Shown: one piece after another, positions 1 to 64,000 of the stretch
Layout: each line of letters starts with the position of its first letter
How positions within the stretch are numbered: position 1 is the stretch's first letter
From: a virus
Taxonomy: Duplodnaviria; Caudoviricetes
Virus record (IMG/VR): IMGVR_UViG_2588253758_000004
DNA: 64,000 bases
Reading direction: 5' to 3' (one strand)
Translations under genes and position numbers: made by a program
Notes under the pieces: model-generated
Seen by the model: the letters and a program-made list of their open reading frames with translations, nothing else
Told to the model about the DNA's origin: nothing
The model's database searches: none

Positions 1-1020
1 TTATGTCAGCCACGGATTCTTATACGGGTCATAATCAGTCTGGAACGTTGACAGCTGCCAGTCTGTGATGGGTTGCTTATCATCTGCCAGCTTGCGGGGA
101 ATCTGAGGGTTTAGGCGAAGTTTTGAGGCATCGTTCAGCCACTTCATTGAGTCCTCGTAGTCTCGCATCCGCACCACGCCAACGTTGTTCGGAGCTACTA
201 ATTTTGTCAATTCATAGACCGCCAAGCGAACCATATGTTTCTTGAGGTTGTAGTTCCGGGGGTCTCCCAACACGATGTTGTGGCCCACGATAGGCACATC
301 GGCATTGACATCCATTCCAGGATAGAAAACTTTGCCCTCATACACCACATACTCGTGCCCCTCCAAGTTATAATCGTTATATGCCGAGGCATAATCGGCA
401 ATAGCACCCCAGCAATCGGACTCTAAGGGGTCGACATTGTTATCAAAGCTCTCCAGCGACATCAGTGTATAGAACGCCCCATTGAATAAAACTACACTCC
501 ACAGAGTGTAATCTACGGGCAGCCATTCATCAACCTCTTTCTCCACCCAGCCATTGACCAGCGGAATACGAATATCCGAGAACTTATAGCCGTTGTCGTT
601 GAGGCAACGATAGACAATGCCGTTGTAAAGCACAATATCACCCACACGATAGGTCTCAAACTGAGAATAGCGGGGCAAGTCATCAGGGTTGAGATTCGTA
701 TCGACATACTCCTCCCAAAACTCTTTGGTTGCTGGAGTCTTGTAGCCGCTCATCGAGCGAATCACCTCGTAGATGCGTCCATCGAAGTAGATATGCACGC
801 CAACAGGAAAGGTTATCTTGCGGTCGTGCTCGGCAATGAACTTGCCTTTGAGAAACTCTTTCTCAATCTCGTAGTTCTCGCTGAGATACTCCGTTATACT
901 CATTTCGGCGGACTGCTCGGCTTGAATAAAACGCTCGCCATCGCCACGGGTAAGTTGAGCAAGGGCATCGGCTGTGATGATGCCCAAGTAGTCGTTATCG
1001 TTTAAAAATCGTCTGTACAT
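1..1020 (-). CDS. Mu gp36/DUF1320-like head-tail adaptor with a large internal insertion of aromatic repeats
   Basis: N-terminal FLNDNDY..ITADAL..AEQSAEMSITEYLSENY and C-terminal RNYNL..LAVYEL..RDYEDSMKWL match the gp36 pattern; directly downstream of TerL. Confidence 0.6.
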   Translation of the reverse strand: MYRRFLNDNDYLGIITADALAQLTRGDGERFIQAEQSAEMSITEYLSENYEIEKEFLKGKFIAEHDRKITFPVGVHIYFDGRIYEVIRSMSGYKTPATKEFWEEYVDTNLNPDDLPRYSQFETYRVGDIVLYNGIVYRCLNDNGYKFSDIRIPLVNGWVEKEVDEWLPVDYTLWSVVLFNGAFYTLMSLESFDNNVDPLESDCWGAIADYASAYNDYNLEGHEYVVYEGKVFYPGMDVNADVPIVGHNIVLGDPRNYNLKKHMVRLAVYELTKLVAPNNVGVVRMRDYEDSMKWLNDASKLRLNPQIPRKLADDKQPITDWQLSTFQTDYDPYKNPWLT

Positions 1021-1024
1021 TTTT

Positions 1025-2617
1025 CTAATAGTTAAATCCGTTATAGACCGCCGGAGCCGTCACGATGCCACTGTCGCCGTTGTCAGTTCCGCTTTTGAAC
1101 TTGTACCAGCTATCACGCAGGTAGTAGCAAAGCAGATAATCAAGACAGTCTGAAAGGTGTCCATACTTCTCATACTTTACACCGGTTTTGGGGTCGGTGG
1201 TCTTATGCTTTGCTTTCGTGCCGTCTTCGTTGCGGAGCTGGTAAATCAAATCCTCAGTAAGTTTGCGGCACTTCAAATCAATCTCAATCGTCCAGCCATT
1301 GTAGCCGTCAAATAGCTCGTTGGCAAACTCGCATCGTGTCACCTGTGGTGGCTGTTTGCGGAGCAGTTTCAGTTTTGGACGCAAAATCCCCTTGCCAAAA
1401 GTCTCCATAATTACCGTGTAGTTGTTCACCCCGTCTTCCGTAGCAGAAGAGCGTTGCAATCCTGACGGGTCGCCTGTAACATCTACGCCGCCAATATGCT
1501 TCTCTCGATAGAGTTTTTGTTGCATCCGTCGAGCTAATGCCGGAGTGTTGTTCTCTTTGTCTTGTGGTTTGCCTAATATCTCCTCTATGATGTAAAGTTT
1601 CTTATTCTCATAATCCACCTGAGCCAGCAGTACTGACATTTGCGGAGCAACGTTGAAGTCCCAAACGGTAATCAGTGGCCTGGTTGGGTCATAGACTTTC
1701 TCTTTGAGTCCTGTGATAAGGTGCTTTGAGCCGTCAAACTTTCCGTAGATTGCCATATCGTTTGCCTCCACAAAATCCCAGTTACCATATAGCAGACGCT
1801 CTTTGGTGGCTTGGTCAGATATTTTGTTGAGTGCCGCCTCGTAGGTCTGACGAAAGCCGATATCGGGGTTATCAAAGACGCTGAATGGAACGTAAAACTC
1901 ACCCTCTCGACAGGTAACTCTATCGCCGTTATCGTCCTGCACAAATCGCCCACGCACCCAGTTGGTCGTCGGGTTGGTGGTAAGTAACATCTTCGACACC
2001 ATAAAGGTCTCGTGCGTTCGCCAACGAAGACGGGAAAACAAAACCTCTATAGCCTTCTGCGAAATCTCTGACACCTCATCCACGGCACATATAGTCGCCT
2101 CCATCGACCCAAACCGCTCAAAGTTCGGGTCAGAGGGTTGGTCGGCCATATCGAGCATCAAGATCACCGAGTCGTTCCAAAACCGCAGCGTACCGGCAAT
2201 GTTGTTGACACGGTAATGCACATCTTCTACAAGCCCCCACCGCTTAATCACCATTCGAATCGTGTTCCAAGTCGATTCTTTGAGTGACTTCAATGTCTTA
2301 CGGGCGACAACCGCCCGAATCTCCCCAAACCTGATACAACTACTCACCAACCAAACCGAAGCAAGGTAACTCTTGCCTCCGCCGGCCGCGCCACCTCCGA
2401 GTATGAGTTGTGGAATGTTGTGATTACCGCATTTGCCACAAAATGGCTTGTATTGCGGATTGTTGTTTTGGTCGTGACCGATGAGTTGTTGCTGGATAAA
2501 TCCACCACACAACGGACACTCCGGCTGCAACAGTTTCCATAGCTCATACTGCTTTGGCGAGGGGCTGAAGTCGATGTGGAGATTGTCGGGCGCAATGAGT
2601 TTACGCAACTTCCCCAT
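1025..2617 (-). CDS. terL: Terminase large subunit
   Basis: Walker A GGGAAGGGKS, Walker B AVDEVSE, coupling motif TTNP, nuclease WDFN and HLSDCLDY. Confidence 0.92.
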   Translation of the reverse strand: MGKLRKLIAPDNLHIDFSPSPKQYELWKLLQPECPLCGGFIQQQLIGHDQNNNPQYKPFCGKCGNHNIPQLILGGGAAGGGKSYLASVWLVSSCIRFGEIRAVVARKTLKSLKESTWNTIRMVIKRWGLVEDVHYRVNNIAGTLRFWNDSVILMLDMADQPSDPNFERFGSMEATICAVDEVSEISQKAIEVLFSRLRWRTHETFMVSKMLLTTNPTTNWVRGRFVQDDNGDRVTCREGEFYVPFSVFDNPDIGFRQTYEAALNKISDQATKERLLYGNWDFVEANDMAIYGKFDGSKHLITGLKEKVYDPTRPLITVWDFNVAPQMSVLLAQVDYENKKLYIIEEILGKPQDKENNTPALARRMQQKLYREKHIGGVDVTGDPSGLQRSSATEDGVNNYTVIMETFGKGILRPKLKLLRKQPPQVTRCEFANELFDGYNGWTIEIDLKCRKLTEDLIYQLRNEDGTKAKHKTTDPKTGVKYEKYGHLSDCLDYLLCYYLRDSWYKFKSGTDNGDSGIVTAPAVYNGFNY

Positions 2618-3051
2618 TAGGCTATCTCGATTGTGATGTTTTTCTCTTTGCTGAGAATTTCGTTCAATCGGTCAGAGGTTGATCTCGACTCTGTTACCTT
2701 TCCCTTGATGGTGTTATTTCCAACAATGATGCAACCAGCCGAGTCAGCGTCCGTTGTTCCGGAGTGAATAAGAATACCCAGAAAATGAGGCACATCGTGC
2801 AGGTATGGCAACACTCGTTTGAACTTTGGGCTCATCTGCATCGTCACTTTGTAGGTGCCGTATGGTATAGCAGTTTCTGCATAGACCTTCTCTTTGCATC
2901 GGCACGCTATGCCCTGCGGAGTGTCGGGACATAGCAACGGGAGGATTCTCACTTTGTCCTCAATGGTGTTGCAGAAGAACTCGCCGTCGATGAACAGGTC
3001 GCCCACGGTGTAGGTTTCGCCTTTGAATTTGCGTTTTAGAAGTAGTTTCAT
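2617..3051 (-). CDS. DUF5675-family protein, putative endolysin (peptidase)
   Basis: LKR..YTVGDLFIDG.FFCNTIED, TAIP.GTY, GILIHSG, SAGCIIVG signature; lies next to membrane/lysis genes. Confidence 0.75.
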   Translation of the reverse strand: MKLLLKRKFKGETYTVGDLFIDGEFFCNTIEDKVRILPLLCPDTPQGIACRCKEKVYAETAIPYGTYKVTMQMSPKFKRVLPYLHDVPHFLGILIHSGTTDADSAGCIIVGNNTIKGKVTESRSTSDRLNEILSKEKNITIEIA

Positions 3052-3078
3052 CTTTGAATGTATTTCGATTTACACTCA

Positions 3079-3110
3079 AAGAATAGGCGTATTGCTCGCT
3101 GAAAGTTTGA
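3079..3110 (-). promoter_or_regulatory. Putative phage-sigma late promoter (copy 1)
   Basis: Minus strand TCAAACT-N17-CTATTCTT, 28 nt upstream of the DUF5675/terL start. Confidence 0.75.
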
Positions 3111-3128
3111 ATTTTATGCCCTAACGCC

Positions 3129-3161
3129 AAAAAAGCCGAAACGTATCATACGCCTCGGCTT
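3129..3161 (-). terminator. Rho-independent terminator after HU gene
   Basis: AAGCCGA..TCGGC hairpin followed by T6 on the minus strand. Confidence 0.75.
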
Positions 3162-3180
3162 ATAAAATATCATATCAATC

Positions 3181-3489
3181 CTACTTTTTCTTTGCCTCTT
3201 TTGAAAGTTTGTCTATCGTTTCATCAGTGGGCTTAAACTTTCGAGTAGCTCGGAATGCAACCGATGCTTTAGAAGGTATTTGCACTTGTGAGCGATTCTT
3301 TGGGTGAACTGTCACTTTGGGTTTATGATATTTGAGAGAAAACTTACCAAAGTTGGCAATATTGACCTCTTCCCCATTTTCCAAAGCCCTTAAAATCTCT
3401 TCAAACAATGGTTCTACAATTTTATTGACCTCCCACTGTGCGTAATCGGTTTTCCGTGCTATTTCGGCTACAAGTATTCGTTTATCCAT
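3181..3489 (-). CDS. HU/IHF-family DNA-binding protein
   Basis: L..GEEVNIANFGKF, HPK..IP.K..V.F motifs; own Bacteroidetes -7 box TATCTTTG at 3516-3523 (minus). Confidence 0.88.
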   Translation of the reverse strand: MDKRILVAEIARKTDYAQWEVNKIVEPLFEEILRALENGEEVNIANFGKFSLKYHKPKVTVHPKNRSQVQIPSKASVAFRATRKFKPTDETIDKLSKEAKKK

Positions 3490-3546
3490 CTAATCATCTT
3501 GTTATTTAGAACGCGCAAAGATAGCGATTTGTCTCGATTTATTGAG

Positions 3547-4146
3547 CTATTTGGCGATGTGTATATACTCTGAATAAGTGATTTCAACGTGTGGATTGTC
3601 GCTCGTGATAGTTTGATGTACGGCTTTGACCTTTTTCCAGAAGAGCCAGCGGCGTTTATACTCAACCCACACCGCTTGCCGAAGCGTAACGGGCAGGTGA
3701 ATCGAGCCGACTAACGACTCGTTTTCGATTGTACCGGCGAGTTTCAGATATGGCGTATTCATCGAAACACTTTTGATAACCACCGGCACTGTATCACGAA
3801 TAATAATAGAGTCGCGAATCTGTGCAGCAATGGGTGCATTGACCTCCAATTGATGCTTGGCTGCGGACTCCAGATTCTTGATTTTAATGCCCATCTGTTT
3901 AATCTTTGCGACATCCTCGGCTCGGTAGTATTCAAACTCATCTGAGCTCATCAAAAGCCGTTTGACATCGGTGGCCATAGTTGCCGAGTCGATTTGCCAC
4001 TGCCTCATATCCGAAAGCAGTGCATCGTTGTTTAACTGATAGCGATCTCGCTCTTGTCGGATAGCTACGATACGTTTTTGTTGCAACCAAACTGCCACTC
4101 CCAGCAGAATGATTACGATAATTCCCGCTATTTTAATCTTGCTCAT
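3547..4146 (-). CDS. DUF6549-like membrane-anchored coiled-coil protein, possible spanin (start revised to MSKIK)
   Basis: N-terminal TM helix, coiled coil, RRWLFWKK C-terminus; in lysis cluster. Confidence 0.55.
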   Translation of the reverse strand: MSKIKIAGIIVIILLGVAVWLQQKRIVAIRQERDRYQLNNDALLSDMRQWQIDSATMATDVKRLLMSSDEFEYYRAEDVAKIKQMGIKIKNLESAAKHQLEVNAPIAAQIRDSIIIRDTVPVVIKSVSMNTPYLKLAGTIENESLVGSIHLPVTLRQAVWVEYKRRWLFWKKVKAVHQTITSDNPHVEITYSEYIHIAK

Positions 4147-4345
4147 AAGCGGAAGCTTTAGGAATAAACCAAACAAATTCATCTTTATACGTTTCAGGGA
4201 TTAGTACCATATAACCCTTTGCCTTACGACTTTTGTCCGTAAGGTCTTCCAAAACAATCCCCTGTTCACCCAGCAGTGCGTCTAAGCGCAGCTCTGTCAG
4301 TTCCGGCGAAGGGATAATTGTTATTTTACTGCCTTCTGTAATCAT
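4133..4345 (-). CDS. Hypothetical small protein
   Basis: 70-aa ORF tightly packed between neighbours. Confidence 0.6.
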   Translation of the reverse strand: MITEGSKITIIPSPELTELRLDALLGEQGIVLEDLTDKSRKAKGYMVLIPETYKDEFVWFIPKASAYEQD

Positions 4346-4355
4346 AGCTAACCCA

Positions 4356-4646
4356 TTATTTTTTCGTTTTTAATAGTTCTTTTATGTCGGAGCGCATCTC
4401 TCGCAGGTCGGTTTGAATCGACACGAACTGTGTCATTGTGGCTTCGAATACCGCCTTATCGAGCTTGATAGCGTCGATGCGGTCGTACTGATCTGCTATC
4501 TTTGCCTCCAACGCCGTACATTTGGCATTAAGGGCTGAAATCTGCTGAGTGTTGCTGACGTGCTGAACATAGAAGGTGATTACAAAAGATGCAATCACAA
4601 TGAGCACTCGGAGGTTTGTGGTGATAAAGTCTTTAAATTGAGTCAT
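4356..4646 (-). CDS. Putative holin-like membrane protein
   Basis: Single N-terminal TM segment plus coiled coil with charged C-terminus; lysis context. Confidence 0.5.
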   Translation of the reverse strand: MTQFKDFITTNLRVLIVIASFVITFYVQHVSNTQQISALNAKCTALEAKIADQYDRIDAIKLDKAVFEATMTQFVSIQTDLREMRSDIKELLKTKK

Positions 4647-4651
4647 TCGTA

Positions 4652-4807
4652 TTATGGGATTAAAATTGAAAATGCTTCTTTGACCGCTCGGATAAGTCCC
4701 TGAGCCGATTCACTATCTTTGAACACACCGAAGAACACCAACCCCACAATCAGGGTGATGTAGATTATCCTTTCGGCTGTTTGTCTGCTAATCTTCACTC
4801 TCTTCAT
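4652..4807 (-). CDS. Small membrane protein (start revised to MKRVK)
   Basis: One hydrophobic helix IIYITLIVGLVFFGVF; overlaps end of terS. Confidence 0.5.
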   Translation of the reverse strand: MKRVKISRQTAERIIYITLIVGLVFFGVFKDSESAQGLIRAVKEAFSILIP

Positions 4808-5285
4808 TGTGTGTAGGAGGATTTTGGGGTACAATCACATTAAAGATGATGTTGCCCGAGTTATCTTTATTTCTATTGCTCTCTGATGCCGAATGCTTAA
4901 TCGGGAATATCTCCATCAAAGCTTTAGCTGCGTTCACCGACACAGCACGCAGCGGAGCGGGAGATACAGGCACACCAAATTTGTCGATATACTCACCCTT
5001 AGCAGTCTCAGACATCACCGCTTTGAGAGTCTCTGCCACCTGTAATTTCACCGCAATCGTTTCAGTCTCAATATCACGCACCTTAACAAGCTCCTTGATA
5101 TACGAGGCGATGTGTTCTTGCGCCATCAAACGACGAGCAGCCAGAGCTATGTTCTTGCGATTCTCGCCGAACACCTCACGATAGCACGCCTCGGCTTGTC
5201 CTGCAAACTCTTTGTCACCATCGACAAAAAGGTCGCAGAACTCCATTTCGCTCTCAGTCAGTTTTATTTCGTTATTCTCTTCCAT
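4788..5285 (-). CDS. terS: Putative terminase small subunit
   Basis: KLTESEMEFCDLFV..A.RL...I..YI pattern of TerS helical N-terminus; late promoter upstream. Confidence 0.6.
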   Translation of the reverse strand: MEENNEIKLTESEMEFCDLFVDGDKEFAGQAEACYREVFGENRKNIALAARRLMAQEHIASYIKELVKVRDIETETIAVKLQVAETLKAVMSETAKGEYIDKFGVPVSPAPLRAVSVNAAKALMEIFPIKHSASESNRNKDNSGNIIFNVIVPQNPPTHNEESED

Positions 5286-5332
5286 ATCTAAAATTGAGCC
5301 CGGAAGGGATATCCGGGCTGCTCTTATTCCTT

Positions 5333-5599
5333 CTATTTAAGAATAGTGGTTTGCTGGTCGGGAGGTTTAATGAGATGTGATTTTTCTTGAATTAATTGCT
5401 CCATCAGCAGTTCGTAAAAAACCTGTGCCAGGGCATTGGCTGCTGCTTCGGCATCGGCGAGTGAGTTGATGGTTCGCATATTAAAGGCGATGTTCAGGTC
5501 GTAGCCCGAGATTACAGCCATCATCTCCTGACCGCTGTAATCCATCGCCCCGTAGGTCATTCTCTCTGACTCTTTGAAGGTAATTTGTTTCTCGTCCAT
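5333..5599 (-). CDS. Hypothetical protein
   Basis: 88-aa ORF, 3 nt after exonuclease stop. Confidence 0.65.
   Translation of the reverse strand: MDEKQITFKESERMTYGAMDYSGQEMMAVISGYDLNIAFNMRTINSLADAEAAANALAQVFYELLMEQLIQEKSHLIKPPDQQTTILK
5339..5370 (-). promoter_or_regulatory. Putative phage-sigma late promoter (copy 2)
   Basis: TTAAACC-N17-CTATTCTT upstream of terS, inside the 3' end of the preceding ORF. Confidence 0.75.
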
Positions 5600-5602
5600 A
5601 AC

Positions 5603-6376
5603 TTAAATTTTAAAGTGGGTACGTGTTTTCTCCTGCTTTGCCATTACAAAGCCTTCTGTTCCCTCTTGTCTGAGTCGTGATGCACAAACGGCAGCGATAT
5701 TGAGAGTTGCCGTAACGTCTGCACCAGCATCGTGGGCATCATCTAAGAGGATTCCGAAACGCTCGGCAAGTATCTCCAACTTGTAAGAGGTTACATCCGC
5801 TCGATTACAAAAAGCCAGTCGCCCAAGGTCGATGGTGTCGATGTAGTGAGGCTGAAAATTGCCGTAAAAGTCGGTCGTTCCGGCAAAGCACTTCTCAAAC
5901 TCTTTACTCAGCGCGGCATAAGCCATCATCTGCTGCAAGAAACCAATGTCGAAAGTGATATTCTGCCCGATGAGTATCGGTTTGCATTGAGCACCTTTGG
6001 AGAGTGTGTGCTTTTGGACAAATTCAACAACCTCAGTGGCAACCTCCTTAATGTCAAAGCCCATCAGATTGAGTGTCTCCATCGTGATTGCCGTGTATGC
6101 CAAAGCCTCTTTTTCATACTTCATCAGTACGCCCTCTGCCTCCTCTTCAATAGCGTGGCGAGTTTTCAGCACCTTACGTTTGGGAGTACCACCAATATCC
6201 TGCTTGTTGTATGGGGTGATATACTTCTGGTACGCTCCCAAAACCTCCCAGTTATCCAATCTTACTGCCTGCATCGCTATCTGAGTGCAGGCACAATCCC
6301 TACAATCCAATCCACCGGTCTCAAAGTCCAGAACAATGGCGGTATATATCTTTGGTTCTACCTTTGGCGCTGCCAT
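5603..6376 (-). CDS. DEDDh 3'-5' exonuclease (DnaQ/epsilon-like)
   Basis: ExoI LDFETGG, ExoII GQNITFD, ExoIII AHDAGADV. Confidence 0.9.
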   Translation of the reverse strand: MAAPKVEPKIYTAIVLDFETGGLDCRDCACTQIAMQAVRLDNWEVLGAYQKYITPYNKQDIGGTPKRKVLKTRHAIEEEAEGVLMKYEKEALAYTAITMETLNLMGFDIKEVATEVVEFVQKHTLSKGAQCKPILIGQNITFDIGFLQQMMAYAALSKEFEKCFAGTTDFYGNFQPHYIDTIDLGRLAFCNRADVTSYKLEILAERFGILLDDAHDAGADVTATLNIAAVCASRLRQEGTEGFVMAKQEKTRTHFKI

Positions 6377-6891
6377 CTGCAAATCTTTTTATAGGTTTCG
6401 TAAATCTTCATATCGAACTCCTCGATCGTGCCGTTGTTCTCAATCACGCAGTCGTAATAGCCCAGCGGTAGTGGTTCTCGGTCTTCGTCTCGCATAATCC
6501 GACATAGTGGTATGCCTCGCTCAAGCAAGGTGTCCATTGTCGCCTCCACACGAATGGAGATAATATCGAACTTGTGGCTCTTATTCTCTTTGAGGAATCG
6601 CAGTCCACGCTCATCGACCACGTAGGCACAGTAACCTTTGGGCGGCACCTGCTCCTCAAGGGCGAAGTATTCATAGTCGGCAAATTTGGTGTAGGATAGC
6701 ATCTGGGAGCGTCCGAAACGGTGAGCATTTTTGATGTAGTAATGGTCCACACCCTCAATTTCACCCTCTCGCATCGGGCGTGTCGTGTGCGATACAATCA
6801 GATACACGCCTAACTGCTCTTGCAGCATTTTTGAAAGGTAGGTCTTGCCCGAGCCGCTTGCCCCGACAATGGCGATAATAGTTGGTTTCAT
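6358..6891 (-). CDS. gmk: Guanylate kinase-like nucleotide kinase
   Basis: GASGSGKT P-loop, SHTTRPMREGE..GVDHYY. Confidence 0.88.
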   Translation of the reverse strand: MKPTIIAIVGASGSGKTYLSKMLQEQLGVYLIVSHTTRPMREGEIEGVDHYYIKNAHRFGRSQMLSYTKFADYEYFALEEQVPPKGYCAYVVDERGLRFLKENKSHKFDIISIRVEATMDTLLERGIPLCRIMRDEDREPLPLGYYDCVIENNGTIEEFDMKIYETYKKICRWQRQR

Positions 6892-6903
6892 TGTTGTGAA
6901 AAG

Positions 6904-7287
6904 TTAGATGATTTCTAAAATTGTTGATTTGTAAGAACTTAAACTATTAGCCCCCAAGTAATCGCTGTATCTGATTTGGGCGGAGACTACAATCACGTTA
7001 TCTTTTAGGTTTTTAATCTTCTCGGCGTACTCTTGGAGCGTATCATCCCAAAGCACCATTTCGACTGCATCGTTGTTCTGCTGGAGGGTGATTTTCAGAA
7101 AGCGGCGTTTCTCACCGGTCATCTTGTCTGTGTAGGATTTCTCTTCTGTCTCGATGACCGTGGCACAAATGGCCACACGCTTACTCTCATTATCGAGGTT
7201 GAGCACATCAGCCAAATTCATATAGGCGGCTCGACCCTTGAACAACTCTTTGCTCTTGGAGGAGTCGAAAATCCCTCTGTAATCGAC
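6904..7287 (-). pseudogene. dnaE: C-terminal OB-fold segment of DnaE, in frame with 7288..9081 but cut off by one TAA
   Basis: Frame continues GVG*VDYRGIFDSSKSKELFKG...; OB-fold-like TGEKRRFLKITLQQ..VEMVLW. Confidence 0.7.
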
Positions 7288-9081
7288 TTATCCCACGCCC
7301 GAAAGGGCTATTTGTTGCATCGACCAATAGTGAGGTTTGAGCACCATATCGGCAGGAAAATCCTGTTCACTGAGCGTAAATCCTAATAGCTCGGCAGCCT
7401 GTTGAACGATGCGGTAGCGGTCGGTTATCACATCAACACCCTCGATATTGTCAAAGCACCCGGCAAGAATCATATTGCGAATATGCCGTGCATTGACCGG
7501 GACACGTGATTGTTGCTCAGTATTGTCGGGGTCATCCCAATACTCATAGCGTTTGAGTTTGTGTTTAAATATCCTATGGATAAAGTTCTCAAGCGAAGTG
7601 AAGAGCCCGTTTTTGGTTCGTTCTTCGATAACATAGCTTGCCGCCTTGCTTCCGACCATCTTTATGCGGGTAAGCGACCAGAAAATCTTATCCTGAGCAT
7701 AGTCGGTTGTAAAGTGCACATCAGACACATTGATATCCGGAGGCACAATCTTAGCAACTGAGCATTGCTCCATCTCGGACATCAACGTCGATATCTCCTT
7801 GTCATCGGCCCATTGGAGTGCAACGGTGTAGAATGCCGTAGGAAAGTTGGCTTTGAGGTAAGCTCCAACATAGGCGGTAATGGCATAAGCGGTTGCGTGC
7901 GACTTATTGAAAAGATAGGACCCACCGGACTCAATCATCTCCCAAATCTTCACGGCATCTTCCTCTGGGCAACCTCTCTGGGCAGCTCCACTGAGAAACT
8001 TCTCTTTCATAGCGTGGATCTTGTCGATACGCTTTTTTGAGATGAGTTTCAGCAAGCTTACACCTTCACCAAGCGAGAAACCACCCACCTCACGAGCTAT
8101 CTGAGCCAGTGATTCCTGATAAGTCAGCTGACCAAAGCTATCTTTGAGTGCATCGTAAGTCCCCCATAGGTATTGAGGTTCGACCTCGCCACGTTTGCAG
8201 AGCAGGTATTTCTCTGCCGAGCCTGATTCTAACGTTGCCGGGCGATACAAGGCATTAGCCGCTATCAGGTCATTGATACAGTCGGGGCGCATATCCATCA
8301 GATACTTGGTCATTCCACGAGATGAGAATTGAAACACATTTTGGCAATGACCATCAGAGAGAATCTGATAGGTTTTTTCATCATCCAAATCTCCTTTCAC
8401 AATCTCTTCAAACGATAATCCGGCATTATACACCCTGTTGCATTCATTGATGGTCTGATTGATTTTAGATAGCTCCTTGATGCCCAAACAGTCGTTTTTG
8501 AGCAGTCCGACCTCATCTAATGAGTAGCCGTCAAACTCGGACACCAGAACACCATCTACTTTTTTAATAGGCGTATAGTCGAAACACTCCATCGGCTGAC
8601 CGTCTTTGGTTTCGGGGGTAATAAGTATGGCTGAAGCGTGAACCGATGCGGAGCGAGGTTGCCCCATCAGCGGACGAATATCCTCAATCACCTGCGGATA
8701 ACGAGTAATAAAATCCTTAACCTTCCTGTTGGTTGCCGCCAGCTTAAAGAGGTCTGTCCACGTCATTTTATCATCGTCAAAAATGGCGGTGATATAGTTG
8801 GTGATACTCAGTGGCACTTTGTGCACACGGGCAACGTCCTTGATAGCGGCTTTGATTTTTAGTGTAGTCAGTGTTCCGGCGGAGAACACACGCTGTTTGC
8901 CGCCTGTGTTATATCGTCTCTCCAAATACTCCTTGACCTCACCACGGCGGTCTGATTGGTAGTCGATATCCACGTCAGCCAATACGCCACCGGTGCCCTG
9001 CAAGTAACCATCTCCCACGCAGCTATCCAAGACTGCCACTAAATCGGGAGCTTGTTTTACCTCTATCTTATTTATTCTCAT
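7288..9081 (-). CDS. dnaE: DNA polymerase III alpha, C-terminal fragment (catalytic palm/fingers)
   Basis: ADVDIDY, SVHASA, LLKNDCLG, VFQF, ALYRP, YLFNKSHATAY, PPDINVS. Confidence 0.92.
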   Translation of the reverse strand: MRINKIEVKQAPDLVAVLDSCVGDGYLQGTGGVLADVDIDYQSDRRGEVKEYLERRYNTGGKQRVFSAGTLTTLKIKAAIKDVARVHKVPLSITNYITAIFDDDKMTWTDLFKLAATNRKVKDFITRYPQVIEDIRPLMGQPRSASVHASAILITPETKDGQPMECFDYTPIKKVDGVLVSEFDGYSLDEVGLLKNDCLGIKELSKINQTINECNRVYNAGLSFEEIVKGDLDDEKTYQILSDGHCQNVFQFSSRGMTKYLMDMRPDCINDLIAANALYRPATLESGSAEKYLLCKRGEVEPQYLWGTYDALKDSFGQLTYQESLAQIAREVGGFSLGEGVSLLKLISKKRIDKIHAMKEKFLSGAAQRGCPEEDAVKIWEMIESGGSYLFNKSHATAYAITAYVGAYLKANFPTAFYTVALQWADDKEISTLMSEMEQCSVAKIVPPDINVSDVHFTTDYAQDKIFWSLTRIKMVGSKAASYVIEERTKNGLFTSLENFIHRIFKHKLKRYEYWDDPDNTEQQSRVPVNARHIRNMILAGCFDNIEGVDVITDRYRIVQQAAELLGFTLSEQDFPADMVLKPHYWSMQQIALSGVG

Positions 9082-9832
9082 TGCTCAATCTCTCTTTTGC
9101 TGTTTTAAATATGGTGGAATCTATCTCTATCCCTATAAATTTGCGCCCTGTGTTTCGGCAGGCAACACCGGTGGAGCCACTGCCCATTGCAAAGTCGATT
9201 ACCGTGTCGCCCTCTTTGGTGTAGGTGCCAATCAGATACTCTAAAAGAGCAACCGGTTTCTGGGTCGGATGCAGGGCTGAGGTCTGTTTGTCGGTTTTGA
9301 ACTTCAATACACTGCGAGGGTATCGCTCCGTAGAGTCGTAGTTACCGTAATTGTCGTGTTTGCGGTATATGTCACCTGCACGGCATTTTAGTTGATGCTC
9401 TGGGGCTACTACTTTGCGTTTATGTCCATAAGTTTTGATTGGATAGTATGCCGGAAGTTTTTGGTAGAAGACCAGTATATCTTCGTGGCATTTGAGCGGC
9501 ATACGCTTAGCATTGAGAAACCCTGTGCCTTGGGTCTTCTCCCACACCCAGTTATAGCGGAGGTTCTTCAGGTTTGATGAACCCAGCGTTGAAGTGAAAG
9601 GTTGCTGAGCAAAGAGCAAAATCGCTGTATTTGGTTCGGTAATCATATCCAAGCAGCTCCACATCTGCGTTGTGTCGATGACCGAATCCCATTTGCAGTT
9701 TGTGGTGCCGAAAGGAATATCCGAGAGCACCAAATCCGCGTTAAAACCGCTATCAGCCAACTGAGGCATCACCTCAAGGCAATCGCCCAAGTAGAGGGTC
9801 GTATTACTGTCTATGATTGTTGGTTTTACCAT
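9068..9832 (-). CDS. DNA N6-adenine/N4-cytosine methyltransferase (beta class)
   Basis: GDCLE, motif IV DIPF, HPTQKPVAL, motif I DFAMGSGSTG. Confidence 0.9.
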   Translation of the reverse strand: MVKPTIIDSNTTLYLGDCLEVMPQLADSGFNADLVLSDIPFGTTNCKWDSVIDTTQMWSCLDMITEPNTAILLFAQQPFTSTLGSSNLKNLRYNWVWEKTQGTGFLNAKRMPLKCHEDILVFYQKLPAYYPIKTYGHKRKVVAPEHQLKCRAGDIYRKHDNYGNYDSTERYPRSVLKFKTDKQTSALHPTQKPVALLEYLIGTYTKEGDTVIDFAMGSGSTGVACRNTGRKFIGIEIDSTIFKTAKERLSNENK

Positions 9833-11540
9833 TGCCGAAGTAGTTAATCATCCATAAGTAATCTCTATGGTCGAACACTACATCGTCGCCATCAATCAAT
9901 TGATCTGCATATACTACCTGCTCCGTGCCATCACGAATGACGAGCAGTTGAGCATCTTTATCAAGTTTGAGAACCTTGCCGTTGTCGAGTGTCATTTCTA
10001 CATAGGCGTTGGTTTTCATCTCGTTTACGAACTTAGTCGTCTGTGTCGGATAGAGCCCGGCACGCTCGGGGAGCAGAAAACGCTCGAAAAGCAAATCAAA
10101 CTTTATCGGGTCGATAAGCGTTAGCCCCAGCAAGTACATCACCAAGCATCCGCCAGCCGAACCACGACCGCAACCCACCAATATACCATTGGCACGAGCC
10201 CAATTCACCGTATCGTACTGCACGAGCATATAGTCAACATTGTCGGTCGATTCAAGGATATAGACCTCGTGTTCCAACCGTTTACGATACTGCTCACTCT
10301 TGTCGGCAGGGACAAGCCGTGCGAACCCCTCTTCAAGCAGAGAGAGAAACATCGTGTGTCGGTCGTCATATTTTTGTTGCTCCTCGGGGGTCATATCGTA
10401 TCGGGGCATAAAATTTCTATCGGTCTCATACATCGCCATAGCTTTTTCGGCTATCTCGACTGTTGGTTGGCACATCTTCTCAAAAAGCTTCTCCACATTC
10501 CACTTGTCGTTAAAGAGTGGTTTGAGTACCGCAAAATGCTCATCCACATCTTTGAAGTATTGCTCATCACTCTGTCTGTGTGCTGCTCCGGTTGCCACCT
10601 TACCCAGCAGGATTTTGTTTTTCGCATCATCGCGGTCCAGATAGTAGCAATCCACTATTAGAATAGGGTCTATCTCGAATGAAAGGGTTAGCGGATTGCC
10701 AAAATTCTCAAAGAAAGTGGCAGCAGAGTTCAGCACCTCCACATCAATTCGGTCAGCTTTATACTCGCTCAAATCAACCTGAAAGTAGCACCGCTCAAAT
10801 CTCTGTTTGAATCCGCTAATCAGACGACGGTTCGCTTTGAGCCACCCTCCAGAGAGTTTGCCGAAGACCAATATGTTGCCTTCACCGTATTGGTTTAGGG
10901 TCTCGACAGAGATAGTTTGATTCTCAGAATCGACCATCACTGCCTTTTGAATCCGAAGCAGGTTTTGAAGACCTATCTGATTAATTGCATAGACCTTCAT
11001 CTCTACTTTCTCATCTAAATGCTCTACTGTGAGCGAGTAGCCGAAAACGTGTTTAATTCCGGCAGCCTTGCACTCCTTTTGTAGGTTGAGTGTTGCCGCC
11101 ATTGTGTTATAGTCGCATATTCCGATGGCTGAGTGGCCAAGGTATTTCGCCTTCCGTACCCAGAGCGACAAATCGCCCGAACCGCTAAGAAGCTCATACG
11201 GAGTATGCACACCCAAGTTCACAAATGGAGTTTGTAATTGAGTCGGTTTGCGTTTGCCTACATATTTAAGGATGTTGAAGCGGAACTCCTCTCGCAAATC
11301 GTAGTAGTACCAGTTGTTGCCAAATGGGAAAACCACATAAAAGATTCCCTCTTCCATCAACACCTCAGGGCTCTCCATCAGGTTAAACTTCAATTGCTCG
11401 GCATCGGATTTGAAAATGGAGGTTACCCTCGTTAGGTCGGCAAGAAAGAGTTTGCCAAACTCTTCTATCTCAATAACCTCATCATCTAATTGACTGTATG
11501 ATATTTTGTTGGCTTCAAGCCAAGGTATAAGTTCGTTCAT
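9804..11540 (-). CDS. dnaE: DNA polymerase III alpha, N-terminal fragment (PHP domain to ERFL motif) with C-terminal Hint-like tail
   Basis: VHTPYELL..G, IGICDY, GRGSAGG, LGLT.IDP, LLFERFLLPER. Confidence 0.92.
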   Translation of the reverse strand: MNELIPWLEANKISYSQLDDEVIEIEEFGKLFLADLTRVTSIFKSDAEQLKFNLMESPEVLMEEGIFYVVFPFGNNWYYYDLREEFRFNILKYVGKRKPTQLQTPFVNLGVHTPYELLSGSGDLSLWVRKAKYLGHSAIGICDYNTMAATLNLQKECKAAGIKHVFGYSLTVEHLDEKVEMKVYAINQIGLQNLLRIQKAVMVDSENQTISVETLNQYGEGNILVFGKLSGGWLKANRRLISGFKQRFERCYFQVDLSEYKADRIDVEVLNSAATFFENFGNPLTLSFEIDPILIVDCYYLDRDDAKNKILLGKVATGAAHRQSDEQYFKDVDEHFAVLKPLFNDKWNVEKLFEKMCQPTVEIAEKAMAMYETDRNFMPRYDMTPEEQQKYDDRHTMFLSLLEEGFARLVPADKSEQYRKRLEHEVYILESTDNVDYMLVQYDTVNWARANGILVGCGRGSAGGCLVMYLLGLTLIDPIKFDLLFERFLLPERAGLYPTQTTKFVNEMKTNAYVEMTLDNGKVLKLDKDAQLLVIRDGTEQVVYADQLIDGDDVVFDHRDYLWMINYFGNGKTNNHRQ

Positions 11541-12574
11541 CGTTGTTGGATTTTAGTAAGTTTATATTCGAGTGGTGTTTTAAGGCGATGGGCAAAAATT
11601 TCAAATATCTCTGCTCGGGTGAGGTCTTGCCAATCCTTCGTGGGGTCGGCAATGTCTGCAATGAGCACATCGAAGTAGCTGGCAAGCTCCGAAGCTGTCT
11701 GTTTGATAGCCTCCACCGCATCACCATCATAGCCCAGAACCACCGTTTTGACCCCTTTGGACTGAAGTTTATAGATTTGCACATTGGAGATTTTCTTGCC
11801 GAAGGTGGCAACCACTGCAATCTCTCGGCTGTCGTATAGTTCCAGCTTGCGAGTGAGTGCCACTACATCAAAAATGCCCTCGACAATAATCACCGTGTCA
11901 GTCTCATCCTCGATGACGGCATCGTAGTTATAGAGCAACTTGATAAAGTCGTTCTGCGTGGAGTTATTGAAGCGTCTGATTTGATATTCGCCCCTGATTT
12001 TGGCTTTGCGGTTGTAGCTGTCAATTTCGTCCTTACTCCAGATATGGCGAGCCACATAGCCCACCGTATCGCCTTCATCTATGACCGGGAAAATCACATA
12101 GTCATCAAATCGGCGGTTGAGCCCCTTAGTGGTGCCGACCGGAAAATATTCGTAGTCATCCATACTGAAACCACGGTTTTTCAGGTAAGGGTGCGAGAAG
12201 GTTCGTCTGTAAAAATCCGGCAGCTCGACAATACCCAACGAGTCGTCAATCTCATCGTCCTGCTCCAAGGGGAACAGCAGTTCTGGGTTCAGCTCCGCTT
12301 CAAGGTCGATGGTCTGCGTTACCGCCAGATCCATACGCCCGATATCTTCCAACAGCCTACCGAGAGTCTGGTTTGAGCGACCGCACGAAAAGCAGTGGCT
12401 CATAAACTGTCTCTTGCGCTGACTTTCCTTGCCGATGTATATGCCAAACTTACCCTCCTTGCCACAGTACGGGCAGCGACAAATCAGGTTCTTATTGCCG
12501 CCGTCCCGCTGTGCCGAAAGGTGTCGTGTCAGCTCCTCAATAAGATACTGGGTCTCTGTCTTAGTCAGTATCAT
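11537..12574 (-). CDS. dnaG: DNA primase (Zn finger + TOPRIM; start revised to MILTK)
   Basis: CPYC..HCFSC zinc-binding domain, VEGIFD, YDGD. Confidence 0.88.
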   Translation of the reverse strand: MILTKTETQYLIEELTRHLSAQRDGGNKNLICRCPYCGKEGKFGIYIGKESQRKRQFMSHCFSCGRSNQTLGRLLEDIGRMDLAVTQTIDLEAELNPELLFPLEQDDEIDDSLGIVELPDFYRRTFSHPYLKNRGFSMDDYEYFPVGTTKGLNRRFDDYVIFPVIDEGDTVGYVARHIWSKDEIDSYNRKAKIRGEYQIRRFNNSTQNDFIKLLYNYDAVIEDETDTVIIVEGIFDVVALTRKLELYDSREIAVVATFGKKISNVQIYKLQSKGVKTVVLGYDGDAVEAIKQTASELASYFDVLIADIADPTKDWQDLTRAEIFEIFAHRLKTPLEYKLTKIQQR

Positions 12575-13937
12575 GGGTCGGAGCATCAAGGGTGGAAGTT
12601 TTTTCTGCGTCGTAGAACACCTCATTATCGTAGTCAGTGACGATATGAATGGTGTCGCCCTTTTTAAAGAATCGGGACTTGGCAATATGGAGTCGCATAC
12701 GGTTGAAATGCCTCTCCGCTGCGGTTTGGTTCAAACTAATAAGGTGGGTACATGGGCGTGCAAGCCCTTTCGCCTCGGAACAGTTGTATTCGGTCAATAC
12801 ATTTTTGTCGTTGTTGAGCCAGTCACGGTTCTCGATGGTAGCTTGATAAGTTACCACCATCCAAACTTTCTCATCGCCTGCCAAGTCTTTGAGGTCATTG
12901 GCAACGGCTATGCGTTTACTGCGTTCGTGTTCAGCATTCCACAATCGGCGACTGGCATCGGTCAATAGGTCCATTGAGTCGATCACCACAATGTCGGGTT
13001 GTCGTCCTGTCTTTTTTCGATATTCGGCAATGCTGTTTTTGATGTCAAGCGTTGATACTCTTGCGTTAAATCGTGGGTAGGTGCGAACTGCAATAGAGCC
13101 TTTGAGGGCACTGACACTCTGTTCATATCGTTTCATCTCCAACTCACTGATTTTGCCACGCTCGAACTGATAGGCGTTTTTCCGTATCAATCCACCCGAA
13201 TAGGCGTTCAACGCCTCCTCTTCCGAGCCTTCCAACTGAAAATGCAGCGTATGCAGTCCATCTTCTTGATTGGCAGCAACCCCAATATGCTTTACGATAT
13301 GCGATTTACCAACTCCCGTAGAGGCGAGGAAACAAGTAAGCTGACCACGCAGGTTACGACCATCATTTAGAGCATCTAAATATTCGATGTAGAAGCGTGA
13401 AACCTGTGGCAGGGAGGACATTTTTTCTTCCAGTTCACGCTGTCGATTCTTTTTGTATCGCTCCGAAAAGGTAGCCCCGACATCAATAAATGCGTTTGAC
13501 TTGAGTGTGAACCCCGATAACCACTCAGCATACTCTTTCAACAGGGCTTCCGCTTTCTCCTGTTTGCTCTGATTGTAGAGCTTGCCCACCTCGGTATAGA
13601 CATTTTGAAGCCGCACACCCTTGATGTAGTTCTCGAACATATCAAGCACAATCTCAGAGGTCGAGTCACCATCATACTCAACGATGGTGTTTATCAACTC
13701 TATCGCATCGTAGTCGCTATTGAAGGCTTGTGAAAGGATAGCGTAGGATGGAGGTGTTTTGTAGTTCTTGAAGTGATTGGCGAAGAGCTCCTGTACTCGC
13801 TGAAACGAGCGGTCAGGCAGAAACTCCTTCTCCATATACTGCACAAGAACACTGCACACCCCATCGTTACGCATAGCCGTGGCATATAACTCATAGAGGA
13901 ACTCAACGCTCAGAGGATTAGTTTTTCTCTTCTCCAT
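12561..13937 (-). CDS. dnaB: Replicative SF4 DNA helicase (DnaB/gp41-like)
   Basis: ASTGVGKS, FQLE, VVIDSMDLL, TYQ, AKSR. Confidence 0.88.
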   Translation of the reverse strand: MEKRKTNPLSVEFLYELYATAMRNDGVCSVLVQYMEKEFLPDRSFQRVQELFANHFKNYKTPPSYAILSQAFNSDYDAIELINTIVEYDGDSTSEIVLDMFENYIKGVRLQNVYTEVGKLYNQSKQEKAEALLKEYAEWLSGFTLKSNAFIDVGATFSERYKKNRQRELEEKMSSLPQVSRFYIEYLDALNDGRNLRGQLTCFLASTGVGKSHIVKHIGVAANQEDGLHTLHFQLEGSEEEALNAYSGGLIRKNAYQFERGKISELEMKRYEQSVSALKGSIAVRTYPRFNARVSTLDIKNSIAEYRKKTGRQPDIVVIDSMDLLTDASRRLWNAEHERSKRIAVANDLKDLAGDEKVWMVVTYQATIENRDWLNNDKNVLTEYNCSEAKGLARPCTHLISLNQTAAERHFNRMRLHIAKSRFFKKGDTIHIVTDYDNEVFYDAEKTSTLDAPTHDTD

Positions 13938-13939
13938 GC

Positions 13940-14551
13940 CTATAAACCCTCTTTTTTAAGCCGACCATCTACGGTGAGCACATCTCTCATATTCTTCTTA
14001 GCTAAGAATATGCGGCTTTTTATGGTTTCGGAGTTCTTGGTTTTCAGATTGCCATTCTGATAGGATATTTCGACAATCTCATCCATTCGATAGCCTGCCT
14101 GCTGAAGCAACAAAGCCTCCCTGTGAATTTCAGGGAGAGCGTCTAAGGCTTCGAGAATCTCATCGTTGTAATGCTCCCGAAAGTTGTCGAGTCCCATACA
14201 ATTGCAGCTCAACGATTCGACACTGTCAGCGATGTCATTCAGTTCGATGTTATCTTTTTTCTTGGGCACTTTGCTGTTTTGACGGTTCAGATCAAAAATA
14301 TAGCGTTGCGCCACCGAATAGATCCAACTCTTGAGCCCACGTGAGGGATTGTAGCTTTCGATGTATCGAAAGAAATTTACCAACACCTCGCTGTAATTAT
14401 CCTCAATATCCTTCTGGTCGTTTGTATACTTGATACATATACTGTAAACTAACCTCTTGTGAGGTAGGATATACTTTGTAAATAGTTCCGTCCTGCGCTT
14501 GATAGACTCCGGATCTAAGTCTCTCACGGACGGCAATAATTGCTTTTTCAC
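13940..14551 (-). CDS. Phage-encoded RNA polymerase sigma-70 family factor (ECF-like)
   Basis: Region 2 DIEDNYSEV..F..I.SY..LKSWIY; region 4 ALDALPEIHREALLL..GY..EI..TIKSRIFLAK. Confidence 0.88.
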   Translation of the reverse strand: MKKQLLPSVRDLDPESIKRRTELFTKYILPHKRLVYSICIKYTNDQKDIEDNYSEVLVNFFRYIESYNPSRGLKSWIYSVAQRYIFDLNRQNSKVPKKKDNIELNDIADSVESLSCNCMGLDNFREHYNDEILEALDALPEIHREALLLQQAGYRMDEIVEISYQNGNLKTKNSETIKSRIFLAKKNMRDVLTVDGRLKKEGL

Positions 14552-14575
14552 TCATTCCAGCCATAATCGTAATAC

Positions 14576-15511
14576 TTAATCTGTTATTCAATCTTCAAGC
14601 TTATTTCAGCGTCAGTTTATATGTGGGACGTTGTAGTGATTAGTGATATCAACAAAAGTGTGAGCCACTAATCACTATCAACCAAACACCATTTACTCCT
14701 TACCAAGGAATTTATTTACAAAGTAGATAAGCCCCTTACCTGTGACTTTGGGTGTGCTCTTCACTATGGATGAGCCATCGGGATTATTGATGGTTCGCTT
14801 CTTTATCTCAAACAATCCTTGCTCCATCGCTCTTTGGGTAGGGATATTGTGGCTCTCTCCCTTAGTGCAGAGGTAATTATTATCTCGAAGCCACTCAAAA
14901 AGTCTGTTTTGCCCTATCTCGACTCCGTTTTGGCATAGGATTTTTGCCAGTTCCCCGACAAGGCAACTACTGTGCGATGTCTCGACCGCTGAGGCAAAGA
15001 GGACTTTGGGAGCTTGCAGGACAAGAGTTTTTCGTTGTTGCTCTATCTCTTCCGACTGCGTTGCTGCCAACTTCAACGCTTCGGAATAGGTTTGAGGAAT
15101 CTTAAACCCACCGTACATTTTTTCTCGCTCTAACTCTTCCCAGCGGTCTATAATAGCAGCTCTTAATGTTACATCGTAACCACTGGCAAGCAACAAGCAC
15201 GCTTTCTTGTTGAGTATATACATAAAATTGCGTTTGCCATTGGATGCTATGTACTCCGATTCGTCAATCTGATATTCGCTATTCTTAGTAGAGCCCAAAT
15301 TTGGGCTGTACTCTGGCATCTTGTCTATCAAACACTTAACATCTCGAATTATGTGTCTGTGGTGTTTATTTGTGACCTCTGCTATCTGCAAAGAAGTGAG
15401 CGTTTGTACTACTTGACTATTGAAGATTTCTACGTCTTTCATTTTGAATTGATTTTGCTTTTTTAGATTAATCTATTGTTCAATCTTCAGGCTTATTTCA
15501 GCAGTCAATTT
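14576..15511. repeat. ~43-bp imperfect direct repeat (14576-14618 and 15468-15511) flanking the rha-ant gene
   Basis: ttaatctgttattcaatcttcaagcttatttcagc-gtcagttt vs ttaatctattgttcaatcttcaggcttatttcagcagtcaattt. Confidence 0.85.
14693..15442 (-). CDS. Rha-family regulator fused to antirepressor ANT/KilAC domain
   Basis: LTSLQIAEVT.KHH.HI.RD; PQTYSEAL; IGQNRLFEWLR; TPKVTGKG.YF. Confidence 0.88.
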   Translation of the reverse strand: MKDVEIFNSQVVQTLTSLQIAEVTNKHHRHIIRDVKCLIDKMPEYSPNLGSTKNSEYQIDESEYIASNGKRNFMYILNKKACLLLASGYDVTLRAAIIDRWEELEREKMYGGFKIPQTYSEALKLAATQSEEIEQQRKTLVLQAPKVLFASAVETSHSSCLVGELAKILCQNGVEIGQNRLFEWLRDNNYLCTKGESHNIPTQRAMEQGLFEIKKRTINNPDGSSIVKSTPKVTGKGLIYFVNKFLGKE

Positions 15512-15535
15512 TTAATCTATAAAACAATCACTTAT

Positions 15536-16018
15536 TTAGAATACCCTGTACTTATTGCAGTAGTATTTGAATATCCAGAAAGCATCCGCTTCGTCGTCAT
15601 TTTTAGCGTGAAAGTTATATTTGCTCTCCGCCGCCTTAATCATATCGACTTTGCTTGCTTTGCCGTTGCCTGTTGCAAATTTTTTCAAGCTCATCACATT
15701 AACAAACACCGGTTCGGGTAGCTCTAACTCATCGCATACTTCCAGCAGAATGCCTCGAAGCTCACAGAGCTTTCGCATATCGTAGAAGTGGCTATTGACA
15801 TTCACGTCTTCGGCAACTACCTGCCTGATATTATGCGTTTTTATATATTCAATTAGGGTGTCTCGAAACGCCTTGTGTTGTTTGTTGTCATTTCGTTGCT
15901 TTGACTCATAAAAATTCCATGCTCCCGATTCGTGGGCCGAATAATATCCGGTTTGTGATGCGATGTCGAGAGCCAGAACCTCATCTTTGGTTGGTTTACA
16001 CGATAAATGATTTGCCAT
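15536..16018 (-). CDS. ruvC: RuvC-like Holliday junction resolvase
   Basis: LALDIA, VAED, KKFATGNGKASK, DEADA. Confidence 0.85.
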   Translation of the reverse strand: MANHLSCKPTKDEVLALDIASQTGYYSAHESGAWNFYESKQRNDNKQHKAFRDTLIEYIKTHNIRQVVAEDVNVNSHFYDMRKLCELRGILLEVCDELELPEPVFVNVMSLKKFATGNGKASKVDMIKAAESKYNFHAKNDDEADAFWIFKYYCNKYRVF

Positions 16019-18311
16019 TCTCTTTTCGGATGATTAGTGTGTGCGGGTATGATTCGCTTACGTGTCCGTGCGAGACCACCAAGGCGGTGATGCCAAGGCG
16101 GTTAATCGACTCGAACATTTTGGCGTTCCCCTGCTCATCTACTGCCGCCAGAATCTCATCCAATACCAATAAATCAAGACCCTTATCGCCCTCGCAGTTG
16201 CTGTTGACCAGCTTCTGCATCGCGAGGATAGACGAGAGGTTTACTCGTGCCTTTTCGCCCTCCGAGAACTTGCCAAAAGAGCCGCAATCTACACCGTCCC
16301 GAAGAAGCGAAATCGAGATTTTCTCTCTCACTTTGCCCGTTTTCAGTACGGTATAGCCGGAGAACTGAATTCGAATATCACTACCGATGCTCTCTAAAAA
16401 CTCATTGGTAATTTGACTCAGAGCCTCGATCTTCGTGTTTGCCAAATAGGACTTAAACTGAGCAAATCGTTGCTCCTGTTCTTGCAGACGCTTTAGTCTC
16501 TGCTCGACCTCCGACTTCGTTTTCAGTGTCTCATTAGAGCGTTTGCGGACATCTTTTAGCGATTCTCGGAGCGACTGGATAACCTCATCCGGCGACGAAT
16601 TGTTAATCTCGCCGATGGTGGAATAAAGTGTCTCGATGGAGCTTTCGGTAGCTGCCACATCCTCATTGAGCGTTTTAATCTCACGTTTGCGAGACGCAGT
16701 GGCTGAGTCGATAATCTCGTATGCCTGGTCGAACATCTTGCGGCGTGTGCTCTCAATCTCTTTCTGAATGGTGGCGATTTTCTCGGTGAACTGCTTCCCT
16801 TTGCGTTGCAGAGATTCCAGCTTGAAATTGAGCGTTTGCAACTCCTTCTCGGCAGCATCAACTTTGGCAAGCCAATCGCTGTTGTCGGTGTTGAGTTGTC
16901 GCCTTGCCTGCTGAATCTCTTTTTGGTCCTGCTCGATAAAGACAATCGTCTTTTCGGTCTCGGTTCGCTTTTGGGTGGTCTGCTCGGCTTCAGTTTGAAG
17001 TCGCTCCAACTCTTTTTCGCCTTGGGCAACATCAAACGAACTGTCAGATGCTACAAACTCAAACTGACACTTCGGGCAAGTGATAGCTCCGGCAATTTTG
17101 TTTTTAAGCAATTCAATAGCAGAACTGTGAGTTCGCCTCTTCTCCAGCAATGAGGTACAGAGCCGGTTCGCCTCCTGCATCTCTTTCTCTAAGTCTGCAA
17201 GTTGTTTTTTGTAACTTTCGCTTTTGGTGGTAGCTTTAGTCACAAACTCGGCGTGCTCAGATTTGAGTTTATCGCAAACTGCTTGCTGCTGTTGCACTTT
17301 GACATCCAAAGACTCCAGTTCATCAGACAAACCCTCTCGTTCACTTTGAACCTGAGCGAGTTCGTCAGTCTTCGTTTTCAGAACATTGTTCCAGTCAGTA
17401 AGTTTTCCGAATGGCTTTAAGAGCATTTCAATGCCGTTTAGACAAATCTCCAACGACTCTTCACTATGTTCAAGTAGCTGGACTTCTTTGTCGGCAGTGT
17501 CGAGGGTTACCAGCACATCGGCGTGGGCATCTATCTGAACGCTGAGCATACGAAGCGACTCTCGTTTTTCGGCGATAGTATGTTCAATACCCTTGATGCG
17601 TTCCGCTTTGTTACGGTTGCGCTCCTCCTTGCCGTTCTCCTCCTTGTCGATTTGTTCGATTAGCATCTGGGTACGACCCTCCAACGATGCGAAGTCGAGT
17701 TCCACGGCTTTGAGTTCATCAGCGATGGGCTCCATATCCTGACATACTCGCTCGATAGCTTCATCGACCACAATGCCGTTGCTGAAACGATTGATTATCT
17801 CCTTCTTATCCTTGTCTGAACACGACAAAAAGTCTTCGTAACGGTGTTTGGAGAGGATAAAGTTGTTGAATAGCTCATCACGAGTGATGCCCAATTTTTC
17901 GAGAATGTACTTCGTGTAGGCATCCACTGAGTGCTGTACGGCCTCATCGGTATCAACCAATTTGCCATCTCGCTCAATCGAGCAATGCACCACAGATGCC
18001 CCTTTACGATAAAGCTCACGTTCAACGGCAAACACCTCATTGCACGAACTGTTGAAAAACTCCAATCGCACGTAACACTCATCGGCAGCATCGTTGATAA
18101 TCTCCTCATTCTTGATTTTTCGCAGCGGTGAGCCTGTAATGCCAATAGCGATACACTCCAACAATGCAGATTTACCGGAACCATTCGAGCGTTGGCTCTC
18201 ATTGTCCCGATTGTCGCCAAAAATCAATGTGGTAACGCCTTGATTGAGCGTGTACTCTATCTCACGAAAGGCACATAGATTGCGTGCCTCTATTTTGTTT
18301 AGTTTCCACAT
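15996..18311 (-). CDS. sbcC: SbcC/Rad50/gp46-like ATPase
   Basis: NGSGKS, long coiled coil with CPKC hook, FSEGE signature, LVLDE. Confidence 0.92.
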   Translation of the reverse strand: MWKLNKIEARNLCAFREIEYTLNQGVTTLIFGDNRDNESQRSNGSGKSALLECIAIGITGSPLRKIKNEEIINDAADECYVRLEFFNSSCNEVFAVERELYRKGASVVHCSIERDGKLVDTDEAVQHSVDAYTKYILEKLGITRDELFNNFILSKHRYEDFLSCSDKDKKEIINRFSNGIVVDEAIERVCQDMEPIADELKAVELDFASLEGRTQMLIEQIDKEENGKEERNRNKAERIKGIEHTIAEKRESLRMLSVQIDAHADVLVTLDTADKEVQLLEHSEESLEICLNGIEMLLKPFGKLTDWNNVLKTKTDELAQVQSEREGLSDELESLDVKVQQQQAVCDKLKSEHAEFVTKATTKSESYKKQLADLEKEMQEANRLCTSLLEKRRTHSSAIELLKNKIAGAITCPKCQFEFVASDSSFDVAQGEKELERLQTEAEQTTQKRTETEKTIVFIEQDQKEIQQARRQLNTDNSDWLAKVDAAEKELQTLNFKLESLQRKGKQFTEKIATIQKEIESTRRKMFDQAYEIIDSATASRKREIKTLNEDVAATESSIETLYSTIGEINNSSPDEVIQSLRESLKDVRKRSNETLKTKSEVEQRLKRLQEQEQRFAQFKSYLANTKIEALSQITNEFLESIGSDIRIQFSGYTVLKTGKVREKISISLLRDGVDCGSFGKFSEGEKARVNLSSILAMQKLVNSNCEGDKGLDLLVLDEILAAVDEQGNAKMFESINRLGITALVVSHGHVSESYPHTLIIRKENGKSFIV

Positions 18312-18316
18312 AGCGG

Positions 18317-19369
18317 CTAAAGTTTAGAGAGGTACGACAATCCGAGTTCCACATCATCAATCTGTTTCTCTTGGCAGAACTCTTCGTAGGTTTCACGGAT
18401 TTTGCCCGTGTCGAACTTTTCAAAGAGCGAAGAGGAGGCAACTTCAATCTGTTCCACAGCTTCGGTGATGATTTCGACTTTGGAGGCTCCGGCTTCGAGC
18501 AGAATGGACTTGTTGATGGATGCACTCTTTTCGGGCGTGGTATGTACACGCACCTTGGTGCGATAGCGACCACCTTCCTTCATCTCATCCAACAGGTCAG
18601 TCAGGCGAATATCCACTTTGTCGCCATCCACATCAATCACCTTGTAGCGCACATTGGCTCTGTTCTGAACGAACTCGTGTGAGCCGTCATTATAGAGCAC
18701 CGTATAACCCTTCTCTTCGTCCTCACCAAAGTTGTGCTGACGAGCAGAGCCGATGTATTCGATACGAGTTTTAGGGATTACGCAACGATTATGATAGTGA
18801 GCAACAAAAACACGCTCAAACTCCTCGAAGATATTTGCAGGCAGCTCCTTGTCGCTCGGTTGCGACAAAGCACCATTAATACCTTCGTGGATATAGAGAT
18901 AGTTTTTCTTGCTGCCGTCTAAGGCATTGCGTTTCAAGTCGGAGAGCTTGTCACAGAAACTGCCATCTTCGGGAAAGTAAGCTATCATATGTAGCAACGC
19001 ATACCTGCCGTCACCAATGGGTAGCGTAACATAATCGTCGGCTACCAATACATTCGGGTGCTGGTTGTATATATGGCAATAACCCCGATTAGCCTCCAAT
19101 GAGACTTTATCGTGGTTGCCGTTTGCAATGGATACATTGATGCCTTGTTCGGCTGCACTGAGCAGACAGTCGTGCACAGCCAGTAGAATATCAAGCGTTT
19201 GAGAAGGGCGTGATAGAAATAGGTCTCCACAGATAGCTATCTGCGAGACATTCATTTTGTTACATATTGTTAGTGCCTCGTTCCAATTGGCGATAAATTC
19301 TGGTATGTTTTCCTTTCCAATGTGCAGATCGTTCATCAGTAACAGGCACGGATAATTACTTTTTGCCAT
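18317..19369 (-). CDS. sbcD: SbcD/Mre11/gp47-like nuclease (start revised to MAKSN)
   Basis: DLH, GDLF, GNHD, AHYH, YIGS..QHNFGE. Confidence 0.9.
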   Translation of the reverse strand: MAKSNYPCLLLMNDLHIGKENIPEFIANWNEALTICNKMNVSQIAICGDLFLSRPSQTLDILLAVHDCLLSAAEQGINVSIANGNHDKVSLEANRGYCHIYNQHPNVLVADDYVTLPIGDGRYALLHMIAYFPEDGSFCDKLSDLKRNALDGSKKNYLYIHEGINGALSQPSDKELPANIFEEFERVFVAHYHNRCVIPKTRIEYIGSARQHNFGEDEEKGYTVLYNDGSHEFVQNRANVRYKVIDVDGDKVDIRLTDLLDEMKEGGRYRTKVRVHTTPEKSASINKSILLEAGASKVEIITEAVEQIEVASSSLFEKFDTGKIRETYEEFCQEKQIDDVELGLSYLSKL

Positions 19370-19446
19370 AATAGATTGTGCAAATGGCAAAGGAAAGCGG
19401 TGAGAAACCGCCCTCCCTGCCGGTAAATAATCATTGAAATTGCCTG

Positions 19447-20691
19447 TTATCGTCTGCGACGTTCCGATGATTGTGCTTCATCTTGAGCATCTTCGCCCTG
19501 CGGATCATCCGAAGCGGACTCAGGAGCTTGTTTTAGTGCCTCCTCAATCATATCCAGCAGATTCTTATTGCTGGTTCCCCGAGTGAAACGGATGTCCAAT
19601 TTCTCCTGCTCGATATAGGTGCGAATCATAGCCCTTAAATCCAGATACTCGGGTGATTTATCGCCAAGCTTCTGCTGCTCCAACTCCTCCTGTCGAACAA
19701 ACAAATCATCAAGCGAGATACCTGCACTCTCTGTGGCGTTGCCTCTCGAATCTTTAGCACGTTTGTCAAAAGAGAAGCTGCTCTTATCATCCTTTGGAAG
19801 CTCTTCACCCAGTTTGTCGATAGCATATTTCATGTCGAGGCTATCCATAATATTCATCTCGAACTTAGCATCACACTGTTTCAAAAACTCGATAGTCGCC
19901 TCGTATAGATAGCGATTGTAGCGATAGATGATTTCGGGAATGCGAGGGGCTGCCATCAGTTTTGCAAGCTCCTCATTGGTCAGAGCAATGCTATCTGAAA
20001 CGTGGTCAATATCGACAACATATTCGGTCTTGCCACCGTTTTTGCGTTTCTCAATCTCTACGGCATAGCCATTATAGACTGACGAAATAGGACACGGGAA
20101 GCCCGGAGATTTGGATAACTTCTTTTGCCATAGCTTGAATTTGCGCTCATCCAACTCTTTGAACTGCGAGTGTGACAGGGTGAGCATCTGGATTCCTTTG
20201 GCTCGCTCATCAAGGTCGATGATGTACATAACGTGACCGTAGCCATATTTCAGACCACCGCCAAAGGAACCTCCACCGATTTTTTCGGCAAGTTTCTCAT
20301 CATCTCGGTCGTTAGCAGCAGCTACAGCCAACTTGCGGTAGGTGTCGATAAGGTCCACAGAGAAACCCGAATCAGTAGCACGAGTTACTGACACATAGAC
20401 TGATGATGCTTTTGAGGTGGGTGTTGCCCCGGGACGAATAAGCTCCATAAGGATTTGGCGAACCGGATACTCATACCCGAGTCGGTCGCATCTCCCGTCG
20501 GTACTTGGGGCGATTGGTAGCACTCTGAGGTGGTAAGTGCCAAGTTTGTCCATACGGAAGAACTCCGTTTTACTGAACGATTTGCTCTCTTCGATGGCGC
20601 GCTGTTGGGCGGCTTCGTAGCTCTCCTGTGAGGCTACAAACATCTCTTCGACAGACATCGTTAGGATGTCTTTCTCATTGCTTTCTTGCAT
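19447..20691 (-). CDS. Putative single-stranded DNA-binding protein (T4 gp32-like)
   Basis: FFR..G.YHLRVLP motif, acidic C-terminal tail, heads the replication operon. Confidence 0.55.
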   Translation of the reverse strand: MQESNEKDILTMSVEEMFVASQESYEAAQQRAIEESKSFSKTEFFRMDKLGTYHLRVLPIAPSTDGRCDRLGYEYPVRQILMELIRPGATPTSKASSVYVSVTRATDSGFSVDLIDTYRKLAVAAANDRDDEKLAEKIGGGSFGGGLKYGYGHVMYIIDLDERAKGIQMLTLSHSQFKELDERKFKLWQKKLSKSPGFPCPISSVYNGYAVEIEKRKNGGKTEYVVDIDHVSDSIALTNEELAKLMAAPRIPEIIYRYNRYLYEATIEFLKQCDAKFEMNIMDSLDMKYAIDKLGEELPKDDKSSFSFDKRAKDSRGNATESAGISLDDLFVRQEELEQQKLGDKSPEYLDLRAMIRTYIEQEKLDIRFTRGTSNKNLLDMIEEALKQAPESASDDPQGEDAQDEAQSSERRRR

Positions 20692-20965
20692 GATTGTTAT
20701 TTGAATAAATTAAACAACCCGAATGCAATCTAATACCGTAGCTCAAGGGTTCGGTGTCACCTTGTGCGTTCAGTTGAGCAATCTAAAGAGTTCATTCATA
20801 GCAAGTAGCCGTACAACTCCAATCAAAATAGATGAGGGATCGTAAAATCCGTCAAGAAAAAAAGTATGTAATATAGGGGAATTTTGAGCGGGAAGAAGTT
20901 CCCTAAAATTCTTGGCTAATAATCTATTGCCTCAATCAGAATAAAAGATGCAAGAAGCATCACAA

Positions 20966-20996
20966 CAAAAGTAGCAATTAAGTCTGAAACTACAAA
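20966..20996 (-). promoter_or_regulatory. Bacteroidetes housekeeping promoter driving the replication operon
   Basis: Minus strand TTTG-N19-TACTTTTG (-33/-7 consensus). Confidence 0.7.
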
Positions 20997-21004
20997 AGTT
21001 TTTT

Positions 21005-21475
21005 TCAATTTTCATCTCCTTTTAGCTTCGTTCTCAATAATTTTCGCTCCTTTTCAATCTCTTGACGGTTTGCCTTAGCATACTTGTCAAGCTTACGTTT
21101 GCTTACTCCCTGATAAAACTGCTCCCTTTCGGGAGTCAATCGCTTTGCTCGTCCGCAGTAGATACCATCACGTTTGTAAAGGTCCAAATATCGCTGAAAC
21201 TTGGGCTTAGAGAGTGAGACATCCGGCGAGGCATTGCAAACCAACTCAATCACACGAATTGACGGTTCCGGAAACAGACTTTTCGGGGTCATACGCATAA
21301 TGACGGCATAAGCAGCCGGAGATTCATACTTGAGCATAAACCCAAGCGGAGTCTCTTCAAACTTATACTTCTTCCTTGTCCCCTTGGGTCTTCCGTCCTC
21401 TTTTCGGTGTGGTTGGGAGTGTTTGTTCGTCTTTTTGGTTAGTCTCACTCCCCTGAACGTCTTGGCTTGTGGCAT
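21005..21475 (-). CDS. Basic hypothetical protein, possible DNA-binding
   Basis: K/R-rich, GRPKG AT-hook-like motif. Confidence 0.6.
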   Translation of the reverse strand: MPQAKTFRGVRLTKKTNKHSQPHRKEDGRPKGTRKKYKFEETPLGFMLKYESPAAYAVIMRMTPKSLFPEPSIRVIELVCNASPDVSLSKPKFQRYLDLYKRDGIYCGRAKRLTPEREQFYQGVSKRKLDKYAKANRQEIEKERKLLRTKLKGDEN

Positions 21476-21584
21476 CGGTCTCTTCTGATTTTACGGGTTC
21501 GACAATCGGTTTTGCTGTTTGGGTGGATGTGGTGGCGATGTTTTGCCTGCTTACCACATCTCGGGTGATGTTTACTCTTTTCAT
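21363..21584 (-). CDS. Hypothetical low-complexity protein
   Basis: 73-aa ORF starting 12 nt after tail-fibre stop with AT-rich leader; overlaps next ORF by 113 nt. Confidence 0.45.
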   Translation of the reverse strand: MKRVNITRDVVSRQNIATTSTQTAKPIVEPVKSEETDATSQDVQGSETNQKDEQTLPTTPKRGRKTQGDKEEV

Positions 21585-21596
21585 AATTTATTGTTG

Positions 21597-24179
21597 TTAA
21601 ACGAAGTATGTGAAATTTATTTCTGTGCTGACATTGTAATATCCGCTCTCGTAGATATTAATGGTTCTTGAACCGCCAAATATCTTAAACCACGCACCAC
21701 GATTAAATTTATGGTCATCGTTAAAGTCAGCGTGGGTGCAGCGTAGTCCGTATCGTGGAGGCTGTATCTGATTGGGGATAACTGCCACAACACCACCCAT
21801 ATTACCTCCGTCACGTTTGGCAGTGTTGACAATGCCTTGTATGCTGACAATATTTCCAATCTGACGGATAAACAGCGCACGTGTATCTGTGGCTATGCCC
21901 GAGTTGTTCATCTGAATCCAACCGGTATCTATCAGCTTTGTTTGATAATCGTCTGCGTATGCAGCACCGATATTGCGACACGCCAACTTTTTGGCATCGG
22001 CGTTGGGTATATTTAGGTCAGACAATTTACCGTCTTTGGTCAAATATGTTCCCGAAACATCCGTTTTGGAGAGTACGTCCAACTTATCACGTAGCGTTTG
22101 CTGAGCCTGAGCCGTAGTTTTTCCACTCTTTACTAAGTGAGTTATATAGTCCTGAAACAGTTGCTCGACTGATGCAAACTTGCCATCGGCAACGGTTTTG
22201 GTATAGACTCCGATATTGGCAGCAACAGCATCTTTGTCCGATGAGTTATAGCCATCGAGCAGGCGTGGGGCAAACTTTTTCAGCTCTTTCACAACATCAG
22301 AGACCAGTACATAGCCTTCGGTTTGGGATTGCGATACTCCCTGATTATCAATGTAGGCAAAGTTGCCGGTCTTGATGCCCTCTAACTTCTGCTTGTGCGT
22401 TTCGGTGAAAATTGCTCCGGTATAGGCTCCGCCTGTGTCCAACTTTTGCCCCATCATTGCATCTATCTCAGCAACCGAGTAGACGCTGATATTTTTGCGA
22501 GACAAGGCTTTATCTGTGAGGTCGGCAAGATTAGATGCTTTGGCGAGTTTCAGATCCCCTGTGCCTTTCTTCTCCGCATCAATATTATCTCGTACCGCTT
22601 GCTGCTTCGAGGCTTTCAGAGCGTTAGCCTGCTCGTGGGTCAGGTTGTTAATCTCATCGGCAGTCAGATTGACCAATTCCAGTAGTTTATTCGAGATTTG
22701 CAGGTAACGACCGTTGCCCTCGCCTTTGGAATAGACATCTATGTTGGTTCGGGCAACTGCTTTGTCCGCCACGTCCCGCAGGTTTTCATTTGCACTGAGT
22801 TTGAGTTTTAGAGCATCAGAAACATCTTTCGCCGTCACAAATCCTGTACCGCCACCATCGAGCGAACTGCCCGATATGCTATCTAACTTCTGTTTGTAGA
22901 CAGTCGTAAAATCTTCGGTCGAGAGTTGTTTGCCGTTCACCTTATCCACTTTGCCGCCCATACCGCCCGTGTAAGTAGTCTGGGTAACAAATATCGAGTA
23001 GATATCCTTGTCTTTGAGTTTCAACTCTCCGTCAATCACCACATAGCCGTTAGGGGTAAAGACAAAGTTGCCCAGCGTGTTACGAAGCGTAAAATCGTGA
23101 GTGGTGTTGCTGATAAACCCGACAGAGGCAATCGTTGCATTATCCTTGTCTCTCCAATCCAGATAAGCGGTCAGAGCGACTTCGGTTTTGCCGTTCGTGT
23201 TGTTCTGGATAACGGCACACGCACCTGTGGAGCTTACTTTGAACGTTCCGCTCACGGTGGTGGTTCGGGTTTGCCCCTCTACCGAGAACAGAGGAACTGA
23301 GCAACGTTTGCCGTCATAGATATTGAAATTACGAAAACGGCTGATGCCTTGGTTGTAGCCGGTGTAATTGATATTGACCGACCCTTGGTCGGTGTTGTCG
23401 GTTGAGTTAGTGATATGGGTCTGATAAAGGTAGAGTGCACTGATACTTGCTTGTGTGGTTTTGATAGTCGAGCAACTAAAACCGGTGCTGTCAACCTTAG
23501 CAAGTTCTGATGCTCCCTTCATAAAACTGAATGAGCCGTCTGTACCCATAATAATCTCTGCCGTTAGCAGTTCATTCAGATAGGCTCCGAGAGTCACCTC
23601 GCCACCATCTTTGATTTTTACTTTTGCCGTGCGACCCTCTGCATTTTGAACCGCTACCTCTTTGCTCGATTTGATAGCCTTATCAATAACCACTTCCCCG
23701 GCGAACTGCACATCTTTCTGTACCCGCTGACGAGAAGAGGGAGTGTTGAGTAGTAGCGCATAACGCCCAAAGAATTTATCAATCAATCGAGGTGCATAAT
23801 CGGCTGTTATTTCGATAAATGTCGGTACTTGTCCGGTTACCGCATCAACCACCGTGGGTACTGTGTTTGTCCCTGAGCAGAGATAGCAGGTGCGACCTCG
23901 CTTGTTCACCTCATTGGCATAGACCACCGACTCGTGGTTGTTGTGCTCATAGATGTAGTACGGCAATGCGACACTCTCCGCACCCTCGAAGTAGCGAACC
24001 TTACCGCCAAGCCACACATAACCCGGCGTGATGCCACCACCTTCACTCAGGCACCCCGAAATGATAAAAGCCGAGCACTCCGAGAACAGGGCTGTCATAC
24101 CGAGTGCCAGTTCCTGCAAGTTTACTATATCGTCCGAATAGGTGTACCTACCACCTGTTTCTGCAATGTATTCCTTCAT
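21597..24179 (-). CDS. Tail fibre protein
   Basis: Follows baseplate genes; KVDKV.GKQLSTEDFT and NL.D..DK..AR.NI.VYS fibre repeats; C-terminal DTGW..RQIGNIVSIQG receptor-binding-like domain. Confidence 0.8.
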   Translation of the reverse strand: MKEYIAETGGRYTYSDDIVNLQELALGMTALFSECSAFIISGCLSEGGGITPGYVWLGGKVRYFEGAESVALPYYIYEHNNHESVVYANEVNKRGRTCYLCSGTNTVPTVVDAVTGQVPTFIEITADYAPRLIDKFFGRYALLLNTPSSRQRVQKDVQFAGEVVIDKAIKSSKEVAVQNAEGRTAKVKIKDGGEVTLGAYLNELLTAEIIMGTDGSFSFMKGASELAKVDSTGFSCSTIKTTQASISALYLYQTHITNSTDNTDQGSVNINYTGYNQGISRFRNFNIYDGKRCSVPLFSVEGQTRTTTVSGTFKVSSTGACAVIQNNTNGKTEVALTAYLDWRDKDNATIASVGFISNTTHDFTLRNTLGNFVFTPNGYVVIDGELKLKDKDIYSIFVTQTTYTGGMGGKVDKVNGKQLSTEDFTTVYKQKLDSISGSSLDGGGTGFVTAKDVSDALKLKLSANENLRDVADKAVARTNIDVYSKGEGNGRYLQISNKLLELVNLTADEINNLTHEQANALKASKQQAVRDNIDAEKKGTGDLKLAKASNLADLTDKALSRKNISVYSVAEIDAMMGQKLDTGGAYTGAIFTETHKQKLEGIKTGNFAYIDNQGVSQSQTEGYVLVSDVVKELKKFAPRLLDGYNSSDKDAVAANIGVYTKTVADGKFASVEQLFQDYITHLVKSGKTTAQAQQTLRDKLDVLSKTDVSGTYLTKDGKLSDLNIPNADAKKLACRNIGAAYADDYQTKLIDTGWIQMNNSGIATDTRALFIRQIGNIVSIQGIVNTAKRDGGNMGGVVAVIPNQIQPPRYGLRCTHADFNDDHKFNRGAWFKIFGGSRTINIYESGYYNVSTEINFTYFV

Positions 24180-24182
24180 ACG

Positions 24183-24737
24183 TTATTTGTTTGGATATAT
24201 TTCTGTTCCATCTATCTTTATCAGATATGTTTTTCCTGCCACTTTATAGCTGTTCACCACATAGGAGAGCATATAGACAAACTCTTTGGTCGGTATGGTA
24301 ATTGAGGGAACGTTCACCATAAAACTCACCTTGTTCAGAGCTCGCTCTTCGGCTAACCGATAGAACTCTCGCGGCTCTTCCAGCGGGTTGGAGGTCAAAA
24401 CCTGTTCGCTCTGCATCCATACCGTGAAGGGTTTTGCGTTTTTTGCCCCCTCGTGGTAAATATCGACACCTAGCGGTGAGCTCTCCGAGATAAAGATTCT
24501 ATCCTCCGACTTGGCAAAGTATCGTTTGAATTTGTAGTTGAGATACCATTCAAAATAGATCACCTGTGAAGTCATTCTCGCCTCGATATGCTTCTCTTTA
24601 GCAAATTGTTCAAAACGCTCATTGAGCGTTTTGAGCGGATAGACCAAACTCTGCAACAAAAGGATATACCGCCTGCCACTAAGGTAGTACGGCACCAACC
24701 GATTAATCAGTTTGTCTGTGGGCACTCTATATCTCAT
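24183..24737 (-). CDS. Baseplate wedge-like protein
   Basis: SQVIYFEWYLN..YKVAGKTY.I motif; position between baseplate J-like and fibre. Confidence 0.6.
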   Translation of the reverse strand: MRYRVPTDKLINRLVPYYLSGRRYILLLQSLVYPLKTLNERFEQFAKEKHIEARMTSQVIYFEWYLNYKFKRYFAKSEDRIFISESSPLGVDIYHEGAKNAKPFTVWMQSEQVLTSNPLEEPREFYRLAEERALNKVSFMVNVPSITIPTKEFVYMLSYVVNSYKVAGKTYLIKIDGTEIYPNK

Positions 24738-25623
24738 CGTTTCTATCTAAGATTAGTGTAATTGCTTGACGAAAGTTTGGGACCGACTTCTCTTCGCCTT
24801 TACCGCTTGACTGTTTGAGGTAGCCCGAAGAGGTGTGCGTCATTCGTCCGACCCGTACCATTGGGGTGATATGACCATCTGAATTATAGGGGGCGATGTA
24901 GATGCCCTGTACGGGTGTTGCGTTGGTGTCGATATAGACATCTGTTACATGCTCGGCACTGCGAATGGCTGCGATGATGTCCGAGACATAGATAGTCGAA
25001 TCGAACTTAATATCCTGCATAAAGACGTTGAGCTGTTCTTCAATCAGGTCATAGACCACCGATTCCATAACCGCACCGTCGTAATAGACCGATACACGCG
25101 GCACCAACACATCACCCTCCCCGCTTGTAACCTCGATACGAGTACCGGCAAACTTGATTTTGTTGATATATGCCTGAATCATCGTCAGCTCCTCAATATC
25201 TATCGCGTGCAGGCGGCCTTTGTCGCCGGTGGCCACTTTCAGAATCAGTTTATTGTCGAGGTTCACATCGCTGTGGCTCTCCATATAGGAAGCTTGAGTG
25301 ACTATCTGCTTTGTGCTATCGGTTTCAGCATAACCGAAGGCAAGTCCATCTTCACGCACCAATATCTCATCGCCCTTTTGGTATTGCTTCAGTGCGTTGA
25401 TGTAATAAGTCGGAGTGCCGTTAATGCGGTTGTTAATCACCTTGGATATATCCACCGAAAAGAGATCAAGGATAGCCTCAAAGCTAAAGACCACAGCGGC
25501 AAAAGTCCACGTTATGCCGTTGAGAATAGATAGCTTCGAGTCGCTGGAAAACTCCGAAAGTTCGAGACGTTTGTTGCGCTCCGCCACCGCCTCATCGTAT
25601 ATCTGCTTAATTGTTCGTGCCAT
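24727..25623 (-). CDS. Baseplate J-like protein
   Basis: MARTIKQI, YINKIKFAGT, IRSAEHVTDV pattern typical of Bacteroidetes myophage baseplates. Confidence 0.65.
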   Translation of the reverse strand: MARTIKQIYDEAVAERNKRLELSEFSSDSKLSILNGITWTFAAVVFSFEAILDLFSVDISKVINNRINGTPTYYINALKQYQKGDEILVREDGLAFGYAETDSTKQIVTQASYMESHSDVNLDNKLILKVATGDKGRLHAIDIEELTMIQAYINKIKFAGTRIEVTSGEGDVLVPRVSVYYDGAVMESVVYDLIEEQLNVFMQDIKFDSTIYVSDIIAAIRSAEHVTDVYIDTNATPVQGIYIAPYNSDGHITPMVRVGRMTHTSSGYLKQSSGKGEEKSVPNFRQAITLILDRNDEI

Positions 25624-26545
25624 ATTTGTATGTCGTATTGTCGATTATAAATTCCCACACACCGCCCTCGTTCCAAGCGGGTTCATTAGTCAGTACCCAT
25701 ATTGCTCCCATTCCCGAGGTGAGTATATAGCGGTTGTTTTCGTCTCGCTCTGGTTCGGCGTAGTTGCCCGATGGCACCGTTTTCATTGTGATGCGGCAAT
25801 TACGGCGGTTACCGTGTTTCTGCACTAAGCCAACTAGAAAGGCATCAATGGTCGGCTGGCGATAGACAAAAGTCAAAAGATTCAGTTCCATCAACTCCTT
25901 TAGCTCAACGAGCGGCATCAGTTTCTCTGTTTTGATACTATCGAGCGTTATCCGAAATGTGCCCCGAAGCATCGGCAAACTATCAAGTGGCAAGGAGACA
26001 TCCGACACCTTGAATCGCTCCACCGAAAGCGGTTTTAATATATACATTGCTAATGGTCGTAAATCACTCACATCAAGAGTTTTGAACGATGCTTGTATAT
26101 ACAGTGTAACTTTCCGTTTTTCGCCGATAGATGAATCGAAAATATGGGTGATATTTTGCACCGTGTCGGTGAGCGTAATGGTCTCCCCCGGAGAGTTATC
26201 ACCCCAATCAACCTCGATATTTCCGCTACCCGAACAGGAGAAGCCGACACTGATTTCAGTGTTGGAGGTGTAAACCTCAACGCACTTAGGCAGCGTAAAG
26301 CTCTTGGGGTAGACGTGCATTTCACCCGATGCCGGAGTGATACCGTGCGTATCGTAATAGGCTGAAACCTCTTTGTTAATCAGATAACCTTCGGTGTAAT
26401 TCAGCTCATCACCCGAACGCAAATCGCTATCGAGCGACAAGTTCTCATTCGTTGCCAGCAGGTCGAGAATCCCCTCCACCGAGCCGTAGATATGTAGGGC
26501 CACATCATAGATATTTTGCCCTTGTGTGATTCTGTATTTACCCAT
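25607..26545 (-). CDS. Baseplate protein with N-terminal LysM-like (gpX-like) domain (start revised to MGKY)
   Basis: YRITQGQNIYDVALHIYGSVEG..L..N; VDWGD motif. Confidence 0.65.
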   Translation of the reverse strand: MGKYRITQGQNIYDVALHIYGSVEGILDLLATNENLSLDSDLRSGDELNYTEGYLINKEVSAYYDTHGITPASGEMHVYPKSFTLPKCVEVYTSNTEISVGFSCSGSGNIEVDWGDNSPGETITLTDTVQNITHIFDSSIGEKRKVTLYIQASFKTLDVSDLRPLAMYILKPLSVERFKVSDVSLPLDSLPMLRGTFRITLDSIKTEKLMPLVELKELMELNLLTFVYRQPTIDAFLVGLVQKHGNRRNCRITMKTVPSGNYAEPERDENNRYILTSGMGAIWVLTNEPAWNEGGVWEFIIDNTTYKYGTNN

Positions 26546-27218
26546 TTTTCTCTCTGACCTCCAATAATAGTTCACCTGTTTCCGAGTTCATATAGGCGTT
26601 AACGACAATCATATTGTCCGCCTCAAACTCCTTTTGAAGCTTCGCTGCCAATCCTGAGTTCTCAAAATTGCCGTGCAGAAAGTCTATCAGCCCAACACCG
26701 GTTAGGGGATGCTGGTAGAGCGTACCTGCCGATGCCCGAAGCAGAAAGTTTTGGTTCTGTGACAGCGATGCCTTTACCAGCAAATCGGTCTCTTTGCCGC
26801 TATACAGGCTCAGGCGACCACCCTCTAACCGCAGGTTGAAATAGTTCTGCTCATTGATTGCTCTGAACTCTGCCAAACGAATTGCAACGCCATCGGGCAA
26901 AGCCACATCAAACCACAACCCGTTATCACTTGCATTGCGAATAAACTCCGAGAGATCGCTATTCAAATCCACCCGAAACCGCACTCTCAACTGCTTGAAA
27001 ATAGGTTTGTAGGGAATGGAGATATGCGCTTCAAGCCCATCTTTGACTCGTTTCTCGAAGTTCTGCGGAATAATGACCTCTCCATAACAGTAGTTGTCGT
27101 TATCAGCCCCCGGCACACTATCGAGCAGCACAAAATCATAGTTCATCTTGCCGATTATATTGTCTGTGGTCTCCAACTCGCCGTAATCGGCATCTATCTG
27201 TATATCTTGTCTTGCCAT
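26538..27218 (-). CDS. Baseplate protein, gp25-like C-terminus (start revised to MARQD)
   Basis: G..YQHPLTGVGL..FL motif; baseplate operon position. Confidence 0.55.
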   Translation of the reverse strand: MARQDIQIDADYGELETTDNIIGKMNYDFVLLDSVPGADNDNYCYGEVIIPQNFEKRVKDGLEAHISIPYKPIFKQLRVRFRVDLNSDLSEFIRNASDNGLWFDVALPDGVAIRLAEFRAINEQNYFNLRLEGGRLSLYSGKETDLLVKASLSQNQNFLLRASAGTLYQHPLTGVGLIDFLHGNFENSGLAAKLQKEFEADNMIVVNAYMNSETGELLLEVREKNG

Positions 27219-27227
27219 CGTATAATT

Positions 27228-27262
27228 AAAAAAGCCGCCCAATCGTTTAGGAGTGAGCGGCT
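27228..27262 (-). terminator. Terminator-like hairpin
   Basis: AGCCGCTCA..TGGGCGGC followed by a T run on the minus strand. Confidence 0.65.
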
Positions 27263-27277
27263 GGTTTCACTCTATAA

Positions 27278-27309
27278 AAGAATAGAGAAAACAGAGCAAG
27301 AAAGTTTAT
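27278..27309 (-). promoter_or_regulatory. Putative phage-sigma late promoter (copy 3)
   Basis: ATAAACT-N17-CTATTCTT upstream of baseplate genes. Confidence 0.75.
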
Positions 27310-27633
27310 TTAGTCACCGGAAATCGAGTCATAAATGGTAGAAACCGTACCCCACATATCATCGGGCAGGTTCTCGTCAGAGATTTTCTCGCATACCATT
27401 TTCAGGTACTCCATCTCGTCTTTGGAGAAGTCGATATGTAGCGGTTTATCTTTCTCTACATCCCACTCGATACGTTTGGTCTCGGCGTTCTCGTGAAGAT
27501 TAATCTCTTCGCGCTCCGTTTCTGAGATTTCGATTTTGCGTAGAATCTCTTTCTTGAGATTGAACTGTTTGAAGTTACCCTCCTTGGGCAGAAATACCGG
27601 TAGGTAAAGCCTGTCTTTGATGCTTAATTCCAT
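27310..27633 (-). CDS. Hypothetical protein (possible fibre chaperone)
   Basis: 107-aa acidic ORF after fibre genes. Confidence 0.65.
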   Translation of the reverse strand: MELSIKDRLYLPVFLPKEGNFKQFNLKKEILRKIEISETEREEINLHENAETKRIEWDVEKDKPLHIDFSKDEMEYLKMVCEKISDENLPDDMWGTVSTIYDSISGD

Positions 27634-27650
27634 AACTGATTTTTTAGTGT

Positions 27651-27962
27651 TTATTTTTCTGATGATTGTTGAGTTGCTGTTTGGGGATTAATTTCATCCC
27701 TGATGAGTTCCATAAAGAGCTCAAAGTCCTCGAAGATTTTTAACAAGGGTGCGTTCCCGGGCAGTGAGCAGTTGATGTTGTCATTCTCGAAGATGACATA
27801 TCCGAGATGTCGTTTCTCGTTGAGTTCACCCGTAGGCAATGCAAAAACCGATGCTTGGACTTTCGTTAAGGTGTTGTTGGAGGCTGTGAACTCCAAAGAG
27901 TAGAAGGCATTTCGGGTGCTCTCCTCTGCTGTTTTGATGATTGTTGTCTTTATAATTTCCAT
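27651..27962 (-). CDS. Hypothetical protein
   Basis: ORF in tail operon; start revised to MEII. Confidence 0.6.
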   Translation of the reverse strand: MEIIKTTIIKTAEESTRNAFYSLEFTASNNTLTKVQASVFALPTGELNEKRHLGYVIFENDNINCSLPGNAPLLKIFEDFELFMELIRDEINPQTATQQSSEK

Positions 27963-28009
27963 AATTGAGATGTGTTTCATTAAGATTAGTGGATGCGGAG
28001 CTGAAAAGT

Positions 28010-31000
28010 TTATAAATCCCAGTCGGCCGTGCTAAATACTTGAAAACAGAATGAGCCCTCATTGGCCGATGAGTCATCTTGGGTTTGGACTTGAAAATAA
28101 GTGCTGTAAACTCCCATAACAGTAACGTATATCGGGGTATTGGTGTAATAGCCTGTCATCTGCACAAAGTAATTACCACTGAGATTCCAAGGGAGATTGA
28201 TTGTGTAGCGTCCGACCGCAGTTCTGGAGATGGTCATTCTGTTGCCATCGTAGGTTTTTTGCTTCATCGACACGCTCGTTCCGGAAAGTGTCACGACTCC
28301 TGATGCCAATACTTGCAGGTAGTTACCGTACCTTCCACTGCACATCATATCGCGTCGGTTAATAACTATCCACCCGAAGAAGGTTACATCATCACCGTAA
28401 CCGAGCAATTCGATAGTCTCACGAGAGAACGTGATGGTTGATTTTTGTATGCCATCTTCGAAAAAATACTTGCCATAGGGGGCAGTAATCGACATCACCC
28501 CTTGCGATATTGTGCTTCTCCACTGATAATTCACGATACAAACTCGTCTGCCCGAATTGTCAAGTGTCCACGGCAATGGAACATTCTCATCCCAACTACC
28601 TCTTGTGGCTACCACGTTGTCGAAGTTATTGAGATTCTGTTGGTTCAAATTAGCAGTATCACCAAAGTTGATGTAGATTGACGGATCGTTCATTACAAAA
28701 GGACTGCGAAATGTTCCTCTAATACGGACATTCGAGAATATCGCTTTTTGTGCCGTAATATTCCCGGCTGTGTCCCAACTTATATTGCCGTTGGCCAACT
28801 GACCCGAACCGTCATTGTTGAGTTTCCATCGTGTTCCGTTGACAATAGAGCCATCAGACGAGAGAGCAACGCTATTTTTGGAGATCTGATAGGAGTTAAT
28901 GCTCCAACCTCCGATATATCCTTTGTCAATGGTCAGTGTGAGTGCATTGATGTTGGCTGCCGTAATGATAGCCGCCCGTATGGAGTCGGTATTGATACGT
29001 GCTGCATCAATTGTCCCTGCGGTGATTTGAGATGCCACTATCGAACCTGTATATACACCTGTCGAGGTAATTTGGGTCAGCTTAGAATATGACGAACCAC
29101 CTAATGCAGTTGTAATGTTATCTATTGGAGCACTCCAATTTAGCGATACAGACGATGCAAATATTACTGTCCCGGCTGCGTTCCAAGAGATATTCCCATT
29201 GGCTATTTGTCCTGAACCATCGTTGTTGAGTCGCCATTTAGTTCCGTTGTATATAGAGCCGTCAGAACCCAAATAGACGCTGTTTTTCCAGATATTCTGA
29301 TTGTCAAAACCCCAGCCTGCAATGCGGTTGTAGACCTGCTGGCTACCGGAGAGTAGTGTATTTGCAGAGAGACAGAAATACTCCAGATTATCGTGAGACA
29401 TCATCTGAACGCCCATAAACCCTGTTTTGATACTGCTGCCTGACGCTGCAATCTGCCCAAATGTAATGTGACCTGCGTTGTTTGTTTGGTGCCATGTCAT
29501 CGTAATTCCATAAAGCTTGCAGGTGCCTAAATATATGCTACCGCTTCCTGAGTTTGTTGTCCGAATCTGAATAGGGGTCTGACCAAATGCACCAATAGCC
29601 CCGACACTCATATTATCACTTCCAATGGTGAAACCTCCAATGGTTCCACGCACAAAGGAGCAGGATAAACCATTGATGTAGGTCGTATTAATAATATCGG
29701 ATTTGATACTGGCAGCATCAAGTTTGGTGGCAGTAATGCTACCCGTTGCAATTCGGTCTGCGCTTAGTGTGCCTGTGATGATGCTACTTGCATTGATGGC
29801 TACGGCATTGACCTGAGAAGCTGTCAGCGTTCCGGTATAAATACCTGTCGAACTGATGTATGTGAGCTTAGGAAATGACGCGCCACCCAAAGCGTTGTTA
29901 ATATCGTTTATTGGCGTTGTCCAGCTAAGCGATACAGCAGCTGAGAATGTCACCGCCCCTGCTGCATTCCATGAGATATTACCCGAAGCCAAGCTCCCGG
30001 AGCCATCGTTATTCAATGCCCATTTGCCGGAGTTGGCAATTGAGCCGTCAGCACCCAGATAGACGTTGTTTTTGTATATCTGCGAAGCATTGAGATTCCA
30101 ACCTGCTATCTGATTGACAGACCCCAAACGAACCAAGGTATTACCTGCCGAATCGGTAGAAAGCATCCCAAAATCGCTGTTGCTCGTATAGTACAGCATT
30201 GTTCTGTGTCCAGCAGTTGAACTCGACGAGGCTCCAAAAACGGCAATGCGATTATTGGTCTTATCGAGTATAATCTGACCACCTGAAATCGAACCACTAT
30301 TGATTGTCCATCCACCGATTGTTCCCTGCACAAAAGCACACGACAAACCGTTGATGTAACCCACGTTGATAATATTGGCTTTGATGCTTGCCGCATCGAG
30401 TTTGGTGGAGTTAATGCTTCCGGCTGCAATTCGGTCGGCACTGATTATTCCGGCTGTAATCTGCTCGGCAGTGATAGAACCCGTATAAATCCCCGTTGAC
30501 GAAATTTGCGTGAGCTTCGGAAACGATGTGCCACCCAGAGCAGTATTGATATTGTCGATGGGTGTAGTCCAATTCAGCGACACCGAAGCGGCAAAGGTTA
30601 CCACCCCGGCAGCATCCCAAGCAATATTACCCCCTGCCACAGCACCGGCACCGGTCGAATCTAATCTCCATTTATAGCCACGAATACCGGTAGTCCCGAT
30701 GGTCATTAACCCTGAAGCTGCTGTATATGCCCCCGAAATGTTGTTCTTTGTCCCGAGATATATGGAGTCCGTATCAATTGACCAGCCTCCGATTTTGCCT
30801 TTGGTAACGTTCAGTGTCAATGCCTCAATATTACCTGCGGTGATAAGCGTTGCTTTCAGTGCTGCTGTGTCTATTCTTGAAGCGTCTATCGTCCCGGCAC
30901 TGATTTGCGAGGCGTTAATACGAATGGCATTGACCGTATTAGCAGAGAGCGTTCCTGTAAAAATTCCACTCGCATCAATGTAGGTAGCACCGACCCACGC

Positions 31001-31417
31001 CAGCGCGACCTCGCTACCAAACTCAACCTTGCCCGTAACGGCGTTGTACTTGATAGATTGATTTCCTCGCCCCAATTGAGCATTGCCGCCACTGTCGATA
31101 AAAAATGTTTTGTAACCGTCCCGAAAGCCATAGATGCCGTCAATGGTTTCGGTGATTATTACCCCTGCATCGTTGCGTGTAGACATTGAGAATCGCCCCA
31201 AGGCAACACCTGTCAATGTATTGTTGGCATTCTTGACCCCTGCAAAGATTTTGGGCGTGATTACGCTGCTGGAATTAATAACGGTTTTGGCTGTATTCCA
31301 ATCCGCCACCCAGTCCAACAGGTTTGCATCGACTCCCGCAGGACCGGGCACGCCATCAGAGAGCGTGGATATGGTAATCCACGCTCGTGCTAATGTTGTT
31401 CCGGGTGCTACGCTCAT
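28010..31417 (-). CDS. Long repetitive tail fibre/spike protein
   Basis: 1135 aa, G/S/T/I-rich, repeated KW.LNNDGSG.LA.GNISW and ALGG.S.PKLT.I.STGIYTG units. Confidence 0.8.
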   Translation of the reverse strand: MSVAPGTTLARAWITISTLSDGVPGPAGVDANLLDWVADWNTAKTVINSSSVITPKIFAGVKNANNTLTGVALGRFSMSTRNDAGVIITETIDGIYGFRDGYKTFFIDSGGNAQLGRGNQSIKYNAVTGKVEFGSEVALAWVGATYIDASGIFTGTLSANTVNAIRINASQISAGTIDASRIDTAALKATLITAGNIEALTLNVTKGKIGGWSIDTDSIYLGTKNNISGAYTAASGLMTIGTTGIRGYKWRLDSTGAGAVAGGNIAWDAAGVVTFAASVSLNWTTPIDNINTALGGTSFPKLTQISSTGIYTGSITAEQITAGIISADRIAAGSINSTKLDAASIKANIINVGYINGLSCAFVQGTIGGWTINSGSISGGQIILDKTNNRIAVFGASSSSTAGHRTMLYYTSNSDFGMLSTDSAGNTLVRLGSVNQIAGWNLNASQIYKNNVYLGADGSIANSGKWALNNDGSGSLASGNISWNAAGAVTFSAAVSLSWTTPINDINNALGGASFPKLTYISSTGIYTGTLTASQVNAVAINASSIITGTLSADRIATGSITATKLDAASIKSDIINTTYINGLSCSFVRGTIGGFTIGSDNMSVGAIGAFGQTPIQIRTTNSGSGSIYLGTCKLYGITMTWHQTNNAGHITFGQIAASGSSIKTGFMGVQMMSHDNLEYFCLSANTLLSGSQQVYNRIAGWGFDNQNIWKNSVYLGSDGSIYNGTKWRLNNDGSGQIANGNISWNAAGTVIFASSVSLNWSAPIDNITTALGGSSYSKLTQITSTGVYTGSIVASQITAGTIDAARINTDSIRAAIITAANINALTLTIDKGYIGGWSINSYQISKNSVALSSDGSIVNGTRWKLNNDGSGQLANGNISWDTAGNITAQKAIFSNVRIRGTFRSPFVMNDPSIYINFGDTANLNQQNLNNFDNVVATRGSWDENVPLPWTLDNSGRRVCIVNYQWRSTISQGVMSITAPYGKYFFEDGIQKSTITFSRETIELLGYGDDVTFFGWIVINRRDMMCSGRYGNYLQVLASGVVTLSGTSVSMKQKTYDGNRMTISRTAVGRYTINLPWNLSGNYFVQMTGYYTNTPIYVTVMGVYSTYFQVQTQDDSSANEGSFCFQVFSTADWDL

Positions 31418-32707
31418 CTATTTTGAGATTAGTTCACATTCAAAAGTCGCCTTGCCGCTTACTTCTGACGCTTGTACGGTGATGGTTTTGGTTACTCGGC
31501 TCTCTGATTGTGGAACGCCGCTGTCATTGTACTTGTTCCACTTATAGGAGTAAGTAACACCCGTTGCATCAATCTCTTCACCGTTACGCCATACTTTGGC
31601 GGTCAAGGTCAGTGAGCCTGCTCCGTTCTTGATAATATTGCCTGCCGGAGCTGCAATGTCAATGGTGATGGGGTCGGACATATCCGAAAGCGAAACGATA
31701 TCGCTCACTACGCTGTTGGTCGTCCCACTGGCTGAGTCGGTGTCTTTGATAGCACACTTGAACGTCTCATAATTAAGCACCGCACCGTCTGGAACTATAA
31801 TCTCATTAGTGGTGTGCCCAGTGATTCCGCCATAGGTGTAGGTTGCATTAATTACACCCCAGTTTGTGCCGAGGGTAACGTCATACTCAGGGCAGGTGAT
31901 TGCAGCTCCGCTTGCCACAGCTGTCGTTACATTGGTGGTGAATGTGACTGCTTTGGTGGACGTATTAACGCTCTGCACCACATACGATGCTGCACCAATG
32001 GTTGCCAGTGAGCCCTCAATCACATCGGTTACGTCGCTGAATATAACAACTGCTTGTCCTGTGGTCGCGGCTGCTCCGGCGGTCTTGTTTGCAAAGACCC
32101 CTGCCTTTTTGATGCCCCATTTGTAGCTCACCAGCGTATTGTCAATCTGGTTACCCCGCCATAGATCGCAGTGGATTTTTAGTGAGCTGGGCGATGCGTT
32201 TTGGAATACACTGCCATCAGGAGTGTAAGCAATCGCACATATCAATGCACCGGCATTGTCCACCCTTGCAAAAGCAATGTCGGTTGCAAATGGCAGTTCA
32301 AGCCCTGTGCGTGGGTCAATAAAGATTGCCTCAAAGCGATAACGCACGGTCGTAGCTGCCGAGAGTTGGTTCTGTTTCACAGTCAACGCATACGGAGCTA
32401 CCGAAGTTGAAAACTCGGTGGTGCCTGCCACATTTGAGAGTGCCGTGCCGTCCTTGTACCACTTTACGCTGCCTGCCTTGATACGCCCGGCTACACTCAT
32501 CTGGTTAGCCGTATCGCCACTCATATAAACCGATGGGGTCAATACGAGAAAGGGCGAAGAGGTCCAGTTGGGCGAATAACTTGCTGTGTCCTTGCTGAAA
32601 ATTTGCGTTGTAGCCTGATTGGAGGTGATAAACGCATTGATACTTACTGAGTCATTTAGGTCGATAATCGTAATCTGACCTCTTGCGATTCTGTCGCCTG
32701 TTGCCAT
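31418..32707 (-). CDS. Tail protein with Ig-like domains
   Basis: ARGQITIIDLND, YSPNW, GNIIKNG..LTAKVWRNG, YKW, KATFECE. Confidence 0.7.
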   Translation of the reverse strand: MATGDRIARGQITIIDLNDSVSINAFITSNQATTQIFSKDTASYSPNWTSSPFLVLTPSVYMSGDTANQMSVAGRIKAGSVKWYKDGTALSNVAGTTEFSTSVAPYALTVKQNQLSAATTVRYRFEAIFIDPRTGLELPFATDIAFARVDNAGALICAIAYTPDGSVFQNASPSSLKIHCDLWRGNQIDNTLVSYKWGIKKAGVFANKTAGAAATTGQAVVIFSDVTDVIEGSLATIGAASYVVQSVNTSTKAVTFTTNVTTAVASGAAITCPEYDVTLGTNWGVINATYTYGGITGHTTNEIIVPDGAVLNYETFKCAIKDTDSASGTTNSVVSDIVSLSDMSDPITIDIAAPAGNIIKNGAGSLTLTAKVWRNGEEIDATGVTYSYKWNKYNDSGVPQSESRVTKTITVQASEVSGKATFECELISK

Positions 32708-32719
32708 AATGTTTTTGTT

Positions 32720-34534
32720 TTATTGGTTTGATATATTGAGATTTACTTCACAATCGAATGTTGCTCTGTGTGTGATGTCGTCTGCTGTCACCTCAACGCT
32801 TTTCCCTATGCGTGGAGGGTTGTTCCAATACTCATCAGCATAGGTGTCGCTACTTGTTCTGAACCATCGAAATTCGCTTTCGTGAATGAGGTGTGTGATG
32901 TTCTCGCCTGCTCGAAACACCGATGCCGATAAAATGGTAGAGATTAGCCCATTCTTGAATGTATTTCCCTGCGAGGAGTAAACGACCACATTAACTGCCG
33001 AGATATTCTCTCGCACCTGCTCATCGAGGTCTTCCCAGCGAATGGTTACGTCTTTAAGCTGAATGGTCTCCTTAGTCCACTTGAAGCGTCCACTTGCAAA
33101 ATGCCCCGTGCCATCACGGTTGATAACAAAAGAGTCATCACACGAAGAAATTGATCCATCTTCGTTGAGTTTGAGCAGTGGATTTTGGATCGTGCCGCCG
33201 ATACCTCCTTTTGAGAACCAAGCTCCGTAGTCCTCCGTTTCGTTGAGTCGTCCGTCTGTGGGTTGGTATTGAGAGGTGTTCTCTCCGGCTTCGAGTTGCG
33301 GAGCCGTAACATATGGCTCACTTTGCTCGCTCACTAAGCGAATAATCATTGTACTCGCAGATGAGTGCTTAACTGTAAAGACGATTTTGTGTCGTCTCCA
33401 TTCGTTTGCGGTTTCAGTTACCAGTGGGCCGATGCGATGTTCGTCCTGATAAAATGTGATTGCGCCAAGCCCAGAATGAACCCATATCGAAAAACAATAC
33501 TTTCGCCCAACACGCTCTTCACGCCAAGCGGAGCTTTGAACAGTCAGTGCGGAGTTGGTTGATAGACGGCGTACTTTCCCAATACCAACAGGAGAAATCA
33601 TATCAACCACAGCAGAATTGGTAAAAGCACATTCAGCTGAGTTCAGAATAACGTTCTTATGAATCTTGCCTACATAAAAGGTCGAAGCAAAGCCGTTCTC
33701 ATCACCAGCCGTCAATGTTCCGGCGATATTGACGTTGCGTGTAGCGTAGAGATTCTGAAAGTATGCTCCATAACCTTCGAGCATCCCAAACACGGGGTCG
33801 ATTATTCCTGTAATCTTACCCATACGTGCCTTAGTCGCTTTGGCAAAAGTGGCTATATCCGAAAGACGAATCACGTTCAGGTCGGTGATTTCGCACCACT
33901 CATCACCCGACAGGTTCGGATTGATTTTCAAGGTTCGTGCATACTGACTTGGATAATCCATCACGATAGCCGAAAGTCGATAGCTCCACTCGGTTGTAAT
34001 GTCGAAACTATCCTCTCCGTCCGTCTCATCGGTGTAACCAATCGAGAGCTTTGCTCCGTTGATAGTTTTTGAAGCACGTACACGAAAAGAGACGATGAGC
34101 ATTTCAGGGTTGCTCACCTTGCCGCTAATTGGAAAAGAAAATTGAGTAGTGGTTTTACGAGCTTCACGGATATACAGCAATGAATGTTCAAAACCAAGCC
34201 CGTCAATCACGTCCATATAGGGCGAATCACTGTCCGATGCAGTCATATATAGCGCACCGCCACGAGAGCGGTCCACGAGACTGGTGACACGCACAAAATC
34301 GAGCAGCTCGCCACTCTTTGGCTCATCACCCTCAAAAAGTGCACCTATAAAGTAGTGAGACTCCTTGCCAGCGATAATATCCGTACCAGTTTCAGTCACC
34401 ACCATCAGCGAATAGATCAAGTTCGGCGTATCGAAATACTGCCTCCGAACCACATCGCCAACACGCAAACCCTGAACCTTCTTGGATTCAGGGTCAATCG
34501 CTATCTTATATCGTGAGTATCTGTTTACTGCCAC
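32720..34534 (-). CDS. Tail protein with carbohydrate-binding-like and Ig-like domains
   Basis: GDVVRRQYFD, APQLEAGE..SQYQP, GNTFKNG..FRWFR..ATFDCEV. Confidence 0.7.
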   Translation of the reverse strand: MAVNRYSRYKIAIDPESKKVQGLRVGDVVRRQYFDTPNLIYSLMVVTETGTDIIAGKESHYFIGALFEGDEPKSGELLDFVRVTSLVDRSRGGALYMTASDSDSPYMDVIDGLGFEHSLLYIREARKTTTQFSFPISGKVSNPEMLIVSFRVRASKTINGAKLSIGYTDETDGEDSFDITTEWSYRLSAIVMDYPSQYARTLKINPNLSGDEWCEITDLNVIRLSDIATFAKATKARMGKITGIIDPVFGMLEGYGAYFQNLYATRNVNIAGTLTAGDENGFASTFYVGKIHKNVILNSAECAFTNSAVVDMISPVGIGKVRRLSTNSALTVQSSAWREERVGRKYCFSIWVHSGLGAITFYQDEHRIGPLVTETANEWRRHKIVFTVKHSSASTMIIRLVSEQSEPYVTAPQLEAGENTSQYQPTDGRLNETEDYGAWFSKGGIGGTIQNPLLKLNEDGSISSCDDSFVINRDGTGHFASGRFKWTKETIQLKDVTIRWEDLDEQVRENISAVNVVVYSSQGNTFKNGLISTILSASVFRAGENITHLIHESEFRWFRTSSDTYADEYWNNPPRIGKSVEVTADDITHRATFDCEVNLNISNQ

Positions 34535-34557
34535 TTCTTCAAGGTTGTTGTACCTTT

Positions 34558-34589
34558 AAGAATAGTGCTAAATGACTTCTTGGGTTTGA
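34558..34589 (-). promoter_or_regulatory. Putative phage-sigma late promoter (copy 4)
   Basis: TCAAACC-N17-CTATTCTT, 24 nt upstream of GTG start at 34534. Confidence 0.75.
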
Positions 34590-34750
34590 TGCTGCAATAA
34601 AAAAACGAGATAGACATTGATAAAAGAGAATGATTCAAGTATTACACACATTACACTATGAGGTTGATCCCTGAATTTATGTTTATTTTAAATTACTGTG
34701 TGCTATGCGAAATTTATTACTTAGCATATACAACTCATTAAATTATTCAA

Positions 34751-34758
34751 TATCTTTG
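34751..34758 (+). promoter_or_regulatory. Bacteroidetes -7 promoter box for RM cassette
   Basis: TATCTTTG 28 nt upstream of XRE gene. Confidence 0.6.
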
Positions 34759-34786
34759 CTGAAAATACCAATTCATAGGTTGGATT

Positions 34787-34996
34787 ATGAAGAAATTAAA
34801 TAGACTAAAAGTCGTTCTCGTTGAAAAAGAAAAAACAGGGAAATGGCTATCTGAACAGTTAGGGAAAGATCCTTCAACTGTTTCAAAATGGTGTTCCAAT
34901 AAGATTCAGCCATCCGTAGAGATGTTAGATGAGATAGCCGTTTTGCTAAATGTAGATGTGCGAGAATTATTAAACAAGAGTAAATCTAAAGTATGA
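34787..34996 (+). CDS. XRE-family HTH regulator
   Basis: NRLKVVL.EK..TGKWL..QLG....TVSKWCSN..QP. Confidence 0.9.
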   Translation: MKKLNRLKVVLVEKEKTGKWLSEQLGKDPSTVSKWCSNKIQPSVEMLDEIAVLLNVDVRELLNKSKSKV

Positions 34997-37758
34997 CAAC
35001 ACAATCAGAACAGGCTTTAGAGCAGGGGTTGATTAAGACTCTGGTCTCTATGAATTATCAAAAGATTGAAATAGCGGATGAAAATGCTATGGTTGCCAAT
35101 TTTCGCAGTCAGCTTAATAAGCATAATAATACAGAACTTACAGATGATGAGTTTAATCGCATAATGATTCATCTGGAGAACGGTTCGATATTCGCAAAAG
35201 CAGAGAAACTTCGTAATCGTTTTCCTCTGACTCGTGATGACGAGTCGGTAAAGTGGATCGAGTTTCTAAATACTCAGGAGTGGTGTAAGAACGAGTTTCA
35301 GGTTTCAAATCAGATTACTGATGAGGGTAGGCGCAAATGCAGATATGATGTTACTATTTTGGTGAATGGATTGCCACTGGTGCAAGTGGAGCTGAAAAAG
35401 CGAGGCATAGAGCTTAAGCAAGCATACAGTCAAGTTCAACGTTACCACAAAACAGCATTCAAAGGACTATTTAACTATATACAGATATTTGTCATTTCAA
35501 ATGGCGTAAATACCCGTTATTTTGCCAATAACCCCAATCAAGGCTATAAATTCACGTTTCCTTGGGCTGACTTCAAAAACAACCACATAGACCGCTTAGA
35601 CATCTTTGCTGCAATGTTTTTTGAACAATGCACGTTGGGGAAAATGCTTGCCAAATATGTAGTGCTGCATCAATCGGATAAGTGCTTAATGATTCTAAGA
35701 CCCTATCAATTCTATGCGGTTGAAGCCCTACTTGATAAGGTGGCTAATTCTGTGAAGAATGGCTACATTTGGCATACTACGGGTAGTGGCAAAACCCTGA
35801 CTTCGTTTAAGGCAGCTCAGTTGATCGCAGAGATGAGCGATATTGACAAGGTGCTTTTCGTTGTTGATAGGCACGATTTAGATACCCAAACTAAAAAAGA
35901 ATACGATGCTTTTGCCCCGGGGGCTGTGGATAGCACTGACAACACAAAAGAGTTAGTCAAAGCATTGCAGGGTAAGAAGAAATTGATGATAACAACGATT
36001 CAAAAGCTGAATCACGCAGTACAAAAAGACAGATATAGTAAAAGTTTACAGGGAGTAAAAGATAAGAATATCGTAATGATATTTGACGAGTGCCATAGAA
36101 GTCAATTCGGAGATATGCACTCGAATATAACAGGATTTTTTAGTAAGATTCGTTATTTTGGGTTTACAGGTACTCCAATTTTTGCCGACAATGCTAACAA
36201 TGGTCGCACCACAAAGGATATTTTTGGTGAAAGACTTCACGAGTATCTAATAAAAGATGCTATTGCAGATGAAAATGTACTTGGCTTCTTGGTGGAGTAT
36301 CATGGCAAATGGAAACGAAAAAATGAAAACGACAAACAAGTAAAATCCATTGATACAGCGGAAGTTTTATTGAAGGATGAAAGGATAGCTTCGATAGCAG
36401 ATTTTATACTCTCGAACTACAACTCCTCTACATACGAAAGGGATTTCAATGCTATGTTTGCGGTTGGTGGTGTGAAGATGCTTATCAAATACTACGATAT
36501 GTTCAAGAGTCGCAACCATGACCTAAAGATTGCTACGATTTTCACATATACTCAGAACGAGGAATCGGAAGATGAGTTTACTGGTTTAGGGCAAGGTTTT
36601 GCCTCCACTCAAAACACTAGAGATATTTTAGAGCGGTATATCAAAGATTATAACGAAACATTCGGCACAGACTTCGATACAGACCACTTTGGGCTCTACT
36701 ATGACGACATCAATAAGCGAATGAAAAATCGCCAAATCGACCTTCTGATAGTATCTGATATGTTTCTTACGGGTTTTGATGCCAAGAAACTCAATACGCT
36801 TTATGTAGACAAAAATCTCAACTATCACGGTCTTTTGCAAGCCTTCTCTCGAACCAATCGAGTGCTTAACGAAAAGAAAAAGTTTGGCAAAATCACTTGT
36901 TTTAGAGACCTTAAACAGCAGACAGATGATGCCATAAAGCTCTATTCCAACAACAAATCTTCGGAGGTGGTTTTGATGAAGCCCTACGAAAAACTTGTCG
37001 AGAGATTCAATGAGATGGCAGCAGAATTTTTATCTCACTTTCCTACTATCAAAAGCGTTGGTGGTTTAGACTCAGAGTTAGATAAACGTCGTTTTGTAAT
37101 TCTCTTTAGGGCAATGCTTAGACTGAGAAATGAAGTCAAAGGCTATAATGAATTTGATGCAGAAGACCTTACAATAGAAGAGCAACGATTTGCCGACTAT
37201 CAAAGCAAATACCTTGATATGTCTAACGAGTTTGCCATAACCTCTGAAAAAGAAGATGCCGAAAGTATCCTACAAGATATAGACTTTGAGTTAGAGTTAG
37301 TACACAGAGACATTATCAATGTGATGTACATTCTCTCACTGCTTCAAGACCTTAAACCTGAATCGTCATCTTATCCTAAAGATCGAAAAGCAGTTCTTGA
37401 TACGATGGATTCAGACCCTGATCTGCGTTCCAAAATTGTCTTGATTGACAACTTTATTCGCCTGCACATTGACGGGCGGCAGAGTGATGATTTGCCAGCG
37501 GATATGGAGGGCGATTTGGATAAATACATCGCTACCCAAAAGGCTATTGCCATTGAGCAAGTTGCTGTCGATGAAGGCATTGATAGCTCTTTGCTACACG
37601 AATATGTATCAGAGTATGAGTATTTAGGGAAACCCAAAAACGAGATAATTAAGCGAGCAATTGACCCATTGAAATTATCATTTATGGATGCTCAAACGAA
37701 AAAGAAGAGCCTAATCGACAAGATGAAAGATATTATTAAACTATTTAGCTGGAACTAA
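34993..37758 (+). CDS. hsdR: Type I restriction endonuclease subunit R
   Basis: RYDVTILVNGLPLVQVELK, HTTGSGKT, DECHR, FTGTP, MFLTGFD, QAFSRTNR. Confidence 0.97.
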   Translation: MTTQSEQALEQGLIKTLVSMNYQKIEIADENAMVANFRSQLNKHNNTELTDDEFNRIMIHLENGSIFAKAEKLRNRFPLTRDDESVKWIEFLNTQEWCKNEFQVSNQITDEGRRKCRYDVTILVNGLPLVQVELKKRGIELKQAYSQVQRYHKTAFKGLFNYIQIFVISNGVNTRYFANNPNQGYKFTFPWADFKNNHIDRLDIFAAMFFEQCTLGKMLAKYVVLHQSDKCLMILRPYQFYAVEALLDKVANSVKNGYIWHTTGSGKTLTSFKAAQLIAEMSDIDKVLFVVDRHDLDTQTKKEYDAFAPGAVDSTDNTKELVKALQGKKKLMITTIQKLNHAVQKDRYSKSLQGVKDKNIVMIFDECHRSQFGDMHSNITGFFSKIRYFGFTGTPIFADNANNGRTTKDIFGERLHEYLIKDAIADENVLGFLVEYHGKWKRKNENDKQVKSIDTAEVLLKDERIASIADFILSNYNSSTYERDFNAMFAVGGVKMLIKYYDMFKSRNHDLKIATIFTYTQNEESEDEFTGLGQGFASTQNTRDILERYIKDYNETFGTDFDTDHFGLYYDDINKRMKNRQIDLLIVSDMFLTGFDAKKLNTLYVDKNLNYHGLLQAFSRTNRVLNEKKKFGKITCFRDLKQQTDDAIKLYSNNKSSEVVLMKPYEKLVERFNEMAAEFLSHFPTIKSVGGLDSELDKRRFVILFRAMLRLRNEVKGYNEFDAEDLTIEEQRFADYQSKYLDMSNEFAITSEKEDAESILQDIDFELELVHRDIINVMYILSLLQDLKPESSSYPKDRKAVLDTMDSDPDLRSKIVLIDNFIRLHIDGRQSDDLPADMEGDLDKYIATQKAIAIEQVAVDEGIDSSLLHEYVSEYEYLGKPKNEIIKRAIDPLKLSFMDAQTKKKSLIDKMKDIIKLFSWN

Positions 37759-37766
37759 TTGAACCT

Positions 37767-39308
37767 ATGAGCGAAGAACAACAACGGATATTGAAAGCAC
37801 AGCTATGGAAGATGGCGTGCGAAATGCGTGGTAATATGAATGCCAGCGACTTTATGAATTTTGGGCTTGGATTGATATTCTATAAATATCTTTCTGAACG
37901 GATCGAAATGTTTATCAACGACCAACTTCAAAATGACAACACCGATTTCAGAACAGTTTGGGCTGAGGGTAACGAGGATATAAAACAAGAGTTGCGCAAC
38001 GTAGCTATTGAAGATATTGGTTACTTCTTGGAACCTGAGTATCTCTTTTCAACACTCTCGGCAGATGCAAAGGACGGAAAATTCATCCTTGAGGCATTGG
38101 GGCAATCGTTCAAACATATTGAGGATAGCACCCTAAGTGCTGACTCTGAGGATGATTTTCAAAATCTGTTTGACGACGTAGATTTAACTTCGGCTAAACT
38201 GGGTAAAACTGCTGATGATAAGAATAAATTAATTAGCAGTTTGTTATTGGCTCTTGACGAGGTCGATTTTTGCCTGAAAGACACAGAGATTGATATCCTG
38301 GGTGATGCCTATGAGTATATGATCGGAGAGTTTGCGGCAGGGGCAGGGCAAAAAGCAGGTGAATTCTACACCCCACAGCAGGTATCGAAAGTATTGGCTC
38401 AAATAGTAACCGTTGGCAGAGAACGTGTTCGCAATGTGTATGACCCTACTTGTGGCTCTGGTTCGTTGCTTTTGAGTGTTGCAAAGGAGGGTTTCGCCGA
38501 ATTTATATACGGACAAGAGAAAAACCCGACAACATACAACCTTGCCCGAATGAATATGCTGCTTCACAACAGGCGTTACGATAAATTTGAAATACGAAGT
38601 GGCGACACCTTGGAGGATGACCAATTTGAAAACGAAGTTTTTGATGCAATCGTAGCAAATCCACCGTTCTCGGCACAATGGAGTGCTGATAGCAAATTCA
38701 ATACTGATGACCGTTTTAGCCGTGCCGGAGCGTTGGCTCCTAAAAGCAAAGCTGATTATGCCTTTATTCTGCATATGATTCACCACTTGCACGATGGAGG
38801 TACAATGGCTTGTGTTGCTCCACACGGAGTTTTGTTTCGTGGTGCTTCAGAGGGAAAAATCCGTAGATATTTGATTGAAACAAAGAACTACATAGATGCT
38901 ATTATCGGACTTCCCGCCAACTTGTTCTACGGTACATCTATACCGACTTGTATTTTAGTGCTGAAAAAGTGCCGCAAGGAGGGAGACGATGTTTTGTTTA
39001 TTGATGCTTCGAAAGGATTTGAAAAGGTCAAGACCCAAAACAAGCTTTTACCTGAACACATTGAGAAGATTGTTAATACCTATAAAAGTCGTGCTGAAAT
39101 CGAGAAATATTCTCACAAAGCAACCATTGAGGAGATTGCCGAAAATGATTTCAATCTGAATATTCCTCGCTATGTAGATACATTTGAGGAGGAAGAAGAG
39201 ATTGATATTAAGGCTGTGATGGCTGAAATCAAGACACTTGAAGCCAAACGCAGCGAATTAGATAAGCAGATAGATGTTTATTTGAAGGAGTTAGGCTTAG
39301 TCTTTTAA
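37767..39308 (+). CDS. hsdM: Type I RM methyltransferase subunit M
   Basis: GEFYTP, YDPTCGSGSLL, ANPPF, FNLNIPRYVD. Confidence 0.97.
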   Translation: MSEEQQRILKAQLWKMACEMRGNMNASDFMNFGLGLIFYKYLSERIEMFINDQLQNDNTDFRTVWAEGNEDIKQELRNVAIEDIGYFLEPEYLFSTLSADAKDGKFILEALGQSFKHIEDSTLSADSEDDFQNLFDDVDLTSAKLGKTADDKNKLISSLLLALDEVDFCLKDTEIDILGDAYEYMIGEFAAGAGQKAGEFYTPQQVSKVLAQIVTVGRERVRNVYDPTCGSGSLLLSVAKEGFAEFIYGQEKNPTTYNLARMNMLLHNRRYDKFEIRSGDTLEDDQFENEVFDAIVANPPFSAQWSADSKFNTDDRFSRAGALAPKSKADYAFILHMIHHLHDGGTMACVAPHGVLFRGASEGKIRRYLIETKNYIDAIIGLPANLFYGTSIPTCILVLKKCRKEGDDVLFIDASKGFEKVKTQNKLLPEHIEKIVNTYKSRAEIEKYSHKATIEEIAENDFNLNIPRYVDTFEEEEEIDIKAVMAEIKTLEAKRSELDKQIDVYLKELGLVF

Positions 39309-39352
39309 TACAAATCCTCAATGCTATTACAGAACGAAATACAACAACCGAG

Positions 39353-40552
39353 ATGAAGAATAATAAAAATAATAATTGCAATTTTCCAACTTTGCGATTC
39401 CCTGAGTTTGCTGGGGAGTGGGAGGAGGTGAGGTTGAAGGATATTTGTACTATCTCCAAAGGGGCTGGTATCTCAAAAGACCAATTATCAATAGACGGAA
39501 CGCCTTGCATTCTATATGGAGAGTTATACACCAAATATAAATCCGAGGTTGTCCGAGATGTCTTTAGTCGCACAAACATTTGTGATTCAAACCTTGTAAG
39601 GAGCAAGGCGAATGACGTAATTATCCCTTCTTCGGGAGAAAGTGCAGTTGATATTGCCACAGCACGCTGTATTCCTTATGATGGAGTATTACTTGGTGGC
39701 GACTTAAATATAATTAGACTGTCTGAGCAAAATGGCATTTTTTTTAGCTATCAATTGAATGGAGCGAGGAAGCGAGAAATAGCTAAAGTAGCACAGGGGG
39801 TATCAGTGGTACACCTATATGGCGAAAATCTCAAGAACCTTACGGTCTTCTATCCACTAAAAGCGGAACAGGATAAGATAGCTCGATTTTTATCCTTAAT
39901 CGACGAGCGTATCGCAACCCAAAACAAAATAATTGCCCATTTAGAATCTCTAATTAAAGGGCTTTATTCAACCACAAACAAAATTGGATGGAAGAGTTAC
40001 TTATTAAGCGAATTGATGATTGAGCGTAAAGAGTTTAATACAAAGCAATTTCCTATATATTCCGTTTCTGTTGACGTTGGACTTGTTGACCAAATTGAAC
40101 ACCTTGGAAGGTCTTTCGCTGCTAAAGACACAAGACACTACAATGTGGTAAGACCTGGTGATGTGGTGTATACTAAAAGTCCTACAGGTAGTTTTCCTTT
40201 TGGTATAGTGAAGCAAAGTTTAGTTAATCCAGCCGTAGCTGTATCACCACTTTATGGAGTCTATCAACCTAAGAGCATCCATATAGGGAGAATAATCCAA
40301 CACTATTTTGCATCTCCTATTAGAACAAACAATTATTTGCATTCCCTCATACAAAAAGGTGCTAAAAATACTATCAATATTTCCACTCAACATTTTTTAG
40401 ATAAAGCCATTCTTTTACCAAGTAGCGAAAAAGAAATAATCTCTATATCTGAACTTTTAGCGTCATACAATGATAAATGTGACCTCGAAAAGGCACTCAG
40501 AGAACATCTATTGTCTCAAAAAATGTTCTTACTACAAAAGATGTTCATATAA
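39353..40552 (+). CDS. hsdS: Type I RM specificity subunit, expressed copy (TRD1+TRD2a)
   Basis: PTLRFPEF..EW, EQDKIA.FLSLIDERI, LLQKMFI. Confidence 0.95.
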   Translation: MKNNKNNNCNFPTLRFPEFAGEWEEVRLKDICTISKGAGISKDQLSIDGTPCILYGELYTKYKSEVVRDVFSRTNICDSNLVRSKANDVIIPSSGESAVDIATARCIPYDGVLLGGDLNIIRLSEQNGIFFSYQLNGARKREIAKVAQGVSVVHLYGENLKNLTVFYPLKAEQDKIARFLSLIDERIATQNKIIAHLESLIKGLYSTTNKIGWKSYLLSELMIERKEFNTKQFPIYSVSVDVGLVDQIEHLGRSFAAKDTRHYNVVRPGDVVYTKSPTGSFPFGIVKQSLVNPAVAVSPLYGVYQPKSIHIGRIIQHYFASPIRTNNYLHSLIQKGAKNTINISTQHFLDKAILLPSSEKEIISISELLASYNDKCDLEKALREHLLSQKMFLLQKMFI

Positions 40553-41715
40553 ATAACCTTTGCAGGAGTGTTTGTTTTTGCAGATTGTATGCACTTAAAA
40601 CTTTTGTCTCAATGGTGATTTTCTCATCTACACTCTTAAGTAGATTGGCAATTTGCTTTTGCGTGTTAATAGTTGGGATGAAGATTTTCAATCGTTTTAC
40701 TTCATTTGCTGAGATTTCTGAAAAAGTTGAACCACTTGCTTTCTTTATTAATTCGGATTTTTTTGTTCGCATGAAATAAAAGAGAAATTCATAATCAACG
40801 TGAGTTGCGACAAGAGATTGAAAGCCCTGATTAGTAGTGCAAGTAGACTGACAAATAGAACATTCTCCAATGGTAGCTCTTGTCGAAAGTAAGAGGCTAT
40901 TAGGCGGCAATAATTTTGCACTTGAATTTTTTAGTCCTTTTTCGGTGATAGTCCGATTGCTGCTATTAACGTATTTTGCTCTTCCTATTTCAGAAGGTGT
41001 GAACCAATTTATATCACCACCCCAAAAGGAAGGAATGCTTGTATCAGGAGTTCCTCCACTAACAACAGAAGCAACTTCTGAGATAGTAGACTCTTCCCAT
41101 CCTGCATTATTTTCAAAGATAATTTGACTTAGCCCTTTAATTAGAGATTCTAAATGGGCAATTATTTTGTTTTGGGTTGCGATACGCTCGTCGATTAAGG
41201 ATAAAAATCGAGCTATCTTATCCTGTTCCGCTTTTAGTGGATAGAAGACCGTAAGGTTCTTGAGATTTTCGCCATATAGGTGTACCACTGATACCCCCTG
41301 TGCTACTTTAGCTATTTCTCGCTTCCTCGCTCCATTCAATTGATAGCTAAAAAAAATGCCATTTTGCTCAGACAGTCTAATTATATTTAAGTCGCCACCA
41401 AGTAATACTCCATCATAAGGAATACAGCGTGCTGTGGCAATATCAACTGCACTTTCTCCCGAAGAAGGGATAATTACGTCATTCGCCTTGCTCCTTACAA
41501 GGTTTGAATCACAAATGTTTGTGCGACTAAAGACATCTCGGACAACCTCGGATTTATATTTGGTGTATAACTCTCCATATAGAATGCAAGGCGTTCCGTC
41601 TATTGATAATTGGTCTTTTGAGATACCAGCCCCTTTGGAGATAGTACAAATATCCTTCAACCTCACCTCCTCCCACTCCCCAGCAAACTCAGGGAATCGC
41701 AAAGTTGGAAAATTG
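39379..41715. repeat. 585-bp inverted repeat (39379-39963 / 41131-41715) bounding an invertible segment 39964-41130
   Basis: Both arms translate to the same TRD1 and linker sequence; ends caattttccaac and taattaaagggct match. Confidence 0.92.
40545..41715 (-). CDS. hsdS: Silent inverted hsdS cassette (TRD1+TRD2b), no proper ATG start
   Basis: Same TRD1 as expressed copy, different TRD2 (SGGTP..TNQGF..GSTFSEIS). Confidence 0.88.
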
Positions 41716-41786
41716 ACAATCTAAAATCTCTAATCTTAATTCGTTTTTTATATATTATATGTCGAACAATATAAAATCAAAAAAAT

Positions 41787-42710
41787 ATGACACAATTACC
41801 AATTCAAGAGATTACATGCTTATGGCGTGCAGACAAAAAACAGTATGTGAAAACATCTACAATTTCTGCGTACACACTGCTAATTGAGAATCATATCCTA
41901 CCAGCCTTTGGAGAGGCTGATAGAATCAATGAGTCAGATGTGCAAGGGTTTGTTTTCGAGAAACTAAATTCAGGATTGAGCCACAAATCAATCAAAGATA
42001 TACTCATCGTTCTGAAGATGATATTAAAATTTGGAGTTAAAAATGGATATCTCGAACACACTCAAATAGATATAAAGTTTCCTACTCAACGAGACAAACA
42101 CGAAATAGAAGTTTTAAGTAGGAGTAATCACAGAAAGGTCATATCTCATATTGAGGAGAACTTTACATTTCGGAATCTTGGTATTTATATTTGTCTTTGT
42201 GCCGGAATGAGAATTGGCGAGATATGTGCATTAAAATGGGAGGATATTGATACCGAGAATGGTATCATAAGCGTCAAAAAGACCATTCAACGTGTATATA
42301 TGATTGAAGGAGAGGAACGATATACAGAACTGATTTTAGACTCGCCAAAGACCAAAAACTCTATTAGAGACATCCCTATGACAAGAGATTTATTGAAATT
42401 ATTAAAGCCACTAAAACGTATTATGAATCACAATTACTTTGTCCTTACCAATGAATCCAAACCGACCGAACCACGTACATATAGGAATTATTACAAACAA
42501 TTTATGCAAGATATTGGAGTGCCAATATTGAAATTTCATGGACTTAGACACAGCTTCGCAACTCGTTGTATAGAGAGCAAGTGCGACTATAAGACTGTTA
42601 GCGTCATATTAGGGCACTCAAACATTAGTACGACACTAAATCTTTATGTTCACCCCAATATGGAACAAAAAAAGAAATGTATAGACCAAATGGTAAAAGC
42701 ATTAAAGTAG
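41787..42710 (+). CDS. Tyrosine site-specific recombinase (probable hsdS invertase)
   Basis: GMRIGE, PKT, FHGLRHSFAT, LGHSN..TT..LY; adjacent to hsdS repeat. Confidence 0.92.
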   Translation: MTQLPIQEITCLWRADKKQYVKTSTISAYTLLIENHILPAFGEADRINESDVQGFVFEKLNSGLSHKSIKDILIVLKMILKFGVKNGYLEHTQIDIKFPTQRDKHEIEVLSRSNHRKVISHIEENFTFRNLGIYICLCAGMRIGEICALKWEDIDTENGIISVKKTIQRVYMIEGEERYTELILDSPKTKNSIRDIPMTRDLLKLLKPLKRIMNHNYFVLTNESKPTEPRTYRNYYKQFMQDIGVPILKFHGLRHSFATRCIESKCDYKTVSVILGHSNISTTLNLYVHPNMEQKKKCIDQMVKALK

Positions 42711-42715
42711 ATTTG

Positions 42716-44374
42716 TTATTGCAATTTCATTACACGATCTCCGCTACAACTATCGCTCACCCAAAGTGAACCGTTTGTAGCGGAGTTTTTTTGGACTTCC
42801 AATTCGTAAATGCGCATCTTCTTGCGAATGGTTAGCTCATCGAAGGTTGCAGAAACATTGCCTGTTGTTCGATTACGGATTATTGCCCAGCCAGCCCCTG
42901 CAAAGCCTGACGCAAAGTATTCAGAACTGAGTGAATCGAGAAAAACGGCATTGCCACAGTGCTTGATGCCACCCTCAATCGAGAGCAGGTAACTTTCGTT
43001 GCCGAAATATAGAGCGTTTGCGGTCAATCGTGTCGATGAGCCATCAATACCAATATGACCCGCAGCCTCGACAGGTTTTCCAAAGGTAATGAAGTCAGCA
43101 TCTGTGGTGATAAAGAGCGAATCGCTGTCACGGTTTAAGGGTTTGTAGATACTGGTTGATGGACGGTGCGAGAATCGTGTTTTGCAAACCACATACAGGT
43201 TTTGATTTGCCTTGCCGTACTCTGATAGCGAAGAGAATGTAATACCGTCTTTATCACCGTATAGCATAGCTCCTTTGTCCGTTCCGAAGCGCAATCGTTT
43301 GTGCATAATCATACCCTCGTCATCGCTATCGACACGGTAACTGGACAACAATTCGTCACCGTAGTTGTGGCGTACTTTGAGTGAGTCGGGAAAATATGCC
43401 GCTCCGTAGTTGGTTAGCAGGATATTGTCGCCGTCTATGTCCGATATGCCTGCAAAGAGTCTAATTTTGTTTGTCGATTCACTTCCGAGTAACAAATCTG
43501 CACCGGCAGAGCTGAGTTGTATGTCGCCATCTCCAACTCTTATCAATACAGGAACTCCATCAATCTTTATTCCATATCCGGAGCCAAACGAAAGGAAAGC
43601 ATTGGCTGAGAGTGTATCTTTGGTTGCTGTAAGTAACGGCACACCATTAAATCCAAGCTCAAAACCATTGAGAGCACGAAACAAACCTCCAACCGTTGCT
43701 TTTTTTGCAACAGTTAGTGAATCTGAGACAGTGGCATTTTGCATCGACCAATCGACTGTTGACAGGTTCGCATTTCCCTTGTGCCATACATCGTGCCCAT
43801 TAATCTGAATAGTCGATGTAGAGATGAAAACACAATTTGCTTTGTCTGGTCCAAAAACTATTTCGCCACTGCTTTTGATAGCTGCACCTGCTAAATCAAA
43901 GATTTCAGCATCAACGTTAGCTGTTCCTGTGACGGAGTTATATCTCAACAACTGCCTACCACCAATATAAAGACTCTCGCCTCCAATGCGAACATCACCA
44001 TAAAGGCGAGTTCCATATCGCTCATCCTCATAGTAGGTTTCAATCAGACGTGTATTACCGATACCAGCTTCAAACCCATAATTCGCCCGAAACATGCCAG
44101 ACATATCGCCACCAGACTTTTTCAGATAATCAATCAGCACCCCTCCGCCACCAGAACCACCACCTTCGACAGCTCCGGCAATCGCATCAGCAAATCCATA
44201 AGCGGTGTTCCGTAGGCGTATCGAGGTATCATCGCCTTCTGAAATGCCATACGGATTATCGGGACTCTTCTTATCCTGAGCATTGAAAAAGTTGTTGTAT
44301 AACTGGGAATATATCGAATAGCATAATGAGTCTCTGTCTAACTCGCCAATGCCGGGCAGTAGTTGCAGGCTCAT
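42716..44374 (-). CDS. Tail/baseplate structural protein (start revised to MSLQL, ATGA overlap)
   Basis: YLKKSGGDMSG; C-terminal FASGFAG.GW..TFDELTIRKKMRIYELEVQK motif of Bacteroidetes phage tail proteins. Confidence 0.7.
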   Translation of the reverse strand: MSLQLLPGIGELDRDSLCYSIYSQLYNNFFNAQDKKSPDNPYGISEGDDTSIRLRNTAYGFADAIAGAVEGGGSGGGGVLIDYLKKSGGDMSGMFRANYGFEAGIGNTRLIETYYEDERYGTRLYGDVRIGGESLYIGGRQLLRYNSVTGTANVDAEIFDLAGAAIKSSGEIVFGPDKANCVFISTSTIQINGHDVWHKGNANLSTVDWSMQNATVSDSLTVAKKATVGGLFRALNGFELGFNGVPLLTATKDTLSANAFLSFGSGYGIKIDGVPVLIRVGDGDIQLSSAGADLLLGSESTNKIRLFAGISDIDGDNILLTNYGAAYFPDSLKVRHNYGDELLSSYRVDSDDEGMIMHKRLRFGTDKGAMLYGDKDGITFSSLSEYGKANQNLYVVCKTRFSHRPSTSIYKPLNRDSDSLFITTDADFITFGKPVEAAGHIGIDGSSTRLTANALYFGNESYLLSIEGGIKHCGNAVFLDSLSSEYFASGFAGAGWAIIRNRTTGNVSATFDELTIRKKMRIYELEVQKNSATNGSLWVSDSCSGDRVMKLQ

Positions 44375-45246
44375 TTGGTATAAGATGTTTTGGATAAGAA
44401 TTTTTGAATCTTTGAAGCGAGCGAAGGGAAGTTTGGACAGTTGATTGCAGGCATCGTCCCCATCAATGTCGGGGTCATAATTTTTGAGCACTCTGTGATG
44501 AATTCGAGCATCAATTGAGCCAACTCATTACCCAATACCAACGGTTCGGTAGCATTTTCATCGCCAAGTGTAACCTTATTGTCCGCCAACACAATGGTCG
44601 TACGGTTTACCTTTTGCTGTATTTTATCTTTGGATTGATTGACTTCTGATTTATCAACCTTGTGAGTAATAGTTTCGGCAACTACTGTGATTGTTGCCTC
44701 TTTATCGTTCTTATTCTTTACAGAAGTCAGAACCTGCTCTGCTGTGTATTTGGTCGTTGCCTGATTTCCGGTAGGCTCCAATTCATCATAGTCGGGAGAA
44801 TCATTACTCTCAGGGTCTAACTCTTCGGTTTCGACGACACCTACAACGGTCTCTTTATGAGCGTGAATTTGGATGAAATCGGCGTGGGAGAAGTTGACCA
44901 CATAGCTATATCTGGTAGCTGCATCGCTAACGATGGTCACATCCGAGAACAGAGTCGGAATAATCAGAAAACCACCTGCATTGTCTTTAGCCCCGGCAAG
45001 TAGCACGCCTTTATGGATAAATGGCTCTGTGCTGGCAGTCTCATCGGGAAACTCTCCCACGTCAATTGTGCCACAAAACTCATCACTTGGATCATCATTA
45101 ATTTTGGCAACATACCCGTGAATCAATCGTGCCGTTCCCACACCGCCCGTTCCTGATGGCGACATATTCACACGGTCAATACTACGTCCCAGAGCAATCT
45201 TACGGATTGCCTCGCTTATCATCCGTCCACTATTTGCTGAATCCAT
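44371..45246 (-). CDS. Baseplate spike (gpV/gp5-like)
   Basis: OB-like N-terminus, beta-rich middle, EPLVLGNEL..L.EFI C-terminus. Confidence 0.65.
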   Translation of the reverse strand: MDSANSGRMISEAIRKIALGRSIDRVNMSPSGTGGVGTARLIHGYVAKINDDPSDEFCGTIDVGEFPDETASTEPFIHKGVLLAGAKDNAGGFLIIPTLFSDVTIVSDAATRYSYVVNFSHADFIQIHAHKETVVGVVETEELDPESNDSPDYDELEPTGNQATTKYTAEQVLTSVKNKNDKEATITVVAETITHKVDKSEVNQSKDKIQQKVNRTTIVLADNKVTLGDENATEPLVLGNELAQLMLEFITECSKIMTPTLMGTMPAINCPNFPSLASKIQKFLSKTSYTK

Positions 45247-45261
45247 ACTATGCTTTTGGTA

Positions 45262-45293
45262 AAGAATAGTGCGAATTGGTTGAAATGGATTAT
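45262..45293 (-). promoter_or_regulatory. Putative phage-sigma late promoter (copy 5, one mismatch)
   Basis: ATAATCC-N17-CTATTCTT upstream of spike gene. Confidence 0.62.
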
Positions 45294-45423
45294 CTTTGCT
45301 ATGCTACTCTTTGTGTTGCCGCGTCATTATTATTTTGATGTAAGTCAATTATTTTCAACAAAAAACATCAAAAATCAAAGAATACCCATTATATTTGCAT
45401 ATTATTTGGAAAGGAATTGTTTT

Positions 45424-45903
45424 ATGAACAATATTAACGACATAGTAGACTATATCATCTCTAAGGTTAAGTCAGAAGATGATTCTGCATCTTTGATTAA
45501 TTTAAAGTTGCAGAAACTATTGTATTATATTCAGGCTTGGTCATATGGTATTAATGGGAAAGCTATGTTTGAAGGCGAATTTCAAGCGTGGGTTCATGGC
45601 CCTGTAAATAGAGAAATATATGATAGATTCAATCCAACCAAGTATTTATATTCCGAAATAAATCTGGAAGATAGAATAAAAACTGATGTGAAAATAGATG
45701 AAGAAACTGCTGAATTCATTGATTTTATCTTGGAAAATTATCTTAAATATAGCGGTGCCGAACTAGAACGTCTTTCGCATTCTGAGTTACCTTGGATTCA
45801 AACAAGAGGTAAGATAGGAGCATATGATAGGTGTGAAGAATGTATCTCTGAGGAATTATTAATTAGTTATTATGGCTCCAAGTGGAAAGAGATTAACTCA
45901 TAA
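45424..45903 (+). CDS. Panacea-domain (DUF4065/SocA/GepA) antitoxin (start revised to MNNIND)
   Basis: NLKLQKLLYY.Q, FQAWVHGPV, LSHSELPW; -7 box TATATTTG at 45390-45397. Confidence 0.9.
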   Translation: MNNINDIVDYIISKVKSEDDSASLINLKLQKLLYYIQAWSYGINGKAMFEGEFQAWVHGPVNREIYDRFNPTKYLYSEINLEDRIKTDVKIDEETAEFIDFILENYLKYSGAELERLSHSELPWIQTRGKIGAYDRCEECISEELLISYYGSKWKEINS

Positions 45904-46609
45904 TATTGCCAAATATGGCAATTCATTAATCAATAAAGAACAAGAAAAAGCAATAAGGGAGACCAATATTGCTTTTTCTTTTGAATATTATAAAGAGATA
46001 GATTTATTTGGTGTTGGACATTGTGATGCAAAATGGCATATAAGCATATATGATAGGCTGGCATCATTATCATGTTTGACACCCAAAGACATATTGGAGG
46101 ATGGAAGGTACAAAGAAACTCTTAAATGTCATGCGATTGATTGGTCTGCAAAAAACATTCCCATTGAAAAAAAATCTCTAAATTGGCTCCCTCATCACGT
46201 ATTGGATGGTGACGAATTTCCAATTATGCAACTGTCAATATCTAAAGGAACAGGAAGAATTATTGGCTTTTTTGACAAAGACTCATTTGTGTTTAATATA
46301 ATACTATTTGATCCAAATCATAATTTACAACCTTCAAACTATAGTGACTATAAAATGAGGCCAACCCTAATTGGCACATCTCAATATGACGACCTTCTAG
46401 GAAAGCTTATTGTTATCAGAGATGAGATGAGTAAATGCCCCCAAACATCTTGTATTCTCAACGCTCACATAGATAATATTGAAAACACACACAACATAAT
46501 ATATGTAGGACTCGATGCAGACTTCTATGAACAATATATTGAGATAATTAAGACTCATTCCTTGAGGGATATTGTTGAAGAAGGAATTTTCAAATTTATG
46601 ACTGAGTAA
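45872..46609 (+). CDS. Putative toxin (RelE-like RNase fold suspected) paired with Panacea antitoxin
   Basis: Overlaps antitoxin; FSFEY, H.IDW, GRIIGF..F.IILFDPNH.L.P motif. Confidence 0.6.
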   Translation: MAPSGKRLTHNIAKYGNSLINKEQEKAIRETNIAFSFEYYKEIDLFGVGHCDAKWHISIYDRLASLSCLTPKDILEDGRYKETLKCHAIDWSAKNIPIEKKSLNWLPHHVLDGDEFPIMQLSISKGTGRIIGFFDKDSFVFNIILFDPNHNLQPSNYSDYKMRPTLIGTSQYDDLLGKLIVIRDEMSKCPQTSCILNAHIDNIENTHNIIYVGLDADFYEQYIEIIKTHSLRDIVEEGIFKFMTE

Positions 46610-47915
46610 ATTTAGCTTTATACGGCACAGTGATTTTCTGCCTATACCCATTTGTCCCAAAGGTGGTTGTTACTTCATCAATGATATAAACTCCGTTCTT
46701 TGACGGGTTACGTGTGTCGATGAGTTCCACTTGCACGGCGGTGTTTAGAGCTAAATCGCCGAAGATGGTGACAGAGCCGGTGATGCCGTTCAGGTTGTAG
46801 TTCTTGAAGTATTCGATGGTCTCCTCGACCAACTTGTCAGAGTCTATATTCATATTGGGCGACATATAGGGAGCAATGGTGTAGGTGCTCAAATCAACCT
46901 TGGTCTTTGTTGCTGCTCCCTCTGCGGTGGTGTTGCCGGTAACCTTGTGTGTCTTCTTACTGATTTGGGTTGCGTTTACCGTCTGAAACTCTTTGCTGCC
47001 TACTACGGTCGGGTCGTACTCCGGATTTAGTCGAACTGTTACCTCGAAAAACTTCTCATCAGCTCCCAATGCTTTGCCGGTGACGGCAAGAAACTTCGGG
47101 TCGGTCTTGATCACTTTCAAATCGCTCTGGGCAACGTGGTAATCAAATAGAATTTTAAACGGTTTTGCTTCACTGTCTTGTGGGAAAGTAGGTTGGCTTT
47201 TACTGGACGAGTAAGGGCGACCAATAGCAATCGTCGGCATATTGTTTGGGCTGTTCTCGTCATACTTCAGGAAGCAATAGACCTTATATTTAGACCATTC
47301 TGAGAGAATATCAGCCACCGTAAAATTGTCGGTAATCTTGACTTTGCCGATTTGAATATCAAAACGCTTGGTCTCCGAGTGAACCTCAAAACCGGTGTCT
47401 TTCAATAACCCGTATTTCTCGCCCAGAATATCATTTACCTTGCAAGTCTTCGTAGTTTCAAACTTTGGAGCCTGCTTTAGTTTGAGTTTGTAAGCCATAT
47501 TTTCGCACTGAATCTCAAACTGACTATCGGAATTGTACGCCGTGATATAGCCATCAAACATATTTTTGAGCACACCGTTGTAACCCAGTTTGATATTTAC
47601 CCGCTGCCCGATGGTGAACGTGGTTGCATCCATAGCTTGCTGAGAGGTGCGCTTTTCGATGATTACGCCGTCCTCCATAATCTCAGTGGTTACACGCTTG
47701 GCATCTTTGCCCTCGATGGTGGCATTGCCAATAACGGTGCTCTGAAACACCGTCCCTTTCGGGAAGGTTATCTTTGCCGTGCCTATCAGCTTTTTATAGC
47801 TCTCGTCAATCTCAATTTCCTGCACTTCGGTTAGCACAATGGGGTTGTTGATAGCTATCGGATTGGCAGGGTCAGCATCGCCAATCGTTATTTTACAGGT
47901 CAGTATGTCAATCAT
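46596..47915 (-). CDS. Baseplate hub (P2 gpD/Mu gp44-like)
   Basis: TAKITFP, GQRVNIKLGY..FDGYI, GSVTIFG, GVYIIDEV...FG..GYRQKI. Confidence 0.75.
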   Translation of the reverse strand: MIDILTCKITIGDADPANPIAINNPIVLTEVQEIEIDESYKKLIGTAKITFPKGTVFQSTVIGNATIEGKDAKRVTTEIMEDGVIIEKRTSQQAMDATTFTIGQRVNIKLGYNGVLKNMFDGYITAYNSDSQFEIQCENMAYKLKLKQAPKFETTKTCKVNDILGEKYGLLKDTGFEVHSETKRFDIQIGKVKITDNFTVADILSEWSKYKVYCFLKYDENSPNNMPTIAIGRPYSSSKSQPTFPQDSEAKPFKILFDYHVAQSDLKVIKTDPKFLAVTGKALGADEKFFEVTVRLNPEYDPTVVGSKEFQTVNATQISKKTHKVTGNTTAEGAATKTKVDLSTYTIAPYMSPNMNIDSDKLVEETIEYFKNYNLNGITGSVTIFGDLALNTAVQVELIDTRNPSKNGVYIIDEVTTTFGTNGYRQKITVPYKAKFTQS

Positions 47916-47918
47916 TGC

Positions 47919-48884
47919 TTAGAACCATTTTAAGAGTGAAGAGGGGTCTACTACGCCTCGCCCGATGTTGACAATCTTAATCCACTTGTTCGTCTCACGA
48001 ATGGCATCGTCCACCTTTTCTTGCTCGGCAATTTTTAACTCGATGCTTTCGGACGGCTCAACCGCTACACACGAGAGTGAATAGGGCTGCACATTGCGGC
48101 AATCGGCAGTCGGCAGCGAATAGTTTAGCACGATAAGTTTTTCGATTTTGAACTGGCGCAAAATTGTATTATCGCAGTCAATCACCCCTTTGAACTGCAT
48201 CAACTTCAAAAACTTCGACACCTCTGCTTCCGGGTAGACATCTGGGTATTTGCTCGTGATTTTGCCATTGATAGAAACCTCTAAATCACCACCCGAAACA
48301 TACTCCTTTCGGGTGTAGTCTCGCCCCTGCACCTGTGTCATTACGATATTGTTCTTACTGCCTACCTGCACCATTGGTTGAAGGTCGATAAAAGCCACCT
48401 CACCATACTTACTGTTAGGTTCAACTTTTCCCGAAGCTGTATCGTAATAATTCCCCTCTTTGCTGATAGAGAGCTCCAAAAAGTCCGCAACCACACGTCC
48501 GACAATGGTGTCGGTGTAGCTTTTCTTTTTGGCAACGGCTTGTTGCTCCGAGATAAGTTGATAGTATTGTCCGGCTTTGTTTGCAATGCTGGTCTGCGAC
48601 ACGCTCTGAAGGATTTTGTCTCGCTCCCGTTGCTCCCAGTATTGGATAAAACGAGGATAAGAACGTAATGCTCCATATGCCAATTGAGATGCTGTTTGAA
48701 TCAATGCACGTTTGAGAATCTCCCTATCTTTCGAGAAGTAATGCACCGCGCCGTCTTGAAACTCCGCCAAGCCCATACCAAGAGCACGTCGGGCAGCATT
48801 ACCAATGTAGCCACCCAGCGAACCGTTGCTGATGATTCCTCCGCTAAGAAGAACCGATTTACCTATATTCCAGAGTCTACTCAT
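47919..48884 (-). CDS. Tail tube initiator-like protein (DUF6046-like)
   Basis: KNNIVMTQVQGRDYTRKEYVSGGD..I.GKI..YP; directly after tape measure. Confidence 0.65.
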   Translation of the reverse strand: MSRLWNIGKSVLLSGGIISNGSLGGYIGNAARRALGMGLAEFQDGAVHYFSKDREILKRALIQTASQLAYGALRSYPRFIQYWEQRERDKILQSVSQTSIANKAGQYYQLISEQQAVAKKKSYTDTIVGRVVADFLELSISKEGNYYDTASGKVEPNSKYGEVAFIDLQPMVQVGSKNNIVMTQVQGRDYTRKEYVSGGDLEVSINGKITSKYPDVYPEAEVSKFLKLMQFKGVIDCDNTILRQFKIEKLIVLNYSLPTADCRNVQPYSLSCVAVEPSESIELKIAEQEKVDDAIRETNKWIKIVNIGRGVVDPSSLLKWF

Positions 48885-48902
48885 TGTTGTTTTTTTAGTG
48901 AA

Positions 48903-51900
48903 TTAGCCGTTCCATGACGCATCAAAATCATGCACCACATCAATTAGTGCTTGTGCTAACTGCTCTTTGAGTCCCTGCACCTCAGACGATTTGCCATCTT
49001 CTGATTTGAGTATTTTGATTGCCTCGACACTCAGTAAGTTGGTGATGTTGACGATGACCTGTTTCGGTGCAGCGGATGAAAGTTTGCCGGTTCCCGAATA
49101 GTTACCACCAGCCAGTCCATCGTCCGGGTCGCCGGTGTTGTAGGTGATTCCGTTTGCGTTCCAAGGCTGCGGATCTGCTCTGTCGGGTTCGTTGGAATAG
49201 AGTAACCGTGTAAAGCCTGCTTTCTCCATAATATTTTTGGCAATCTCTTCCGAACCTCCCCATGTCTGACGGAGTGAAGCCATCATATTCACCACACGAT
49301 TGTGCACATCCTGAGAACCTGCGAGGGCATCTTCACGCTCTTTGTCGGTGGCGTTCTTATCCAATGCACGCTGCACCCAATTGCCGTTCTTATCTTTGTA
49401 GAATCCACGGTCAGTAAGTGCTTTGTAGCTAAAACCTGCTTTTACCAGTGCACTCTGAGCGGCATCGGGCGAAGCCATTATCTGACGATACAGTGTCGTA
49501 AAGTTGGTAATCTCAGGCACCAACTCTCGGTTCATATAATCGACATAATCGTAAAGTTTGTAAGCATCGGCCTCTTTCATATCGCCAATGCCCTTCACAT
49601 AGTTTGCCTTACCGTCTTTGCCGATTGTAAATAGAGTGCGGTCTAACGAACCCTCGTCCTGACCATATTTGGAGCGGATATTTTGCATAAACGCACCAAT
49701 CTCAATGTCGGTTCGGGCTTTACCTAAATCTGCATAAGCCGAGTTGATACGTGACTGACTATCCTTACGAGCAAGGGTGCGAAGAGCACTTCGGGTGTCG
49801 TCTTGACGGGCATCGTTGTATGTGTATTGATTAGCATAACTGGTATAACCACCATACCTTGCACTCATACCTGAGCCCATTGAAGAGAGAGTCGCCGCCC
49901 ACCAGTTGCCTGTGAATGCACCAATCTTTTGCCCCGACCCTTCGGTAATGGTTTTGCCAGAAGTCAATTCGTCCATTGCCTTCTTAGCCTCCATAGCTGT
50001 TTTGTAGGTGACAGCCAGTGAGCTATTTAGGGCATCAATCGAGGGATAACGGTACTTCTCATTTGCCCGAATCTCCTCCAAAACGGCATCCTTTGCCTCT
50101 TTGACCTTCCAAGTCTTATATGCCAAAAATCCGATTGCACCAATAAGGGCACTCACTCCGGCAGTGGCAACCAATGCACCTGTCCCAAGTGCTGCGATCG
50201 AGGCTCCGGCACCAATCAAACCATTTCCTGTGGCTACCTGATTGGCAAATAGACCAGCTCCCTTGAGCCCCATGCCTCCAACTCCGGCAGACATCAGAGC
50301 TTGAGCCATTGCCCCCTTGCCCGACACACCTGCCGCACTCAGAGCCGTTACGATTTGGCGTTTGGCTCCGAAAGAGAGCTTACCGCCACCCATACCGACC
50401 AATGACGTGATGGCCTGAAGTCCTGACGATGCAACAGACTGCTTGCCCATAAATCCGAGTGCAACCCCGATATTGGTAATCGCCCCGGCGAGTTTGAATA
50501 GACGTGTAGCAACGAAGCTCGAAAACAGCAGCGGCTCAATCCAATGAAAATTACGCCCAACCCAAGCACCTATCTTAGCAAGCACCGAAACGATATTGAG
50601 CAGTGCCTGACCAATGGAAGCCAATCCAACGGCAAACTCACGGCTCTTGAACTTCTCAATAAGCTCCCGAAGTGTCGATTTTATGATAGGTTCGATAATC
50701 TCATAGCCCTGCATAAAACTTTCGGTCACCTGAGAGGTCATCTGTGCCCAGAGTCCTTTGGTGTTTTCCTGCTTGACCTTGGCAAGTTCTGTTGAAATGC
50801 CGTGTGAGCCTTGATTCTGCACGGTGAGGGTTTTAAGCTGCTCGTAGTTGCGGACAAACATCATAGCCGCATTACCGCCGATTTTACCGAATATGGCCTG
50901 CATATCGCCCATCGTGGCACCCTTCTTATTGAGCTCCTCAAAAATCTCTGCCAGTGGGCGTAGTCGCTCAACCTGTTTTCCATAAACATCTTCGTGGGTC
51001 GTAAACTTCACTCCAAGACGGTCGAGCGTATTTTGAGATTCACGAGTCGGTTTGGCAAAACGTGTAGCCATAGCACGCATAGCAGTACCCGCCATCGTAC
51101 CTTTGACACCCATATTACCCAAAATACCAATCGCTGCGGAACTTTCGGTAAATTCCACCCCTGCCATACGCATATAACCTGCCGCCATCTTATAGGATTC
51201 TGCCATCTCAATGATGTTCACATTCGAGCGAGAGATGGTCGATGCCAAAATATCGGCAACCGAGTTCATACTCTCACTCTTGATGTCGTACCCGGCCATT
51301 ATATTGGTCGCGAGGTCGGCAATCTGAGATACATCATTATCGCCAATCAGAGCAAGGTTCGTAATCGGGCGTATCGACTCGTTGATGGTATTGATGTTCA
51401 TACCCGCCATTGAGAGGTATTTCACCGCCCCTGCAACTTCTGAGGCGGTAAATTTGGTCTCCACACCAATCTGACGAACATACATCGCCATCTTCGTGAA
51501 ACGGCTCTCGAAGGTGGTCAAATCAGAGTCGGCAACCCGCAAAATGCTCTGTGCCGAGGTCATAATGTTGGAATACTCAATCGCCTTGGTCAGCTCCGTG
51601 CGCAGAAAGCCATACATCATATAGGCGTTGAACATATGCGCCATCGGCAGTGTCCTGAGCGATGGAGTTCGGGCATATTGCAGTCGATTAATAGCCGCAC
51701 GTTGTCGGTTGGTCTGCCCGGTGACAATATTACGCTGTCCGCGCTGAACGGTATTGATTACCTGTGCCGCATTTTGCCTGTCGGTACGTGTTTTGTCTCT
51801 GGCTGTGCGAGCAGCTTCGGTTGCGGCTTGTCGCTCTCGCATATCATTCGAGCGCATCCGAAACTGACGATCCCACTCTTGACCTCGTAATTGTTGTTGA

Positions 51901-52727
51901 AGTCGCTGTGCTCTTAACTTGTCAGCCGCATCCTCTTTACCAAACTCTCGTTTCTGTGTCGCAAGGGCACGGTTGGTGATCAGCCTCTCGTTGAGTTTGT
52001 CCGATACGGCTTGCGGTAATACATATTCCCGAACCGGGTTATAGACAAAGGGCGGTTTGATGGTATTTGCGATCGGGTTTGCAGCGGTAGCCTTGCCGGG
52101 CGACCCCATACCCATACCGAGAGTCATCTTCGATGCTCCCTTTATCTGGTTCATCAAGCCGAGAATCTCAATGAGTCGCTGTTTGGCAACGTCGGTCTTG
52201 ATGTTTATCTCACGACCTTTTTCAAGCTGAACTAGTGCAGCGGTAATCTTACCAATAACCTTTGTGATACTCTTCTGAGCATCAAGCATAGACTTGACTG
52301 AGGTTGCTGCACTCTGCTCAACGGCTGCATTACGGCTCTCTGCCTCTTTCTTATTGAGCAGAGCTTTGGCTTTCGCCTTGATATTCTTGCTGTCTAATGG
52401 CTGATTGGCATTAATAACCAAATTGATACCCTTTGACATCTCTCTGATTTCACCAAGCAGGCTTTTCACACGGGTCAGTTTCTCTTCGGTTCCTGTCGTG
52501 TCGATAGATACCTTGTAGTTATAGTCCCGCTTCTTACCTGACTGAGTACGAAAAGCCTTGTCAATTTCGGTCATCATACTCTGAATGTTGGCAAGTGCAG
52601 GTTTTATATCTGCCTTTGCCTGCATCAGTTTTCCAACAGCAGTTGCAAACTCCTGAACCTGTGTAGTTCCCTTTGTCGCATCTACATTGATAGTATAACT
52701 GACTGTATAGTTTTGATCTTGAGCCAT
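48903..52727 (-). CDS. Tail tape measure protein (TP901 family)
   Basis: TKFTASEVAGA..YLSMAG, G.KGTMAGTA.R, 1274 aa helical. Confidence 0.93.
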   Translation of the reverse strand: MAQDQNYTVSYTINVDATKGTTQVQEFATAVGKLMQAKADIKPALANIQSMMTEIDKAFRTQSGKKRDYNYKVSIDTTGTEEKLTRVKSLLGEIREMSKGINLVINANQPLDSKNIKAKAKALLNKKEAESRNAAVEQSAATSVKSMLDAQKSITKVIGKITAALVQLEKGREINIKTDVAKQRLIEILGLMNQIKGASKMTLGMGMGSPGKATAANPIANTIKPPFVYNPVREYVLPQAVSDKLNERLITNRALATQKREFGKEDAADKLRAQRLQQQLRGQEWDRQFRMRSNDMRERQAATEAARTARDKTRTDRQNAAQVINTVQRGQRNIVTGQTNRQRAAINRLQYARTPSLRTLPMAHMFNAYMMYGFLRTELTKAIEYSNIMTSAQSILRVADSDLTTFESRFTKMAMYVRQIGVETKFTASEVAGAVKYLSMAGMNINTINESIRPITNLALIGDNDVSQIADLATNIMAGYDIKSESMNSVADILASTISRSNVNIIEMAESYKMAAGYMRMAGVEFTESSAAIGILGNMGVKGTMAGTAMRAMATRFAKPTRESQNTLDRLGVKFTTHEDVYGKQVERLRPLAEIFEELNKKGATMGDMQAIFGKIGGNAAMMFVRNYEQLKTLTVQNQGSHGISTELAKVKQENTKGLWAQMTSQVTESFMQGYEIIEPIIKSTLRELIEKFKSREFAVGLASIGQALLNIVSVLAKIGAWVGRNFHWIEPLLFSSFVATRLFKLAGAITNIGVALGFMGKQSVASSGLQAITSLVGMGGGKLSFGAKRQIVTALSAAGVSGKGAMAQALMSAGVGGMGLKGAGLFANQVATGNGLIGAGASIAALGTGALVATAGVSALIGAIGFLAYKTWKVKEAKDAVLEEIRANEKYRYPSIDALNSSLAVTYKTAMEAKKAMDELTSGKTITEGSGQKIGAFTGNWWAATLSSMGSGMSARYGGYTSYANQYTYNDARQDDTRSALRTLARKDSQSRINSAYADLGKARTDIEIGAFMQNIRSKYGQDEGSLDRTLFTIGKDGKANYVKGIGDMKEADAYKLYDYVDYMNRELVPEITNFTTLYRQIMASPDAAQSALVKAGFSYKALTDRGFYKDKNGNWVQRALDKNATDKEREDALAGSQDVHNRVVNMMASLRQTWGGSEEIAKNIMEKAGFTRLLYSNEPDRADPQPWNANGITYNTGDPDDGLAGGNYSGTGKLSSAAPKQVIVNITNLLSVEAIKILKSEDGKSSEVQGLKEQLAQALIDVVHDFDASWNG

Positions 52728-52745
52728 TCGCTACATCTTTATACA

Positions 52746-52777
52746 AAGAATAGCAGAATTTGACCGTGATAGTTTAA
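52746..52777 (-). promoter_or_regulatory. Putative phage-sigma late promoter (copy 6)
   Basis: TTAAACT-N17-CTATTCTT upstream of tape measure gene. Confidence 0.78.
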
Positions 52778-52816
52778 TGCAATACGAGTTGCTTATTGAC
52801 GAAAACATACATATAG

Positions 52817-52847
52817 TTTGTTTTTCGTCAATAAGTCGTTATCTTTG
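52817..52847 (+). promoter_or_regulatory. Bacteroidetes housekeeping promoter for AAA cargo gene
   Basis: TTTG-N19-TATCTTTG. Confidence 0.75.
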
Positions 52848-52864
52848 CACTAAATATTCTATTT

Positions 52865-54082
52865 ATGATACCAAGGGAGATATACTTAAAAAAACTACGA
52901 CTGCTTCGAGACCAAGACTTAATCAAAGTAGTTACAGGTGTGCGCCGTTCAGGAAAATCAACACTATTGTCTGCATTTGCCAATGAACTGTTAGAATCTG
53001 GAGTCAAACAGGAGCAGATTATTTTCTTCAACTTTGAGGAGCGTGAAAATTTAGAACTCACTGACTGGACAAAGCTCTATGACGAGATAATAGTAAAAAC
53101 GGATCCACTTAAGAAGAGTTACATTTTTTTGGATGAGGTGCAAATTATATCTAATTTCGAAAAACTTGTTGATAGTTTGTATGTCAAAAAGAATATTGAC
53201 CTTTATGTGACCGGCTCCAATGCCTATTTGCTTTCAAGCGAATTGGCGACCTTGTTAACGGGTCGGTATATTGCTATCAATGTGCATCCTTTCTCTTTTG
53301 CAGAGTATGCACTATGCTTTCCGGAAGAAAAAAACACAGACCGTCTGTTTAGGCAATACTTAAATAATAGTGCTTTCCCTGAAGCTGTTCATCTTTCAAA
53401 AGTAGCACCTGAACTAGTGAATGACTATTTGCAATCTATTTACGACACCGTTATAGGGAAGGATATTGTTGTTCGACACAAACTTCGTAATTTCAATAAA
53501 TTACAGCGTGTAATTGAGTTTCTTTTTGACTCTGTGGGTTCACTCGTTTCACCAACCAATATAGCAGAACAGCTGAATCGAGCCTCTGACAAAACCATAT
53601 CCCACAATACAATAATAAAGCTGATAAAGTACCTTACAGAATCATATATTCTCTATTGTGCACCACGGTACGATATTAAAGGTAAAGAGTTGTTGTCCAC
53701 CAATGATAAGTATTATTTGATTGATTTGGGGTTGAAAAATATTACCACTACAAATAAATATGATGCAAACTTAGGTCATAAGTTAGAGAATGTAATCTAT
53801 TTTGAACTTCTCAGGCGCGGAGGAAAAGTTTTTGTAGGAAAACAGAATGACAAAGAGGTTGATTTTGTAGTACATAAGGCGAATAACGAGAGAGAGTATT
53901 ATCAAGTCGCATACAGCATTAATGACGAAAAAACACTTGAACGAGAATTTTCGTCATTAAGGCTCATTAAAGACAATTACCCAAAGTATCTGCTAACCCT
54001 CGACTATGATACGGCTGTAATTGATGGGATACATAAAATCAACGTTATCGATTGGCTATTAGATGAGGTAACCGGGGGCTAA
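52865..54082 (+). CDS. AAA_14 ATPase with DUF4143 and C-terminal PD-(D/E)XK-like segment
   Basis: GVRRSGKS, FLDEVQ, TGSNA, KYYLIDLG, LEN.IY.EL, EVDFV..YYQV. Confidence 0.9.
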   Translation: MIPREIYLKKLRLLRDQDLIKVVTGVRRSGKSTLLSAFANELLESGVKQEQIIFFNFEERENLELTDWTKLYDEIIVKTDPLKKSYIFLDEVQIISNFEKLVDSLYVKKNIDLYVTGSNAYLLSSELATLLTGRYIAINVHPFSFAEYALCFPEEKNTDRLFRQYLNNSAFPEAVHLSKVAPELVNDYLQSIYDTVIGKDIVVRHKLRNFNKLQRVIEFLFDSVGSLVSPTNIAEQLNRASDKTISHNTIIKLIKYLTESYILYCAPRYDIKGKELLSTNDKYYLIDLGLKNITTTNKYDANLGHKLENVIYFELLRRGGKVFVGKQNDKEVDFVVHKANNEREYYQVAYSINDEKTLEREFSSLRLIKDNYPKYLLTLDYDTAVIDGIHKINVIDWLLDEVTGG

Positions 54083-54111
54083 TTGCAACCTAAAACAATC
54101 CCCTGTAACAC

Positions 54112-54159
54112 TGAAGTGCACCCTAAAAGTTAGACAAAAAACTTTTGGGGTGCACTTCA
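54112..54159. mobile_element. 48-bp remnant of an IS3/IS150-type element (two terminal IRs only)
   Basis: TGAAGTGCACCCTAAAAGTTAGACA..AACTTTTGGGGTGCACTTCA; TG..CA ends; whole palindrome spans 54107-54164. Confidence 0.65.
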
Positions 54160-54177
54160 GTGTTGGCAAGAAAGCAA

Positions 54178-54378
54178 TTAAGGAGGCGATGAGCCGGAAA
54201 GGATGTTTGTAGTCATTCGACTGACGGTCATTTGCTGATGTAACCAAAGTGCCTCTTCGGATAGCATCGCAAACTCTTCGTCACTGATTTTTTCCAAATC
54301 TACGCCGGGAAAGTAATGTCGGATGTAAATTATCCGTTGACGTATACGGTCATTGTCACCTACTTCCCAGCTTTGGAT
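54178..54378 (-). CDS. Frameshift extension (GT part) of tail assembly chaperone
   Basis: Open -1 frame IQSWEVGDNDRIRQR..LSEEALWL..SSPP* entered at G GGT TTA (54378-54384). Confidence 0.75.
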   Translation of the reverse strand: MQSWEVGDNDRIRQRIIYIRHYFPGVDLEKISDEEFAMLSEEALWLHQQMTVSRMTTNILSGSSPP

Positions 54379-54731
54379 AAACCCACCAAAACGGTTTGTC
54401 TCGTGGTGATGATTTCAGAGAGTTGTCCCATTAAGCCGAACAGGAACAGCGATTCGTTATCAACCAGATCTTTGTCCCCCTCAATATAACAATCTTTGGC
54501 AAGGGTGCGCATAGCCATCACTTCATCCTTCTTGGATGCAGCCATAAACTTGCTGAACTGAGCGAATGAAGGTTCTCCCAGATAGGCAACATAAATCTCT
54601 TTTTCCTCATTGTCTACGTCGCCAAATACGACCATAGGATAGACCTTGCGGAGTTTCTTTTCTGCTTTAAGCTCCTTGGCACGTTTACGGATCTGCTCCT
54701 CCTGTGCCAGTGTCAATGATTTTTCTTCCAT
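54360..54731 (-). CDS. Tail assembly chaperone (gpG-like)
   Basis: Between tube and tape measure; slippery heptamer near 3' end. Confidence 0.8.
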   Translation of the reverse strand: MEEKSLTLAQEEQIRKRAKELKAEKKLRKVYPMVVFGDVDNEEKEIYVAYLGEPSFAQFSKFMAASKKDEVMAMRTLAKDCYIEGDKDLVDNESLFLFGLMGQLSEIITTRQTVLVGLSKAGK

Positions 54732-54756
54732 TTGAATTTTAATTAAAGTTCATCTA

Positions 54757-54788
54757 AAGAATAGTGGAAGGGGACGGTGAAAGTTTAT
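54757..54788 (-). promoter_or_regulatory. Putative phage-sigma late promoter (copy 7)
   Basis: ATAAACT-N17-CTATTCTT upstream of chaperone. Confidence 0.78.
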
Positions 54789-55270
54789 TGTATTTCAAAT
54801 ATTCTTCCTGCAATACCGCAATTTTTTAGCACCTGCGAGTTAGCCTCGTCAAAAGCAATCAGGCACGATGGTGCACCGGCAGTACCACCACGCTCACCTG
54901 TAACGTGATGAAACGACAATCGCCCTTTGATAAAGAGAATCGAATGAGCGTGTCGAAATATGAGTTCCTGAAAGAGCTTGGTTTCGGTTCGGGCAAAGGT
55001 GAGTGCTATAGCGTTCTTATGCTCGATACAGCGTTCTATAAACTGAATAATAAGCCGAGTGTCATACGGTGGATTGCAAAAGACACGTCCTTGCCACGGC
55101 TGTACTAAGCCGTCATCTTCGATAGTGAAGTGATTATTTGCTGTTGCCCAAGGACGATTAATAGGAGCACAGGGGTCTAAATCAAATTCTCCAAGTTTAG
55201 CTAAAATATCCGGAGGAGTTAACCATTCATTCTTGCCGGTGGAGGAGTTTCCCTCAAAAGTTACGTTCAT
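54785..55270 (-). CDS. Phage Dam-like DNA N6-adenine methyltransferase
   Basis: EWLTPP, FDLDPCA, DDGL.QPW, FCNPPY, ARTET, GRL.F. Confidence 0.9.
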   Translation of the reverse strand: MNVTFEGNSSTGKNEWLTPPDILAKLGEFDLDPCAPINRPWATANNHFTIEDDGLVQPWQGRVFCNPPYDTRLIIQFIERCIEHKNAIALTFARTETKLFQELIFRHAHSILFIKGRLSFHHVTGERGGTAGAPSCLIAFDEANSQVLKNCGIAGRIFEIQ

Positions 55271-55294
55271 ATCTGATACGATTATTGTTCGTAT

Positions 55295-55326
55295 CAGAAT
55301 AGTGTGATTTCGGTTGAATGGTTTGA
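55295..55326 (-). promoter_or_regulatory. Putative phage-sigma late promoter (copy 8)
   Basis: TCAAACC-N17-CTATTCTG upstream of MTase; overlaps 10-bp hairpin 55272-55298. Confidence 0.72.
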
Positions 55327-55359
55327 AAAAAGCCGCGACCTATCACAGGCAGCGGCTTT
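55326..55359 (-). terminator. Rho-independent terminator after tail tube gene
   Basis: AAAGCCGC..GCGGC hairpin followed by T6. Confidence 0.75.
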
Positions 55360-55437
55360 CGCACAAATGATTAAGCTGAAAAATCAATTTTCTATTAAGA
55401 TTAGCCGAACAATGAGCAAAGAGTTTAATCAAAAGGA

Positions 55438-55893
55438 CTAAATCGTATCGCCATCGCCAATTTGGATGTCGAATGGGTTCAAGTCGAACTCCTTGGTGAT
55501 GTCGGTATCGTCCTGCTTGGACTCCATACCGTCCTCAGAGAAGATACAGCCCTTCAAGGTTACGGTGGTTGTGGTCCAGTCATCTGATGCCATTGGGTTG
55601 GCAAAGCTGACGATAAGGTCGAACTCTCCGATATCCATCAATGAACCATAAGTCGAGCGCAACATCTGCTGAGTGGCATAATCCATCGTGATGGATGCCG
55701 TATAAGAGATATTTCCAAAACCACGACTGACGGGTTTACCGCCCATTCCGTAGTTCGATTCAATCTTACGTTTCTTGTTCCATTTGATACCCGAAACACC
55801 CTCAAGTGTGGTTGAGCCTGCCTCGATTCCGAGAGCTGTCGATGAGAGGGTTATCATCGACCACGAATAGGCTACGTTGTTAATTATAGGCAT
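55438..55893 (-). CDS. Tail tube protein (start revised to MPIIN)
   Basis: YSWS.I, YG.GGKPVSRG.GN, TLKGCIF; after sheath. Confidence 0.82.
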   Translation of the reverse strand: MPIINNVAYSWSMITLSSTALGIEAGSTTLEGVSGIKWNKKRKIESNYGMGGKPVSRGFGNISYTASITMDYATQQMLRSTYGSLMDIGEFDLIVSFANPMASDDWTTTTVTLKGCIFSEDGMESKQDDTDITKEFDLNPFDIQIGDGDTI

Positions 55894-55938
55894 ATTAAAC
55901 TGTTTTTTAGCAAAGTCCAATAAAAGACACTATGTGTC

Positions 55939-57282
55939 CTATTTAGCGGTTAATGAAAGTCCCTCTTCGACATAGATTTTTGTGGCAACACCCACCGGCA
56001 CAAGAACAAAAGAGATTCTGAGCGTATCATCCACCAAAACATTCTGGTTGGGGTCGATATTGACCGCATAACCTGAAATCTCCTGAGCCGCTTGCATCTT
56101 GGCGAGAATATCACCAATCAATGTTTTGAAGGCTGAAATCTTTGCCGGAGCAAGGAATCCTGTTGCAGGGTTCACAAGCAGCGGTGAGTTCACATACGGG
56201 AGCAGAGCGGCACGAACCGAGCGGCGACTCTTGTTGATGGTGCGGTTACGGGCAATGGTGCGGTAGTCGCCTCTCGAACAAGTCTGATCCTTGCTGATAT
56301 ACACGCCGTTTTCACGTCCGGCATACTTCATCGGGAATATATACCCCTTCTCATCGAAGTCATCAAGTAGCACAGGCGAGAGTGATTCGTACATATTGAG
56401 ACTTATAAACTCCTCTTCTGCATCGAGATTGATATCGCCAAAACCCAGCTCAATGTCTTGAAAATTGACATCAAAGAGATTGAAAGTTTTTACCCAGGCA
56501 ACAGATTCTTGAACGCCTGCTCTGGCTATCGCACCCATCATTGCACCAAGGAAACCGACCGGAGTGTTATTGACGTTACGTTTCTGCATCGTATTGATAA
56601 CCTCACTACGAGCCTGACCGAAAATCGCACTCACACGGCGAGATTCACAAATCGCCGATGGGATTTTGTTCAGGTCTATCTGCTTGTTATCAGCACTGTC
56701 GCCACCGGTATTTGATGGATTTGCTGACAATACGATAGAGAGGGGCTGATGTTGATTCGAGAGAGCTTCGGCTTTACCGTTCAGGGTAGGTATAATGTTG
56801 AGATTATACTTCTGCTCCGAACCGTTCAAGAGCCACAGAGGTTGCTCCGTCCAAACGCCCAACTGGTTTATCATACCGCCTGCCACACGCTGCATTGCGT
56901 CGATAGCGTCCCAATTAGAAGAGCAATCTGCAAACATCACATACAGGCGACCACTGCCGTCCACATTGCCGCTCATTCGGAAAAACTCACGTATGTGGTA
57001 AGCGGGAATACCGTGCAGGAAGTTGACATTATTCTCATCATCCTCGGTGGTCTCCACACGCTCGATGATGCCGAAGTCAGTTGTAGCAGATTTCAAACTG
57101 GTGATGTATGCAACATCGCCCAGTTTTAGTTTCGAATCATTGTTTTTGCCATAACCTGCGGCGAACAAGTCAGGCTGTTTAGAGACATCAAATAGCAACC
57201 CGGTAACCTTCTCGTTGCCGGTCGCTCCGCCAAACGGGATGTTCCCGTCAACGTCTTTTATGAATACATTACCAAGTGCCAT
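55939..57282 (-). CDS. Tail sheath protein (DUF2586-like)
   Basis: YHIREFFR, ES.AWV, GDY..IARNRTINK..R, IDPNQNVL, VPVGVA..I. Confidence 0.85.
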   Translation of the reverse strand: MALGNVFIKDVDGNIPFGGATGNEKVTGLLFDVSKQPDLFAAGYGKNNDSKLKLGDVAYITSLKSATTDFGIIERVETTEDDENNVNFLHGIPAYHIREFFRMSGNVDGSGRLYVMFADCSSNWDAIDAMQRVAGGMINQLGVWTEQPLWLLNGSEQKYNLNIIPTLNGKAEALSNQHQPLSIVLSANPSNTGGDSADNKQIDLNKIPSAICESRRVSAIFGQARSEVINTMQKRNVNNTPVGFLGAMMGAIARAGVQESVAWVKTFNLFDVNFQDIELGFGDINLDAEEEFISLNMYESLSPVLLDDFDEKGYIFPMKYAGRENGVYISKDQTCSRGDYRTIARNRTINKSRRSVRAALLPYVNSPLLVNPATGFLAPAKISAFKTLIGDILAKMQAAQEISGYAVNIDPNQNVLVDDTLRISFVLVPVGVATKIYVEEGLSLTAK

Positions 57283-57288
57283 AGTTGA

Positions 57289-57654
57289 TTAGTTCTGTTT
57301 GTAATAGGGGTTTTTGTAAAGTGTTGCACCGCCTCTAATTCGCTCTGCAGTGTCGGGTGTAAACACACCTCCATGCTTGTCTACATAAAGCGACTGGTGG
57401 TTCGGGAACGTTTTGAGAATGCCGAGCGTGAAACTGTCCGGGTCATTTTCAACTTGTTTCTGTGCCCCCTTTTCAGAGGTTGCAATCTTCTCCTGTTTCG
57501 GTTGGGGTGCCTCAATTTGTGAATTGGTATCGGCAGTAGCTGTTTCCACTTGGGTCTCTTCTTGCAGAGCAACTCCTTCTGATGGTTGCTCTTGAAAGGT
57601 TTCGGCTCCTACTCCCTGAGCCATATCTTCTGTCGGTATTTTTTGTTTTGCCAT
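57289..57654 (-). CDS. Hypothetical protein between capsid and sheath
   Basis: Acidic disordered N-terminus, short folded C-terminus. Confidence 0.65.
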   Translation of the reverse strand: MAKQKIPTEDMAQGVGAETFQEQPSEGVALQEETQVETATADTNSQIEAPQPKQEKIATSEKGAQKQVENDPDSFTLGILKTFPNHQSLYVDKHGGVFTPDTAERIRGGATLYKNPYYKQN

Positions 57655-57669
57655 TGTTAGTCAAGAATT

Positions 57670-57700
57670 AAAAAGGGAGGTGGAGATTGCCCCACCTCCC
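57670..57700 (-). terminator. Rho-independent terminator after major capsid gene
   Basis: GGGAGGTGG/CCACCTCCC stem followed by T5. Confidence 0.8.
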
Positions 57701-57738
57701 CGGGATTAAAGAATCTATGATCAGCAGTAAAGAAAGGG

Positions 57739-58785
57739 TTACGCCTTTTTGTATGCCGTGTGGACCACAATCTCGCCAGGACGAACAATGTTTACGTCCA
57801 TCTTCATACGCATCTGGAAGAAGAAGAGCTCTGAGTTCGCTTGCAGGCGGTCAATCTTCAACACCTCGCTGTCATTGGCGTAGTCAACACCCATCCAAAG
57901 GTTGGAATCCATTCCGGTGGTGAACTGACCCAACACGATGGTGTGTTCGGGAATACCCACGATAGGTGTGATTTTCTTGCCCTTGAAGCGGTAGCGGTTC
58001 ACCTCTGTATTCTCAGAGTATTTCACCATCTTGTCCGAGATGTACTGGTCGTAAGCGTCCCACGCTTCCCAACCGATGACAAATGAGAGTCCCGGATTGT
58101 TGCGGATCTGCTTGGGACACTTTTTCCACATCGCATAGAGGGCGGCTTCAACTGCTGCACCGTCGGTCAGTTCAGTGTTGCCTGAGACAACACATTGACC
58201 ACCTGCGATAGTTTGGGCATCGGTGGCATTCACGTTGTCGATAATGCGTTTGATTACACCGTCGAAATACTTCTCCTTGCCACGTCCGATTTGAATAGAG
58301 TCTGTCGGAATCGCCACTCCCGCAGCCGCTGCACCACCTTTGGCCGCTGTCCAGATAGCGTTGCCGATGTACTCGTTTTTCTTGTCCATCAACAGACGAA
58401 GCATAGTCGCCTGCACCTTGGGATCAAGCTCACGGAACACCAGGTTTCCGTCAGGTTGTGCAAACTTCCAATACTTTTCGTAGTCACGAGGGTTGAACTC
58501 CAAATAGACCATAAAGTCGGAAGGGTTCAGGTGTCGCTCGGTAAATTGGTACTCATTCTCGCCGTTTGGACCCTTGGCACCTTGGACAGATGTTGGGGTT
58601 GGCGTGTTGTCCTGAATAATTTCACCCAGCTTGATTGCCGGTAATGTGTACTTGTGTTGAATGCCCGACTTGATGTGGATAAGACCCTGTTTGTAGGTGT
58701 CATTACCTTGGGCGGTATAGGTGAGTAGGTCTTCGAGAACCTCTCCGTTATACCCATTCTGTAAAAATGATACTGTATCTGCCAT
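57739..58785 (-). CDS. Major capsid protein
   Basis: 348 aa directly after protease/scaffold and before a strong terminator; FDG..K and C-terminal V..VRPGEIV patterns. Confidence 0.78.
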   Translation of the reverse strand: MADTVSFLQNGYNGEVLEDLLTYTAQGNDTYKQGLIHIKSGIQHKYTLPAIKLGEIIQDNTPTPTSVQGAKGPNGENEYQFTERHLNPSDFMVYLEFNPRDYEKYWKFAQPDGNLVFRELDPKVQATMLRLLMDKKNEYIGNAIWTAAKGGAAAAGVAIPTDSIQIGRGKEKYFDGVIKRIIDNVNATDAQTIAGGQCVVSGNTELTDGAAVEAALYAMWKKCPKQIRNNPGLSFVIGWEAWDAYDQYISDKMVKYSENTEVNRYRFKGKKITPIVGIPEHTIVLGQFTTGMDSNLWMGVDYANDSEVLKIDRLQANSELFFFQMRMKMDVNIVRPGEIVVHTAYKKA

Positions 58786-58800
58786 GTTTTTAACTGATTA

Positions 58801-59346
58801 TTATTTCATTGATTTGAATTGGAAGTTCTCACCGACCACCTGAGTAACCTTCTCGGCTATCTTCTCTTCGGCGGTTTTGGTCGACTCGGCAGCAGCTTGA
58901 ACATTAGCCGGGTCAGCAGCGATTTCCTTTGAGATTTGTTCACGCACGGGAATTCCGGCAAGGGTGCTTTCAACCAGTGCAAGGTTGTTATCAGCCATAT
59001 TTACCCAGTCGGCTTTTGTCTCACGGCTGATTTTTCCTGCCTCGATAGCAGCTTCAATCATCGTTTCGATTTTTGCCTTCTTCTCGGTAGCCTCTTTTTG
59101 CTGATAGGTCGAGAGTGAAGTGGTTGCGGTAGCCAAGTCTTTCTGAAGGTTGGTGATTGCAGCCTCTTTGCCTGCGATAACCGTCTGTGCGTCTGTGAGA
59201 GATTTTTCAGTCTCTTTCAGTTTTGCCTCGATGGTCACCAGTGCATTGATACGTGCCATCACATCCTTCATTTCGTAATTCTCTTTTAGTCCGAGTGTTG
59301 CGGCTACCGCAGCGTATTCGGCAGAGGTTGTTTTTTCTGAATTCAT
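58801..59346 (-). CDS. Nested in-frame scaffolding protein (MNSEKTT..., 181 aa)
   Basis: In-frame ATG with AT-rich leader, 25 nt downstream of internal promoter copy 9. Confidence 0.7.
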   Translation of the reverse strand: MNSEKTTSAEYAAVAATLGLKENYEMKDVMARINALVTIEAKLKETEKSLTDAQTVIAGKEAAITNLQKDLATATTSLSTYQQKEATEKKAKIETMIEAAIEAGKISRETKADWVNMADNNLALVESTLAGIPVREQISKEIAADPANVQAAAESTKTAEEKIAEKVTQVVGENFQFKSMK

Positions 59347-60090
59347 CGTGTTAGTATTATTTGTTTGATTAAGAATAGTGTTATCGCCTTCAAAAAGTTT
59401 AATGGGCTGATCTGTGGGGAGAGAAGCTGTGATTTCAGCCATCAGATTTTGGATTTGAGAGATGTCTTCAACCCCAGAGATCCCTGCCTTCACCTTGTCG
59501 CAAAGTTGCTTTGAGGTTGGGATTACATTCTCTGTTGGGATGATACCTGCTTTGACTGCCGAAGCTGCATCGAAGAATGTTCCGTCTTTGTCCGCCTCGC
59601 CGCTCATAATGGCGCGGACATGTTCGGCTTTCAGCCCGAAGCGTTTGCGGTAGATGGTTTCGATTTGTTTGGTGAATGCCTTGACCATATCCGATGGTTC
59701 ATCGCACTGGTTCTCTGTGTTGCATTTATCTTCGGCGGTGGGCTGGAAGGGATTGTGAATCATCAGAATCGCATAGTCCCGCATCAGGGATCGGTCTGCT
59801 GCCGCCCAAATGATGGAACCCATCGAAGCGGCCAAGCCCTCGATGATGCATTCTGTTTCGATTTTGGAGTTACGGATGGTGGAGTATGTGCTCATACCGT
59901 GAAGCACAGAGCCGCCCTCAGAGTTGATAAGCACTCTGATACATTTGGGGCGTACTACATTTTCGAGATAATCGAACTCAGCATTGAATTGGCAGGTGGA
60001 TTCCTCCGAGACCCTGCCGAAAAAGCGAATCGTAGCCACTTCGCCACTTTTCGCTTCGCCGATTATGTTTTGGAATTTTTCTGTGTTCAT
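58801..60090 (-). CDS. ClpP-type prohead protease with C-terminal scaffold region (start revised to MNTEKF)
   Basis: INSEGGSV, GLAASMGS, LMIHNP; coiled-coil C-terminus. Confidence 0.9.
   Translation of the reverse strand: MNTEKFQNIIGEAKSGEVATIRFFGRVSEESTCQFNAEFDYLENVVRPKCIRVLINSEGGSVLHGMSTYSTIRNSKIETECIIEGLAASMGSIIWAAADRSLMRDYAILMIHNPFQPTAEDKCNTENQCDEPSDMVKAFTKQIETIYRKRFGLKAEHVRAIMSGEADKDGTFFDAASAVKAGIIPTENVIPTSKQLCDKVKAGISGVEDISQIQNLMAEITASLPTDQPIKLFEGDNTILNQTNNTNTMNSEKTTSAEYAAVAATLGLKENYEMKDVMARINALVTIEAKLKETEKSLTDAQTVIAGKEAAITNLQKDLATATTSLSTYQQKEATEKKAKIETMIEAAIEAGKISRETKADWVNMADNNLALVESTLAGIPVREQISKEIAADPANVQAAAESTKTAEEKIAEKVTQVVGENFQFKSMK
59371..59402 (-). promoter_or_regulatory. Putative phage-sigma late promoter (copy 9, intragenic)
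   Basis: TTAAACT-N17-CTATTCTT inside protease gene. Confidence 0.75.
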
Positions 60091-60105
60091 AAAATACCTT
60101 TCCCA

Positions 60106-60137
60106 AAGAATAGGGCTATGGCACAGAAAAAGTTTAT
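60106..60137 (-). promoter_or_regulatory. Putative phage-sigma late promoter (copy 10)
   Basis: ATAAACT-N17-CTATTCTT, 16 nt upstream of protease ATG. Confidence 0.78.
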
Positions 60138-60309
60138 TGCGTGTGGTTTGGATTGAACTTTTTGAAATAATCAGCTGAGTTTGCATTGATAAAATGCAAA
60201 TTTCTATATGTTTTTGCATTGAATAATCGCAAATTCAAGAACAATAGCACTGGCAAACAATACATTATGTAATTGTGAGTTTTGCGCAAAAGTGCAGGAT
60301 ATAGAAAGC

Positions 60310-60338
60310 AAAAAAAGGCGGCAACCATCGTCACCGCC
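60310..60338 (-). terminator. Terminator separating the antirepressor cluster from head genes
   Basis: GGCGG/CCGCC stem followed by T7. Confidence 0.65.
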
Positions 60339-60346
60339 CCTGTGGG

Positions 60347-61162
60347 TTACTGTTTCTCGAACAGTGAAAATATCAAGTCTCGCCCTTTTGCCGTCCAGAC
60401 CAAATACTTGGTTGGCATCAGCTCCATCTTGTCCGTCTCTTCGTTATAGCGTTTGCTCATTGTCTCCTTTTCGAAAGCCAGACCCTGATTCTCATATTTG
60501 GGCATCAAGTACCAACTGCCATCCAATTTGCCGATGATGCCTCGTTGCATCAAGAGGCGATTGAGTTCGTCGGCTTTCAATCCTAACGTGCGAGCCATGT
60601 TAGAGACTGGGTAGTTTCTCCGTTTCTCGAAGGACTCTTGGGTCGTTTTAAGTTGCTCGTAAAATGCAATCTTTGGAGCATTCTCCTCGATTTGCTGGAC
60701 AAGTTGCTCGTGTTTGGCTTCAAGCTCTATGGTTTTTAGGCGGCTCATTTTTAGTTCATCAATGACAAAGGCTACAAAGCCGGGATCGGTTCTCGCCTTG
60801 TCGAGCATCTCATCTGTTGCGGTCAATCCAAAGCGAAACAGCTCTTTGATACGGTCGTTACACCACAGATAGAAATCCGGAGACAACCATTGGGCAAATA
60901 GTAAGGCAAGATCTTCATGCATCCAAGTACCTTGATTGCTACCTCCCTGATTTACAACAACTAAGCCCGTTGCTGGGATTCCAGTCTTGGCTGATAATGA
61001 GCATATTAACTCCTTTGCTTGTTGAGTAGACAACCAGTTACTTGCTCTCTTCCTGAAAGGCTTCGCCATCTCTGTGGCATTCACCATCAACTCCCCTTCG
61101 CCAATCTGGAACGAAACCGGGGTGTCGTTGTAGTTGAATATCTGTAAATTTTTCATCTCCAC
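60347..61162 (-). CDS. KilA-N domain protein with antirepressor-like C-terminus
   Basis: MVNATEMAKPF, GTWMHEDLAL.FAQWLSPDF, LVWTAKGR. Confidence 0.88.
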   Translation of the reverse strand: MEMKNLQIFNYNDTPVSFQIGEGELMVNATEMAKPFRKRASNWLSTQQAKELICSLSAKTGIPATGLVVVNQGGSNQGTWMHEDLALLFAQWLSPDFYLWCNDRIKELFRFGLTATDEMLDKARTDPGFVAFVIDELKMSRLKTIELEAKHEQLVQQIEENAPKIAFYEQLKTTQESFEKRRNYPVSNMARTLGLKADELNRLLMQRGIIGKLDGSWYLMPKYENQGLAFEKETMSKRYNEETDKMELMPTKYLVWTAKGRDLIFSLFEKQ

Positions 61163-61168
61163 CGAATT

Positions 61169-61492
61169 TTAATTTAGGGTTTTGTCTGGTTGCATAAGAA
61201 ACAGACCCTCTGCCGTATCAGGATTAAACTTACTTTCGAGATATTTGCTGTACATCTCAAGCCCAACACGAACAAACTCTCTCTCCTGACTCAATGCAAG
61301 CAGACCAAAAACATTTTTGGATAACTCGAAGTTTGAACCTGAAGTGGCTATCATATGCACCGAGTTGTCAAATTCGACATCTCGAGCCAAAACGATAAAT
61401 GACTGTTTGGGGTTATTGTCTGTAAGCTTATGTAGCTCCTCTACAAATTCACTTAACTTTTGAAGTAACTCACTAACTTTCTTATCTTTCAT
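61169..61492 (-). CDS. Hypothetical protein
   Basis: 107-aa ORF with AT-rich leader. Confidence 0.6.
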   Translation of the reverse strand: MKDKKVSELLQKLSEFVEELHKLTDNNPKQSFIVLARDVEFDNSVHMIATSGSNFELSKNVFGLLALSQEREFVRVGLEMYSKYLESKFNPDTAEGLFLMQPDKTLN

Positions 61493-61880
61493 TATTTCTA
61501 TATTTTAAAATTGTTATCTCTTTATGAGTTTAGAAGTAGATACAAATACTCTTTGAAGTATAGTTCATTTCAGATTGAACTGTTTAAAATAGATATATCT
61601 TTTTGATACTGGAGAATAGATATTTACTCTGTGTTGTAATGATGAATCAATCTATCTATAAGTGTTTTAATGTATTACAAATATTTAAAAGAGTGATATT
61701 ACTACTTTCAGTAAATCAATCTGTTTTTAAGTATTAAGAAAAAGAGTAATGATACTTCAAATGGATACTTACTCTTACAATTACTCTATTGGGATAAAGA
61801 GTATAGTATTATTATATATACTATACTGATATCTACTTAAGTAATAACTACTCTTTAATTATCTATCTTTCAATTCAATA

Positions 61881-62330
61881 CTATATTTTCATTTCATATA
61901 GGTTAAATATCTCCTCTATAACCTCTCTATTCTCTATCGACAACCACTCTTTGGCTACATTATAGGCTATACCCTTACTGAAAACATAGTTCTCAGGTTT
62001 AATAGAGTGATGAGATAATCTCCCTTCAGTTGGTTTAAGATTCAGATTATGAAGTCTACATAAACCCTCATTGTAGAAGATACACCAACCTTCATCTTTT
62101 TGAATAGCTTGAACCATAGGAATTGTATAATCTAATCTACCCAGAACTAAACCTACAGCCCAACTGGTAGGCATAAGATACTCTTTGTAACCTGCATCAA
62201 TAAGCCTTTTGATATCTTGAGGAGTACCGAGACAAGGAGTCTTACATTGCTTCCTACACTGCTCACATTTACACTGAATAGGTTTACGCCCGGTCTTACG
62301 AATTATCTTTTTTTGTGGATCTTCTTTCAT
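61881..62330 (-). CDS. Cysteine-cluster protein (YkgJ-like Zn/Fe chelating)
   Basis: CKCEQCRKQC..PC and CIFY..GLCRLH...KP. Confidence 0.7.
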   Translation of the reverse strand: MKEDPQKKIIRKTGRKPIQCKCEQCRKQCKTPCLGTPQDIKRLIDAGYKEYLMPTSWAVGLVLGRLDYTIPMVQAIQKDEGWCIFYNEGLCRLHNLNLKPTEGRLSHHSIKPENYVFSKGIAYNVAKEWLSIENREVIEEIFNLYEMKI

Positions 62331-63517
62331 TATCTTTTCGGTTTTAGCATTAGTTCAGGATGTCTGGTGTACCACAGCTCTATGATATATTCACGTCCGG
62401 CTTTAGTCCACCGTTTTACACTACCTGTTGGATAGACCTTATCGGGAGACTTCTGCCACATATAGGGCACATCGCACTGCAAAGGACGATACGGAGCGTG
62501 AACAACCCATTGTCGATTTTCAAAATAGATAATACCTTCCTCAGCTAAAAACCGATTGAGTGCCACGATAGAAATTTCCAACTCGTCAGCGATACGGATG
62601 CTGCGGTAATAGTCTCTATTCTCAACAAACTCTTCATAGAAAGCCACCTTATGCTCATCTTCTCGTATCTTTCGGGCTTGTTCGGCAGCGAGCATAAGAG
62701 CCTCATCGAAATTTTGAGGCACAGGGAAATTGCCCACAGCCTCACCAAGGGTTTTACGATATTCCGTTTTGACGTGTACCGGTTGTTCTGATTGTATGGG
62801 TTGCATTGACACATAACCAGTCGAGACCAGCTCTTCGATTCTGGAGTTGCACCAATCCGAAAACTCAGGCGAAAGCCAGCGAGCAAACTCCATCGCCAAT
62901 GACTGGTCGATCCACGTTGCACCATTAGCCCCTCGTGTTGTAAAGACCTGACTATCCAACGAGCCGGACTTTTCTGTATCAACGAGCATCTGCCGAAACT
63001 CTTTGACGTGTGCAAGTCCAAGCCACACGTAGGGATATTTATCAAAGCTGCGAGACATCTGAGTCGCATTGACGTAGGTTCTGCCATTGTTTGCTTTGAA
63101 AGTTATTGGAAATTTGTCTTGATAATTGAAAATTACAGGCTCTTGCGTTGAAGTTGTGGGAGCACTAATTTTGACAGTACTCTCCATATGCACCGGCAGG
63201 GAGTTTATCCACTTTTCCATTTTATTGCACACCTTGGCAACCATTCCATTCTCTGAGGATATGCTTCTTAGCAACGAGTGCAGGTCAAAAGGTTTGACAC
63301 CCCACCGATTGCGTCCGCCGACTTTGAAGGGAATGCGAAAAGCAGATCGACAGATTCGCATTGCTTGTCCGTTTTCAATTAGGTCCACACGATCAAGTAT
63401 TTTGAGGATATCGTACAGACAAAGCCACATTACCGAATCGTGCTGGTCGTGAATGACACGGACTTGTTTTTTCTCGAATCGTATTACCCCGATTTTATTG
63501 TTTAGCTTGTTCATCAT
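62330..63517 (-). CDS. BRO-N-like + KilA-N + ANT antirepressor-like protein
   Basis: VRVI..WLCLYDI; YVNATQM..GATWI..FARWLSPEF; PQNFDEAL; RWTKAGR. Confidence 0.82.
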   Translation of the reverse strand: MMNKLNNKIGVIRFEKKQVRVIHDQHDSVMWLCLYDILKILDRVDLIENGQAMRICRSAFRIPFKVGGRNRWGVKPFDLHSLLRSISSENGMVAKVCNKMEKWINSLPVHMESTVKISAPTTSTQEPVIFNYQDKFPITFKANNGRTYVNATQMSRSFDKYPYVWLGLAHVKEFRQMLVDTEKSGSLDSQVFTTRGANGATWIDQSLAMEFARWLSPEFSDWCNSRIEELVSTGYVSMQPIQSEQPVHVKTEYRKTLGEAVGNFPVPQNFDEALMLAAEQARKIREDEHKVAFYEEFVENRDYYRSIRIADELEISIVALNRFLAEEGIIYFENRQWVVHAPYRPLQCDVPYMWQKSPDKVYPTGSVKRWTKAGREYIIELWYTRHPELMLKPKR

Positions 63518-63860
63518 CGTAGATATTTAGGTTAGACTTATTCTTATCTTTTACGATACGGCGGCGGCGTGCCATATCTCTGACCGAGTGATATTTCCTC
63601 TCTGCATTGCACAACTTGTCGTACTCCTTGAGGGTTAGTTCTGCTAAATCAGTTAAATCGACTTCGATATTATCGTCGAGATGTCTGAAATAGAGGGCTC
63701 CGGCGGAGATATACTTGCCGTTGCACACTAATGAAATTGCTTGCGGATTGCAGTTTGTTACTTCTGCTGCAGCTCGGATTGAACGAGCAATGGCTACTAA
63801 GCCAAATGCTCCGTTGAAAATCAATACTAGCTTTGGTTGATGGAATGGTGCTCTTCTCAT
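63495..63860 (-). CDS. NUMOD1-like small DNA-binding protein
   Basis: SIRAAAEVT.C....IS.VCNGK..SAG..YFR. Confidence 0.65.
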   Translation of the reverse strand: MRRAPFHQPKLVLIFNGAFGLVAIARSIRAAAEVTNCNPQAISLVCNGKYISAGALYFRHLDDNIEVDLTDLAELTLKEYDKLCNAERKYHSVRDMARRRRIVKDKNKSNLNIYDDEQAKQ

Positions 63861-64000
63861 TGTTCTTCTAATAATTTGGTTAAGTACTCTTTCGTCAACC
63901 TGTTTCTGACTACCTGAGCAATATGAGTATCTGAAAGAACAACACCATCCAGAAGAAGCTCTGATACCCTTTCTAACATATAAACAGCAAAGTTCGGATC
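63857..64000 (-). CDS. 3' end of a gene truncated by the window edge
   Basis: Open frame DPNFAVYMLERVSELLLDG..LLEEQ*, with ATGA overlap to next gene. Confidence 0.6.
   Translation of the reverse strand, partial: DPNFAVYMLERVSELLLDGVVLSDTHIAQVVRNRLTKEYLTKLLEEQ

Follow-up and report, generated by a model that had tools for sequence, protein, structure and literature searches.

The split dnaE gene

Our analysis of the window (the whole 64,000-nucleotide stretch of viral DNA studied here) shows that the second DnaE of the prophage, encoded on the minus strand, is cut between FERFLLPERAG and (L)ADVDIDY into two genes, which we call g1 and g2. The features of this region are:

9804-11540, minus strand: g1, the N-terminal DnaE piece, a 578-amino-acid ORF comprising PHP and the beginning of the palm
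9807-10055, minus strand: tail of g1 (residues 496-578), remnant of a split-intein N fragment
9068-9832, minus strand: DNA methyltransferase gene (N6_N4_Mtase), 254 amino acids, in a third reading frame between the halves
7288-9081, minus strand: g2, the C-terminal DnaE piece, a 597-amino-acid ORF with the fingers, FNKSH and HhH domain
8977-9081, minus strand: head of g2 (residues 1-35), which may be what remains of a split-intein C fragment
7288-7290, minus strand: in-frame TAA that ends g2
6904-7287, minus strand: DnaE frame continuing past the TAA, 127 codons, C-terminal part

The DnaE portion of g1 ends ...LLFERFLLPERAG and is followed by 83 additional residues (496-578), and g2 starts with MRINKIEVKQAPDLVAVLDSCVGDGYLQGTGGVLA, next to which comes DVDIDY. 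The host's own DnaE, encoded elsewhere in the genome, is unbroken across the site where g1 and g2 part, and by comparison with it the extra material is g1 residues 496-578 and g2 residues 1-33. A preliminary description of this DNA had reported a FERFL...DxDxD motif broken between two genes with extra ends, and the ORFs, the Pfam matches and the host DnaE comparison confirm this; its figure of about 83 extra residues after ERFLLPERAG is correct, and the extra residues on g2 are present but number 33 rather than about 29. The Pfam DNA_pol3_alpha profile is itself divided, with positions 4-99 in g1 (9e-28; PHP also matches g1, at 2.1e-15) and positions 94-260 in g2, which in addition matches DNA_pol3_finger and HHH_6; g1 matches PHROGs 405 and 13169. 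It had also been noted that GRGS lies in one fragment (g1 residues 458-461, positions 10158-10169) and the catalytic aspartates in the other (ADVDID at 8962-8979, with the third Asp in KNDCLG, also in g2), and that the site of the cyanobacterial DnaE split, Y/CFNKSH, is intact (YLFNKSH, g2 residue 391); both statements hold. Judged by Pfam and motifs, g1 and g2 together have every part expected of a C-family polymerase (PHP, a palm containing GRGS and the three catalytic Asp, fingers and HhH), and the pair belongs with this family, but its C-terminal part is severed by the TAA. The proline of the catalytic loop is substituted in g2 (LADVDID versus SLPDIDVD).

The ORF between the halves, which had been overlooked, is identified as an N6/N4 DNA methyltransferase by its match to PF01555 (4.3e-25, 89.4 bits versus a cut-off of 26.7); it also matches PHROG 67 (8.5e-69). 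Its overlap with its neighbours is 29 nucleotides at the end of g1 and 14 at the start of g2, and the three genes are intact ORFs in three different reading frames with coupled starts. The split is neither a chance event nor an assembly artefact, since the same cut with the same tails is found in 18 viral contigs and in cultured Bacteroidota phages (Cellulophaga phi13:1, phiST and phi19:2, Tenacibaculum Larrie and Bacteroides BS-TP1); conservation of split and tails in relatives was to be checked according to the preliminary description, and it is borne out.

The in-frame stop codon in g2

The TAA at 7288-7290, not remarked upon previously, stands where relatives have Ser, as seen in the translation, in a tblastn comparison with the 725-amino-acid protein of relative L010 and in the DNA. 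The 127 codons beyond it are fused to g2 in relatives, and this frame with the stretch that precedes it is 63% identical to the L010 fused protein (tblastn); the change to TAA is thus either recent or tolerated. A possible ORF start within the post-TAA frame is the TTG at 7245, and no Pfam match at E 0.01 or better was found in 6904-7287. This stop codon would be expected if the polymerase in this genome were a decaying relic, that is, a non-working copy whose split was inherited from a functional ancestor, and so would the replaced catalytic-loop proline, the loss here of all the vestigial intein residues seen in some relatives, and the lack of a match at E <= 1e-30 in the 15 same-genus genomes searched (several of which are incomplete). 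We nevertheless regard such decay as unlikely, given the frame that stays open past the TAA, the remaining polymerase motifs, which are all intact, the intact and coupled ORFs, and the finding that another prophage, L060, likewise has an A preceding DCDID.

Similarity of the extra sequences to inteins

The conserved core of the g1 tail (residues 512-556, about 9873-10007) is the counterpart of block B of inteins together with the strands that come after it, and the final 22 or so residues are a linker that overlaps the methyltransferase start. The tail is 45% identical over 42 amino acids to the mini-intein in the ribonucleotide reductase P0049 (BLASTP, E 1e-9), and it also matches the split IntN that ends ribonucleotide reductase P0042 (BLASTP, E 2e-6). 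A profile of the tails, A1, aligns with P0049 at 94.2% hhalign probability (E 1.2e-7). Against a library of 1.84 billion proteins (searched as representatives) A1 gave 49 matches at E <= 1e-3, four of which are inteins in non-DnaE proteins (P0039, P0042, P0045 and P0049, E 2e-5 to 9e-4), and against PDB sequences the best four of 14 matches are inteins (E 0.0022-0.086), each of which aligns in the block-B register. Pfam Intein_splicing matches three of 14 tails (best E 0.0057), with the window's tail at 15.3 bits, below the gathering cut-off of 35.8 that P0042 and P0049 do reach. The similarity spans only about 44 residues, and the hhalign probability against a generic set of 10 bacterial inteins is only 15% (P 0.0017). 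The profile appears somewhat promiscuous, since five of its 49 library matches are repeat-rich beta proteins and six of the 14 tails have weak E1-E2_ATPase matches. Taken together, these comparisons support descent of the N-side tail from an intein.

The proposals that the tail resembles intein block B, that DKDA falls over TxxH, and that the split lies at the usual linker position are all upheld; the BLASTP, hhalign and structural matches agree on the first, every alignment gives the second, and the split point is the canonical site of endonuclease insertion. The idea that a whole Hint domain is present in two halves is not. The tail has only about 25 residues ahead of the block B hairpin, compared with about 71 in the P0049 intein, so that about 46 residues, including the whole block A half, are missing from the remnant and a complete Hint fold cannot form. 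The absence of the block A half had not been noticed before.

The g2 head had been likened to the start of IntC with block F. Like the C part of the P0049 mini-intein it is 35 amino acids long, and the two are collinear (MKVKSIK at the start of the P0049 C part, MRINKIE here); the C part of the cyanobacterial split DnaE intein (Ssp/Npu) is 35-36 amino acids. The pattern V..D..V..G...G is common to 11 heads, and V.D..V..GYLQG.GG in the head can be set against W.I.V..EYLLGNGV in IntC. Comparison of the head with IntC gave nothing significant (hhalign P values 0.38 and 0.096), nor did searching the PDB with a profile yield a relevant match. The likeness therefore stands for length, position and pattern, which are all that the head shares with IntC, and not for sequence similarity; when both extra segments are compared with Hint profiles, significant similarity to the Hint/intein superfamily is confined to the N-side tail.

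AlphaFold single-chain models have mean pLDDT values of 59.7 and 57.9, with ends below 50, and the tail model contains five strands. When this low-confidence tail model was compared with 48,161 chains (VIA-align), the top three were inteins (Z 5.1, 5.1 and 4.9) and Hint folds made up 14 of the best 50 listed; for the insert of a contiguous relative (see below), also a low-confidence model, the top four were inteins (Z 5.9-4.7) and 30 of the best 50 listed were Hint folds. All of these Z values are below 6, a range in which, as the tool warns, a match may stem from a common arrangement. Foldseek gave nothing at E <= 0.001.

Residues required for splicing

The residue at position 1 of an intein is a Cys or Ser nucleophile, or Ala in class 2 and class 3 inteins, so an Ala at this position alone does not exclude an intein. 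In the window it is Ala (PER-A-GL), and the class 3 block F Cys motif is absent; among 14 aligned tails it is Cys in eight, Ala in four, and Ser and Met in one each, with seven of the eight Cys-junction tails (PER-C-GL) coming from one closely related group of contigs. DKDA aligns with TGNH, TYNH or TANH, and none of the 14 tails has the block B Thr and His together. At the other junction the window reads ...GGVLA-DVDID, with no terminal His-Asn followed by Cys, Ser or Thr. Of the 11 aligned heads, five, which all belong to the L011 type, finish in ...GGHAS-LPDID, with His-Ala-Ser where an intein has His-Asn-Ser. The claim that all splicing residues are missing from this locus is therefore correct.

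The junction Cys of many relatives and the His and Ser kept at the C junction of L011-type heads might be taken to mean that the halves are still joined, by non-canonical protein trans-splicing, by RNA splicing, or by ribosomal bypass across the methyltransferase gene. This is exceedingly improbable. Besides the residues lost in the window, the terminal Asn is replaced by Ala and the block B His is absent even in the relatives that have kept the most. A search of 7000-12000 gave no intron-like RNA and no intron family; the halves here are separated by a 765-nucleotide functional gene, with three frames involved, and relatives with abutting halves have no room for an intron.

Related phages and the contents of the gap

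Relatives carry nothing in the gap, a methyltransferase, an HNH or GIY-YIG homing endonuclease, or a Pif1 helicase. The methyltransferase is at the same position in 13 of the 18 viral contigs. A NUMOD4+HNH_3 homing endonuclease was found with Pfam in L010, L011 and L021, a homing endonuclease was recognized by its ORF in L012 and L016, seven more contigs of the same group are assigned one solely from identical spacing, and L027 has a GIY-YIG enzyme. No free-standing homing endonuclease lies between the halves in the window, where the methyltransferase is alone.

Some relatives have the insert in an uninterrupted polymerase that does not splice it out (DAC19, 1274 amino acids; P0043, 1257 amino acids; P0041, a fragment). 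In five unsaturated pairs of relatives the tail has an omega of 0.08-0.26 and the head one of 0-0.17, with 0.066-0.092 and 0.017-0.042 for the polymerase cores of the same pairs; tail and head are under purifying selection. The tail core has a net charge of -2 to -6 in all 14 sequences, and the first 16 residues of the head have a net charge of 0 to +6 (positive in 10 of 11), which is the pattern of working split inteins. Assembly of split inteins by capture and collapse has been described (PMC11766414).

Interpretation

The data show that DnaE is split, that its tail is homologous to inteins, that the splicing residues are lost, that both ends are conserved under selection and that the cargo of the gap varies. 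A non-covalent clasp derived from a dead split intein had been suggested in the preliminary description, and this reading is supported in part. On this basis we think it likely that a dead, truncated split-intein remnant docks a two-chain DnaE and that the gap carries cargo. The account of docking, polymerase activity and succession of events that we infer is as follows. This C-family replicative polymerase is encoded as two polypeptides, cut in the loop just ahead of the strand with the catalytic Asp-x-Asp. An intein would formerly have occupied this active-site loop and been split at the usual endonuclease-insertion point, so that the break now lies inside its remnant, which has lost the block A half and all the residues for splicing; with these gone no peptide bond would be formed. 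What is left is, on g1, the acidic region of the block-B hairpin and, on g2, a strand-forming peptide of 35 residues, the parts that meet first in working split inteins. Tail and head most likely pair as an intermolecular beta-sheet, which would set ...PERAG beside LADVDID... and make a single palm domain out of the two chains, and the remnants probably now serve only to dock the pieces. The gap may then have turned into a place where mobile or accessory genes settle, in this case a methyltransferase presumably co-transcribed and translationally coupled with the halves.

The free-standing NUMOD4-HNH and GIY-YIG genes of relatives, together with the contiguous non-splicing inserts and the lack of significant IntC similarity in the head, also accord with a history of "genes in pieces", as in nrdA of Aeromonas phage Aeh1. 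A free-standing homing endonuclease gene would have entered a surface insertion already permanent in the polymerase, the ordinary palm interface would hold the halves with little contribution from the tails, and the intein ancestry of the insert would be irrelevant to assembly or only apparent; endonuclease-fractured genes that have no intein do still work, as cited by Dassa et al. (PMC2677866). We consider this history rather improbable in view of the significant similarity of the tail to real inteins, the cut exactly at the canonical split-intein point with a C part of 35 amino acids, the purifying selection on both ends and their split-intein-like acidic/basic pattern.

The contiguous forms do mean that docking need not explain retention of the insert, since they keep it without a split. 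That it is kept in split and contiguous relatives alike suggests that the remnant may by now have a function within the palm domain, such as positioning the catalytic strand or contacting a partner. It is conceivable, and we put this forward more tentatively than the account of docking and cargo as a whole, that a split intein without its chemistry and half its fold has been exapted as a permanent docking module, with the break as a stable landing pad for swapped accessory genes (methyltransferase, helicase, homing endonucleases).

Comparison with known systems

The "fractured genes" described by Dassa et al. (2009, PMC2677866) are phage-like loci in which a split intein is accompanied by a homing endonuclease gene that stands free between its halves, and those they list include DnaE with three integration points. 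As in these, the locus here has a replication gene divided into two neighbouring ORFs on one strand, intein halves where the gene is broken, an acidic N part and a basic C part, and a free-standing gene in the gap (HNH or GIY-YIG endonucleases in relatives). The published ones splice and, in that account, keep all five catalytic residues, whereas the window keeps none, its halves being catalytically dead; moreover, block A is missing here and a DNA methyltransferase is in the gap. Aeh1 nrdA, split by mobE, and the split gp43 polymerase are described in the same source as endonuclease-fractured and intein-free. They too are essential phage enzymes in non-covalent pieces after insertion of a mobile gene, as would be the case here if the pieces assemble, but they are broken without intein-derived sequence, while the present break lies inside a conserved intein remnant. 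In the cyanobacterial split DnaE intein (Ssp/Npu) DnaE is also two-chain, and the N and C intein fragments are similarly proportioned (PMC2677866). Its site is different (Y/CFNKSH, intact here), it still trans-splices, the two genes lie at distant places in the genome, and it is cellular rather than phage-borne. The nearest real inteins are those of phage-like ribonucleotide reductases (P0049, P0042, P0039), at 31-45% identity over the block-B half; these differ in having Cys1, T-x-N-H and Ser-His-Asn followed by Thr, and an N-terminal subdomain about 46 residues longer.

Inteins are usually regarded as selfish elements that are either active or lost. In the literature searched we found no description of dead split-intein ends on DnaE. 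If the docking account is true, this would be a clear natural case of domestication of an intein into a protein-protein docking device across a Bacteroidota phage family, a C-family polymerase would tolerate a chain break one residue from its catalytic aspartates, and the locus would be a recombination hotspot at which phages exchange accessory genes. Splicing-dead split inteins have been engineered as high-affinity docking tags, and such fragments bind tightly without their catalytic residues. Docking without splicing is the mode of action proposed here, but those are laboratory constructs with the complete Hint fold, whereas the present pair would be natural and truncated; at about 45 + 35 residues it is a candidate for a natural heterodimerisation pair of very small size, which might be tried as a tag that does not splice.

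The prophage and its split DnaE

The window lies in a complete 3.15-Mb bacterial chromosome that encodes a single-chain host DnaE elsewhere (a 1253-aa open frame). A prophage occupies the window from position 1 to about 34,500. Past about 34 kb the G+C content drops from 0.45–0.49 to 0.36–0.42, and the prophage likely ends at about 34,000–35,000; in the same interval (34,000–35,000), along with the G+C drop (there from about 0.47 to about 0.40), gene orientation switches beyond the tail-fibre genes. PHROGs matches in the prophage include terminase, tail proteins, SbcCD, RuvC, a sigma factor and a nucleotide kinase, as well as the exonuclease, primase and helicase listed here with g1 and g2, the genes for the N- and C-terminal pieces of the prophage DnaE.

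Prophage features at the DnaE locus
5603-6382, DnaQ-type exonuclease (PHROGs match)
7288-9081, minus strand, g2, 597 aa; DNA_pol3_alpha profile positions 94-260, finger domain, HhH
9068-9832, minus strand, methylase ORF, 254 aa; N6_N4 DNA methylase match, 4.3e-25
9804-11540, minus strand, g1, 578 aa; PHP domain and DNA_pol3_alpha profile positions 4-99
11537-12685, primase (PHROGs match)
12561-13937, DnaB helicase (PHROGs match)

On the minus strand g1, the methylase ORF (which the preliminary description had not mentioned) and g2 are tightly packed, each in a different frame; the methylase gene starts 29 nt within g1 and g2 starts 14 nt within the methylase gene, and judging from these overlaps the three would be expressed from one message with coupled translation. 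The methylase has the motif S-D-I-P-F (9707-9721, minus strand) where relatives have D-L-P-Y, the DPPY-type motif.

Re-translation and a motif check found all of the sequences quoted in the preliminary description. At the break g1 reads LLFERFLLPERAG followed by 83 residues and a stop (residues 496–578, past PERAG, the "tail"), and in g2 33 residues precede LADVDIDY (we call residues 1–35, before the catalytic strand, the "head"). The host DnaE motif is uninterrupted at the corresponding loop, and comparison of the junction sequences shows that, with the extra residues ignored, the prophage loop has exactly the host length. GRGS is encoded in g1, and the Asp-x-Asp strand, the third Asp (KNDCLG) and FNKSH are encoded in g2. 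A group I or II intron, or another RNA element, was considered and rejected, an Rfam scan of 7000–12000 having given only one sub-threshold snoRNA row; this row, snoR12 at 8304-8390 (minus strand, inside g2; 29.9 bits versus 39, E 0.013), is taken as chance.

The TAA that terminates g2 (7288-7290, minus strand) occupies the position of a Ser in the 725-aa proteins of relatives. The frame stays open past it to 6904, and the homology of these 127 codons to the C-terminal portion of DnaE in relatives is clear (63% identity over 223 residues across the stop to L010, a related viral locus), with a possible restart at TTG 7245. Either the TAA is a recent nonsense mutation of the prophage copy, or the last domain is made separately as a third polymerase piece.

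Relatives of the split genes

A megablast search of window 7000–12000 against the phage collection gave no match. In tblastn against the same collection the matches of g1 extend into the tail and through it, to query residue 554–566, in several phages: Bacteroides phage BS-TP1 (55% identity), Cellulophaga phages phi13:1, phiST and phi19:2, Tenacibaculum phage Larrie, and DAC19-type Bacteroides phages. Annotation and translation show four gene arrangements at the break site among cultured phages. The halves abut in the Cellulophaga and Tenacibaculum phages, with shorter extras (...IIEGDDLIKY and a stop, then MKIINIEQNTAPKLVNGT-LPDIDTD); BS-TP1 has a Dda/Pif1-like helicase gene after g1; DAC19 (L006, 3779-7603) has a single 1274-aa DnaE into which about 58 aa are inserted in frame at this site; and Chryseobacterium phage MA9V-3 has a contiguous DnaE without insert (FERFLNEGRVGKSLPDIDND). 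Single-chain DnaE with a contiguous non-splicing insert occurs in DAC19 and in P0043 and P0041, two proteins of a large representative library, and would be either ancestral or re-fused; P0043 is without the block-F-like strand of the head. A search for g1 residues 470–578 among longer proteins gave no match, which is weak evidence by the tool's own account.

A scan of viral contigs found 18 loci, with g1 identities of 55–70%. All 18 have g1, the methylase is next in 13, and g2 lies downstream in 15, the remaining three contigs ending too early. As queries against the viral contigs, the DAC19 protein found no related loci and phi13:1 gp038 found only two.

Genes between the DnaE halves in related loci
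L009: methylase alone
L010: methylase and a Bro-N/NUMOD4/HNH protein (Pfam)
L011: methylase and a 180-aa NUMOD4-HNH_3 homing endonuclease (Pfam)
L012, L016: same endonuclease as L011 (ORFs)
L013-L015, L017-L020: same as L011 (inferred from identical spacing only)
L021: methylase and two NUMOD4-HNH endonucleases
L023-L025: PIF1-type helicase
L027 (Cellulophaga-like): GIY-YIG gene, 2529-3167
L060 (prophage in a different genus within the host's family): no gene, with overlapping halves

Since the split is kept across the family while the content of the gap varies, the DnaE break is stable and of long standing, with accessory and selfish genes entering and leaving the gap. BS-TP1 (L004), L023, L024 and L025 form one branch in which a PIF1/Dda-type helicase replaces the methylase; L025 has an extra 95-aa ORF without a family match. 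In L021 (6100-7300) the frame shifts by one base precisely where the head (…GGHSALP) meets DIDVD of the second half. In L027 a stop codon interrupts the second half within its catalytic motif (LPDI*VDSDF, about 3180-3330), which represents a broken gene, an assembly error or some other oddity.

Evidence for intein descent of the tail

We built one profile from 14 distinct tails (A1) and another from 11 heads (A2). Against all PDB sequences A1 gave 14 rows at E <= 10, and the best four are inteins: the Mja TFIIB mini-intein (0.0022), the Aes123 PolB1 split intein (0.025), PI-PkoII (0.066) and the Pab PolC intein (0.086). All four alignments share a register that places D-K-D-A over the T-x-x-H of intein block B, and hhalign of A1 with 10 inteins from genomes of the host phylum gave the same register, at only 15% probability (P 0.0017). 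In Pfam, 3 of the 14 tails match Intein_splicing (best E 0.0057; the window tail, at 15.3 bits, is far under the 35.8 cut-off), and six weakly match E1-E2_ATPase. One tail matches DUF5646 (9.1e-5).

Decisive was the comparison of A1 with 1.84 billion representative proteins, in which it has 49 matches at E <= 1e-3, 25 of which were covered by a Pfam scan. Fourteen of the 25 are DnaE N-halves or fragments, including P0043, which is contiguous (1257 aa) with an insert; five are repeat-rich beta proteins matched in several stretches, so the profile is somewhat promiscuous; and four are real inteins in non-DnaE host proteins. These last are two ribonucleotide reductases with a terminal split IntN, Cys1 and T-Y-N-H (P0042 and P0039), a reductase with a mini-intein (P0049; Cys1, T-G-N-H, and Ser-His-Asn then Thr) and an IntN-bearing fragment of a family A polymerase (P0045). 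P0049 is a fragment that has, besides the complete mini-intein, a split-intein C part (…GILVHN/C) at its start. Three other short proteins (P0021, P0005 and P0024), in which the tail or palm is joined to unrelated domains (sliding clamp, LeuA, DUF1538), were set aside as probable assembly chimeras.

Of the real inteins, those of P0049 and P0042/P0039 lie nearest to the DnaE tails. The window tail is 45% identical to P0049 over 42 residues (E 1e-9) and matches P0042 at E 2e-6, and hhalign of A1 with P0049 gives 94.2% (E 1.2e-7); the significance of these direct comparisons confirms the link between tail and intein. An AlphaFold model of the tail has a mean pLDDT of 59.7, with five strands at 68-82. 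Its best three matches among 48,161 PDB representatives are inteins, with Z values (5.1, 5.1 and 4.9) in the tool's warning range, and 14 of the 50 matches listed are Hint-fold entries, aligned over block-B regions. When the contiguous insert of P0043 was modelled (pLDDT 57.9, ends < 50), the best four fold matches were inteins (Z 5.9–4.7, again in that range), and 30 of the 50 matches listed are Hint-fold. Foldseek found nothing for the tail model at E <= 0.001, with the Mja TFIIB intein at rank 2 and hedgehog at rank 3. The predicted structure is thus consistent with an intein and is not proof of one. Descent of the tail from an intein, with loss of splicing, is well supported.

The head and the lost splicing residues

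The preliminary description saw intein halves on both pieces; the one on g1 stands as an intein remnant, and the head has no significant IntC similarity in the comparisons that follow. A2 gave chance-level rows only against the PDB, P 0.38 against an alignment of mini-inteins (A4), and P 0.096 over 7 columns, at the right place, against P0049; the best BLASTP segment of the head on P0049 (E 0.004) is on an unrelated part of that protein. In favour of an IntC origin, the head and the C part of the mini-intein in P0049 both have exactly 35 residues, and the head pattern V.D..V..GYLQG.GG resembles W.I.V..EYLLGNGV there. In hhalign the head start MRINKIE lies on MKVKSIK of P0049, six residues past the end of the tail match, so that head and tail are collinear on P0049.

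In L011-type loci the heads end ...GGHAS-LPDID, with His-Ala-Ser in place of the intein His-Asn-Ser, and a junction Cys (PER-C-GL) is present in 8 of the 14 tails that were aligned, 7 of these 8 belonging to a single group of closely related contigs; we read both as vestiges. The window has lost all of them: its N-side residue is Ala, and its C-side residues are Gly-Gly-Val. By its sequence, splicing is excluded. Ahead of its block-B hairpin the tail has no more than about 25 residues, versus about 71 in P0049, so the block A subdomain is gone. What remains is half a Hint domain with an IntC-like peptide, rather than a whole domain divided in two.

Retention of the dead intein and comparison with active split inteins

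Omega was estimated from the five contig pairs with unsaturated synonymous change (five others were saturated), and is 0.08-0.26 for the tail, 0-0.17 for the head, 0.066-0.092 for the g1 core and 0.017-0.042 for the g2 core. In these five pairs tail and head are kept and show no decay. This is a fractured gene whose split intein died yet was kept. The "fractured genes" of Dassa et al. (2009) have split inteins that are active, together with free-standing endonucleases; three of the loci are DnaE, with the site either different or not stated, and fractured genes without inteins are cited as well (PMC2677866). In the available parts of the literature on degenerate, inactive, non-splicing or remnant inteins, and of a 2025 preprint on actinobacteriophage inteins, no dead split intein at a DnaE break is described, nor do those on split Pol III alpha in Cellulophaga phages (including PMC3919608 and PMC4760082) contain a description.

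All 14 tail sequences have an acidic core, with net charges from -2 to -6, and the first 16 residues of the head have a net charge between 0 and +6, which is above zero in 10 of 11 sequences (+1 in the window). We propose that the head peptide would join the tail's acidic hairpins in one sheet and so place PERAG beside LADVD, and that the palm would then close round the active site, no peptide bond being formed. Such a clasp is plausible, and we infer both the docking and polymerase activity. According to a review (PMC11766414), natural split inteins assemble by "capture and collapse", which starts from a stretch of IntN that is anionic and an IntC that is cationic, and Dassa et al. stress the same charge pairing (PMC2677866). 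The tail and head have kept the anionic and cationic parts with which natural split inteins begin their assembly.
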